Positions 1 through 40,257 of a stretch of DNA of 40,257 nucleotides are shown piece after piece. The number at the start of each line of letters is the position of its first letter. Positions within the stretch are counted from its first letter, which is position 1. The notes under the pieces were generated by a model. It saw only the letters and a program-made list of their open reading frames with translations. It searched no databases and was not told the DNA's origin. Source of the DNA: Anaerolineae bacterium. GTDB lineage: Bacteria > Chloroflexota > Anaerolineae > SpSt-313. Where the stretch lies: contig JAIMBM010000001.1 of the NCBI GenBank assembly GCA_023511475.1, forward strand, positions 1-40,257, in the 5' to 3' direction. Position numbers and translations under genes: made by a program.

Positions 1-13
1 CGTTCCTGCTGCG

Positions 14-22
14 TGCTATAGT
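14..22 (+). promoter_or_regulatory. Candidate extended -10 element (TGcTATAGT); any -35 would lie off the window
   Basis: tgctatagt at 14-22. Only 12 nt separate the hexamer from the ATG at 35 and no GGAGG lies between, suggesting a leaderless or near-leaderless transcript. Confidence 0.35.
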
Positions 23-34
23 GGGACTCCCGCG

Positions 35-1210
35 ATGAGCGACAGGTCCGCTGCTGTCATTCCCGATCGCCCGTCGTTCAAGGCCTCCGAGGTCTGCGAG
101 CTGCTGGGCATCCAGCCCTACGTCCTGCGCACGTGGGAGAACGAGTTCAAGAACCTCGGCGTGGCGAAGGCGGCCGGGGCCCCTCGCGTGTATCGGCGTC
201 GCGACGTGGAGCTGGCGCTGCGCATCAAGGCGCTCGTCTTCACGGACGGGCTGACACTGGCCGGCGCCCGGCGCCGGCTCGAGCAGGAGAATCTCCTGGT
301 GCCGCCGGCGACCGACGGCCAACAACTCGAACGGAAACGCAGGCTGTTCGAGGAGCGGGCGTGCTGCGACTATGGGCTTTTCCTGGGGGCCGGCGAGCAG
401 GCACTCCCCCGCCCCGAGGATGCCGCGGAGGCTGTCGGCCTCAAGTTGTACCTCACCCCGACCTTCGGGCCGCTCCGACTCGAGTCGTTGGGGGCACTCC
501 TCGCGATCTTCAGGAGCTGGCCGGCTGCGAGGCCCATTGCGGTGCATGCCGAGGGCATGAGCATGGCGGTCCCGATCCTGCTGGCGGAGCTCATGGGCAG
601 GCGCGTGCACCTGTGCCACGTGGCGCGCGCGGATGAGATCACGCTGGTGCGGGCAGCCAAGGAGCGCGGCGTGGCGGTGACCTGCGAGGTGGCGCCGCAT
701 CACCTGTACCTGACGCGCGAGGACGCCGGGGCCCTGGGCGCGCTCGGGCAGATGAAGCCACCGCTTGCCGGGGCCGAGGACGTGGATGCGCTGTGGCGTA
801 ACCTGGGTGTAGTGGATCTCGTGGCCTCGGATCACGCGCCGCACACCCTCGCCGAGAAGCAGAGTGCCCAGCCGCCTCCCGGCGTGCCGGGTGTGGAGAC
901 GATGCTCCCGCTCCTGGTCACTGCGGTCCACGAGGGCCGCCTGAGCGCGGACCGGCTCGTCGAGCTCCTGCGTGAGGGGCCGCAACGGGTGTATGGGGTG
1001 CGCGCCCCAGAGGCGACGGTCGAGATCGAGATCGGTGGACCCTTCGAGATACGGGCGGCCAACCTGCACACCCGATGCGGGTGGACGCCTTTCGAGGGGC
1101 GGCGGGTGAATGCACGGGTGCGGCGGGTAGTGCTGCGCGGCCGCACGGTGTTTGAGGATGGTCACGTCCTGGGCGGGCCCGGGTTCGGGCGCCAGCTTCG
1201 ACCTGGGTAG
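35..1210 (+). CDS. MerR-family HTH domain fused to an N-terminally truncated dihydroorotase-like (CAD-type amidohydrolase) domain
   Basis: Residues ~14-85 read as a MerR winged HTH ([24 protein letters not shown]...[15 protein letters not shown]...[11 protein letters not shown]). Residues ~96-391 are colinear with the C-terminal three quarters of a dihydroorotase ([68 protein letters not shown]). There is no His in the first ~110 residues, so the HxH metal motif is missing. Confidence 0.8.
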
Positions 1211-1260
1211 GCACTGCCCGGGGCGCCGGACAACTGGACAGGCTGGCAAGGAGGGAGAGC

Positions 1261-2238
1261 ATGGCTATGGTCAGGGCACCGATTTTCGCTCAACTGATGG
1301 CGAACACTAACAACGGGTTCTACCAGCAGGATATCATCTCGGTTCGCCAGTTCGACCGGGTCAAGCTGGACTATATCTTTGGCGTGGCCGAGGAGATGCG
1401 ACACATGGTCCAGCAGATCGGGTCCGCTGATCTGCTGCGGGGTCGGGTGCTTGCCAACCTCTTCTACGAGCCCTCGACGCGCACGAGTTCGTCCTTCATG
1501 GCGGCCATGCAGCGGCTCGGTGGCAGCGTGATTCCGATCAACGAGGTCCGCTACTCCTCCGTGACTAAAGGCGAGTCCCTGCCCGACACGGTGCGGACGC
1601 TGGAGTGCTACGCGGACATCATCGTGCTGCGCCATCCCGAAGTCGGATCGGCGCAGATTGCGGCGGACTATGCCTCCAAACCCGTCATCAATGCTGGCGA
1701 CGGCACGGGCGAGCATCCGACCCAGGCTCTGCTCGACCTGTTTACGATCCAGGAGGAGATCGGCCGGATCGACGGTCTGAAGGTAGCGATGGTGGGCGAC
1801 CTGAAGTACGGGCGCACCGTGCACTCGCTCACAAGGCTCCTGTCGCTCTTCAACGTCGAGTTGCTGTTTGTGTCTCCGGAGGTGCTGCGGCTCCCGCGGG
1901 AGTTGGTCGACGAGGTGCAGGCGAAAGGGCTGCCGTTCAGTGAGCATGAGGACGTCGCCAAAGTCGTGGCGGATGTGGACGTGCTCTACGTGACCCGTGT
2001 GCAGCGGGAGCGGTTCGAGGACGAGTCCCTGTACGAGAAGGTGAAGGACTGCTACGTTATCACGCCCGAACTCCTCAAGCGGGCAAAGGAGCGCATGATC
2101 GTCATGCACCCGCTGCCTCGCGTCAATGAGATCAGCTACGAGGTGGATAGGGACCCGCGCGCAGCCTATTTCCGGCAGATGGCGAACGGGATGTACATCC
2201 GCATGGCGCTGCTGGCGGCCGTGCTGGGGCGGGCGTGA
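1261..2238 (+). CDS. pyrB: Aspartate carbamoyltransferase catalytic chain
   Basis: STRTSSSF carbamoyl-phosphate motif, HPTQALLD and HPLPRV motifs. AAGGAGGGA RBS lies 4 nt upstream of the ATG. Confidence 0.95.
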
Positions 2239-2244
2239 GGGGCC

Positions 2245-3663
2245 ATGGCGTTCTTCACAGTGCTCGAGGAAGTGTCGAGGAGACGAGGGAGCCTCCTCTG
2301 TGTTGGCCTGGACCCTGATCGGCGGATCATGCCGGAGGCCTTTGCCCGCGAGTCGGAGCCGCTGTGGGCGTGGAACCGTGCTGTCATCGAGGCCACGGCC
2401 GCATACGTCTGCGCCTACAAGCCCAACATGGCGTTCTATGAGGCGGAGGGCGCAGCGGGGCTAGAGGTGCTGAGGCGAACGATCGACTGTGCGCACGCCC
2501 ATGGGACGCCGGTTATCCTGGACGCCAAACGTGCGGACGTTGCCCACAGTGCGGAGGCGTACGCTCGCGCCGCCTTTGAGGTGTGGGAGGCGGATGCCGT
2601 CACGGTGAACCCGTACCTGGGCCATGACGCCATCGGCGCCTTTGCCCGCTACGCTGACAAAGGCGTGTATGTGCTGTGCCACACGTCAAATCCAGGAGCC
2701 CGCGACCTCCAGGAGCGACGAACGGAGGGCAGGCCGCTTTACCTGGCCCTGGCCGAGATGGTCGCTCGCCTGAACACCGCGGGCAACCTCGGGCTGGTGG
2801 TCGGCGCGACCTATCCGGAGGCGCTCAGGGAGGTCAGGTCGATGGCGGTTGGTCTGCCCTTCCTGGTTCCGGGTGTCGGGGCACAGGGGGGCGAGGTCGA
2901 GCGTGCCGTCGCGGCCGGCCTGCGGGCGGACGGGGGTGGCCTCATTATCAGCGCTTCGCGGTCAGTGATCGGGGCGGAGGATTTCGGCGGCGCGGCGCGT
3001 GCGCTGCGGGACGCCATGGCGGCGGCGCGAGCCGCAACCCTGGGCAGGCCGCAGCACGAGGTGATTCCGGAGGACGCCCTGATCGTCGCCCTTCATGAGG
3101 CTGGCTGTGTCCGCCTTGGCGACTTTATGCTGCACTCGGGGCAGCGCTCGCCGATCTATCTGGACCTGCGCGTGCTGGTGTCGAGCCCAGACGTGCTGTG
3201 GCAGGTGGCGCGGGCGTATATCGGCCTGCTTGAGGGCCTCGGCTACGACCGCCTGGCAGCCATCCCCTATGCTGCACTGCCGATCGGGACCGCCGTGGCG
3301 CTGCTCGCGGACAGGCCGCTGGTGTATCCGCGTCTGGAAGCCAAGCAGTATGGAACCGCGCGGCGGATCGAGGGCACCTGGAACCCGGGGGAAAGGGTCG
3401 TGGTGCTCGATGACGTGATCACGACCGGCGCGAGCAAGCTGGAGGCGATCCGCCCGCTCGAGGAGAGTGGGCTTGTGGCGCGGGACATTGTGGTCCTCGT
3501 CGACCGTGGTCAGGGTGGACGGGAGGCGCTGGAGGCGGAGGGATATCGCGTGCATGCGCTTCTGACTCTGCGCCGGATTGTGGAGGTGCTCGCACGCCTG
3601 GGCCGCATCTCAGATGCTGACCGCGACCGGGTGACGGCGTTTCTGGAGGGCCAGAAGCCTTGA
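2245..3663 (+). CDS. pyrF/pyrE: Bifunctional orotidine-5'-phosphate decarboxylase (type 2, N-terminal) / orotate phosphoribosyltransferase (C-terminal)
   Basis: The N-terminal ~270 aa carry LCVGLDPD and ILDAKRADV type-2 ODCase motifs. The C-terminal ~190 aa carry the PRPP-binding loop VVVLDDVITTGASK and SPIYLDLR. It is a single uninterrupted 472-aa frame. Confidence 0.9.
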   Translation: MAFFTVLEEVSRRRGSLLCVGLDPDRRIMPEAFARESEPLWAWNRAVIEATAAYVCAYKPNMAFYEAEGAAGLEVLRRTIDCAHAHGTPVILDAKRADVAHSAEAYARAAFEVWEADAVTVNPYLGHDAIGAFARYADKGVYVLCHTSNPGARDLQERRTEGRPLYLALAEMVARLNTAGNLGLVVGATYPEALREVRSMAVGLPFLVPGVGAQGGEVERAVAAGLRADGGGLIISASRSVIGAEDFGGAARALRDAMAAARAATLGRPQHEVIPEDALIVALHEAGCVRLGDFMLHSGQRSPIYLDLRVLVSSPDVLWQVARAYIGLLEGLGYDRLAAIPYAALPIGTAVALLADRPLVYPRLEAKQYGTARRIEGTWNPGERVVVLDDVITTGASKLEAIRPLEESGLVARDIVVLVDRGQGGREALEAEGYRVHALLTLRRIVEVLARLGRISDADRDRVTAFLEGQKP

Positions 3664-4595
3664 GGGATGTGGGTCTCTCGGTCGAGCTGTGCGGCGTCCG
3701 CCTCCGCACCCCTTTCGTTCTTGCCGCCGGCGTGCTGGGGACTACGGCGGCCCTCCTTGAGCGGGTCGCACGGAGGGGGGCGGGTGCGGTGACGGCCAAG
3801 TCGTGCAGCGTGCGGCCGCGGCGGGGACACCCTAACCCGACGGTTCTGCCCTGGGAGGGCGGGCTCATCAATGCCGTCGGGCTGGCAAACCCCGGGGCGG
3901 CGGCGATGGTGGCCATCCTTGCCGACACCCGGCGCCGGCTCGCTCCTCTCGGTGTGCCGCTGATCGCCAGCGTGTTTGCCGAGGAGGCAGGCGGGTTCGG
4001 GGAGGTAGTGCGCATCCTCGAGGAGGCGGAGCCCGACTTTTACGAGGTGAATATCTCGTGTCCGAACGTCGCGGAAGAGCTCGGCCTGCCCTTCGCCGCC
4101 GATCCCGTGCAGGCGGCGCGGGCGACGGCTGCGGTTCGGGCGGCAACGCGCCGGCCGGTGATCGTCAAGCTCTCGCCGAACGTGGCCGATATCTGCGCGG
4201 TTGGCAGAGCGGTAGTGGACGCGGGCGCGGACGCGCTGGCCGCGATCAACACCCTCGGCCCGGGAATGCTCATCGACATCCGGGCGAGGACGCCGGTGCT
4301 GGCGAACCGGGTGGGCGGGCTCTCCGGGCCGGCCGTTCGGCCGGTAGCGGTGCGGTGCGTCTACGACCTGAGCCGGGCGGTGGCCGTGCCCATCATTGGT
4401 ATGGGGGGCGTAACGACGGGTGAGGATGCGGTGGAGATGATCATGGCCGGTGCGACCGCGGTGGGCGTGGGCTCGGCGTTCTACCAGCGGGGGATGGGCG
4501 TGCTCGAAGCCATGGCCGCGGAAATACGGGCCTTCATGCAGGAGCAGGGCTTTGGCTGCGTGTCGGAGATGAGGGGGCTGGCCCATGGCGCCTAG
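3660..4595 (+). CDS. pyrD: Dihydroorotate dehydrogenase, class 1B catalytic subunit
   Basis: NISCPN, GLSGPAVRPVA and IIGMGGV motifs. The TTG start overlaps the pyrF/E stop (TTGA). It is followed by pyrK. Confidence 0.9.
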   Translation: MRDVGLSVELCGVRLRTPFVLAAGVLGTTAALLERVARRGAGAVTAKSCSVRPRRGHPNPTVLPWEGGLINAVGLANPGAAAMVAILADTRRRLAPLGVPLIASVFAEEAGGFGEVVRILEEAEPDFYEVNISCPNVAEELGLPFAADPVQAARATAAVRAATRRPVIVKLSPNVADICAVGRAVVDAGADALAAINTLGPGMLIDIRARTPVLANRVGGLSGPAVRPVAVRCVYDLSRAVAVPIIGMGGVTTGEDAVEMIMAGATAVGVGSAFYQRGMGVLEAMAAEIRAFMQEQGFGCVSEMRGLAHGA

Positions 4596-5301
4596 CCCAC
4601 ATCGTGCCGGAAGGGTGGTCCGGGTCGAGCCAGCCGGCCATCGGGGTGTGACGATCGTCTCAGACATCCGGCTTTCTGCACGGCCTGGCCAGTTCGTCAT
4701 GCTCTGGGTACCGCGGGCGGACGAAAAGCCCTTCAGCCTGGTCGCGGACAATCCCCTGACGCTGGCCGTGGTCCCGGTCGGACCAGTTACCGGCCGACTC
4801 CAGCAGCTGCAGCCCGGCGACCCACTGTATGTGCGGGGGCCTCTGGGCCGGGGCTTCTCGTTGGATGGGCAGCGACCGCTCCTGGTGGCGGGTGGCAGCG
4901 GGGCTGCTCCGCTCGCCTTCCTCGCGAGCCGGCTTGCCGCGGCGGGCCGTGAGGTGACGGTGGCCCTCGGGGCGCGCTCCGCCGGCGAGCTGCTTCTGGT
5001 GGAGCGGTACCAGGCGGCCGCAGCGCGCCTGTGGATCACTACAGAAGACGGCAGCGCAGGGGAGCGGGGGCTCGTTGTGTCGGTCGCAGAGCGCCTGCTG
5101 GCCAATGGAGGGTGCGACCGCGTGTACGCCTGCGGTCCGGTGCCGATGCTCGAGCGGGTCGCGGCGCTGTGCCGGGAGTATGGGGTCCCCGGCGAGGCAA
5201 GCTATGAGGCCTATATGCGCTGCGGGATCGGCGTGTGTGGCTCTTGTGACCGGGGCGACGGCCTCCTCGTCTGCCGCGATGGGCCCGTGTTTGACCTGTA
5301 G
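4585..5301 (+). CDS. pyrK: Dihydroorotate dehydrogenase electron-transfer subunit (FAD / 2Fe-2S)
   Basis: C-terminal cluster motif MRCGIGVCGSC...LVCRDGPVF, KPFSL flavin motif and GGSGAAPL nucleotide-binding loop. It overlaps the pyrD end by 11 nt. Confidence 0.85.
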   Translation: MAPSPHRAGRVVRVEPAGHRGVTIVSDIRLSARPGQFVMLWVPRADEKPFSLVADNPLTLAVVPVGPVTGRLQQLQPGDPLYVRGPLGRGFSLDGQRPLLVAGGSGAAPLAFLASRLAAAGREVTVALGARSAGELLLVERYQAAAARLWITTEDGSAGERGLVVSVAERLLANGGCDRVYACGPVPMLERVAALCREYGVPGEASYEAYMRCGIGVCGSCDRGDGLLVCRDGPVFDL

Positions 5302-5319
5302 GAACCCTGTCTATCGCCA

Positions 5320-5348
5320 TTGACATCGCAAGCCTCCCATGGCATATT
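5320..5348 (+). promoter_or_regulatory. Candidate sigma-70-type promoter, TTGACA-17 nt-CATATT
   Basis: Consensus -35 at 5320-5325, exact 17-nt spacer and -10 at 5343-5348. It sits in the 100-nt gap after pyrK, ~50 nt upstream of the ATG at 5402. Confidence 0.5.
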
Positions 5349-5401
5349 CCTCTCCCGTCAATGTCCCCTTTCCCGATCGTTGATGCGCAGGTGAGGCACA
5401 C

Positions 5402-6424
5402 ATGGCCGTGCACCGGCTGCCTACTGGAAAACTGCCCCTGGAGATGCTTGCCGAGCTGCTGAAGCAGTGCCCGATACGCGACCTGCGGGTGGTCGCGGGA
5501 GCGGGTGTGGGCGAGGACGCGGCGGTCGTCGATATGGGCGACCGCCTTCTGGTGGCCAAGAGTGACCCCATCACCTTTGCTACCGATCGCATCGGCTGGT
5601 ATGCCGTGCACGTGAACGCCAACGACGTGGCGACGACCGGCGCGGCTCCGCGGTGGATGCTCGTCACCCTGCTCTTGCCGGAGGGCAAGGCCAGCTTTGC
5701 CGATGCCCAGGGCATCATGGCGCAGGTTGGCGCGGCCTGTGAGGGCCTGGGCATCTCGGTGATTGGTGGGCACACCGAGGTCACCTATGGCCTCGACCGG
5801 CCGATCGTCGTCGGGCACATGCTGGGCGAGGCGAGCCGCGACAGACTGGTGAGGAGCAGCGGGGCGCGCGTCGGCGACGCCATCGTCCTGGCCGGCGCAA
5901 TCGCGGTAGAGGGGGCGGCGCTGATTGCCAGGGAGTGCGGGGAAGCGCTCCGGTCTCTGGGCATCGAGGAGGCTACTCTTGCCGAGGCGCGGCACTACCT
6001 GGATGAGCCGGGCATCAGTGTGGTGCGGGCGGCCCGCCTTGCGATCGAGCACGCAGACGTCCATGCCATGCATGATCCAACGGAGGGAGGTCTGGCGACC
6101 GGCCTGCACGAGCTCGCGTGGGCTTCGGGTGTGGGCCTGCGCGTGTACCGGGACCGGATTCCGGTCCTGCCCGCCTGCGGGCGTCTGTGCGAGGAGCTGG
6201 GGCTGGACCCGCTCGGTTTGATCGCCTCGGGATCGCTGTTGGTGGCCGTTGACGCGTGTAGCGTGCCTGCCCTGGGAGCGGCCTATGAGCGGGAAGGCAT
6301 TCGGTGGGCTGAGATCGGTGCCGCGGTGCCCCGCGGCGAAGGACTGCGGCTGGTTGATAACGGCGTGGAGACGTCGCTGCCACGCTTTGACCAGGACGAG
6401 TTTACGCGACTTCTGACCTGCTGA
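5402..6424 (+). CDS. AIR synthase-related (PurM/HypE/ThiL superfamily) protein, function unknown
   Basis: GEDAAVVD...SDPITF...YAVHVNANDVATTGA N-domain signature, GGHTE, and a PurM-like C-domain (HDPTEGGL). AGGTGAGG RBS. Confidence 0.75.
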   Translation: MAVHRLPTGKLPLEMLAELLKQCPIRDLRVVAGAGVGEDAAVVDMGDRLLVAKSDPITFATDRIGWYAVHVNANDVATTGAAPRWMLVTLLLPEGKASFADAQGIMAQVGAACEGLGISVIGGHTEVTYGLDRPIVVGHMLGEASRDRLVRSSGARVGDAIVLAGAIAVEGAALIARECGEALRSLGIEEATLAEARHYLDEPGISVVRAARLAIEHADVHAMHDPTEGGLATGLHELAWASGVGLRVYRDRIPVLPACGRLCEELGLDPLGLIASGSLLVAVDACSVPALGAAYEREGIRWAEIGAAVPRGEGLRLVDNGVETSLPRFDQDEFTRLLTC

Positions 6425-6433
6425 AGGAGCAAG

Positions 6434-8566
6434 TTGGCCAAGCTCTTGCTCTTCGTGGCGTGGCCGGCGGTGCTGGTGGCCCTGGCAGTGCAGGCCTGGC
6501 GCACCGGCCCGGTCGGGGCGCTGAGGGCGCTTATGCAGGGGACGCTCTGGTATGATTCCGACCAGAGTGCGATCGGTGGCGCGGGGGCGCAGGCAGCGTT
6601 GGTTCTGGGGCACGGAGTGGGCCTGGCCTATCTCTGGCGCATCTCGGGCAGGAGCTATGAGCAGGCTGTGCCGCTCGGCCTGGCGTCGTCGGTGGCCCTG
6701 CTCCTGCCACAGCTGAGCGCGCTCTGGCGCCGCCGGGGTGTCGACGCAACGGTCTTGACGCCGCTGGTCGTGCCATACGGAGCGGGGCTCCTGCTGGGGC
6801 TGCATCTGCTGCCAGCGGCCGAGGGGTACACGCTGCTGCGTGTCTGCTGCGTGGCTGCCGCGGGCTATACGCTGCTGATACAGGCCGAGCGCTTCTGGCC
6901 GCACAGGGTGGCGGGGAGAGTGGTCCGCCCGGCGCCGCTCCTGCTGCTGGCTTTCACTGCGGTGTGGGCGCTGGCTGAGTACCTGGGTGGACGCACCCAT
7001 GGGGTGACCGGCAGCGACCCCTTCTGCTACGCGCAGATGGCCGTGGATATCGCCCGGCACGGCGATCCCCGGCATGTGTTCACGCTTTTCCCGGCAGTGA
7101 GTGAGCTGGGGATCCCCTGGTGGCCGATTGTGCACGTGGGGTACTATCCCCCGGGAGATGGCGGGACCTCGGCGACGGTGTGGCCTGTGGGCTGGCCGGC
7201 GCTCCTCGCCGTGGGGTACCTCTTCCTTGGCGAGATCGGTCTGTACGTGTGGGCACCATTGGCGGGGCTCCTTGTGCTCCTCGCTCTGGCAGGCCTGGTC
7301 CGGGAGGTCTGGCCCGAGCAGCGCGCACAGAGCCGCTGGCTGGGGCTGGCGCTCGGGGCACTGATCCTGGCTACATCGCAGGAGCAGGTGCTGCAGCTGC
7401 TCGTGCCGATGGCGGACGTGCCCGCGCAGCTGTTCACCGTACTGGCCGTGTGGCTGGCGCTTCGCGCCGGGAGGAGGGCGTCGTGGCCTGAGGCGCTGCT
7501 TGCGGGGATGGCACTGGGCGTGGCCTACGACATCCGCCATACGCAGGTCTTCCTGGCGCCGGCGCTGGCGGTCGCCCTCTGGTGGAAAGGGACGCTCAGG
7601 AGGACGCTCAGGCTTCTCGCTGCTGCGGCGGCGGGGGCGTGTCTCATGGCGCTGCCCGACCTCTGGTACCACGCAGCCGCCTTTGGCAGCCCGTGGCGGC
7701 CGGAGTCTCCGGAGCTCTGCCTCATCGGGGTGCGCTACTGGTGGGCGAATGCGCTGAGGATGGCCGTGGCAGCCGGGGGGCGGGCGGAGTTTGGCCTGCT
7801 CGTGCCGCTGTTGGGGTACGGCGCGTGGCGCCTATGGAAGGAGAACCGCAGGGGAGCGGCGGTCCTGGGCCTTTGGGTTCTGCTGAATGCCGGACCCCAG
7901 TTCCTCTATGGCCCGCTACGCTGGCGGGACCTCCTCGCGGTGGTGCCACCCCTGGCACTGTTTGCGGCCTACGGTGGGGTAGCGTTCCTCGCCTGGCTTC
8001 GTGCCAACCCGCAGCCGAGCTGGGCTCCAGGGTGCGCCGCCCTGGCGGTGGCCCTGGCGCTGACCCTCCGAGTGGGGATCATGCTGGAATGGCCACTGCG
8101 CGACTGCGAGCAAACCTTTGGGTACCTCTCGGCTGAGGAGCGGCGCGCGTTTGCCCTGCTCGGGGAGGTCACTGAGGAGGACGCGGTCATCGGCACGAGC
8201 CTCAACAGCGGCCCGGTCGAGCTCTATGCAGGCCGGGAGTCCTTTCGGCCGGGCGATTGGTCGCGAGGGGAGCTCGAGACCTTCTTGCGGGCTATGGAGC
8301 GGGCGGGAAGGCCAGTGTACATCATCGACGATGGGAACGAGCATGCGGCACTCGTCGTGTCCCTGATGGCCGAGGGGCGGCTTGAGCCAGTTCGGAAGCT
8401 GACCGTGCCGCTCTACGGTGACCGGGAGCAGCTGAGCGGGAGGCTCTATCGCGTCCGGCCGTTGCGCGAGGCCGCCGGGTCCGGCACGGAGACGGTGCCC
8501 GGGATGGGGTTATGCCCTTGCTCCTCCTCTTCCGCCGTGGTAGAATGGCGACCGGTTGTGGGCTAG
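6434..8566 (+). CDS. Large polytopic membrane protein with a C-terminal soluble domain; possibly a GT-C-fold (ArnT/PMT-like) glycosyltransferase
   Basis: TTG start 4 nt after an AAGGAG RBS. More than 10 hydrophobic segments, an early loop with GSDPFCYAQMAVDIARHG, and a non-membrane C-terminal ~120 aa. The functional call is weak. Confidence 0.55.
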   Translation: MAKLLLFVAWPAVLVALAVQAWRTGPVGALRALMQGTLWYDSDQSAIGGAGAQAALVLGHGVGLAYLWRISGRSYEQAVPLGLASSVALLLPQLSALWRRRGVDATVLTPLVVPYGAGLLLGLHLLPAAEGYTLLRVCCVAAAGYTLLIQAERFWPHRVAGRVVRPAPLLLLAFTAVWALAEYLGGRTHGVTGSDPFCYAQMAVDIARHGDPRHVFTLFPAVSELGIPWWPIVHVGYYPPGDGGTSATVWPVGWPALLAVGYLFLGEIGLYVWAPLAGLLVLLALAGLVREVWPEQRAQSRWLGLALGALILATSQEQVLQLLVPMADVPAQLFTVLAVWLALRAGRRASWPEALLAGMALGVAYDIRHTQVFLAPALAVALWWKGTLRRTLRLLAAAAAGACLMALPDLWYHAAAFGSPWRPESPELCLIGVRYWWANALRMAVAAGGRAEFGLLVPLLGYGAWRLWKENRRGAAVLGLWVLLNAGPQFLYGPLRWRDLLAVVPPLALFAAYGGVAFLAWLRANPQPSWAPGCAALAVALALTLRVGIMLEWPLRDCEQTFGYLSAEERRAFALLGEVTEEDAVIGTSLNSGPVELYAGRESFRPGDWSRGELETFLRAMERAGRPVYIIDDGNEHAALVVSLMAEGRLEPVRKLTVPLYGDREQLSGRLYRVRPLREAAGSGTETVPGMGLCPCSSSSAVVEWRPVVG
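8518..8546 (+). promoter_or_regulatory. Candidate promoter, TTGCTC-17 nt-(TGg)TAGAAT
   Basis: Extended -10 tggtagaat at 8538-8546 inside the 3' end of the upstream gene, ~35 nt before the likely start of the LuxR/Kelch gene. Confidence 0.35.
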
Positions 8567-8579
8567 GTCGGAGGTTGGC

Positions 8580-9896
8580 GTGGGAGACGCGACGGAGGAA
8601 ATGCTCAGCGAGCGGGAGTTGGAGATCCTCCGGCTTGTTGCGACAGGAGTGACCAACAACGAGATCGCTCTGCGCCTGATGATCAGCCCCCATACGGTCA
8701 AGGTTCACCTCCGCAACATCTTTGCCAAGATCGGCGTCCAGTCGCGCACGGAGGCGACCGTTGTCGCCATCCAGAGGGGTTGGGTGGAGGTGCCCGGCGC
8801 CGCGCCGGCAGGGGCTCTCGATCGGACTGGACGACGTCCGCCCCTCTCATGGGGGCGCCGCGGGTTTCTGGTGGCAGCGTTGGGCGGTGCGCTATCGCTG
8901 GCCTTCTGGTCTGCGCCCGCATCGCGCCTTTCCTCGCAAGAGGACGCCCTGAGCGACCGGGCGCCCGCGGGTGTGCCAGCCGACCCGGGCACTGTGCAGC
9001 GCTGGTCCGCCCGGGCTCCTCTGCCGGAGGCACGGGGCCGGTTCGGCTGTGCAGCCTTGGGTCAACGCATCTATGTGATCGCCGGCGAGACGCGCGCGGG
9101 CACGACCGACTCTGTTGACATCTATGAGCCTTCGGAGGATACCTGGCACGTCGGTGCGCGCAAGCCGACGGCGGTGGCCAATGTCGCCGCGGCGGTGATT
9201 GGCGATGAGGTTTATGTGCCCGGGGGCTATGACCGCGACGGCCGGGTGGTGGCCGGGTTGGAGGTCTACGCCCCGGAGAGCGACTCGTGGCGAACCGCGT
9301 GCCCCTTGCCGGCTCCTCGCTGTGGCTACGCGCTGGCGGCGACCGGAGGGCGTCTCTACCTCTTTGGGGGGTGGGACGGGAGCAGGTATGTTGCCGATGT
9401 GCTGATCTACGACCCTGAGGAGGATGCCTGGAGCGATGGTACGCCGCTGGGGAGGGCGCGGGGCTTTGCAGCAGCGGCGAGCTACGATGGGCGTATCTAT
9501 GTGGTGGGCGGATACGACGGAGTCAGCGAACTCGCGACGTGTGAGGTCTACGATCCCGGGCTTGAGGGGAGCGGCGAGTCGCCCTGGCGGACGGTGGCAG
9601 CGATGTCTCAGGCGAGGGGCGGGCTTGGCCTTGTCGTGGCAGGGACGCGCCTTTATGCCGTTGGCGGTGGCTGGAACGGCAACCTGGCTTACAACGAGAG
9701 CTATGACGTGGCGGGGGACCTCTGGCGGCCCTTCCCGAGCCCCGTCCTCGGGCGGTGGCGGACTCTGGGCGTGGCGGCAGTAGAGAACTCGCTGGGCACG
9801 ACGGTCTATGCCCTCGGCGGCTGGAGCGGTGACCTGCTGGCCATCAACCAGGCGTATCGGGCGGTGCTCCGTATCTTCCTGCCGAGCCTTGGCTGA
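8580..9896 (+). CDS. LuxR-type HTH / single transmembrane helix / Kelch-repeat beta-propeller protein
   Basis: N-terminus LSERELEILRLVATGVTNNEIALRLMISPHTVKVHLRNIFAKIGV (LuxR/GerE HTH). Hydrophobic helix GFLVAALGGALSLAFWSA. Then ~6 Kelch-like blades (RIYVIAGE, EVYVPGGYD, RLYLFGGWDG, RIYVVGGYDG, RLYAVGGGWNG). The GTG at 8580 has GGAGG 5 nt upstream. Alternative starts are 8556 and the ATG at 8601. Confidence 0.8.
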   Translation: MGDATEEMLSERELEILRLVATGVTNNEIALRLMISPHTVKVHLRNIFAKIGVQSRTEATVVAIQRGWVEVPGAAPAGALDRTGRRPPLSWGRRGFLVAALGGALSLAFWSAPASRLSSQEDALSDRAPAGVPADPGTVQRWSARAPLPEARGRFGCAALGQRIYVIAGETRAGTTDSVDIYEPSEDTWHVGARKPTAVANVAAAVIGDEVYVPGGYDRDGRVVAGLEVYAPESDSWRTACPLPAPRCGYALAATGGRLYLFGGWDGSRYVADVLIYDPEEDAWSDGTPLGRARGFAAAASYDGRIYVVGGYDGVSELATCEVYDPGLEGSGESPWRTVAAMSQARGGLGLVVAGTRLYAVGGGWNGNLAYNESYDVAGDLWRPFPSPVLGRWRTLGVAAVENSLGTTVYALGGWSGDLLAINQAYRAVLRIFLPSLG

Positions 9897-9953
9897 GGCG
9901 GCAGCCGGGCGCCGGTCTGGGTATGAGTACCGGAGTGGAGAGGAGGGGCAGGC

Positions 9954-10640
9954 ATGGCGATGGCAGAGCGTCTGACCGATGAGCAGAAAAGGCTGGCAGC
10001 GGTGATCGACCATACCCTTCTGAAAGCCGACGCCACGCCGGAGCAGGTTCGGAGCCTCTGCTCTGAGGCGCGGATGTACGGGTTCGCTTCGGTCTGTGTC
10101 AACCCGTGCTATGTTCCGCTGGCTGCCAGGCTGCTCGAGGGGTCCGGAGTGCGCGTTAGCACGGTTGCGGGGTTCCCGCTGGGTGCCAACACGCGCCTGG
10201 TCAAGGCCTACGAGGCGCAGCGGGCGATCCTCGACGGGGCGCGCGAGATAGACATGGTGCTGAACATCGGCGCGCTCAAGGCCGGGGACCTGGATGCGGT
10301 CGAGGAGGATATCCGTGCCGTTGTGGAGGTCTGTCACGCCACAGGGGCGTTGTTGAAGGTGATTCTCGAGACCGGCTTTCTCACCGATGCGGAAAAGATC
10401 GAGGCGTGCCGGCGCGCCGTCAGCGCAGGGGCCGACTTTGTCAAGACCTCGACGGGCTTTGGACCAGGCGGCGCGACGGCTGCCGATGTGGCGCTCATGC
10501 GGGCAACAGTTGGGCCGCAGATCGGTGTGAAAGCTGCTGGGGGCATACGCACCTATGCCGCTGCCCGGGAGATGCTCGACGCGGGTGCTGACCGCCTCGG
10601 GACGAGCGCCAGTATCCAGATTCTGCAGGGGATGGTGTAG
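9954..10640 (+). CDS. deoC: Deoxyribose-phosphate aldolase
   Basis: [22 protein letters not shown] and FVKTSTGF (Schiff-base Lys) motifs. GGAGAGGAGG RBS. Confidence 0.9.
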
Positions 10641-10708
10641 CGCGGGGAGAGGCCCCGCACAGCTCGCCACGCGAGGCCCAACGTCGCTCAGATGGGCATA
10701 TCGATTGG

Positions 10709-10737
10709 TTGCACTCTGCCCCAGGCGCAGGTATACT
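10709..10737 (+). promoter_or_regulatory. Candidate promoter, TTGCAC-17 nt-TATACT
   Basis: Hexamers at 10709-10714 and 10732-10737 with an exact 17-nt spacer, ~50 nt upstream of the GTG at 10788. Confidence 0.45.
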
Positions 10738-10787
10738 GGGGTCGCGGGCGTGCGCGGCGGCGCCGGATCCGATTGGGGAGGACACGG

Positions 10788-11498
10788 GTGACGCAGCCAG
10801 GGTCCTGCGAGCTGTGGCCGACGGAGGCGCAGGCGCGTGCGGAGATCGTGCGCGTGTGCAGATTGCTGTGGGAGCGGGGGTATGTGGCCGCTACCGACGG
10901 GAATGTGTCGGTGCGGCTGGGACCCGACCGGCTCGTCGCGACGCCCTCGGGGCTGAGCAAGGGCTTCCTGCGGGAGGATCAACTCGTCCTCACGGACCTC
11001 AGTGGAGTGTTAGCCTCACGGGGGCCGTCGGCAGTTGGATTGTGGCCCTCGTCGGAGCTGCGGATGCACTGCGCGGTGTATCGTGAGCGCCCGGACGTCC
11101 TGGCGGTGGTGCACGCACATCCGCCGGTGGCGACTGCCTGTACGGTGGCGGGAGTGTCGCTGATGCAGCCCATCCTGCCGGAGGTGCTGGTAACCCTCGG
11201 CGGGGTTCCGACGGCGCACTACGCGAGGCCGTCGAGTGCGGAAGGCGCGGTCGTGGTCAGGGAGTTGATCCGCGGCCACGACGCCCTGCTGCTCGACCAT
11301 CATGGCACTCTGACCGTCGGGCGGAGTGCGTTCGAGGCGTACCTCAAGCTCGAGAAAGTGGAGCACGCCGCTCTGGTGCTGCTTGGGGCGCGGCAGCTCG
11401 GTGGTGTGCGCGAGCTGGCTCCAGAGGAGGCGGAGGCGCTCCTGGCATGCTACAGGCAGCGCAGGGGGACGTGGGCGGAGTACGGCGGCGAGTCCTGA
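10788..11498 (+). CDS. Class II aldolase/adducin-family protein (fuculose-phosphate aldolase / MtnB-like)
   Basis: ATDGNVSVRL, PSGLSKG and AVVHAHPP motifs. The GTG at 10788 is preceded by GGGGAGG. The longer ORF-track start at 10692 lies upstream of the candidate promoter. Confidence 0.8.
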   Translation: MTQPGSCELWPTEAQARAEIVRVCRLLWERGYVAATDGNVSVRLGPDRLVATPSGLSKGFLREDQLVLTDLSGVLASRGPSAVGLWPSSELRMHCAVYRERPDVLAVVHAHPPVATACTVAGVSLMQPILPEVLVTLGGVPTAHYARPSSAEGAVVVRELIRGHDALLLDHHGTLTVGRSAFEAYLKLEKVEHAALVLLGARQLGGVRELAPEEAEALLACYRQRRGTWAEYGGES

Positions 11499-11529
11499 GC
11501 CGTTGGGCCGCAGGGGCCTGGGCGTGTCG

Positions 11530-11558
11530 AGCCAGCCGCGCGGCTGGCTTTGTTGTTG
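11530..11558 (+). terminator. Rho-independent terminator candidate
   Basis: agccagcc-gcgc-ggctggct hairpin (8-bp stem) followed by ttgttgttg, 32 nt after the aldolase stop. Confidence 0.55.
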
Positions 11559-11567
11559 AGGAAGGCC

Positions 11568-12341
11568 ATGCCGGATAGAGAACGGCTGTATCGAACTGAG
11601 GGGATCGTCCTCAAGCGCAGCGACTTTGGGGAGGCGGACCGGCTTCTGGTCCTTATCACGCCCGAGTTCGGCAAGCTTCGCGTGCTTGCCAAGGGAGTGC
11701 GCAAGCTCCCGAGCCGCAAGGCAGGCCATGTTGAGCCCTTCATGCGCACCCAATTCCTGCTCGCCCGAGGCCGCGACCTGGACATTGTCACACAGGCGGA
11801 GGCGATTGAGGTCTACCCGGGTCTGCGGAGCGACCTGGGTCGCATGGGGTACGCCTTCTACATGGCTGAGCTTGTGGATGCCCTGGCCGAAGAAGGGGGC
11901 GAGAGTCAGGCTCTGTACGCGCTTGTGGCTGAGACGCTCCGACGCCTCTCGTCGGATGACCAGCCGGTGCTGCTCATGCGCTTCTTTGAGTTGCATCTGC
12001 TGGACTGCGCAGGCTACCGGCCGGAACTGCAGCGGTGTGTGACGTGCGGGGCGAAGCACGAGCCGACAGCCGTGTACTTTAGCCCCTCTGAGGGAGGCGT
12101 CCGTTGCCCGCGGTGTGGTGAGGGCGCCCCGGGGCTTCTGAGGCTATCTCTCAACGCCTTCAAGGTGCTGCGCTACCTGCAGGGGAGCGACCCGGGTGCG
12201 ATCTCGCGCCTGCGGCTGCGACCGGAGACGGACCGCGAGCTGCAGATGGCGCTTCAGCGCTACCTGGTGTGGATCATCGAGCGCAACCTCAAGACCCTGG
12301 GCTTTCTCGGCCGCGTGTGCGGTGGCACTGCGAGCACTTGA
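11568..12341 (+). CDS. recO: DNA repair protein RecO
   Basis: N-terminal OB-fold signature YRTEGIVLKRSDFGEADRLLVLITPEFGKLRVLAKGVRK and Zn-finger CVTCG...CPRCG. ATG at 11568 after GAGGAAGG. Confidence 0.9.
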   Translation: MPDRERLYRTEGIVLKRSDFGEADRLLVLITPEFGKLRVLAKGVRKLPSRKAGHVEPFMRTQFLLARGRDLDIVTQAEAIEVYPGLRSDLGRMGYAFYMAELVDALAEEGGESQALYALVAETLRRLSSDDQPVLLMRFFELHLLDCAGYRPELQRCVTCGAKHEPTAVYFSPSEGGVRCPRCGEGAPGLLRLSLNAFKVLRYLQGSDPGAISRLRLRPETDRELQMALQRYLVWIIERNLKTLGFLGRVCGGTAST

Positions 12342-12366
12342 CTGAGCCCGGGGACGGTAGTAGATT
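12338..12366 (+). promoter_or_regulatory. Candidate promoter, TTGACT-17 nt-TAGATT
   Basis: The -35 at 12338-12343 overlaps the recO stop codon. The -10 is at 12361-12366, with a ~55-nt leader to the glyQS ATG. Confidence 0.5.
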
Positions 12367-12428
12367 GTCGTGCATTCTTGCGGCCGGACCAGGCCGGCTG
12401 AACCGGTCGCGGAGGGAGTGACCGTCCG

Positions 12429-15413
12429 ATGAACTTTCAAGAAGCTATCATGCGCCTGCAGCAATACTGGGCGGAGCAGGGCTGCATCATCTGGCAGCCG
12501 CACAACGTCAAAGTCGGCGCGGGAACGATGAATCCGGGCACATTCCTGCGTGTGCTGGGACCCGAGCCGTGGCGGGTTGCCTACGTCGAGCCTTCTGTGC
12601 GGCCGGCGGACGGGCGGTACGGTGAGAACCCGAACCGCTGGGGGCAGTACTACCAGTTCCAGGTGATTCTGAAGCCCGACCCGGGCAATCCGCTGGAGCT
12701 GTATCTGGATAGCCTTCGTGCCCTGGGAATAGACCCGGCCCGCCACGACATCCGGTTTGTCGAGGACAACTGGCAGCAGCCGGCCCTCGGCGCCTGGGGC
12801 CTGGGGTGGGAAGTCTGGCTCAACGGGCAGGAGATCACGCAGTACACCTACTTCCAGCAGGCCGGTGGCGTTGACCTTTCCCCTGTCTCGGTGGAGATCA
12901 CCTACGGGCTTGAGCGCATCGTCATGGCGCTGCAGGATGTGCCGGTCTTTCAGGATATCCAGTGGCTCGATGGGGTCACCTATGGCGATGTGCTCTTCCG
13001 TGGCGAGGTGGAGCAATGTCGATACAACTTTGAAGCGGCCAGCATCGCGCGGCTGCGGGAGATGTATGACCTCTTCGAGGCCGAGGCGCGGAACGCACTG
13101 GACTCGGGCCTGGTTCTCCCCGCCTATGACTATGTGCTCCTCTGCTCGCACGTGTTCAACGTGCTGGATGCGCGCGGCGCCGTTGGCGTGACCGAGCGCG
13201 CAAGCTTTTTCGCGCGCATGCGCGACCTGGCTCAGGAGGTGGCGCAGACGTTCCTGGCGCAGCGGGCCGAAATGGGCTATCCGCTGGCGGCGCGCGGTTT
13301 CGGGGGAGCGCGGCTGCAACCGGTGCAGGAGGCAGTGGGGGCCCAGGCTCCGAAGGAGCCTCGCACCTTCCTGCTGGAGGTCGGCACGGAAGAGTTGCCG
13401 GCAGGGGACCTTGCGTTGGCGATTGACCAGCTCAGGAAGATGGTCCCGGAGGTCCTCAGAGACACGCGCCTGGAGCATGGAGAGGTGCGAGTCATGGGCA
13501 CGCCGCGCCGCCTGGTGGTCAGCGTGTCGGACGTTGCTCCGTTGCAGCCGGATAGCGAGCGGGTCATCAAGGGGCCTCCCGCGAGGGTCGCCTTCGATGA
13601 GCAGGGGCGGCCTACGCAGGCCGCGCTGGGCTTTGCGCGCAACAATGGGGTCCCGGTTGAGGCACTGCAGGTGCGCCGCTTCGAGGGGCGGGAGTACGTG
13701 GTTGCAGTGCACACCGAGCACGGACTGCCGGCGACGGAGGTCCTCGGGCCGGCGGTCGCGCAGTTGCTCGGCCAGCTGCGTTTTCCGCTGACGATGCGCT
13801 GGAACGGGACGGGTGTTGCCTTCTCCCGGCCGATCCGCTGGTTGGTGGCGATGCTCGGGGAGGCGACCGTGCCGTGCACCTTTGCCGGTGTGACCTCGGG
13901 CAGGGTGTCCCGGGGCATCCGAGCGGCGGGGTCGCCGGAGGTAGCGATACCCTCGGCAGAGGCCTACGAGGGGATCATGCGCGAACAGGGCATCATGCTG
14001 AGCTCCGAGGAGCGGCAGGCGGCCATCCTCGAGCAGGGGCGGCAGCTGGCTGGGGAGGTCGGCGGCCAGATGGTGGAGGACGCCGACCTGCTCGCCGAGG
14101 TGGCCAACATGGTCGAGTGGCCCACAGTGTTGCGAGGCAGCTTTGCCGAGGAGTACCTGCATCTTCCGGAGCCGGTGCTCATCTCAGTGATGAAGGAGCA
14201 TCAGCGATACTTTCCGGTCGCGGATGGTGGGCACCTGCTGCCCGCCTTTCTGGCGGTCGCCAACGGCGCCGAGCTGGACTGGGCCGCTGTGCGACACGGC
14301 AACGAGGATGTACTGCGCGCCAGGTACGCGGATGCGGCTTACTTCTACCGGTCCGACCGTTCGCAGTCTCTGGCCGACTTTGTCCCGCGTCTCGAGACGC
14401 TTACCTTCCAGACGGACCTCGGGTCCATGCTCGACAAGACTCACCGTCTGGAGCGGCTCGTGCCCGTCCTTGCGCGGCTTGTGGGTCTGAGCGCTGCGGA
14501 GATGGTCGCAGCGCAGAGGGCGGCTTTTCTGTGCAAGGCAGACCTCGCGAGCAAGATGGTCGTTGAGCATACCTCCCTCCAGGGGGTGATGGGCGGGCAC
14601 TATGCCCGGCACTCGGGGGAGCTGGAGCCCGTGGCCCGGGCCATCGAGGAGCACTACCTGCCTCGGGGGCTTGGCGACCGGCTGCCCGGGAGCGGTCCGG
14701 GGATGGTCCTCGCCCTGGCGGACAGGTTCGACAGCCTTGTGGGGCTCTTTGCCGTGGGGTTGGCGCCTACCGGATCGTCGGATCCCTACGCGCTCCGGCG
14801 GGCTGCGCTGGGCATTGTGCAGATTCTGCTGGGTCGAGAGGTGTCGCTCTCTCTGTGTGGGGCCGTGGATGCTGCAGCGAGCGTACAACCGGTGACTGTG
14901 GGGCCAGAGGTGCGCGGGGAGGTCTTGTCCTTCTTGCAGCAGCGGCTGCGGGGCTTCCTGCTGGATGAAGGGCTGCGCTACGACGTTGTCGACGCCGTCC
15001 TGGCCGAGCAAGGGGATGACCCCCTCAGGGCGGTGCGCTCGGCCAGAGCCCTGCAGGAGGCGGTACGGGAGGAAGATTGGGGCCGCATTCTGGTGGCCTA
15101 TGCACGTGCTGTGCGGATCACGCGTGACCTCGAGACCCGGTATGAGATGCAGCCACGGCGCTTCACCGAGCCGGAGGAGAGGGCACTGTATGAGGCCTAC
15201 CGGAAGGCTGCAGAGATGGTCTCGGCGCGGCCAGAGGTCGCGGTGCTCGTCCGCGCCCTGCGGGAGCTGGTCGATCCCATAACGCGGTTCTTTGACAGGA
15301 TTCTGGTGATGACCGAGGACCCGGACGTGCGCGCGAATCGCTTGGCCCTGCTGCAGGGTATCTCGGCGCTGCCAAAGGGAATAGCCGACCTCAGCCGCCT
15401 TGAGGGGTTCTAG
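12429..15413 (+). CDS. glyQS: Glycine--tRNA ligase, fused alpha (GlyQ) and beta (GlyS) subunits
   Basis: The first ~290 aa are GlyQ-like ([47 protein letters not shown]). From ~aa 312 ([13 protein letters not shown]) onward it is a full GlyS-like beta chain. One frame with no internal stop. Confidence 0.95.
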
Positions 15414-15415
15414 CG

Positions 15416-15727
15416 ATGCTGGGAGAGGAAGCGCTCGTCGGGATGATTCTCAATGAGGAGGGCGGGCATGCCATTGCGCGCGTGGGCTACAGGCTCCGGC
15501 GGGATGTGGCCATCGACGGCTTTGAGATAGTCACCGGCGAGTTCTCTCTGCAGGAGGAGCTCTGCCCGCTGCACACGGGGCTGGCAAGGCTCGTCCCGGA
15601 GAAAGGCGAGCCGTCGCTGGTCAGGATTGTGCGCGTGTCGCGGCCGGCAGGCGATGGCGAGTTCGAGGTCATCGGGCCGCTGGATCGGGACGGTTCAGGG
15701 CGCGAGAGGCCCGGCGCACCATCGTGA
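15416..15727 (+). CDS. Hypothetical protein (103 aa), no recognisable family
   Basis: ATG 2 nt after the glyQS stop, G/C-rich third positions, and a strong hairpin follows. No motif recognised. Confidence 0.45.
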   Translation: MLGEEALVGMILNEEGGHAIARVGYRLRRDVAIDGFEIVTGEFSLQEELCPLHTGLARLVPEKGEPSLVRIVRVSRPAGDGEFEVIGPLDRDGSGRERPGAPS

Positions 15728-15764
15728 CCCGCTCTGCCCTCGCTGGCATACATGGGAGACTGGC

Positions 15765-15796
15765 ACACAGGGGCACGGAACGCCGTGCCCCTGTGT
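15765..15796. terminator. Bidirectional terminator-like hairpin between convergent genes
   Basis: Perfect 14-bp stem acacaggggcacgg / ccgtgcccctgtgt with loop aacg. Confidence 0.55.
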
Positions 15797-15817
15797 GTTG
15801 CGGTCGGATGCGGGACC

Positions 15818-17263
15818 CTATCTGCGGCACAGGTCGACGATTAGCCGCAGCGTCTCGGGACCGCCGACGTTGCCCGGGAACACGATGTATGGCACACCCG
15901 GAAGGCTGCTCTCATCACCCAGCCTCCATACAGGGACTCCGGGCTGGACCTGCCCGAGCACGAGGGCACGGCGCACGCCGAGCGCTCGGGTTGCGAGGTC
16001 GCTCGAGGTAATGCCCCCTTTGGCTACGACGAACGCGGGCCGTGCGTGGTCGAGCACACGGCGGGTGACCTCGCACAGAGCCGCAGAGACGGCGCGGGCG
16101 ATGGCGAGGGAGTCCTCGGGGTCTGCGCCTGCGATGACTCTGCGGCTCGTGGCGATGACCACGTCGTGGCCCGCACGCAGACCTGCTGCCGCGGCCTTCG
16201 CCAGATTCGTGAGGGCCTCCGCCCGCTGCGCGGCGTCCAGCACCTCCGGTACGGATAGCTCGAGCACCTGTAGCTGCGGGAGCTCGAGGAGGGCGCGCAG
16301 CTGCACCGAGCTTCTCTGCACGTGAGAGCCTACGACCACGAGGCCCGGGCCGCGGTCTGCGTGAGGAAGGTAGAGTTCCTCCGCCGACAGGAGCCCTCGT
16401 TCGGGGATCAGACCTCTCACGCGCACAAACGACGCCGCCGTGCGGTATAGGAAGTGCTTTCCTGCTCGCTCGGCGTCGAGGAGGCCCGCAACAAGCACCT
16501 CCAGGTCGCGGTAAGCGGCTGCGTTGACCACTATGGGGGCGCGGTCTCGTGCTTCGAGGAGCGCTTTGGTCGCGGCGGCCGGCCCGGCGCAGCGGAGCAT
16601 CTCCAGGGTGATGCTCTGCACACGGGAAGCCGGGATGCCCCCACCGCTCTTTTCCTCAACCCAGCGGCGAAGGTTCGACTCATGGTACCGGAAGGCGGGA
16701 TCACGGGCGAACTCGGTGTCCGCGGCGGGCACAAGCTGGTCTCCCTGCGCTACCCAGTGAACGTCGCCGATGGTGTAGCGTCCGCCCTCGAGGAAAAAGG
16801 GCACGATCAGGGTGCCGTCAAAACGCATGCCGAGCCGGGATTCCAGGGCATCGGCGACGGCATCCACCTCTGCCGGAAAGTGGCCGCGCAGGGTGGAGTC
16901 GCTGCGGCTCACGACGACGAACTCCCGCCCGGCGAGGCGCGACGCGGCAGCTAGATTGCCGGCAATGTCCTGCGCGAGGGCGACCGCCTCGCCTTCGGGG
17001 AGGCTGCGTGAGTTGGTCAGCACGTAGAAGGTCGTTCCCGGCTCGCGGAGGGCCTCGGCGAGCTCGGAGACGGTCCACCCGGCGAGGATTGGGACGGCGT
17101 GCACCGTCTGGGTGCCCGTCGGGTCGTCATCCAGCACGACCACCTTCCGATCGAGGCGCGGCAACTGCCCCTTGGGATCGGGCAGAGGATTGTCCGGCCA
17201 GGGTGGTGGCAGGGAGGCAAGGAGGTCGCCCATGGGCATCGGGGTAGGTTGGGATGTGTCCAT
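15818..17263 (-). CDS. Four-carbon acid sugar kinase family protein (DUF1537; OtnK/DtnK-like)
   Basis: N-domain VVVLDDDPTGTQT and C-domain VVAKGGITSSD signatures. The start is uncertain: ATG 17263 is chosen, and TTG 17164 (after AAGGGG) is also possible. The track start at 17329 coincides with a -35 hexamer. Confidence 0.75.
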   Translation of the reverse strand: MDTSQPTPMPMGDLLASLPPPWPDNPLPDPKGQLPRLDRKVVVLDDDPTGTQTVHAVPILAGWTVSELAEALREPGTTFYVLTNSRSLPEGEAVALAQDIAGNLAAASRLAGREFVVVSRSDSTLRGHFPAEVDAVADALESRLGMRFDGTLIVPFFLEGGRYTIGDVHWVAQGDQLVPAADTEFARDPAFRYHESNLRRWVEEKSGGGIPASRVQSITLEMLRCAGPAAATKALLEARDRAPIVVNAAAYRDLEVLVAGLLDAERAGKHFLYRTAASFVRVRGLIPERGLLSAEELYLPHADRGPGLVVVGSHVQRSSVQLRALLELPQLQVLELSVPEVLDAAQRAEALTNLAKAAAAGLRAGHDVVIATSRRVIAGADPEDSLAIARAVSAALCEVTRRVLDHARPAFVVAKGGITSSDLATRALGVRRALVLGQVQPGVPVWRLGDESSLPGVPYIVFPGNVGGPETLRLIVDLCRR

Positions 17264-17300
17264 AGCGTCCGTCTCGTCTGTATCAAGATGGCAGGACCTG

Positions 17301-17329
17301 AGCTTACCACAGGGGCCGCAGGAGTGCAA
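17301..17329 (-). promoter_or_regulatory. Candidate promoter, TTGCAC-17 nt-(TGg)TAAGCT
   Basis: Read on the minus strand, -35 is at 17329-17324 and the extended -10 at 17309-17301. It is divergent from the MBL promoter. Confidence 0.35.
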
Positions 17330-17433
17330 AAAGGCGGCGGTTCTCTATGGGCTGGCGGGAGACGGGGACGCGCTGCGCGCCCCCGCCGTCCGACACCTGA
17401 TCAGGGGGCGCACACCGTCAATGGGCCGCACCT

Positions 17434-17462
17434 TTGACGAGGGTGGTCAGGTGTGGTACGAT
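17434..17462 (+). promoter_or_regulatory. Candidate promoter, TTGACG-17 nt-(TGg)TACGAT
   Basis: -35 at 17434-17439 and extended -10 at 17454-17462. The AGGAGG RBS at 17471-17476 and the ATG at 17481 follow immediately. Confidence 0.5.
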
Positions 17463-17480
17463 GGCCGCAGAGGAGGCGCG

Positions 17481-18266
17481 ATGGTCGAGCGGCTACACCT
17501 GCGAGCTCTTCTTCCTATGGCCATGGTCGCCGCTACGGCACTCACGGCGGCCTGTTCGGGGGGCGGCCCTCGGGGAGGTTTGGCCTCGCAGGCTCCGCCC
17601 TCTGCGCCGCCGGGCGGCGTGCGGGCCACTACCACAGCAGAGGAGGCGGTGGCAATGCTGGAGAATGTACACTGGCTGGGGCACGCGTCCTTCAGAATCG
17701 GCGACGGCAAGACCATCTACATTGATCCGTGGCAGCTGAAGGACGCTGTACCGGCGGACATTATCCTCATCACTCATGAGCATCACGATCACTGCTCGCC
17801 AGAGGACGTGAGCCGGATCCGCGGCCCCAACACCACGGTGGTTGCGACTGCCGACTGTGTCCCCAAGCTCGGCGGAGACGTGGTCGTGGTCAAACCCGGG
17901 GACAAGATCACCGTGCAGGGCGTCCCGGTGGAGGCTGTGCCTTCCTACAACCTGGACAAGCCCTTCCATCCCAGGAAGAACGGGTGGGTCGGCTATATCG
18001 TCACGGTGAATGGGGTGCGCATCTACCACGCCGGTGACAGCGATCACATCCCCGAGATGGACTCCCTGCAGGTGGATGTGGCGCTCCTGCCCGTGGGTGG
18101 CAAGTACACCATGACGGCGAGCGAGGCGGCGGCTGCGGCCAACGCCATGCGGCCGGGCGTGGCGGTCCCCATGCACTGGGGCGGCATCGTGGGGAGCCGG
18201 CAGGACGCTGAGCGCTTCCGGGATGAGTGCAAGGTCCCGGTGCAGGTTCTAGAGCCGGGTGCGTAG
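17481..18266 (+). CDS. MBL-fold metallo-hydrolase, secreted/lipoprotein-like
   Basis: HEHHDHC (HxHxDH) motif and N-terminal signal LLPMAMVAATALTAAC with a lipobox-like Cys. AGGAGG lies 4 nt upstream. The 384-aa track ORF is an upstream extension across the promoter region. Confidence 0.85.
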   Translation: MVERLHLRALLPMAMVAATALTAACSGGGPRGGLASQAPPSAPPGGVRATTTAEEAVAMLENVHWLGHASFRIGDGKTIYIDPWQLKDAVPADIILITHEHHDHCSPEDVSRIRGPNTTVVATADCVPKLGGDVVVVKPGDKITVQGVPVEAVPSYNLDKPFHPRKNGWVGYIVTVNGVRIYHAGDSDHIPEMDSLQVDVALLPVGGKYTMTASEAAAAANAMRPGVAVPMHWGGIVGSRQDAERFRDECKVPVQVLEPGA

Positions 18267-18285
18267 GCCGCGCTTTCCTGGGAAC

Positions 18286-18318
18286 AGCACCCGAGGGAGC
18301 ACGGCGCTGCCTCGGGTG
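18286..18318. terminator. Hairpin between convergent genes (terminator candidate)
   Basis: 10-bp stem gcacccgagg / cctcgggtgc with a 13-nt loop and no clear U-tract. Confidence 0.35.
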
Positions 18319-18346
18319 CCGTCAGTCGAGGGGCGGCACGGCTGCC

Positions 18347-18868
18347 TCAGTGGTACCGCTCAACTGTGAAGCGATAGAGCCTGATCGGCTCGCCCGGCCC
18401 TATGCCGGCCTTCCGGCGGGCGATGTCGACCTGGCAGTCTACCGTGTCGATTCCCTCCAGATCGGGAAGAAGGAGGCCGCGCCGGTAGCCGCTCTGCACG
18501 ATCACCCCATACTTCTTGGGGTCGAGCTTGTCGGGAGAGTTGACCGGCTCGGGAGGGGACAACACGTCGACCGAGATCTCCAGGTCAGCCAGCTCTGCGG
18601 GACGCACGGGCGGGAAGCGCGGGTCCTGCGTCGCGGCCATGATAGCATTGTGGATGACCTCGAGGGCCACGTTGGGCTGTGTGGGCTCGATGGTCCCGAT
18701 GCACCCGCGCAGCTCGCCATGAGCGTGGAGTGAGACAAATGCGCCCGCCCGGCGCCGGGCTTCGGGAGGCAGATCCGTCGGAGGGGTGATCTGGCGACCC
18801 TCGCGGACGTAGGTCTCTATGGTCTGTCTCGCCAGCTTGACCAGAGGATGATGCTCTTCGCGGGACAT
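18347..18868 (-). CDS. AMMECR1 domain protein
   Basis: [24 protein letters not shown] signature. The ATG at 18868 is preceded by GGAAGGAGG. Confidence 0.85.
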
Positions 18869-18906
18869 AGTGCCTCCTTCCCGCGCGCCCCGGAGGCGGG
18901 TCGCCT

Positions 18907-19932
18907 CTAGTCTGGAAGCTGCCACTCCAGGAGGCGGACCGGGTCGACAAGGCTTCCACCTACCCAGACGGCCCAGTGCAGGTGCGGGCCGGTGGAAAAG
19001 CCCGTCGAGCCGACCAGGCCGATAGTCTGACCCTGCTGGACGTACTGGCCGGCCTCGGCCTTGAGGGCGCTCAGGTGATAGTAGCCTGTGAACAGGCCCC
19101 AGCCATGGTCAATGATGACGATGTTGCCCCGAACCTTCAGTGGACGTGACAGGACGACACGCCCGGCGTTAGCGGCTGCTACCGGGACTCCCTCGTCGGC
19201 AGCGAGATCGAGCCCGCCATGCTGGTCGGTCGGCGGGCCGCCGTTGTAGCTGCGCAACATCCCATAGGTCGACGACACCTCGCCCTGCACGGGCAGTATG
19301 AAGTGACCCTGCCACAGTCGCTCGGGAGAGCGCTGCGACACAATTCCTGCGATCAGGCTGTTCTCTCTGGCGAGGGCTTCTGTGTCGAGCACGAGGTCCA
19401 GGGTCGAATTCTCCATGTCGACCCTCTCGATCTCGAACGTGCGCGAGCTGATCCGCAGAGATCGCTCCTCAACGACCGGCGGGCCGCTGTGGGGGTCTTC
19501 CGCCGTCACCAGGAGCGACCACGTTGTCGGCTTGCTGCCTGCCCAGATGCCGATCAGGCCATACCAGCGCCCGCCATCGTGAAAGAGCGGCAGGGGCTTT
19601 CCGGCGAGGGTGGCCGACACGGTCACCGGTCTGCTCGGCTCCACGATCAGGGTGCCGATCTCCCCCTGTGGCACGACTTCTGGCTCGAGGCGTACCGAGA
19701 GGGAAAGCGGCGCCGCAGTAGCGGTTGGTGTCGCCGTCGCCGTCGGCGTGGCCGTGGGGGTGCCGGTGGCGGTGGGGGTCAGCGTGGGGGTTGGGGTGGA
19801 TGCGGGCGTGGCCGTTGCCGGGGCGAGCAGCGGGAGTCCGCTGCAGCCGGTGGCAGCGGCTGGGAGTGCCATCACGGCCAGCACGGCTGCCAGCGAAGCC
19901 AGCAGTCGCCAGGGGCGTACACGTGGGTGCAC
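18907..19932 (-). CDS. M23 (LytM-type) metallopeptidase with signal peptide and Thr/Pro/Ala linker
   Basis: C-terminal HGGLDLAA...[20 protein letters not shown]...[16 protein letters not shown] motifs. The GTG at 19932 follows GAGGAAA and gives n-region/h-region/AATGC. The track start at 20028 is a -35 hexamer. Confidence 0.85.
19708..19818 (-). repeat. Low-complexity coding repeat (Thr/Pro/Ala linker)
   Basis: Encodes [37 protein letters not shown] within the M23 peptidase. Confidence 0.6.
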
Positions 19933-19999
19933 GGCAGGTTTCCTCACTAGGCCGGCTCTCTCGCGGCATCTGGAGGCGGAAACCGGTCGACATGCGGCG

Positions 20000-20028
20000 A
20001 GTGTAGCATGGGGTAGAAGAGGTGTCAA
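20000..20028 (-). promoter_or_regulatory. Candidate promoter, TTGACA-17 nt-TACACT
   Basis: Read on the minus strand, consensus -35 is at 20028-20023 and -10 at 20005-20000, with an exact 17-nt spacer. It lies ~60 nt upstream of the GTG at 19932. Confidence 0.5.
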
Positions 20029-20056
20029 GCGCCGGATGCGGGTGAGGCTGCCCGGA

Positions 20057-20668
20057 CTAGCCTGCGGCAGTACCGGTGCCCCCAGGCGAATCGCTCCGCG
20101 TGAGCCGGTAGACCAGCGCCATCCGCTGCAAGGCGGTCACGTTGGTGAGAATGGCCAGCACCCAGAGCACCGGCTGTAGCAGGCCGAGGAGGAGGCCCGC
20201 GGCGAGCACGAGGATGCGCTCGACGCGGGTGAACCAGCCCTCCTGGCAACGGAGTCCGAGGCCTTCGGCGCGCGCCCGGGTGTAGCTGACAAGCTGGGAG
20301 CCGAGAAGGGCAATGTACGTGAGGTAGAGCCCTTCGCGGTTGTCGGCGAGGGCGAAATACACGAGCAGCCCAAAGAACAGGGCGCCCTCCGAGAAGCGAT
20401 CGAGCACCGAGTCCAGGAAGGCCCCGAAGCGTGTGGCCTGCCCTGAGACGCGAGCGAGCGCCCCGTCAAAGGCATCCAGCGCTGAGAATAGCAGGATGAG
20501 CGCTCCTGCCAGTCGGAGGCGACCGCTGGCCAGCAGCCAGGCATTGACCAGGCTCAGGAGGAATCCGATGACCGTGAGTGCGTTCGGGGTGACTCCGAGA
20601 CGGTGTAGTGCACGTGCGATCGGTTCGACGAGCCAGCGCGTGTAGCGGCGCAAATGGTCACTGAGCAT
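20057..20668 (-). CDS. CDP-alcohol phosphatidyltransferase (phosphatidylinositol-phosphate synthase-like by context)
   Basis: DAFDGALARVSGQATRFGAFLDSVLD matches D-x2-DG-x2-AR-x8-G-x3-D-x3-D. It is multi-helix hydrophobic and overlaps the GT4 gene end by 11 nt. Confidence 0.8.
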   Translation of the reverse strand: MLSDHLRRYTRWLVEPIARALHRLGVTPNALTVIGFLLSLVNAWLLASGRLRLAGALILLFSALDAFDGALARVSGQATRFGAFLDSVLDRFSEGALFFGLLVYFALADNREGLYLTYIALLGSQLVSYTRARAEGLGLRCQEGWFTRVERILVLAAGLLLGLLQPVLWVLAILTNVTALQRMALVYRLTRSDSPGGTGTAAG

Positions 20669-21803
20669 CTTTGCAGGGTACCTTTCCGTCCAGCAGTTGC
20701 AGATAGTAGTCCATGACGCGGCGCGCGACCCTGTCCCACGCGAGGCCCCGTGCAGTCTCCTGCCCGCAGGCGCCCATGCACGCTCGCTCCGCCGGATTCT
20801 CGAGGAGGCGGATCAGCGCGTCCGCAAGCCCCTCAGGGTCTGCGGGTTGCACGAGGAGTCCCTCCCGCCCGTGCGTCAACACGCTTCGATAGCCAGGGAT
20901 GTTGGAGGCCACGACCGGACGGCCCGCCGCCATAGCCTCGAGGAGCACGATGCCAAAGCTCTCGAACCCGGTTGAGGGCGCGCAGAAGACGTCGCAGGAT
21001 CGAAAGCAGCGGGGCTTTTCCTCGTGAGGAATGAACCCGAGAAAGCGGACACCATGGATGCCCTCGCGGCGCGCTTCGAGCACGTAAGGCTCCCTGTCCT
21101 CCCTGCTATAGGCCCCGGCTACGAGGAGCTGGGCGTTGGGGATGCGTTTGCGCACCCGCCCGAAGGCACGCAGCAGGTACTCAAAGCCCTTGCGCTTCTC
21201 AAGGCGCCCGAAAAAGAGGATGGTGGGCCGGCCCTCGCCGTACTCAGGAAGCGGCTCGACGTCACGGCTGTAGAACTCGTAGTCTATCCCGTTGGGGATG
21301 ATCGTATAGTCTGCGGGGAAGTAGCGCCAGATCGCGTCCCGCGCGGCTTCGGAGACGGCTATCCTGCCATCGAGCCGATCGAAGAAAGGCTGCAGGAGGT
21401 GTCGGCCGTACTCATAGCCGGGGTGACTGTCCTCGCGGTAGGCATGGAACGTCCCAACGTTGAGCGAGTGCGAGTGCCGGAGGACGGCGAGGGGCAGCAG
21501 CGGCATGAGTGGCTCGTGCAGATGCACAACCTCAAAGCTCATCTCGCGGAGGATGCTCTTCACCCGCCGGTATGCCCGCGGCGAGAGGGACACTCGCGCC
21601 ACAGACCCGCTCGACGGCAGGGGAAAGACTCCGCCTGCGACCTTGAGGACGTTGCTGTGGAGCTCTTCCTCGTTCTTGCTGGAAGTGGCGAGCACCCACA
21701 CTTCATGGCCCCACTGGCGGAACACGCGGTCGAGAGCAGCGATGTGCTCCGTCACACCGCCGGGATAGGGGTAATCGTAAGGTGAGACCAACGCGATCCT
21801 CAA
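20658..21803 (-). CDS. GT4-family glycosyltransferase (PimA-like mannosyltransferase by context)
   Basis: MRIALVSPYDYPYPGGV N-terminus and E-x7-E region GFESFGIVLLEAMAAGRPVVAS. TTG start with GAGGAGG 7 nt upstream. Confidence 0.85.
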   Translation of the reverse strand: MRIALVSPYDYPYPGGVTEHIAALDRVFRQWGHEVWVLATSSKNEEELHSNVLKVAGGVFPLPSSGSVARVSLSPRAYRRVKSILREMSFEVVHLHEPLMPLLPLAVLRHSHSLNVGTFHAYREDSHPGYEYGRHLLQPFFDRLDGRIAVSEAARDAIWRYFPADYTIIPNGIDYEFYSRDVEPLPEYGEGRPTILFFGRLEKRKGFEYLLRAFGRVRKRIPNAQLLVAGAYSREDREPYVLEARREGIHGVRFLGFIPHEEKPRCFRSCDVFCAPSTGFESFGIVLLEAMAAGRPVVASNIPGYRSVLTHGREGLLVQPADPEGLADALIRLLENPAERACMGACGQETARGLAWDRVARRVMDYYLQLLDGKVPCKDAQ

Positions 21804-21834
21804 CTTGTTGCCTCCTCAACCACTTGGAATGGTC

Positions 21835-22797
21835 TCACCGAGCTGGTGGCCCCCCTGGCGAGGAGACGTTCCCATCCGGGAGCCACAGCGGCTGAAAGTA
21901 GACCCACTGATCGGGATAGCGTGACACGTACCTGGCAAAGATGGAGAGCACGTTGTGTACCGCATTCTCGACGTCGCGCTCCGGGTCGGAGGTATGCTCG
22001 ATTAATATCTCGGGCTCGACGACGATGTGAAAGGCGTTGTCTGGCGAGCGTCGGCAGAAGGCTACGACGAGGCCTGCTCCGGTGCGGAGGGCAAGCCTGG
22101 CATACCCGTCTGGCACCCGAGCCGGCCGGCCCAGGAAATCGACGACGCGCCCTGCATCCGTGACGTTGCGGTCGAGGGCCGAGCCCACGATCGCGTTGCT
22201 GTGCAAGGCACGGAAGACCGGGCGCAGCCAGCTATCGATCGGGATGAAGGACAGGCCATGGCTCTCCCGTGCCCGGCGGACGTATTCGAACAGACGCTCG
22301 GGCCGCAGATGCTCGGCGATGGCGATGACCCGGTAGCCACGCAACGCCAGTATCTGGCCCGCGAGGTCAAAGTTGCCAAAGTGGGCGCTCGTGAGCACGA
22401 CGCCACGCCCGCGCGCGAGGGCTGCATCGAGGTGCTCCAAACCGACCAGCGTGCGCACGCTGGTGCGGATATCTTCCTCGTCCAGAGCCGGCACGCGCAG
22501 GAGGTCGAAGTAGTTCTTGACCTGGTTGCCGTAGATGCGTCGGGCGATCTCTCTCACGCGCGGCGACCCCGAGGGCTCGCCGAGGACGTGCGAGATATTG
22601 TCCTCTACGTGGCAGCGCAGCGGAGACACCCGGTAGACCAGGGTACCGAGCCGCCCTGCGAGGCGGTAGCCGACAGATGCCGGTATGTGCGGCGCGAGTG
22701 CACCTGCAGCGCGGAACAGGTAGTAGGTTAGACCGTCCCAGACCATGAAGGAGGCTACCTCTTTTCCGTGCTGACCGGCGCAGGGAAGGCGGGCCAC
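21835..22797 (-). CDS. LpxL/HtrB-family lysophospholipid acyltransferase (PatA-like by context)
   Basis: H-x4-D acyltransferase motif SAHFGNFD. The GTG at 22797 follows GGAG and sits ~20 nt downstream of a predicted TSS. The alternative ATG at 22746 lacks an RBS. Confidence 0.8.
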   Translation of the reverse strand: MARLPCAGQHGKEVASFMVWDGLTYYLFRAAGALAPHIPASVGYRLAGRLGTLVYRVSPLRCHVEDNISHVLGEPSGSPRVREIARRIYGNQVKNYFDLLRVPALDEEDIRTSVRTLVGLEHLDAALARGRGVVLTSAHFGNFDLAGQILALRGYRVIAIAEHLRPERLFEYVRRARESHGLSFIPIDSWLRPVFRALHSNAIVGSALDRNVTDAGRVVDFLGRPARVPDGYARLALRTGAGLVVAFCRRSPDNAFHIVVEPEILIEHTSDPERDVENAVHNVLSIFARYVSRYPDQWVYFQPLWLPDGNVSSPGGPPAR

Positions 22798-22824
22798 CTT
22801 GATCTCCGCCGCGCCGGCGCGCGC

Positions 22825-22853
22825 AGTGTAGCCCAGATGGGAGTTGCTGTCAA
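22825..22853 (-). promoter_or_regulatory. Candidate promoter, TTGACA-17 nt-TACACT
   Basis: Read on the minus strand, -35 is at 22853-22848 and -10 at 22830-22825. The hexamers are identical to those of the promoter at 20000-20028. Confidence 0.5.
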
Positions 22854-23090
22854 GGCTTCTTCAGAGGGGGGGCATCCAAGGTCGGTCAGCAGATTCGCAG
22901 CCAGGCAGCCAGCGGGGGGCGCCCTGTTGGCAACCGGGCTTTGCGCTTCGCAGGAGCCCGGCGCAGGACCTTTTCTTGTCCTGGGGTAGGGCCGGGCTGC
23001 TGCCCAGCAAAACACCCGGCTGCAGCCCAGGCATTGACGCATCTTGGGTGCACCCTCAGAGGGCAGAAGCGCGGCAAGGCCGGCCGGTTC

Positions 23091-23119
23091 TTGATGGTTT
23101 GCCGGGTGTGGCGTAGAAT
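23091..23119 (+). promoter_or_regulatory. Candidate promoter, TTGATG-17 nt-TAGAAT
   Basis: -35 at 23091-23096 and -10 at 23114-23119. The ATG at 23134 is only 14 nt after the -10, so the leader is very short. Confidence 0.5.
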
Positions 23120-23133
23120 GGAAGCCGTGAGGC

Positions 23134-24015
23134 ATGCAGGCCATGGGAGATCATCTGGAGAGTCGCTCCGTGCATCCGCTGTGGCGCAGGGCGTGGGAGG
23201 TGCGGCAAGAGCTCTTTGGGCGGCACATCCGCTTTGAGCGGCCCTCGGCGACCTTGGCGGTGAGCGTCACCGGCAAGGCCTGTGCGCTGCGGTGTGCACA
23301 CTGCAACGGCCACTATCTGGCCGGGATGCGCACACTCGACGATCCCGCACTCGGCCGGGCGCGCAGCCTTCTCATCTCGGGCGGTTGCGACCGCGAGGGC
23401 CGGGTGCCGGTGTTGCCCCGCCTCGAGGAGATCGCCCGGCTGGCGGCGGGCAGGCGCCTGAACTGGCATGTGGGTCTGATCGATGAGGCTACAATGCAGG
23501 CTATCCGACCCTATGCACACGTCATCAGCTTTGACTTTGTCGGGGACGATGACACCATCCGGGACGTGTACGGCCTTGACAAGACGGTGAGCGACTATGT
23601 GGCCTGCTACGAGATGCTGCGCCGGCACGCGTGCGTTGTGCCGCATCTCACCATCGGGCTCCACGGGGGACGGGTTCGGGGCGAGCGGCGCGCTCTGGAC
23701 CTCCTCAGCTCCCTGGGTGTTGAGGCGCTGGTGCTCATCGTTTTCATCCCTACACCAGGGACGGCGTATGCCGGGTGCGAGCCACCTTCAGTCGGTGAGG
23801 TTGTCGATCTCCTCGCCGAGGCTCGTGTGCGTTTCCCGAAGGTGCCCGTGCGCCTGGGTTGCATGCGCCCAGGCGGGGAGTATCGCGAGCAACTCGATCC
23901 CCTTGCAGTGGAGGTGGGGCTAAACAGCATCGTAAACCCGGCCCGGGCCGCGGTCTTGGCGGCGCAGCGGCTGGGGCTGCGCATCGAATGGGGCGATGAA
24001 TGCTGTGTACTCTAG
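23134..24015 (+). CDS. Radical SAM protein (candidate LipS-type lipoyl synthase component)
   Basis: C-x3-C-x2-C at CALRCAHC. Additional conserved-looking Cys residues (SGGCDREG, LGCMRPGG, C-terminal GDECC). It is first in an apparent operon with gcvTHPAPB. Confidence 0.75.
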   Translation: MQAMGDHLESRSVHPLWRRAWEVRQELFGRHIRFERPSATLAVSVTGKACALRCAHCNGHYLAGMRTLDDPALGRARSLLISGGCDREGRVPVLPRLEEIARLAAGRRLNWHVGLIDEATMQAIRPYAHVISFDFVGDDDTIRDVYGLDKTVSDYVACYEMLRRHACVVPHLTIGLHGGRVRGERRALDLLSSLGVEALVLIVFIPTPGTAYAGCEPPSVGEVVDLLAEARVRFPKVPVRLGCMRPGGEYREQLDPLAVEVGLNSIVNPARAAVLAAQRLGLRIEWGDECCVL

Positions 24016-25004
24016 GCGACACGGCGCCGGATGACGGCCTGGATGTGCGCGTATCCTCAGGGTCGGCAGCGGTCCTCGGGCTGGCCACGCTTCGCGTGGA
24101 GGTACCCCCGACGACGGCGTACCTGATGCTAGGTGAGCGGTGCTCGCTCGACTGTGCCTTCTGCGCCCAGGCGCGGGCGAGCACTGCGCCAGCGGACCAG
24201 CTCTCGAGGGTCATCTGGCCGAAGTATCCATTGGCGACGGTCATCTCGCGATTGGAGCCCGCCTATGCCTCGGGTGCAATCGTTCGCTGCTGTCTTCAGG
24301 TCGTCGCCGCTCCTGGTCACGCTGCCCGTACGCGCGAGGTCGTCCGCGCCATCCGGCGAGAGGCGGCACTCCCGCTGTGCGTCTGCACGCGGGTGAGCCG
24401 TCGCGAGGAGATGGGCGAGCTGCTCGCCCTCGGGGTCGAGCGCGTGACCCTGGCATTGGACGCGGCTAGCGAGCATGTGTATAATCGGGTGAAAGGGCGC
24501 CGCTGGGAGAAGACCCTTGGCCTCCTGCGGGAGGCGGCGCGGGCGTATCCCGGGCGCGTAGGCACGCACATCATCGTCGGCCTGGGTGAGACTGAAGCCG
24601 AGGTTGCGGCGCTTCTCCAGGAGATGCACGACCTGGGGGTCCTTACGGCGCTTTTCGCCTTTACGCCAGTCCCAGGCACGGCGCTGGAGGGCGAGCAGCC
24701 GCCGTCGGAAGTAAGCTACAGGCGCTGCCAGGTGGCGCGGTATCTCATCGTGAACGGCCTGGCGCGGGCGGAGCGGTTCCGCTACTCAGCGAAGGGGGAG
24801 ATAGCTTCCTACGGCCTACCCGCCGGAGCCCTGGAGGAGGTGCTCCGCACGGGAGAAGCTTACCGCACGTCGGGGTGCTCCGGATGTAACCGCCCCTTCT
24901 ACAACGAGCGACCGGGCGGTCCCCTCTACAATTACCCTCGTCCGCTGTCCGCAGCGGAAGCCAGATCGGCTACTGCGCTCGTCATGGCGAGCCTGACCCA
25001 CTGA
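24000..25004 (+). CDS. Radical SAM protein, BioB/LipA-like (candidate LipS-type lipoyl synthase component)
   Basis: C-x3-C-x2-C at CSLDCAFC, extra Cys clusters (RCCLQV, LPLCVCTR, TSGCSGCNRP) and the TIM-barrel style motif HIIVGLGET. A 16-nt overlap with the preceding radical SAM gene suggests translational coupling. Confidence 0.75.
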   Translation: MLCTLGDTAPDDGLDVRVSSGSAAVLGLATLRVEVPPTTAYLMLGERCSLDCAFCAQARASTAPADQLSRVIWPKYPLATVISRLEPAYASGAIVRCCLQVVAAPGHAARTREVVRAIRREAALPLCVCTRVSRREEMGELLALGVERVTLALDAASEHVYNRVKGRRWEKTLGLLREAARAYPGRVGTHIIVGLGETEAEVAALLQEMHDLGVLTALFAFTPVPGTALEGEQPPSEVSYRRCQVARYLIVNGLARAERFRYSAKGEIASYGLPAGALEEVLRTGEAYRTSGCSGCNRPFYNERPGGPLYNYPRPLSAAEARSATALVMASLTH

Positions 25005-25073
25005 CGAAGGGTCAGGGCAGAGGCGGCAACGGGGCCGCTCGGTACTATGCTGGTAGAGGTCAAGGAGGAACGC

Positions 25074-26180
25074 ATGGCGAGGAGGACAGAGCTCTACGCA
25101 CGCCACGTCGCGTTGAACGGCCGGATGATCGACTTTGCGGGCTGGCTGCTGCCCGTGCAGTACCCCACAGGTCCCATCGAGGAGCACCATACCGTCCGCC
25201 GGGCAGCGGGACTCTTCGACATCGATCATATGGGGCAGATCGTAGTCAGGGGCCCGGACGCGCTGCCCTTTCTGCAGCATGTGCTGACCACGGACATCAG
25301 CCGGATGGCAACGGGCGAGGCCCGATACTCGCTCGTCTGCTACGACGACGGCGGAGTCGTTGACGATGTGTTTGTATACCGGTTGCCCGACCGGTACTTT
25401 ATCGCGATCAACGCCGCCAACGTGGAGAAGGACACCCTCTGGTTCCGCTACCATGTCGGGCGGTTCCAGGCCACGGTTGAGAACGTCTCTGAGGAGACGT
25501 ACATGTTGGCGTTGCAGGGGCCGCAGGCGGAGGCGGTCCTCCAGAAGCTGACCCCGGCGCAACTGGACAAGCTGCCCTTCCATCGGGCTACAGAGAGCAA
25601 GGTGGCCGGCGTGCCGACCCTGATCGGACGCACCGGCTATACGGGTGAGGACGGCTTTGAGCTGTTCTTCCCTCGCGAGAAAGCCACTCTGCTGTGGGAT
25701 GGCCTCATGGAGGCCGGCGCCCCCCTCGGGCTCAAGCCGATAGGCCTGGCCGCACGCGACAGTCTCCGCTTCGAGCCCAAGCTGCCCCTCTATGGGCAGG
25801 AGATCTCGGCGACGATCAACCCACTGGAAGCCGGATTGGGTTGGGCGGTCTCTTTCGAGAAAGGGGAGTTTGTGGGGCGGGGCGCCCTTCTGAAGGTCAG
25901 GCTGGAAGGCCCGCGCCGGAAGCTGGTGGGGCTCGAGATGGTCGATAGGGGGGTGCCGCGGCACGGCTATGCGGTGGCGCTCGATGGGCGCACCATCGGG
26001 GAGGTGACGACAGGGATGTATGCGCCAACGCCTGGGAAATACCTCGCCCTCGCCTTGGTGCCACCGGCCCAGGCTGCTATCGGCACGGAGGTACAGGTGA
26101 TGATCCGCGGTGAGGCGAAACGGGCCAGGGTCGTCAAGACACCTTTCTACACGCCAGCCTACCGGCGTCAGCCGGCATGA
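25074..26180 (+). CDS. gcvT: Glycine cleavage system aminomethyltransferase (T protein)
   Basis: LYARHVALNGRMIDFAGWLLPVQY, GLFDIDHMGQ and RTGYTGEDGFE motifs. ATG at 25074 after AAGGAGG. Confidence 0.95.
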   Translation: MARRTELYARHVALNGRMIDFAGWLLPVQYPTGPIEEHHTVRRAAGLFDIDHMGQIVVRGPDALPFLQHVLTTDISRMATGEARYSLVCYDDGGVVDDVFVYRLPDRYFIAINAANVEKDTLWFRYHVGRFQATVENVSEETYMLALQGPQAEAVLQKLTPAQLDKLPFHRATESKVAGVPTLIGRTGYTGEDGFELFFPREKATLLWDGLMEAGAPLGLKPIGLAARDSLRFEPKLPLYGQEISATINPLEAGLGWAVSFEKGEFVGRGALLKVRLEGPRRKLVGLEMVDRGVPRHGYAVALDGRTIGEVTTGMYAPTPGKYLALALVPPAQAAIGTEVQVMIRGEAKRARVVKTPFYTPAYRRQPA

Positions 26181-26209
26181 GCGGTCAGTGCTGACAGGAG
26201 GAGAACACG

Positions 26210-26605
26210 ATGAAGGTGGACAAGGCGAGTCGCTATACCCGGACGCACGAGTGGGTGCGCCTCGAAGGTGACGAGGCCGTCTCGGGCATCACGGACTATG
26301 CCCAGGAGCAGCTGAGCGACGTCGTCTACGTAGAGCTGCCGGCCATAGGGGAGCACTTTGGCAAGGGTGAGGTCTATGGAGTGGTCGAGTCGGTGAAGGC
26401 GGCTTCCGACAACTATATGCCTGTCGGAGGTACGGTCACGGCCGTCAATGAGAGCCTCGCCGACGAGCCCCAGCAGGTGAACACCGACCCGTATGGCGCG
26501 GGGTGGATGATCCGATTCAGGCCCGACGACCCGGCCGAGATCGAGCAACTGATGGATGCGGCCAGCTACGAGGAGTACGTCTCGAGCCTGGAAGGAGCAC
26601 ACTAG
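26210..26605 (+). CDS. gcvH: Glycine cleavage system H protein (lipoyl carrier)
   Basis: YTRTHEWV, and VESVKAASD containing the lipoyl-lysine. Confidence 0.95.
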   Translation: MKVDKASRYTRTHEWVRLEGDEAVSGITDYAQEQLSDVVYVELPAIGEHFGKGEVYGVVESVKAASDNYMPVGGTVTAVNESLADEPQQVNTDPYGAGWMIRFRPDDPAEIEQLMDAASYEEYVSSLEGAH

Positions 26606-27967
26606 ATGTCCTATGTTCCGCATACCGACGCAGACCGGCGGGAGATGCTGGCCGCGATAGGCGTGGGCTCCGTCGAGGAGCTGTTCGCGGTCGTGCCGGA
26701 GTCGGTGCGATTCCCCGAGCTGGAGCTGCCGGAACCCCTTTCGGAGGCCGAGGTGCTGGAGGAGCTCCGGGTGCTGAGCGACTCGAACGCAGACCTCGAT
26801 CACCTGGCTTGCTTCCTCGGGGCTGGCGCCTATCGCCATTATATCCCCAGCGTTGTGCAGCACGTGATCGGGCGTTCCGAGTTCTACACGGCCTACACGC
26901 CCTACCAGCCGGAGATCAGTCAGGGCACGCTGCAGACGATCTTTGAGTACCAGAGCATGATCTGTGGCCTGACGGGCATGGACGTCTCGAACGCCTCGCA
27001 CTATGACGGGGCTACGGCCATGGCCGAGGCGGTGATCATGGCCATAAGCGTGGGCCGCGGCAAGCGGCGCAAGGCGGTCGTCGCGCCTGCGGTGCACCCG
27101 CAGTACCGGGAGGTGGTGAGGACCTACACTCAGGGCATGGGCGTTCAGGTCGTCGGAGACGAGGACCTGACGGCCGACATCGGCCGGTTGGCAGAGCGGA
27201 TAGATGGCGATACAGCCTGCGTTATCGTGCAGGTGCCTGACTTTTTCGGCGGGCTTGATTCACCGGAGACGCTTTCGGCCCTGGCCGATGCAGCCCATCG
27301 GGCAGGGGCGCTGTTTGTGGTGTCGGTTGACCCCATCTCGTTGGGGCTGCTCAAGCCGCCGTCAGAGTATGGGGTGGACATTGTCGTGGGTGAGGGGCAG
27401 TCCCTCGGGCTCCCACCGAGCTTTGGGGGACCCTATTTGGGGTTCTTCGCCTGTCGTGAGGAGTACGTGAGGCGAATGGCCGGGCGGCTGGTCGGTGAGA
27501 CGGTCGATAGCCAGGGCCGCCGCAGCTACGTGCTCACGCTGGCCACCCGGGAGCAGCACATCCGGCGCGAGCGCGCCACCTCCAACATCTGCACCAATGA
27601 GGCGCTGTGCGCGCTGGCGGCGTCCGTGTATCTGGCGGCGCTGGGGCCACGGGGTCTGCGGCAGGTGGCGGAGCTGTGCTACCACAGGTCGCACTATGCG
27701 GCGAACCGGATCGCGCAGGTGCCGGGCTTTGCGGTCCTCGACAACCGCCCGTTCTTCAAAGAGTTCGTGGTTCGCTGCCCGATCCCTGTGGAGGAGATCA
27801 ACGCCGAGCTGATGGAGTGGGATATCCTCGGGGGCTACGACCTCGGCCGCGACTATCCGCATCTCGCGGGGCACATGCTCCTCTGTGTGACAGAGCTCAA
27901 CACCCGAGCCCAGATCGACGACCTGGTGATGGCGTTGCGCATCATCGGTGAGGGAGGCGGGGAGTGA
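26606..27967 (+). CDS. gcvPA: Glycine dehydrogenase (aminomethyl-transferring) subunit 1
   Basis: [25 protein letters not shown] and [14 protein letters not shown] motifs. Starts directly after the gcvH stop. Confidence 0.95.
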
Positions 27968-29457
27968 CCGAGAAACTCATCTATGAGCTCAGCCGGCCGG
28001 GCAGATGCGCCTGCTTCCTGCCCAGGACCGATGTTCCGCCAGTGGAGCTGCCGTCGGAGTGGGTGCGTGAAGAGGCACCGCTTCTCCCCGAGGTCAGCGA
28101 GGTCGATCTCGTGCGGCACTATGTGCGGCTATCGCAGCTCAACTATGGGGTCGATACAGGCTTTTACCCGCTGGGTTCCTGCACCATGAAGTATAACCCC
28201 AAGGTCAACGAGGAGGCCTGTCGGCTGCCTGGCTTTGCGCAGACGCATCCGCTGCAGCCCGAAGACACAGTGCAGGGCAACCTGAAGCTGATGTACGAGC
28301 TGCAGTGCTATCTCCGGGAGATCAGCGGATTCGCTGCGGTCAGCCTGCAACCCGCCGCTGGGGCGCACGGCGAGCTCGCAGGGATCCTGATCATGCGCGC
28401 GTACCATCTGGATCGGGGCGATACGGGCCGGTCTCGCATCCTGATTCCCGATTCTGCGCATGGGACCAACCCCGCGAGCACGACGATGAGCGGGCTCGAG
28501 GTTGTGCAGCTCAAGTCGGATTCGAGGGGGAACGTCGATCTCGACGACCTGCGGGCCAATCTGGATGACCGCGTCATCGGCATGATGCTCACGAACCCGA
28601 ACACGTTGGGGCTGTTCGACGAGCATCTGGAGGAGGTTGCGCGCCTCGTGCACGGGGCGGGCGGCCTGATGTATGGCGACGGAGCGAACCTGAACGCGCT
28701 GATGGGCATCGCCAAACCGGCGGCACTGGGCTTTGACGTCATGCACTTCAATCTGCACAAGACTTTCTCGACGCCGCACGGGGGCGGCGGTCCGGGCTCG
28801 GGCCCGGTGGGCGTCACGCAAGAGTTGGCGAGGTTCCTGCCGGGCCCCGTCGTGGTACGGGTTCTCGACGAGGAGGCCTGCACGTGCAGGCCGGACGATG
28901 AGCACGACGAGTTCTGTTACCGCTATGAGCTGTCTCAGCCGGGTTCGTCCATCGGGCGGCTGAAGGCGTTCCACGGCAACTTTGGGGTGATGGTGCGGGC
29001 TTACACCTATATCCGCATGTTGGGGTCGGCGGGGCTTCGGCAGGCCAGCGAGGATGCTGTGCTCAACGCCAACTACCTGCAGGCCCGGCTCAAAAGAGTC
29101 TATCCGGTTCCCTATGAACGGCCCTGCATGCACGAGTTTGTGCTCGAGGGGCGACTTGCGGATGCACCGGGCATTCGGGCGCTGGATATCTCCAAGCGCC
29201 TCATGGACTTTGGGATGCATCCGCCGACGAACTATTTCCCGCTGATCGTGCACGAGGCTCTGATGATCGAGCCGACCGAGACGGAGAGCAAGGAGACGCT
29301 CGATGCGTTCGTGGATGCGATGACGCGCATTGCGGAGGAGGCGCGAACGCAGCCCGAGCTACTGCGCGATGCACCCCATACGACGCCCGTTGGGCGGCTG
29401 GACGAGGTCCGTGCAGCACGCGAGCCGCGTCTGCGATGGAAGCCGCCGGCGGCCTGA
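27964..29457 (+). CDS. gcvPB: Glycine dehydrogenase (aminomethyl-transferring) subunit 2 (PLP-binding)
   Basis: [10 protein letters not shown] and the PLP-lysine context [20 protein letters not shown] overlap with gcvPA. Confidence 0.95.
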
Positions 29458-29570
29458 GACCAGGCTGGTCGGCTCAGCAGGCACGCGCAAGGGTCCGGCT
29501 GCCGTACAGCTGGCGGCCGGACCCTGCTGTGTGTGCAGGGCGTGGGGGCGTTCGCCTGGTGGGCCCCGGC

Positions 29571-29599
29571 TTGTGCCGCTGCGTGAGCCGGGCTAGAAT
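29571..29599 (+). promoter_or_regulatory. Candidate promoter, TTGTGC-17 nt-TAGAAT
   Basis: -35 at 29571-29576 and -10 at 29594-29599, ~35 nt upstream of the mobB ATG. Confidence 0.45.
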
Positions 29600-29633
29600 G
29601 GGCTGGACTTGTGACAGGAGTGGAGCAGGGGAG

Positions 29634-30143
29634 ATGTCTTCGGTACCGGTGGTGTCGGTGGTGGGGCGCTCGAACGTGGGCAAGACGACGCTGCTGGAGA
29701 GCCTGATTGTCGAGCTGAAGCGACGGGGCTACCGGGTGGCGACGGTCAAGCACGATGTGCACGGCTTTGAGATGGACCGCCCGGGAAAGGATAGCTGGCG
29801 GCATGCGCAGGCGGGGAGTGACCTGGTGGCCATTATCTCGCCGCAGCGGTTCGCCATGATCGGGCGGACAGATGGGGAGATTGCGCTGGACCAGCTGGTC
29901 GAGCACCTGCCGGTGTCGGTAGACATTGTGTTGACAGAAGGCTACAAGCGGGGGGACAAGCCCAAGATCGAGGTCTCGCGGGCTGCATGTGGGCGGGAGC
30001 TCCTGTGCAGTGCGGAGGAGTTGCTGGCGCTGGTGACGGACGAGCCGTATCCGGGGATGCCGGTACCGCAGTTTGGCCTGGACGAGGTAGGGGCGCTGGC
30101 AGACTTGCTGGAGGTTCGTCTTCTGGAACGCCCCTTCGCATAG
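29634..30143 (+). CDS. mobB: Molybdopterin-guanine dinucleotide biosynthesis adapter protein MobB
   Basis: VVSVVGRSNVGKTTLLE P-loop, VATVKHDVHGFEMDRPGKDSWRH and EGYK motifs. The ATG at 29634 lies downstream of the candidate promoter. The track ORF start at 29436 overlaps gcvPB. Confidence 0.85.
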   Translation: MSSVPVVSVVGRSNVGKTTLLESLIVELKRRGYRVATVKHDVHGFEMDRPGKDSWRHAQAGSDLVAIISPQRFAMIGRTDGEIALDQLVEHLPVSVDIVLTEGYKRGDKPKIEVSRAACGRELLCSAEELLALVTDEPYPGMPVPQFGLDEVGALADLLEVRLLERPFA

Positions 30144-30258
30144 TCACGGCGGCCAACCAAGCACCGCGCCCTTCTTTTGCTCCAGAAGGACTGTAGGCTA
30201 TGCGAAGGGCGCGGCGGACGAAACATGCTCGTCATCGTTGCGGGCACGACGGCCCAGG

Positions 30259-31125
30259 CTAGGGGAGATACTTGCCGATCAGGAGGGCAAGCTGCTCCTT
30301 GCGCGCCGGAGGGATGGCCGCAGGATCCGTTATGATGGAGTTCTCCAGGGCGTGGGGGCAGGGGCAGGTGCGCTCCCGGACGATCCGCTGCACGGCGCTC
30401 CGGATGATGGCCTGGGCCGTCTGCACGTTCTGCTGCAGGTTGCGCACGACCACCTCTACCGTCACCGGCTCCTCGCTGACCTTCCACACGTCATAGTCGG
30501 TGACCATGGCCAGCGTCGCATAGCAGATCTCGGCCTCGCGCGCCAGCTTGGCCTCCGGCAGGGCCGTCATCCCAATGATGTCCATGCCCCACTGCCGGTA
30601 CACCTCCGACTCGCCCCGAGTCGAGAACTGCGGCCCCTCGATGACCACAAAGGTGCCGCCACGGTGCACGCGAACGCCCTGGTCCCGCGCCGTCTCGTAC
30701 AAGACGGCGCTGAGGTCAGGACAGAACGGGTCCGCGAAGCCAATGTGTGCCACAACCCCCTCGCCAAAGAAGGTTGCCGGCCTGATTCCCTTAGTGCGGT
30801 CGAAAAGCTGATCGGGGATCACCACATCGAGTGGCGCGATCTCCTCCCGGAGGGAGCCACACGCGCTTACCGAGATGATGCGCTCGACCCCCAGGGACTT
30901 GAGCGCATAGATATTGGCCCGCGAGGGCACCTCGGAGGGTGAGTGCCGGTGCCCACGGCCGTGGCGCGGTAGAAAGGCCACGCTCTCGCCAGCCAGCCTG
31001 CCAAGCACAATCGCGTCGCTCGGTGGTCCGAAGGGCGTTTCGAGACTGACCTCCTCGATGTCGGTGACGCCCTCCATCCTGTAGAGGCCGGTGCCGCCAA
31101 TCACGGCGATGCGAGCGCTGGGCAT
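30259..31125 (-). CDS. mtnP: S-methyl-5'-thioadenosine phosphorylase
   Basis: IAVIGGTGLY, FLPRHGRGH, ISVSACGSL, GPQFSTRGES and IGMTALPEAKLAREAE motifs. CCAGGAGGTG RBS. Confidence 0.9.
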   Translation of the reverse strand: MPSARIAVIGGTGLYRMEGVTDIEEVSLETPFGPPSDAIVLGRLAGESVAFLPRHGRGHRHSPSEVPSRANIYALKSLGVERIISVSACGSLREEIAPLDVVIPDQLFDRTKGIRPATFFGEGVVAHIGFADPFCPDLSAVLYETARDQGVRVHRGGTFVVIEGPQFSTRGESEVYRQWGMDIIGMTALPEAKLAREAEICYATLAMVTDYDVWKVSEEPVTVEVVVRNLQQNVQTAQAIIRSAVQRIVRERTCPCPHALENSIITDPAAIPPARKEQLALLIGKYLP

Positions 31126-31261
31126 GTTGTCACCTCCTGGAGCCTGGGCTGGCTGTGCCTGTCCCTCGGCACCCTGGCCGAGCGACAGGCAGCGGCAGAT
31201 GCGCGTGATCTGCGCAACGGAAGGTGGTCCCTGCTCCGGCTGTCCGGAGCAGGTCGCAGCA

Positions 31262-31296
31262 CGTCAAAAGGGCGCAGGTCTCCACGGACCTGCGCC
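31262..31296 (-). terminator. Rho-independent terminator of ssrA
   Basis: 10-bp stem ggcgcaggtc / gacctgcgcc with a 6-nt loop, followed on the minus strand by CTTTTGA. It starts 3 nt after the tmRNA 3' end. Confidence 0.75.
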
Positions 31297-31299
31297 CGA

Positions 31300-31718
31300 G
31301 GTGGAGATGGCGGGAATCGAACCCGCGTCCAGAAAGTTCGACCAGCGATGTACTACAAGCTTAGTCGGCGTTTTGGATCTCACCCTCCCGGACCTCCACC
31401 GACCGAGTTCCCGGAGGGCCAGCCGATCCCGCCGGCTCATCGCCTGCGGCTTGAGCCCGCCTATCGGCGTCGACAGGCCGCACCCTGCTGTGCCTGGCGC
31501 CCGTCCCCGAGCCAGCGGGGTGCACCCGGGGCGGGCGTGATCACGCTAGGTGATCGGGCGCCGTCTGCGCCCTAGCCGCCGCTTAGGCAGCCATGGCGTA
31601 GGCGTACGCCGGAGTCTGTGCTCTGTTGGCACTTGTCGTTTTGCCCCTGATTTGCGAGGTTGGGGCACCTCGGCTTGCAATCGCGGGCCAGCCCTCCCTG
31701 TCGAGACCTGTCATCCCC
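31300..31718 (-). ncRNA. ssrA: Transfer-messenger RNA (one-piece tmRNA)
   Basis: The minus strand starts GGGGAUGACAGGUCUCGACAGGG and ends GGACGCGGGUUCGAUUCCCGCCAUCUCCACC. The acceptor stem GGGGAUG/CAUCUCC has the G3:U wobble. An internal tag frame at 31630-31586 reads ANRAQTPAYAYAMAA, followed by UAA (31585-31583). Only CC of the CCA end is encoded. Confidence 0.92.
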
Positions 31719-31726
31719 GCACACAC

Positions 31727-31755
31727 ATTATACCACGGGTGGGGGGTGCTGTCCA
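31727..31755 (-). promoter_or_regulatory. ssrA promoter, TGGACA-17 nt-(TGg)TATAAT
   Basis: Read on the minus strand, -35 is at 31755-31750 and the consensus -10 TATAAT at 31732-31727, preceded by TGg. The mature tmRNA 5' end is 8 nt downstream. Confidence 0.65.
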
Positions 31756-31834
31756 GAATCAGCGACCTTTTGGGATGTAGTTCATTCGGCGGGCAAGGTC
31801 ATTTGTGCTGCTGCCAGGGCCCGCACCCCCATGA

Positions 31835-31878
31835 CCCCCTTGCCCAAGTCGATATGCGGACCGACTTGGGCAAGGGGG
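31835..31878 (-). terminator. Strong hairpin downstream of the tad operon (terminator candidate without a U-tract)
   Basis: Perfect 17-bp stem cccccttgcccaagtcg / cgacttgggcaaggggg with a 10-nt loop, 22 nt after the cpaF stop. Confidence 0.45.
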
Positions 31879-31900
31879 CCGCCCGCCTTGAGGCGTACAG

Positions 31901-33247
31901 CTAGCGCTGCAGCGTATACCCAAAGGTCTCCGGCCCGAGGTCGATGCCGACAGAGCGGATACGGTCGTAGAACTTGGGGCGGACGCCGGTAGGCTCCAGC
32001 GAGCCGACGATCCGCCCATCGCGCATGCCCTGCTCCTTGAAGACGAAGATGTCCTGCAGGAGTATGGTGTCTCCTTCCATGCCAGATACCTCCGACACCT
32101 GCACCACCTTGCGCGAGCCGTCGCGAAGGCGCTGCACGTGCACGATGAGGTTGATCGCCGACGCGATCTGCTCGCGGATGGCCCGCAGGGGCAGGTCCAT
32201 CCCTGCCATGAGGACCATCGTCTCCAGGCGGCGCAGCGTATCCCGCGGGCTGTTGGAGTGGGCCGTGGTCAGTGAACCATCGTGGCCGGTGTTCATCGCC
32301 TGTAGCATGTCCAGTGCCTCGCCGCCACGCACCTCACCAACGACGATGCGGTCCGGGCGCATGCGCAGGCCGTTGATCACGAGCTGCCGGATCGTGATCT
32401 GGCCCTTTCCCTCCAGGTTGGGCGGCCGCGCCTCGAGGGTGACGACGTGCTCCTGCCGCAACTGCAGCTCGGCCGCATCCTCAATGGTGATGATACGCTC
32501 GTCCGCGGGCAGGAAGGAGGACAAGACGTTCAGAAGGGTCGTCTTCCCCGCGCCCGTGCCACCGGAGATGACGATGTTCAGACGCGCCCGCACACAGGCC
32601 CGGATAAAGTCCAGGAACTCGCTGGTGCACGTGCCGACGCGAACCAGGTCATCGACGCCGAGAGGTACGCGGTAGAACTTGCGCACCGTCAAGGCGGGGC
32701 CGACCAGTGACAACGGCGGAATGATCGCGTTGATTCGCGAGCCATCGGGGAGGCGCGCGTCGACCATGGGTGACGCCTCATCGATGCGCCGGCCAAGCGG
32801 CGCGACGATGCGCTCGATGATGCGCAGGAGGTGGGCCTCATTGTCGAAGGTCAGTGCCGTGCGCTCAATCTTGCCGTTGCGCTCTATGTAGACCTGGTCG
32901 GGACCGTTGACCATGATCTCGGTGATGGTGTCATCGCGCAGCAACCGGTCGAGAGGCCCATAGCCCAGGATCTCGGCGATGGCGCGCTCGAGCAGCTCCT
33001 CGCGCTCGCTGCGGCCGAGGACAACGCCCTGTTCGCGCACGACCTCGGTGCACACGTCCGCAATCTTGCGTCGGATCATCTCGCTGTCGGAGAGGTCTTC
33101 ATCCGAGCGGAGTGAGGCGACAACCCGGTCCCGGACCAACGTCACGAGCTGTCGATGGGTGTCGGGCGCGATGCGGCCAGCAGGCGCTATCTCAGGAGCC
33201 GAGGGTTCTGCCGCAGCTGCGGGAATGCGTGTGCCTCGTATCAGCAT
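31901..33247 (-). CDS. cpaF: Tad pilus secretion ATPase (CpaF/TadA family)
   Basis: Walker A ISGGTGAGKTTLLN, ERIITIEDAAEL, RMRPDRIVVGEVRG and GHDGSLTTAHSNS motifs. Confidence 0.9.
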   Translation of the reverse strand: MLIRGTRIPAAAAEPSAPEIAPAGRIAPDTHRQLVTLVRDRVVASLRSDEDLSDSEMIRRKIADVCTEVVREQGVVLGRSEREELLERAIAEILGYGPLDRLLRDDTITEIMVNGPDQVYIERNGKIERTALTFDNEAHLLRIIERIVAPLGRRIDEASPMVDARLPDGSRINAIIPPLSLVGPALTVRKFYRVPLGVDDLVRVGTCTSEFLDFIRACVRARLNIVISGGTGAGKTTLLNVLSSFLPADERIITIEDAAELQLRQEHVVTLEARPPNLEGKGQITIRQLVINGLRMRPDRIVVGEVRGGEALDMLQAMNTGHDGSLTTAHSNSPRDTLRRLETMVLMAGMDLPLRAIREQIASAINLIVHVQRLRDGSRKVVQVSEVSGMEGDTILLQDIFVFKEQGMRDGRIVGSLEPTGVRPKFYDRIRSVGIDLGPETFGYTLQR

Positions 33248-33311
33248 GCTTGCTCATTCCTCGCCTCGTAATGCTTTGGGCACCGAGCTTGTCAGCTTCC
33301 CGCCATGTGGC

Positions 33312-34235
33312 CTATCGCAAGGCCAATGTCTCGACGATGGCCGGCAGGGCGGGCCCGAGGATCACCGCCAGAGTGGCCGGCATGATGAAAAAGACCATGG
33401 GAAAGAGCATCTTGAGCGGCGCCGCGCGGGCGAGCTCTTGCGCACGCTGACGCCGCCGCACCCGGAGCTGCTCCGCCTGGGCGTGCAAGGTATCCGATAT
33501 GCTGAAGCCAAGCTGGTCCGCCTGCAGCAGCACCGCTACCAGCGAGGACAGATCCGGCACGTCCGTCCGGTACACCAGATTCTGCATCGCCTCTCGCCAG
33601 CTTGCGCCCACGCCGATCTCCATGACGGCCCGATGGAACTCGCGGGCAAGGGCATGATCCCAGCTCTGGGCGATGCGCAGGAAGGCGCTCTCGAGACCGA
33701 GGCCCGCATCGACGCACACTGTGAGCATGTCCAGCGCATCCGGGAGCGCGAGGGTCATGGCCTTGCGGCGCTGCGCCATACGTCGACGGAGGAGGAACCT
33801 CGGCAACTGGTAAGAGAGCAGGGCACCCGCTGCAGCTATCGGAAGGAGCCGCGGCAGCGGCGCGTCCGACCTCAGGAGCAGGCTGGCAATGAGGGTCGTC
33901 CCTGCAAGGGCTGTGAGCAGGCAGAGGCCGAGAAAGTCCAGCGGGGTGAGACCAAGGGGCGAGCCGGCAATGAGTAGATCGCGCCGCAACCTCTCCAGGT
34001 TCGTCTTGGGCGAGAGGTTGCCAAGCCAGCGCAGCACGCGGTTGACGAGCGGCTGGAGCACGCGCTCGGCAAAGGGTGTACGGAGCTCCAGCGTTGGCGC
34101 GAGAAGGTCGCCTGCGAGCAAGAGCTCGGCACGGCGCACGGTGCGGTGCTGCTCATGCTCAATGCGTATGGCGATCCAGATCACCCCAAAGGCCAGGGCC
34201 GCGACGACCGCCACGAGGGCCGCGATCTGCGTCAC
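33312..34235 (-). CDS. tadC: Type II secretion system F-family inner-membrane protein (TadC-like by order)
   Basis: GspF/T2SSF-like layout: N-terminal TM, a cytoplasmic helical domain (LPDALDMLTVCVDAGLGLESAFLRIA) and C-terminal TMs. GTG start after GAAGGAGG. Confidence 0.75.
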   Translation of the reverse strand: MTQIAALVAVVAALAFGVIWIAIRIEHEQHRTVRRAELLLAGDLLAPTLELRTPFAERVLQPLVNRVLRWLGNLSPKTNLERLRRDLLIAGSPLGLTPLDFLGLCLLTALAGTTLIASLLLRSDAPLPRLLPIAAAGALLSYQLPRFLLRRRMAQRRKAMTLALPDALDMLTVCVDAGLGLESAFLRIAQSWDHALAREFHRAVMEIGVGASWREAMQNLVYRTDVPDLSSLVAVLLQADQLGFSISDTLHAQAEQLRVRRRQRAQELARAAPLKMLFPMVFFIMPATLAVILGPALPAIVETLALR

Positions 34236-34250
34236 CGGTCGTGACCTCCT

Positions 34251-35204
34251 TCATACCTCGATGCGAGTGAGCCTCTGAGCTAGCACGAACCCGACTAACT
34301 CCAGGAGCAGGGCAACGATCGGGATGATCACCCACGGAGGCTGGAACATGCCCATCATGTACCTCGGACTCATGATCGAGAGCATGACCCCCAGAAAGAT
34401 CGGCAGCGCAACCAGCAGGTAACAGGTGAGACGCTGCTGGGTCGTGAGGACGCGGACCTCGCCATTCAGCCGTATGCGCTCGCGGATCGTCTCCGCGATC
34501 TTTTCCAGGATGTCGGAGAGGTTGCCGCCGACCTCGTGGCTGATGTTGATCGCCGTGACCATCAGCTGGAGATCGTCTGTCTCCATACGTCGCACCAGGT
34601 TCCCGAGCGCTTCAGACTGGGAGAGGCCAAAGCCGATCTCACGCACGACCCGGGCGAACTCTTCCGAGGCCGGCGGGCCCAGCTCCCTGCTGGCCAACTC
34701 CAGAGCGTTGAGGAGGCCATGCCCGCTGCGGAGCGATCCCACCATGAGGACCAGCACGTCGACCAGTTGGGCCTGGAAGGCGGCCAGGCGCCTTCGGCGC
34801 CTGCGCTCTAGCAGCAGCCAGGGAACCGCAAGGCCAAGGAGCAGCCCGGCAGCGAAGGAAAGCGCATGCCCGCCCAGCGCATAGCCAAGGACGCCACCGG
34901 CCAGGCCCGTAGCCAGCATGGTGGCAAGGAACTCGGTCACGGTGAGGCGCAGGTTGCTCTGTGCCAGCGACAGTGCCATGCGCCTGGCAATCTCCTGGCC
35001 CGCCAGCGCCCGGTCGAGGGCGGCCATCAACCGCTGGAGCGGCCTTTGACCTTCTGAGGGCTGCTGTCTGCGACTGCCGGCCGCCGCGTAGGCCTGTAGC
35101 CGGGCCGCTATCGTCGGCGACGGGCCGGCCACGAGATGAATTCCCCGAAAGACCGCAAGGATCGACAGGGCGCTGGCAGCACCAGCGATCAGAGCGGTAT
35201 CCAT
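34251..35204 (-). CDS. tadB: Type II secretion system F-family inner-membrane protein (TadB-like by order)
   Basis: QLVDVLVLMVGSLRSGHGLLNALE...GFGLSQSEAL T2SSF motif region. The ATG at 35204 follows GGGGAGGTG and lies 1 nt after the tadZ stop. The longer track ORF overlaps tadZ. Confidence 0.75.
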   Translation of the reverse strand: MDTALIAGAASALSILAVFRGIHLVAGPSPTIAARLQAYAAAGSRRQQPSEGQRPLQRLMAALDRALAGQEIARRMALSLAQSNLRLTVTEFLATMLATGLAGGVLGYALGGHALSFAAGLLLGLAVPWLLLERRRRRRLAAFQAQLVDVLVLMVGSLRSGHGLLNALELASRELGPPASEEFARVVREIGFGLSQSEALGNLVRRMETDDLQLMVTAINISHEVGGNLSDILEKIAETIRERIRLNGEVRVLTTQQRLTCYLLVALPIFLGVMLSIMSPRYMMGMFQPPWVIIPIVALLLELVGFVLAQRLTRIEV

Positions 35205-35205
35205 G

Positions 35206-36423
35206 TCAACACCTCCCCGAGCACAGTGCCGGTTCGCGCGGGGCTTTGAGGCTGCGCCCGGGCATGGCCTCCGCGAGGCCCGCCGAGATGGCAGCGACAT
35301 GGCGCGCAACCGGGCTGCGGGCATGGCTCAGCACGAACGGAAGGCCCCGGTTGGCGCTGTAGGTGACGAGCCGCACATCGTCCGGCACGGTGTGGGTCAC
35401 TTTGGCTCCAAGCACGCTTTCGATAGCGGGGCGATCCAGCCCACCCGGCAGCGGGTAGCGGTTCAGGATCAGGAGGATACGCTCTGGGGGCAGACCCACC
35501 GCCTTCGCCTGCTCGAGAAACAGGCCCACGCCTCGCAGGGCCGCAAGCTCGGGGGTGAACACGAGCAAGACGACGTCGGCAAGCTCCACCGATACGGCCA
35601 CCCACTCGGCGATCCCGCTGGCGGCATCTACGACGACGAACGGTCGCAGCCGACGGAGCGTGAGCAGTGTCCTGCGCAGCCCGCGGTGCCCATCGTTGCG
35701 ACTCCGGCCGCTTGGCAGCAGCAGAACCTCCAGCCCGCTCTCGTGGGGTGTCAGGAATGAGGTGATGTCGTCCGGATCCAGCTCCTCCAATCTCTCGGCG
35801 AGCACCGTGCCATCCTGTGCCGGGTGGAGGTTGAGCAGCACATCCGCTGTTGCCGTGCGAGCACCGGCATCCACCAGTACCGTCTGGACACCGCCTTGCC
35901 AGCACAGGGACGCGGCGCAGTTGACGGCGATGGTGCTGGCGCCGACGCCTCCTTTGCTGCCACACACGGCGATGATCTTGCCCATGCTCTCGCCGCGCAG
36001 GTCGAGCGCTGCCTCGATGCGGGCCGCCAACTCGGCTGGATCAGGCGGCTTCACCAGGTAGTCAAAGGCACCAGCCCGGAGGCTGGCCACTCTTCCGCTC
36101 ACACCGGCGTCGTCTCCCAGCACGATGATCGGGGTCGAGGTGGCATCGGCACTCCCGCTCAGAAGCCTGCAGAACTCGGCACCGGTCATATCGGGCAGGT
36201 CCAGGTCCACAAGAATGGCATCCGGCAGCAGCATGCGCCTTGCCGACAGGCCCTCCCAGCCTGTGCGAACAGCCTCGATATCCCACCATGTCGGGTCCAG
36301 GGCACTGCGGATGCTGGCGTCGGTGCACTCGTCACCGACGACAAGCACTCGCCTGCGAAGGGGCCGGGAGGCACCGGGTGTGCCGGTTGACCTCCCGTCG
36401 CCTGGTGAGGGACGGCTCGTCAT
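35206..36423 (-). CDS. cpaE: TadZ/CpaE-like pilus assembly protein: N-terminal receiver (REC) domain plus ParA/MinD-type ATPase
   Basis: REC-like VLVVGDE...AILVDLDLPDMTG...PIIVLG...AFDYLVKP. Deviant Walker A IIAVCGSKGGVGAST. The ATG at 36423 forms an ATGA overlap with the cpaB stop; 36438 is the alternative start. Confidence 0.8.
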   Translation of the reverse strand: MTSRPSPGDGRSTGTPGASRPLRRRVLVVGDECTDASIRSALDPTWWDIEAVRTGWEGLSARRMLLPDAILVDLDLPDMTGAEFCRLLSGSADATSTPIIVLGDDAGVSGRVASLRAGAFDYLVKPPDPAELAARIEAALDLRGESMGKIIAVCGSKGGVGASTIAVNCAASLCWQGGVQTVLVDAGARTATADVLLNLHPAQDGTVLAERLEELDPDDITSFLTPHESGLEVLLLPSGRSRNDGHRGLRRTLLTLRRLRPFVVVDAASGIAEWVAVSVELADVVLLVFTPELAALRGVGLFLEQAKAVGLPPERILLILNRYPLPGGLDRPAIESVLGAKVTHTVPDDVRLVTYSANRGLPFVLSHARSPVARHVAAISAGLAEAMPGRSLKAPREPALCSGRC

Positions 36424-37223
36424 GGTGTACCCTGCCATCGCGTCCAGTAGTGCTGCAGGACATAGCTGCCATCGACCGGGACCAGATCGAAGAGACCCGC
36501 CGCTGCGGGGCTGCGCAGCACGAGGTCGGGGGCCGCCCCGGCATCGCGGAAGAACTTGATGGCCAGCGCATCCTGTGGATCAACAGCCAGAAGGATGGCC
36601 TCCGGACGCCCACGCTGTGCCGCACCCAGCCCCGCGGGCAGCGGCGAGGATGAGGGGCCCGCCTGCTGGGCCGGCTCGGCGTATACGACCTCGGCTACCT
36701 GAAGGTCCTGAAGCAGACACAGAGTGTTGAGGCCCTCCGCAGCCTCCGGCTGGACGCGTCCGAGATCGAGGCTGAAAAGCAGGTCCACACGGTCGCCAGG
36801 CCTGACGATCCCCGCAGTGTTCAGAAGGTCCTGAGCGGGGAAGGCCACCATGACCTTGTCCGGATCCATAGCAAAGGCCGCCCTTGGGCCGACATAGTCG
36901 GGGGCGATCAGGCGGTCACGGAGGATCTGCTCACCACGGGCGATGGCCGCCGTGGTCAACTGGCCCACAGCCTCCCGCGGATGGCTGAGACTGCTCTCCA
37001 GCGCGAGGGTGGCGGGGACCTCCCGAAGCGCCAGGTCGCCCTCCTCGATGAGCGTGTGGGGCGGCAAGTCGCGGGCGGCGACGAGCACCTGAAGACCAGC
37101 CGGCGTGTGCGAGGCCCTCTGGAGAGCCGTAGCGCGCTGCACGGCGACATAGGTGAGAATGCCGGCGACTGCAGCCAGCACGAGACCAGAGGCAAACCAC
37201 AGCAAGCCTCTTCGATGGGTCAA
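36420..37223 (-). CDS. cpaB: Flp pilus assembly protein CpaB/RcpC-like (TM plus SAF domain)
   Basis: N-terminal TM LLWFASGLVLAAVAGILTYVAV and SAF-like VLVAARDLPPHTLIEEGDLALREVP. The TTG at 37223 is 7 nt after GGAGG and downstream of the tadG stop. The track start at 37310 would overlap tadG by 59 nt. Confidence 0.75.
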   Translation of the reverse strand: MTHRRGLLWFASGLVLAAVAGILTYVAVQRATALQRASHTPAGLQVLVAARDLPPHTLIEEGDLALREVPATLALESSLSHPREAVGQLTTAAIARGEQILRDRLIAPDYVGPRAAFAMDPDKVMVAFPAQDLLNTAGIVRPGDRVDLLFSLDLGRVQPEAAEGLNTLCLLQDLQVAEVVYAEPAQQAGPSSSPLPAGLGAAQRGRPEAILLAVDPQDALAIKFFRDAGAAPDLVLRSPAAAGLFDLVPVDGSYVLQHYWTRWQGTP

Positions 37224-37251
37224 CGTCACACCTCCGCTCGTGGATTTGGGC

Positions 37252-38208
37252 CTAGCGCAGGAGTCGGATGGCGTAGGGACCGAAGGAAGGAGCGTCGTCG
37301 TCTCCGCCACCGCCTCCTGACGGAATGTAGCTCCGGAGGAAATAGCCCTCCACGTACTTGGGGTTGCCCGCGTGCTTCACATGGGTCACGTGGAACACCG
37401 CAAACCCGACAATGTGGTAGTCGAGCTGCCCGCTGCCGAGGTCGTGACCGGGGTTATCCTCCTCAACGACATCGAAGATGGGCACGACGACGTCCTTGCC
37501 CAGCCGCCAGGTGTTGAACTCGATCAGTGACGCCGCTTTGACGCCCGGGGTGCCGTTGATCCACATGCCGGCCCACACCGGGCCTCGGTAGCCGTACCGT
37601 ATCCACTCCTCGACCTCACTGTCGGCGACTGCACCGCCGTCAAAGTTGAGCCAGCCGCGCTGGCCGTCCCAGATGTCCCCCGGCTGCGGGTCGCCTACGC
37701 CCTTGTCGTCGGCCCAGATGCGCACAATCTGACCGGGAGCCCACATGTCCTGTCGCACGGTAACGGGCATGAGGTCGGCGCTATCTTTCATGCGCTGCAC
37801 AGGACTGTAGCCCGCGACTGCAGCCGCAGAGACCCGCGCCGTCGGGACGCCGACAACGCCGGCAAAGTAGGTGGGAAAGCTCTTGTGGACGGTAACGGCC
37901 ACGGTATGGCCGACGATGGCGTACTCGTACTGCTCGGCCCCATTGTGCGTGACGGCATACTCGAACACGCTCCGGTCAACGTCCTGCTCCAGCGCCAGAG
38001 CCCTTGCTCCGGCAAGGGCAGCGGCGTCGGCGGCGTTCTGCATGAAGCGGCGCTGGGAGTAGATGTTGCCCATGTCGATGACCAGGGCCAGCATGCCGAT
38101 GAGCCCTACGAGCATGACGGCGGCGACCACCAGGGTCTGGCCTCTCTGGAAGGTTGCCCTGTCAGCGCTGGCCGCGCCGGGCCATCCGATCAGTTGCTCA
38201 CGCTTCAT
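37252..38208 (-). CDS. tadG: TadG-like pilus assembly protein / pseudopilin
   Basis: N-terminus RGQTLVVAAVMLVGLIGMLALVIDMGNIYSQRRFMQNAADAAALAGA matches the TadE/G-like N-terminal domain. ATGA overlap with the upstream tadE-like gene. Confidence 0.7.
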   Translation of the reverse strand: MKREQLIGWPGAASADRATFQRGQTLVVAAVMLVGLIGMLALVIDMGNIYSQRRFMQNAADAAALAGARALALEQDVDRSVFEYAVTHNGAEQYEYAIVGHTVAVTVHKSFPTYFAGVVGVPTARVSAAAVAGYSPVQRMKDSADLMPVTVRQDMWAPGQIVRIWADDKGVGDPQPGDIWDGQRGWLNFDGGAVADSEVEEWIRYGYRGPVWAGMWINGTPGVKAASLIEFNTWRLGKDVVVPIFDVVEEDNPGHDLGSGQLDYHIVGFAVFHVTHVKHAGNPKYVEGYFLRSYIPSGGGGGDDDAPSFGPYAIRLLR

Positions 38209-38645
38209 GGCTCAATCCTCATGATCGACCGGGCGCGGAGGGTCACCCCCGCCGGGCCCTCGTCGAAGAGCTGTGCGATCATCAGGGTAACGGGCACGAA
38301 CCTGCAGGAGACATCCACCTGCACGTGCTCGCCATCTGGCCACGATATGGCCACGCCATAGGCATCGGCATCCGCAGAGTCGATACCGAAGAGCACGATG
38401 CGCTCGCGGGCGGCCTGGAGCATGGCTGCGGCGTTGCCCGGATCAACGGAGCCAACCCTCGCGGCCTCCCGAGCGGCGCTGGCAACCATGCTGCGGACAT
38501 ACACGGCACGGGACAGGTCGACGATACCCAGCACCAGAAACATCAGTACCAGCGAGGCCAGCGCAAACTCGGCGAGCGCCTGACCTCGCTGGAGGCGCTT
38601 CCCGAGGCGATTGCCGCGACTCCCGAAAGCTGCCTCGGTTTCCAT
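38205..38645 (-). CDS. tadE: TadE-like minor pilin
   Basis: Prepilin-type N-terminus LQRG/QALAEFALASLVLMFLVLGIVDL (G-x4-EF). Starts directly after the previous stop. Confidence 0.75.
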   Translation of the reverse strand: METEAAFGSRGNRLGKRLQRGQALAEFALASLVLMFLVLGIVDLSRAVYVRSMVASAAREAARVGSVDPGNAAAMLQAARERIVLFGIDSADADAYGVAISWPDGEHVQVDVSCRFVPVTLMIAQLFDEGPAGVTLRARSIMRIEP

Positions 38646-39056
38646 TCAGCTGCCTCCCGGAAGGATGGCCATCTCGTTCTCCGCACTGATCCCTACGGGT
38701 TTGCCACCAAAGAGGTAGAGCGTCACGAGCGGGAGGCTGTAGGATGCCCTGACGCGGATCGGCGCTGCGGCTGTCATTCCCAATGGCGCGCTCACCTCGA
38801 TCCGGAGGTCCTCGCGGCGCAGGCCCTGACTGACCAGGTCGGCCTCGGTCCGCTCGACGATGCGTCGGCGGTCGCCCTCGCTCAGGCTGGACAGGGTACA
38901 GCCATAGCGGGCACCCTCACGTGTGCCATTGGCCAGAGTGAGCCATATCGAGAAGGCTCGCCCGAGGTCCAGGCAACCCAGCGTGATGAGCAACAACAGC
39001 GGAAGAACAAGGGCGAGCTCAGCCGCGGCCTGACCTCTGTGGCTGCGCAGCAGCAT
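38646..39056 (-). CDS. tadE: TadE-like minor pilin
   Basis: Prepilin-type N-terminus SHRG/QAAAELALVLPLLLLITLGCLDL (G-x4-EL). AAGGAGGTG RBS. Confidence 0.75.
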   Translation of the reverse strand: MLLRSHRGQAAAELALVLPLLLLITLGCLDLGRAFSIWLTLANGTREGARYGCTLSSLSEGDRRRIVERTEADLVSQGLRREDLRIEVSAPLGMTAAAPIRVRASYSLPLVTLYLFGGKPVGISAENEMAILPGGS

Positions 39057-39221
39057 CCTACACCTCCTTGTCGCATAGCCTCCCTGCCGTCAGCCTGGGA
39101 CCGCCGGCGGTGCCAGAGGAACGGGAGCCACCGTGGGCACCCGCCGGAAGGGGTAGACTCATGGCCGGGAGACGTGGTCGCCTCACGCCCAGGCTGTGCG
39201 GCATCCGATTGCGATCGATGG

Positions 39222-39407
39222 TCAGGAGCCAGGCACGTTGAGCTTGTTGGCGACGGCGTTGAAGACGGTCTCGATCTTGCCACCGAGCGCCGTCACCGCA
39301 GTGATCACGACGATGGCGATCAGGGCGATGAGGAGCGCATACTCGGCGAGGTCCTGTCCGTCTTCGCGCCTGAGGGTGCGGAGCCAGGCGAGAACGTATG
39401 GCAACAT
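39222..39407 (-). CDS. flp: Flp-family type IVb pilin
   Basis: 61 aa. The Flp motif REDG/QDLAEYALLIALIAIVVI fits G-x4-EY followed by a hydrophobic helix. AAGGAGGAG RBS. Confidence 0.85.
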   Translation of the reverse strand: MLPYVLAWLRTLRREDGQDLAEYALLIALIAIVVITAVTALGGKIETVFNAVANKLNVPGS

Positions 39408-39782
39408 CGGGATCTCCTCCTTGTTGTCATTGATATCGTCTGGCCGCCGGGCCGGCGGCCCGGCGGAGAGAACCCGAGCTCTTGGATGACGTGCGTCAAT
39501 GGGCTGGACAAGGGGTACAGACGGGAAGTTGATCCAGAGGGAGCCCAGCGAGCGCGAGGCCCATGCGGGCCTTTACATGGTGAGATGGGCGCCCGCTGCG
39601 CACCGCCGAGAGGTAGAGCAAGTTCTGTGCCACCGGCGCAAGGCCAGGCAGGTCACCTCGGCGGCGAGGTGAGGAGAGCAGGGATTACGGAGTAGGGCGC
39701 GATGGGTGGCATGGGCGGCAGACAGGCCAGCGCAGGGCGCGGGCAGGCTGGAATGCACCTGCCTGCGAGCAGCGCCAGGGCT

Positions 39783-40244
39783 TCAGAAACCTTCGTCGCG
39801 GCGACGCGCGGCGCGCTCCATGGCGCGGCGGGCCTCGCGCTCAGCGATGGCTGCGCGCTTGTCGTAGAGCTTTTTGCCGCGGGCGAGGGCGATCTCAACT
39901 TTGGCGCGGTTATCGCGGAGGTAGAGGCGGAGAGGCACGATGGTGAACCCCTTGGCCTGCACACCCTCGCTCAGCTCGCGGATCTCTTTGTGGTGCAGGA
40001 GGAGCTTGCGGTCCCGCCTTGGCTCGTGCTGGGCATAGCCGGCGGTGCTGTAGGGGGCGATGTGCACATTGACGAGCCACGCCTCCCCATCGCGAATGGT
40101 AACAAAGCCCTCGGCAAGGCTCACGCGACCCTCGCGGATGGACTTGATCTCACTGCCCTGAAGGACGATCCCCGCCTCGTACCGCTGGCCGATGATATAG
40201 TCGTGGAACGCCTTGCGGTTGACCGCGACGGTCTTCTCGGCCAT
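39783..40244 (-). CDS. smpB: SsrA-binding protein SmpB
   Basis: NRKAFHDYII, GIVLQGSEIKSIREGRVSL, VNVHIAPY, RDRKLLLHKKEI-like and a basic C-terminal tail. Confidence 0.95.
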   Translation of the reverse strand: MAEKTVAVNRKAFHDYIIGQRYEAGIVLQGSEIKSIREGRVSLAEGFVTIRDGEAWLVNVHIAPYSTAGYAQHEPRRDRKLLLHHKEIRELSEGVQAKGFTIVPLRLYLRDNRAKVEIALARGKKLYDKRAAIAEREARRAMERAARRRDEGF

Positions 40245-40257
40245 CTCGCCTACATCC

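Follow-up and report, generated by a model that had tools for sequence, protein, structure and literature searches.

The window, that is, the whole stretch of DNA analyzed here (40,257 nt), is an entire contig of a metagenome-assembled genome (MAG) of an Anaerolineae bacterium. Its first gene is a 391-aa open reading frame (ORF) with an ATG start on the forward strand (35–1210), and the deposited sequence was confirmed to contain this frame. The product is identical (100% identity) to the NCBI protein MCL6429224.1 (P0391), which is recorded as [quoted passage not shown]. Downstream of the ORF follow pyrB, a fused pyrF-pyrE, pyrD, and pyrK, so that the ORF heads a pyr gene cluster, as had been stated in the original prediction. 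The ORF starts 34 nt from the contig end, and only these 34 nt lie upstream of it. The features of this part of the window are listed below.

1–34 (+): upstream region of a merR gene of foreign type with a putative extended −10-like box, TGcTATAGT, at nt 14–22 (match to locus L104)
35–298 (+): codons 1–88 of a stand-alone gene of the MerR family, forming a complete winged helix-turn-helix (HTH) module (Pfam MerR_1; merR of L104)
298/299 (no strand): breakpoint, where fusion codons 88/89 correspond to native pyrC codons 48/49 (blastn)
299–1210 (+): codons 49–351 and stop codon of an ordinary CAD-like Anaerolineae pyrC (DNA of L001 and L004; CAD dihydroorotase in the PDB)
1261–2238 (+): pyrB, aspartate carbamoyltransferase (OTCace_N and OTCace; syntenic in all relatives)
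2245–3663 (+): fused pyrF-pyrE ORF, 472 aa (OMPdecase at residues 17–253)
3660–4595 (+): pyrD (DHO_dh)
4585–5301 (+): pyrK (DHODB_Fe-S_bind and NAD_binding_1)

The pyrF-pyrE product (MCL6429226.1, encoded on the same contig as MCL6429224.1) consists of an N-terminal OMP decarboxylase and a C-terminal phosphoribosyltransferase-like part, for which the Pribosyltran matches were weak or faint in the orthologues. This ORF is kept at 470–472 aa in all related loci. The domain order of the animal UMP synthase is the reverse of that seen here. Domain annotation of the ORFs on the contig revealed no second dihydroorotase (DHOase) gene.

The dihydroorotase half and related pyrC loci

Residues 89–389 of the fusion protein were collinear with the DHOase domain of human CAD (chain residues 54–357; E = 5e-88 in a PDB search), in agreement with the CAD-like remainder that had been predicted from the sequence. 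The NCBIfam dihydroorotase models were matched in their C-terminal halves only, all of them under the curated cutoffs; the score for pyrC_multi (182 bits) stayed below its cutoff of 279 bits because only positions 190–411 of the 412 profile positions were matched. According to the alignment with CAD, the ligands K137 (Kcx1556), H171 (H1590), C194/H195 (C1613/H1614), E218 (E1637), and D266 (D1686) have been kept. The fusion protein shows in this respect a feature of DHOases, namely the carboxylated lysine together with the later His/His/Asp ligands, and the predicted retention of these positions (K137, H171, H195, and D266) was borne out. In human CAD, His1471 and His1473 form the HxH motif of the metal center on barrel strand β1 (PMC9856072). 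Both residues are without counterpart in the fusion protein, whose first His is residue 171, and HxH was absent from all six frames of nt 1–330. Two earlier observations, that the first ~110 residues contain no His and that no other frame of nt 1–330 encodes an HxH-bearing segment, are hereby confirmed. The HxH region (D11, H13, and H15 in the intact protein) was invariant in 30 relatives.

The best 120 of 5,666 relatives of the whole protein matched the DHOase part only, and almost all of them were stand-alone proteins of ~350 aa. Among the matches listed, the closest full-length relative was P0002 (351 aa; GCA_020725765.1), whose N-terminus includes GVLDMPNNVPPVTDGQQ and whose residues 49–351 were 93% identical to residues 89–391 of the fusion protein. 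Both genes share the operon context (pyrB, pyrF-pyrE, pyrD, and pyrK), but the window copy lacks residues 1–48 of P0002 and has 88 MerR residues instead. Stand-alone Anaerolineae-type DHOases, P0002–P0120 among them, make up a very large metagenome family (5,666 matches). These Anaerolineae enzymes of ~350 aa are unusually CAD-like, with P0002 being 48% identical to the animal CAD DHOase domain over 303 aa.

To define the missing part, a structure model was made for the intact orthologue P0002 (AlphaFold; pLDDT 94.7, pTM 0.93). Residues 1–48 of this model comprise a strand of the β-subdomain (residues 2–7), β1 with D11, H13, and H15 (10–14), α1 (27–36), and β2 (41–44), which precedes P46-N47 of the M-P-N motif; R17 also lies within this segment. 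Judged by the model, the fusion protein lacks the β-subdomain strand, β1, α1, and β2, which leaves an incomplete barrel with a quarter of its strands gone.

The dN/dS ratio of the 303 remaining pyrC codons was 0.17 in comparison with L001 (the locus of P0002) and 0.08 in comparison with L004, a closely related locus. The neighboring genes had ratios of 0.03 (pyrB), 0.17 (pyrFE), 0.10 (pyrD), and 0.12 (pyrK). Only three substitutions in the DHOase remnant were specific to the window, and relaxed or altered selection, which was looked for by means of dN/dS, was not found. These values show that the remnant has been under normal purifying selection and has experienced neither decay nor adaptation.

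The gene order in L001 is the same as in the window and consists of pyrC, pyrB, pyrF-pyrE, pyrD, pyrK, an AIRS-like gene, and a gene for a 710-aa membrane protein. In L001, pyrC is preceded by three M42 peptidase genes. Homology between the window and L001 (blastn) started sharply at nt 299, equivalent to pyrC codon 49, and extended as one collinear block to the end of the locus compared (nt 11,214; at least 10.9 kb with 91.8% identity). The homology also started at nt 299 in L004 and L105–L110 and at nt 311 in L003 (nine loci including L001, retrieved from NCBI, ENA, Logan, and JGI). An intact pyrC (…LDMPNN) behind M42-peptidase genes was present in all of the eight loci that cover the 5′ end of the gene, and merR was found upstream of pyrC in none of the related loci. 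Relatives with a full-length pyrC at this locus, which the original prediction had named among the observations that would speak against its own reading, do exist.

The DNA identity of the pyrC part was 93% to L001 and 96.7% to L004, and related loci ranged from 84 to 97%. L004 is a 1.1-kb JGI contig that extends 45 nt past the breakpoint as normal pyrC. Across this position L004 encodes …ALAGGITGVLDMPNN followed directly by VPPATDGQQ, whereas the window encodes ten residues of the MerR half in front of the same VPPATDGQQ. Native pyrC codons 33–48 encode …GGITGVLDMPNN. An M42 peptidase of the type found as native upstream neighbor (MCL6431184.1; P0396) is encoded on a separate contig of 5,164 nt, which, judging from the accession numbers, probably belongs to the same MAG. 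In the relatives, 211–388 nt separate pyrC from the last of the M42 peptidase genes (L001, 5571–5957; L105, 2064–2366), and this spacer could hold the true control region of the pyr operon. The start of pyrC was called differently among the relatives, resulting in proteins of 351 aa or 382 aa.

The MerR half and the singularity of the fusion

Residues 16–84 were matched by Pfam MerR_1 (PF13411) with 45.4 bits at a cutoff of 21.6 bits (E = 9e-12), which confirms that the single 391-aa frame begins with a MerR-type HTH. The fusion protein possesses the N-terminal winged HTH that characterizes the MerR family, with 80–95% identity to stand-alone members. The family comprises stand-alone MerR proteins of about 155–230 aa, and none of the best 120 matches to the MerR part in 5.8 billion clustered proteins exceeded 167 aa. 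When aligned with 10 members of the family, the window sequence follows them through …ARRRLEQE and then departs in the variable linker. The conserved C-terminal helix of the family (R.RL..VRRGL..IL..L), a post-HTH element that probably serves dimerization, is absent from the fusion protein.

An Acidobacteriota-type der-linked MerR protein of 230 aa (P0339) ranked among the 150 best matches in 1.84 billion representatives. Up to residue 85, it and the fusion protein differ at only four positions; beyond this point P0339 diverges and continues for 145 residues more. The contig of P0339 (L104) had 91.8% DNA identity to the window over nt 11–289, and the 24 bases upstream of the ATG (nt 11–34) were identical to those upstream of the L104 merR (GCGTGCTATAGTGGGACTCCCGCG), so that the box upstream of the gene matches as well; the homology to this merR is over by nt ~298. 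The window copy differs from P0339 in that it lacks the C-terminal helix (R..L..VRRGL..IL) and is not preceded by der. The closest Acidobacteria merR genes (L079 and L006) are likewise preceded by a GCGTGCTATA(C/G)T box, and other family members have a TATACT box before merR. Based on its sequence and position, the box at nt 14–22 may be the promoter of merR.

In L104, the complete 230-aa merR follows 81 nt after der (EngA). The Der protein of L104 shares 82% identity with its counterpart from an Acidobacteria MAG and 66–79% identity with Der of many other genomes, mostly from Acidobacteriota/Vicinamibacterales. Among 25 named genomes, 18 have der directly upstream of the merR homologue, and the closest named genomes are Acidobacteriota. 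These matches indicate that nt 1–298 represent the native 5′ end of an Acidobacteriota-type merR gene, including its promoter-like box. The exact donor of nt 1–298 was not found, the best match being L104 with 92% DNA identity, and der is absent from the window contig. Small der-linked merR genes behind a conserved TATACT/TATAGT box are widespread in Acidobacteriota loci (L079–L099, L104, L005, and L006).

The original prediction had considered that a deletion or an assembly artefact could have joined a MerR gene to pyrC. A deletion fusing merR and pyrC, had they been neighbors in the ancestor, would be expected to leave just such a scar, an in-frame join from which the 3′ half of merR and the 5′ end of pyrC are missing. 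However, what lies upstream in the relatives is a set of three M42 peptidase genes without any merR, and this merR family natively follows der. The synteny of the related loci contradicts a deletion between adjacent merR and pyrC genes, to which we assign next to no probability. This part of the suggestion was abandoned in view of the M42 peptidases upstream, whereas the artefact part gained support from the Acidobacteriota-type MerR at the contig end.

Proteins combining MerR and DHOase were detected neither among the best 120 matches to the whole protein nor among the best 120 matches to the MerR part (both in 5.8 billion clustered proteins), and in the search of 1.84 billion representatives the 150 best matches included no protein with both parts. 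A 28-mer spanning the junction had no exact match in genome_contigs or metagenome_contigs. A literature search on MerR plus dihydroorotase fusions yielded nothing relevant. The same fusion, which was sought in related genomes as had been proposed, was not recovered in the protein and contig searches, and it appears from these comparisons to be a one-off singleton.

These results bear on the two functional readings that had been proposed. According to them, the protein would have evolved into a one-component regulator, in which a MerR HTH is combined with a DHOase-derived sensor of carbamoyl-aspartate or dihydroorotate to control the pyr operon, or into a non-catalytic partner that docks to ATCase like Pseudomonas PyrC′. 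An N-terminal HTH with a C-terminal ligand-binding domain does follow the logic of one-component systems, the gene is located at the head of the pyr cluster, and the metal and substrate ligands farther along the sequence have been retained. Yet there was no second example among the best matches in 5.8 billion clustered proteins and 1.84 billion representatives, and relatives at 84–97% DNA identity carry a plain pyrC. Furthermore, the DHOase part cannot be told apart from the relatives' enzyme (three private substitutions; dN/dS 0.08–0.17), and the MerR part is devoid of the conserved C-terminal helix of its family and stems from another phylum.

A comparison with known inactive DHOase-like proteins points in the same direction. 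The PDB search also matched the DHOase-like domain of fungal CAD (PDB 5nnl; E = 1.4e-28), which, like PyrC′ and the fusion protein, has a DHOase fold without catalytic competence. PyrC′ and the fungal domain possess a complete barrel with degenerate ligands and are conserved in that state. The window shows the opposite pattern: the remaining ligands are intact, but the barrel is truncated by the removal of β1, β2, α1, and the β-subdomain strand, so that two barrel strands and not just ligands are lost. An inactive state that is conserved among relatives, as would be typical of PyrC′, was not observed, as all relatives covering the 5′ end have a full-length, active-type gene at the locus. We thus regard an evolved regulator or a PyrC′-like pseudoenzyme as very improbable, and both functional readings were not supported. 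There is an exceedingly slim chance that a functional capture took place, in which an Anaerolineae strain placed the promoter and HTH of an acidobacterial der-linked merR in frame on the pyrC remnant, with the DHOase part forming the dimer and sensing carbamoyl-aspartate or dihydroorotate to regulate pyrB, pyrFE, pyrD, and pyrK downstream, and with DHOase activity supplied elsewhere in the genome. In that case, which carries the same exceedingly slim chance, the protein would be the first MerR sensor of pyrimidine intermediates that derives from an enzyme.

Each half on its own belongs to a known family as an unremarkable member, one being the stand-alone CAD-like DHOase of Anaerolineae and the other the small der-linked MerR of Acidobacteriota, and the composite fails defining features of both. 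As it possesses no HxH motif, no full barrel, and no post-HTH helix, it was filed as a chimeric contig and not as a new protein architecture.

Origin of the junction

The lineage affinity of the contig switches at the junction. The sequence up to nt 298 is of the Acidobacteriota der-merR type, and the remainder is Anaerolineae according to the source names of its relatives. The merR/pyrC junction (298/299) is located 298 nt from the contig end, and the MerR-derived piece makes up exactly these terminal 298 nt. Composition did not separate the two sides (GC3 of 0.90 vs. 0.83 ± 0.03; codon-usage likelihood within range).

We consider it highly likely that the fusion is a cross-phylum (inter-genome) chimera formed at a MAG contig end, most likely through an artefact of assembly, because a short piece from another phylum, about one fragment long, is found at the extreme contig end; because the join interrupts a housekeeping gene of which every relative covering this part, a near-identical population included, has an intact copy; because the join is unique to this assembly; because the remnant is evolutionarily indistinguishable from a working enzyme; and because the native upstream neighbor MCL6431184.1 is encoded on a separate contig, probably of the same MAG. 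Chimeric contigs of metagenomes and MAGs have been benchmarked by metaMIC (PMC9661791) and are targeted by GUNC (PMC8201837), and inter-genome translocation was the commonest type of misassembly in metagenome benchmarks (PMC9661791). The window resembles such misassembled contigs in several respects: its lineage affinity changes abruptly at one point, the break lies within a gene that is intact in the relatives covering the site, the foreign sequence is confined to a short stretch at the end, the junction was not reproduced in other assemblies, and the relatives reaching the site are continuous across it.

It differs from them in that no long shared k-mer is visible at its junction. The codons of the window at this site are GAG CAG GAG AAT CTC CTG / GTG CCG CCG GCG (the slash marks the junction). 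The L104 merR has GAG CAG GAG CGC GTG CTG GAG CCG GTT GCG at the equivalent site, and the L004 pyrC reads ATG CCG AAT AAT / GTG CCG CCG GCG. The bases common to both parents amount to about G.GCCG at most, with the donor side judged from the 92%-identical L104, and a long shared k-mer was not visible against this nearest merR. The shared bases are too few, and a simple de Bruijn k-mer collapse is therefore unlikely, which counts against a chimera. The kept reading frame and a cut just past the HTH module would also be expected of a real domain fusion and count against a chimera, too.

Such short microhomology is typical of illegitimate recombination, and a real junction of recent and non-adaptive origin has to be weighed here, in which illegitimate recombination or the capture of cross-phylum DNA swapped the pyrC 5′ end for a merR fragment. 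The deposited 391-aa frame is intact and has its own promoter-like box and ATG, and the absence of decay fits a very recent event. The resulting fusion would be pseudogene-like, and its product would be catalytically dead and probably misfolded. However, by chance a junction would come this close to a contig end (298 nt) for about 1.5% of the positions of a 40-kb contig, the size of the foreign piece corresponds to roughly one sequencing fragment, and the event would have destroyed the sole pyrC observed in a pyr operon that is otherwise intact and conserved. Moreover, a population with 96.7% identity (L004) has the normal sequence, and the junction occurred in no other assembly searched. A recombination event of this kind is unlikely in our assessment.

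If the junction is instead a chimeric contig end, as we favor, the true gene would be a CAD-like Anaerolineae pyrC of the ordinary stand-alone kind, of which the contig covers codon 49 onward. The contig end would have been lengthened during assembly by 298 nt, approximately the length of one read or fragment. The added piece would originate from an Acidobacteriota genome of the same sample and would comprise the promoter-like region and the first 88 codons of a merR that follows der. The join would be in frame by chance (1 in 3) and would meet no stop codon, with the frame remaining open because stops are rare in sequence of 70% GC, and gene callers would then report a 391-aa “MerR family regulator”. 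We infer that the join arose during library preparation or assembly and not in a cell, and assume that it came about through a fragment or read that was chimeric and extended an end of low coverage. A normal PyrC is to be expected in the source organism, which almost certainly has no MerR-DHOase regulator.

The MerR-DHOase fusion is probably not a real biological feature and as such of little significance. In practical terms, caution is advised with the public record MCL6429224.1 (“MerR family transcriptional regulator”), which is probably a cross-phylum chimera. Where a new domain architecture occurs only once and lies no more than a few hundred bases from the end of a MAG contig, a comparison with syntenic relatives should precede any interpretation.

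Other features of the contig

Several features farther along the contig were recorded as well. A 994-aa ORF (12429–15413, +) encodes a fused glyQ-glyS, i.e., the alpha and beta parts of glycyl-tRNA synthetase, with a DALR domain. A protein of 446 aa (8556–9896, +) combines an N-terminal GerE/LuxR-type HTH with a Kelch-repeat beta-propeller and is conserved in L001. Genes for tRNAs were not found on the contig. A tmRNA gene is located at 31299–31718 on the reverse strand (Rfam RF00023, 147.7 bits) and encodes the tag peptide ANRAQTPAYAYAMAA. On the same strand, a Tad/Flp-type pilus cluster (31901–38208, −) comprises genes for a T2SSE ATPase, two T2SSF proteins, a response-regulator-plus-ParA/MinD-like protein, and one TadE/G-like protein.

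Follow-up and report, generated by a model that had tools for sequence, protein, structure and literature searches.

The window analysed here is an entire contig of 40,257 bp from an Anaerolineae MAG. It carries, on the forward strand, two overlapping radical SAM genes followed by four genes of the glycine cleavage system. The first-pass annotation had placed the two radical SAM open reading frames at 23134–24015 (ORF1, 293 aa) and 24000–25004 (ORF2, 334 aa), with an overlap of 16 nt; both frames and the overlap (24000–24015) were found exactly there on direct reading of the sequence. We name them lipS1 (23143–24015) and lipS2 (24000–25004; 334 aa), based on matches to the curated equivalog models NF053742 and NF053743, respectively, and to the corresponding LipS1 and LipS2 proteins of Thermococcus kodakarensis, the organism in which this split enzyme was first characterized. 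Although the lipS1 frame is longest from 23134, giving 293 aa, the true start is probably the ATG at 23143, which gives 290 aa, because GenBank annotates the 290-aa form and the closest relative of the locus (L001, 83% identical) lacks the first ATG. The GenBank product name for ORF1 is merely "radical SAM protein."

Downstream of a 69-nt spacer (25005–25073) lie gcvT, encoding an aminomethyltransferase (25074–26180; TIGR00528, 379 bits against a cut-off of 235.85; NF001567, 424.9 bits), and gcvH, encoding the lipoyl carrier protein (26210–26605; TIGR00527, 144.9 bits, cut-off 115.85). These are followed by gcvPA and gcvPB, encoding glycine dehydrogenase subunits 1 (26606–27967; NF001696, 636.7 bits, cut-off 364) and 2 (27964–29457; NF003346, 739.3 bits, cut-off 441). 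The equivalog profiles thus agree with the initial naming of these four genes and define a bona fide glycine cleavage system. The longest gcvT frame begins at 25047; the start is most likely the ATG at 25074, preceded by the Shine-Dalgarno sequence AAGGAGGA at 25062–25069, and the 69-nt gap quoted originally fits this choice.

Profile searches assigned both radical SAM proteins to specific families. ORF1 scored 281.6 bits against the LipS1 equivalog (NCBIfam NF053742, cut-off 230), covering model positions 1–268 of 268, and ORF2 scored 353.5 bits against the LipS2 equivalog (NF053743, cut-off 270), covering positions 1–292 of 292. We then compared them by BLASTP with the T. kodakarensis enzymes, LipS1 (TK2109) and LipS2 (TK2248) (Jin et al. 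2020, as cited in PMC9585515; Neti et al. 2022, PMC9585515), with sequences taken from the SI of PMC9585515. Both window proteins aligned with their counterparts end to end, ORF1 with 40% identity over 268 aa (E = 3e-57) and ORF2 with 37% identity over 302 aa (E = 4e-64). Other radical SAM subfamilies, which would have spoken against the proposed LipS1/LipS2-type pair, scored far below their cut-offs: the lipA equivalog TIGR00510 gave 29.2 bits for ORF2 (cut-off 310) and no match for ORF1, the BioB equivalog TIGR00433 gave 18.4 bits for ORF1 and 62 bits for ORF2 (cut-off 225), and the PylB and MoaA models fared no better. The earlier remark that neither frame resembles canonical LipA is likewise borne out at the motif level, as the cysteine spacings of the two proteins include no N-terminal CX4CX5C motif and neither translation contains the C-terminal RSSY motif.

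Less specific resources were of limited help. Pfam returned only the generic Radical_SAM domain, with ORF1 scoring below the cut-off. A PDB sequence search yielded weak BioB and LipA matches for ORF2 (E = 1e-4 or worse) and nothing meaningful for ORF1; to our knowledge, no LipS structure has been solved, and this search is therefore uninformative on LipS membership. AlphaFold2 modeled LipS1 with a pLDDT of 94.7 and a BioB/HydE-like fold, and LipS2 with a pLDDT of 87.1. The folds nearest to these models were BioB, HydE, PylB, and LipA/LIAS, which together represent the radical SAM branch that inserts sulfur. As judged from their sequences, the overlapping pair are ordinary members of the already characterized LipS1/LipS2 two-protein lipoyl synthase family.

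This assignment extends to the predicted cluster ligands. The C-x3-C-x2-C radical SAM motifs reported previously are present in both frames, as CALRCAHC at residues 50–57 of ORF1 and CSLDCAFC at residues 48–55 of ORF2. Further cysteines occur at positions 85, 158, 167, 215, 243, 290, and 291 of ORF1 (numbered on the 293-aa form throughout) and at 3, 97, 98, 127, 129, 243, 293, and 296 of ORF2. The suggestion that some of these could hold auxiliary Fe-S centers gains substance from the T. kodakarensis proteins, in which the cluster ligands have been defined by mutagenesis and LipS1 H159 is fully conserved (PMC9585515): all of the radical SAM and auxiliary ligands so defined are retained. In LipS1, C50/C54/C57 correspond to Tk C27/C31/C34 of the identical CX3CX2C motif, and H171, C243, and C290/C291 to Tk H159, C230, and C276/C277. 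In LipS2, C48/C52/C55 correspond to Tk C39/C43/C46, again an identical CX3CX2C motif, and C98, H190, and C293/C296 to Tk C85, H178, and C276/C279. Every one of these positions is invariant in our alignments of LipS2 (A1) and LipS1 (A2), which each comprise 24 sequences and span 37–83% identity. The proteins also share with T. kodakarensis the ECCV(L/M) end of LipS1 and the GCxGCNRPYYNERPG motif of LipS2. One difference is that C127 and C129 of the window LipS2 replace S113 and S115 of the archaeal protein; these extra cysteines might alter the ligation of the auxiliary cluster.

The junction between the two genes couples the ligand motif of one protein to the start of the other. The lipS2 ATG arises from the GAA-TGC codons that specify Glu289-Cys290 in the C-terminal ECC motif of LipS1, and because the start sits within these Glu-Cys codons, lipS1 and lipS2 are predicted to be translationally coupled. 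GAA accounts for just 14 of the 158 Glu codons over the six operon genes, yet is the codon chosen at the junction, as it is in most Chloroflexota relatives. The same frame relation recurs at 39 of the 42 lipS1–lipS2 junctions from loci with an adjacent pair. That a rare GAA codon generates the lipS2 ATG counts as support for coupling and for the LipS reading. Translation of lipS2 could alternatively begin at the GTG at 24045, in which case the overlap would disappear.

The putative substrate is encoded two genes downstream of the pair. GcvH carries its lipoyl-lysine position, K63, within ESVKAASD, which is identical to the T. kodakarensis GcvH target peptide and is the exact octapeptide that served as the LipS1/LipS2 substrate in vitro (PMC9585515). 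GcvH is most likely the protein that LipS1/LipS2 would lipoylate. As the first-pass annotation had noted for lipA, lipB, and lplA, NCBIfam scans of about 40 window ORFs recovered no lipA, lipB, lipM, or lplA, and a custom HMM built from proteins of the LplA/LipB superfamily (BPL), run against the window translated in six frames, gave nothing (best E = 1.3). A ligase may lie on another contig of the MAG, as could a canonical lipA. We also saw no FAD oxidoreductase neighboring lipS1/lipS2 in the window.

We surveyed 80 species-level loci, those with the greatest similarity to the window LipS2. The two partners of a LipS1/LipS2 system are encoded in one genome and usually in synteny; in this sample, 40 of 80 loci have lipS1 immediately before lipS2 in the same orientation. 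Genes of the gcv system directly adjoin the pair at 30 of 80, in two orders and two phyla: lipS1–lipS2 precede the gcv genes at 11 loci, all from Chloroflexota, whereas the order gcvTHPAPB–lipS1–lipS2 occurs at 19, mostly from Bacillota and usually with an LplA-type gene next. The synteny of L001 is the same as that of the window, and three further relatives (L006–L008; 58% identical) have different flanks but six genes identical in kind. At three loci (L002, L014, and L015), an LplA-catalytic-domain gene is inserted between lipS2 and gcvH. Source annotations name the homologs "radical SAM protein" or "biotin synthase." Clustering of bacterial LipS1/LipS2 with GCV_H and BPL_LplA_LipB has already been published from genome-neighborhood analysis (PMC9585515), and Chloroflexota is among the phyla listed with LipS1/S2 (PMC10332631), whose supplements give no explicit gcvT/gcvP synteny or description of Anaerolineae beyond HMM lists.

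The same survey bears on whether GcvH is the dedicated target of the pair. A true LipS1/LipS2 could instead serve all lipoyl domains, as canonical LipA likewise serves several carrier proteins, or the GcvH-like LbpA of a sulfur-oxidizing sHdr system, with gcv adjacency reflecting co-regulation or chance. The remaining 50 of 80 loci have no adjacent gcv gene; moreover, the LipS family was first noticed beside shdr-lbpA clusters, and sHdr is found in 42% of LipS1/S2-containing bacteria (PMC10332631). However, ORF scans detected no sHdr, LbpA, DsrE, or CCG-domain genes in the window, and its H protein passes the gcvH equivalog but not the "not_gcvH" or GcvH-related models. The linkage to the full gcvT-H-PA-PB set, recurring in two phyla and two gene orders, also argues against this reading, and we regard a non-dedicated target as a rather unlikely alternative.

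We next considered how the six genes are transcribed. The promoter candidate proposed at the outset, TTGATG-17-TAGAAT, lies at 23091–23119 on the forward strand and was rediscovered by our consensus scan as a sigma-70-like site with just 9 of 12 matches; over the 7.6-kb region, the scan returned four promoter-like sites against 1.0 ± 1.0 in shuffles. In L001, both hexamers and the 17-nt spacing of this site are identical, whereas the remaining upstream spacer has diverged, with an indel of roughly 200 nt. The initial reading of no promoter or convincing terminator before gcvT agrees with the scan of 25005–25073, which found no promoter- or terminator-like site in this spacer; L001 carries an almost identical spacer. 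A hairpin at 24992–25016, spanning the lipS2 stop codon, was rejected as an intrinsic terminator, since it has no U-tract and is predicted to be no more stable than shuffled sequences (z = −0.73). A whole-window Rfam search at gathering thresholds placed no RNA family upstream of lipS1 or in the lipS2–gcvT gap, and a search at E ≤ 1 over 22700–25200 found neither a glycine riboswitch nor any other family at those positions. The two lipS genes and gcvT-gcvH-gcvPA-gcvPB most likely form one transcription unit driven from the candidate promoter at 23091–23119, and in such a unit the enzymes that mature the cofactor would be made along with the complex that depends on it.

A second promoter-like site, overlooked in the first reading, lies inside lipS2 (TGGACG-17-TATAAT, 24457–24485). 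It could drive an additional, independent gcv transcript. In a stronger form, lipS1–lipS2 and gcvTHPAPB would be separate transcription units, with gcv expressed from this site and the adjacency without regulatory meaning. The site matches the consensus at 10 of 12 positions, above the score of the upstream promoter; it includes two rare codons, TAT and AAT, and is preserved in L001 although neighboring codons there carry synonymous changes. It is conserved in that closest relative alone, however, and we rejected it as a conserved feature, as none of the more distant relatives that share this gene order has it. Given also that no terminator-like element separates lipS2 from gcvT and that an internal promoter would supplement read-through rather than exclude it, we consider separate units improbable.

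That the pair might be biotin-synthase-like, or other radical SAM enzymes of sulfur insertion or maturation unrelated to lipoate, is suggested by sources that call homologs "biotin synthase" or "biotin synthase-related radical SAM protein," by BioB and HydE being the closest solved folds, and by the generic Pfam result, but it is very hard to sustain against the low BioB scores beside LipS-specific models that were passed, the lack of bio genes near the pair in ORF scans of the window, and the T. kodakarensis proteins, which were likewise annotated "biotin synthase" and proved to form the lipoyl group (PMC9585515).

We therefore hold it highly probable that the two genes encode LipS1/LipS2, a split BioB-like lipoyl synthase for GcvH, predicted to be translationally coupled and co-transcribed with the gcv genes. 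By analogy with the characterized enzymes, we infer a three-step route. An octanoyl group would first be placed on GcvH Lys63 by a transferase or ligase encoded off this contig. The [4Fe-4S] cluster bound by C48/C52/C55 of LipS2 would then cleave one SAM for abstraction of a hydrogen from C8, where sulfur would be supplied by the auxiliary cluster of the same protein (C98, C293, C296, and H190). Finally, the radical SAM cluster of LipS1 (C50/C54/C57) would consume a second SAM, and its auxiliary cluster (C243, C290, C291, and H171) would provide the C6 sulfur to yield lipoyl-GcvH.

Comparison with known systems delimits what is distinctive about the locus. As in T. kodakarensis, two separate BioB-like radical SAM proteins are present; the characterized pair is archaeal, whereas the present one is bacterial, and its genes adjoin and overlap rather than lying more than 130 genes apart. 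The predicted embedding of the pair in a gcv operon is a further difference. The sLpl(AB)-LipS1/S2 pathway of sulfur oxidizers (Tanabe et al. 2023, PMC10332631) shares both synthase families in a bacterial setting. Its typical cluster, however, is lipS1-slpl(AB)-lipT-lipS2 beside shdr-lbpA (PMC10332631), whereas in the window the pair is contiguous, its neighbor is a canonical glycine cleavage system, and there is no lipT, no sHdr, and no lipoate:protein ligase, although in that pathway a ligase gene, and often lipT, is linked to lipS1/lipS2. With canonical LipA/LIAS, the pair would share the net reaction, the addition of two sulfurs to a protein-bound octanoyl group, as well as radical SAM chemistry with a sacrificial auxiliary [4Fe-4S] cluster. 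LipA differs in being a single polypeptide with the CX4CX5C and RSSY motifs that the window pair lacks, and in inserting its first sulfur at C6, whereas LipS2 acts first at C8.

A further parallel comes from the Bacillota clusters of Desulfosporosinus, Desulfitobacterium, Thermincola, and Sporomusa (L031, L054, L065, L083, and L084), arranged gcvT-gcvH-gcvPA-gcvPB-lipS1-lipS2-lplA-like. Their eight functions, less the ligase, are found in the window, which also shares the lipS1–lipS2 coupling. In Bacillota, however, the pair closes the operon instead of heading it, and an LplA-catalytic-domain gene, of which the window has none, follows lipS2. The junctions differ as well: the Bacillota ATG, probably the start, lies at a 4-nt overlap, whereas that of the window lies inside the ECC codons.

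The LipS family, its chemistry, and its GCV_H neighborhood are already published, and current understanding stands unchallenged by this locus. Naming the proteins LipS1 and LipS2 corrects annotations such as "radical SAM protein" and "biotin synthase," and their identity would explain how a Chloroflexota MAG without a visible LipA produces lipoyl-GcvH. The modest addition is that a split lipoyl synthase often resides inside the glycine-cleavage operon, at its head in Chloroflexota and at its tail in Bacillota; this membership lends genomic support to GcvH as a physiological substrate outside sulfur oxidizers. More tentatively, and with doubts that outweigh our confidence, the LipS pair in this Anaerolineae lineage could be a fixed, coupled module heading a gcv operon without a ligase. 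If so, LipS1 and LipS2 may be produced in a 1:1 ratio and work as a complex, and lipoate assembly in these bacteria may begin exclusively at GcvH, with a GcvH relay supplying other enzymes, as is the case in Bacillus.

The two ORFs proposed in the first-pass annotation as a LipS1/LipS2-type lipoyl synthase pair at the head of a glycine-cleavage operon were recovered with the coordinates, motifs and 16-nt overlap it described: ORF1 (23134-24015, +; 293 aa as the longest ORF) carries the radical SAM motif CALRCAHC at residues 50-57, ORF2 (24000-25004, +; 334 aa) carries CSLDCAFC at residues 48-55, and both contain further cysteines. In Pfam, the two match only the generic Radical_SAM domain, ORF1 with a score below the cut-off, and GenBank names the ORF1 product merely "radical SAM protein". 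NCBIfam equivalog models resolved them further, with full-length matches of ORF1 to NF053742 (LipS1; 281.6 bits, cut-off 230) and of ORF2 to NF053743 (LipS2; 353.5 bits, cut-off 270). Aligned with the Thermococcus kodakarensis sequences given in the supplement to Neti et al. 2022 (PMC9585515), ORF1 shares 40% identity with LipS1 (TK2109; 268 aa, E = 3e-57) and ORF2 37% with LipS2 (TK2248; 302 aa, E = 4e-64). BioB, LipA, PylB and MoaA were rejected as identities for either ORF, their model scores falling far below the cut-offs. Confident AlphaFold2 models (pLDDT 94.7 for LipS1, 87.1 for LipS2) have BioB, HydE, PylB and LipA/LIAS as their nearest solved folds, which confirms the class rather than the family because no LipS structure has been solved. 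Taken together, the equivalog models and the T. kodakarensis alignments make it very probable that ORF1 and ORF2 are LipS1 and LipS2, as first proposed.

The cluster ligands defined through mutagenesis by Neti et al. (PMC9585515) could all be mapped by alignment. In LipS1, the radical SAM cysteines C27/C31/C34 of T. kodakarensis correspond to C50/C54/C57 (numbered on the 293-aa version), and the auxiliary-cluster ligands C230, C276, C277 and H159 to C243, C290, C291 and H171. In LipS2, C39/C43/C46 correspond to C48/C52/C55, and C85, C276, C279 and H178 to C98, C293, C296 and H190. Every mapped ligand is invariant in our LipS1 and LipS2 alignments (24 sequences each, archaeal enzymes included). 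LipS2 of the window differs in having C127 and C129 (24378-24386) in place of S113 and S115, which adjoin the auxiliary cluster in the T. kodakarensis model and are dispensable on mutation (PMC9585515). Among Chloroflexota homologues C127 is common and C129 rarer, and these cysteines could provide an extra cluster ligand.

For lipS1, the GenBank start (ATG 23143, 290 aa) is preferable, since the closest related locus (83% identical) lacks the first ATG. The lipS2 ATG arises from the GAA-TGC codons of Glu289-Cys290, within the ECC ligand motif of LipS1; GAA is the codon used at that site in the window and in most relatives from Chloroflexota despite its low usage (14 of 158 Glu codons across the six operon genes). 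The frame relation is kept in 39 of the 42 loci having an adjacent pair, and Bacillota loci show an ATG at a 4-nt overlap, probably the lipS2 start there. The GAA-built ATG and the recurring frame relation support predicted translational coupling of the two genes, with GTG 24045 a possible alternative lipS2 start.

Downstream lie gcvT, gcvH, gcvPA and gcvPB, each passing its equivalog HMM, in the order first annotated. A consensus scan independently found the promoter-like TTGATG-17-TAGAAT previously noted ahead of the pair (23091-23119, +; 9/12 matches), one of four such sites in the 7.6-kb region against 1.0 +/- 1.0 in shuffles. It forms one of two blocks of the 336-nt divergent spacer conserved with the closest locus, the rest having diverged with a ~200-nt indel; the other carries the promoter-like TTGACA-17-TACACT (22853-22825, -), which faces the divergent operon at 20057-22797 (-). 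That operon encodes a PIM-type acyltransferase, a GT4 glycosyltransferase and a phosphatidylinositol-phosphate synthase; the three genes resemble a phosphatidylinositol-mannoside-like glycolipid pathway, here in a Chloroflexota MAG. The scan agreed with the earlier reading of the lipS2-gcvT gap, detecting no promoter-like or terminator-like site there; the sole structure, a hairpin that spans the lipS2 stop codon (24992-25016), lacks a U-tract and has ordinary stability (z = -0.73). No Rfam family, glycine riboswitch included, was found in 22700-25200. Inside lipS2, TGGACG-17-TATAAT (24457-24485, +; 10/12) scores above the upstream candidate and uses the rare codons TAT and AAT; kept only in the closest locus and missing from more distant loci of the same order, it may act as an internal promoter specific to this lineage or be a coding-sequence by-product. 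Co-transcription of lipS1-lipS2 with the gcv genes is predicted as likely.

The linkage recurs elsewhere. The closest locus shares the six-gene order and its flanks, and three loci at 58% identity keep the order amid entirely different flanking genes. The LipS2 alignment served to search GTDB species representatives; we retained the best 80 loci and placed LipS1, LipS2, Gcv and LplA-like proteins on them via tblastn. In 30 of these 80, gcv genes are immediate neighbours on the same strand. The pair precedes the gcv genes, as in the window, in 11 of the 30, every one from Chloroflexota; the other 19, mainly Bacillota (Desulfosporosinus, Desulfitobacterium, Thermincola, Sporomusa, Desulfitispora and others), show the order gcvT-H-PA-PB-lipS1-lipS2, usually with an LplA-type gene next. 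That the linkage occurs in two gene orders, across two phyla, points to a functional rather than accidental association. In another Chloroflexota MAG (GCA_014360755.1), lipS2 and gcvH are separated by a gene with an LplA catalytic domain, and the lipS1-lipS2-lplA-like-gcvH-gcvPA-gcvPB cluster, without a separate gcvT, lies opposite a predicted serine hydroxymethyltransferase-GcvT fusion (16143-19766, -; 1207 aa).

Within the window, which is a complete 40,257-bp contig of an Anaerolineae MAG, NCBIfam scans of ~40 ORFs detected no ligase or octanoyltransferase, and an HMM built from 36 BPL proteins encoded beside lipS2, run on the six-frame translation, found no match (best E = 1.3), bearing out the reported lack of lipB and lplA. 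Just 3' of the operon lies an S-methyl-5'-thioadenosine phosphorylase gene (30259-31125, -), which the closest locus has too. Enzymes of this type can salvage 5'-deoxyadenosine, a radical SAM by-product; the position is probably coincidental, as the gene is missing from a more distant locus. The longest mobB ORF (29436-30143, +) overlaps gcvPB by 22 nt, with its MobB domain beginning only at about residue 65-72; the closest locus encodes a 169-aa MobB starting 170 nt past gcvPB. The true start thus probably lies further 3', in which case mobB may be uncoupled from the operon. GlyQS, a fused alpha-beta glycine-tRNA ligase (12429-15413, +; 994 aa, 1190 bits) and another glycine-using enzyme, is encoded 8 kb upstream in synteny conserved with the closest locus. 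An AmmeMemoRadiSam system protein A (AMMECR1) gene (18347-18925, -) lies beside an M23 peptidase gene, and neither a Memo-like nor a radical SAM partner adjoins it in the window. A full-length tmRNA gene (31299-31718, -; RF00023, 147.7 bits) renders the six-frame ORFs over 31091-31904 spurious, and smpB (39783-40244, -) is 8 kb away. A Tad/Flp pilus cluster (31901-39056, -) encodes a TadA/CpaF ATPase, a CpaE-like response-regulator/ATPase, CpaB and a TadE-like protein, along with several ORFs without a family match.

The LipS1/LipS2 family is already characterised, with curated HMMs. Published genome-neighbourhood networks cluster bacterial LipS1/LipS2 with GCV_H and BPL_LplA_LipB genes (PMC9585515), and Tanabe et al. 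2023 (PMC10332631), who described the distribution of the pair, Chloroflexota included, stress ligase-linked clusters and sHdr systems. An explicit account of the pair being embedded in a gcvTHP operon was not found in the published text or supplements examined. The advance is therefore incremental: the head-of-operon placement, a lipS2 start codon that falls within the ECC codons, and no ligase gene next to lipS1-lipS2.

GcvH of the window contains ESVKAASD around Lys63, identical letter for letter to the octapeptide that served as LipS substrate in vitro (PMC9585515), and is likely the dedicated target of the pair. By analogy with the characterised family, Lys63 would be octanoylated by an enzyme encoded elsewhere, after which LipS2 would add sulfur at C8 and LipS1 at C6, each step consuming one SAM and a sulfur supplied by the auxiliary [4Fe-4S] cluster of the enzyme concerned, following the published order and chemistry (PMC9585515). 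Co-transcription with the gcv genes, if true, would keep cofactor maturation in step with synthesis of the apoprotein.
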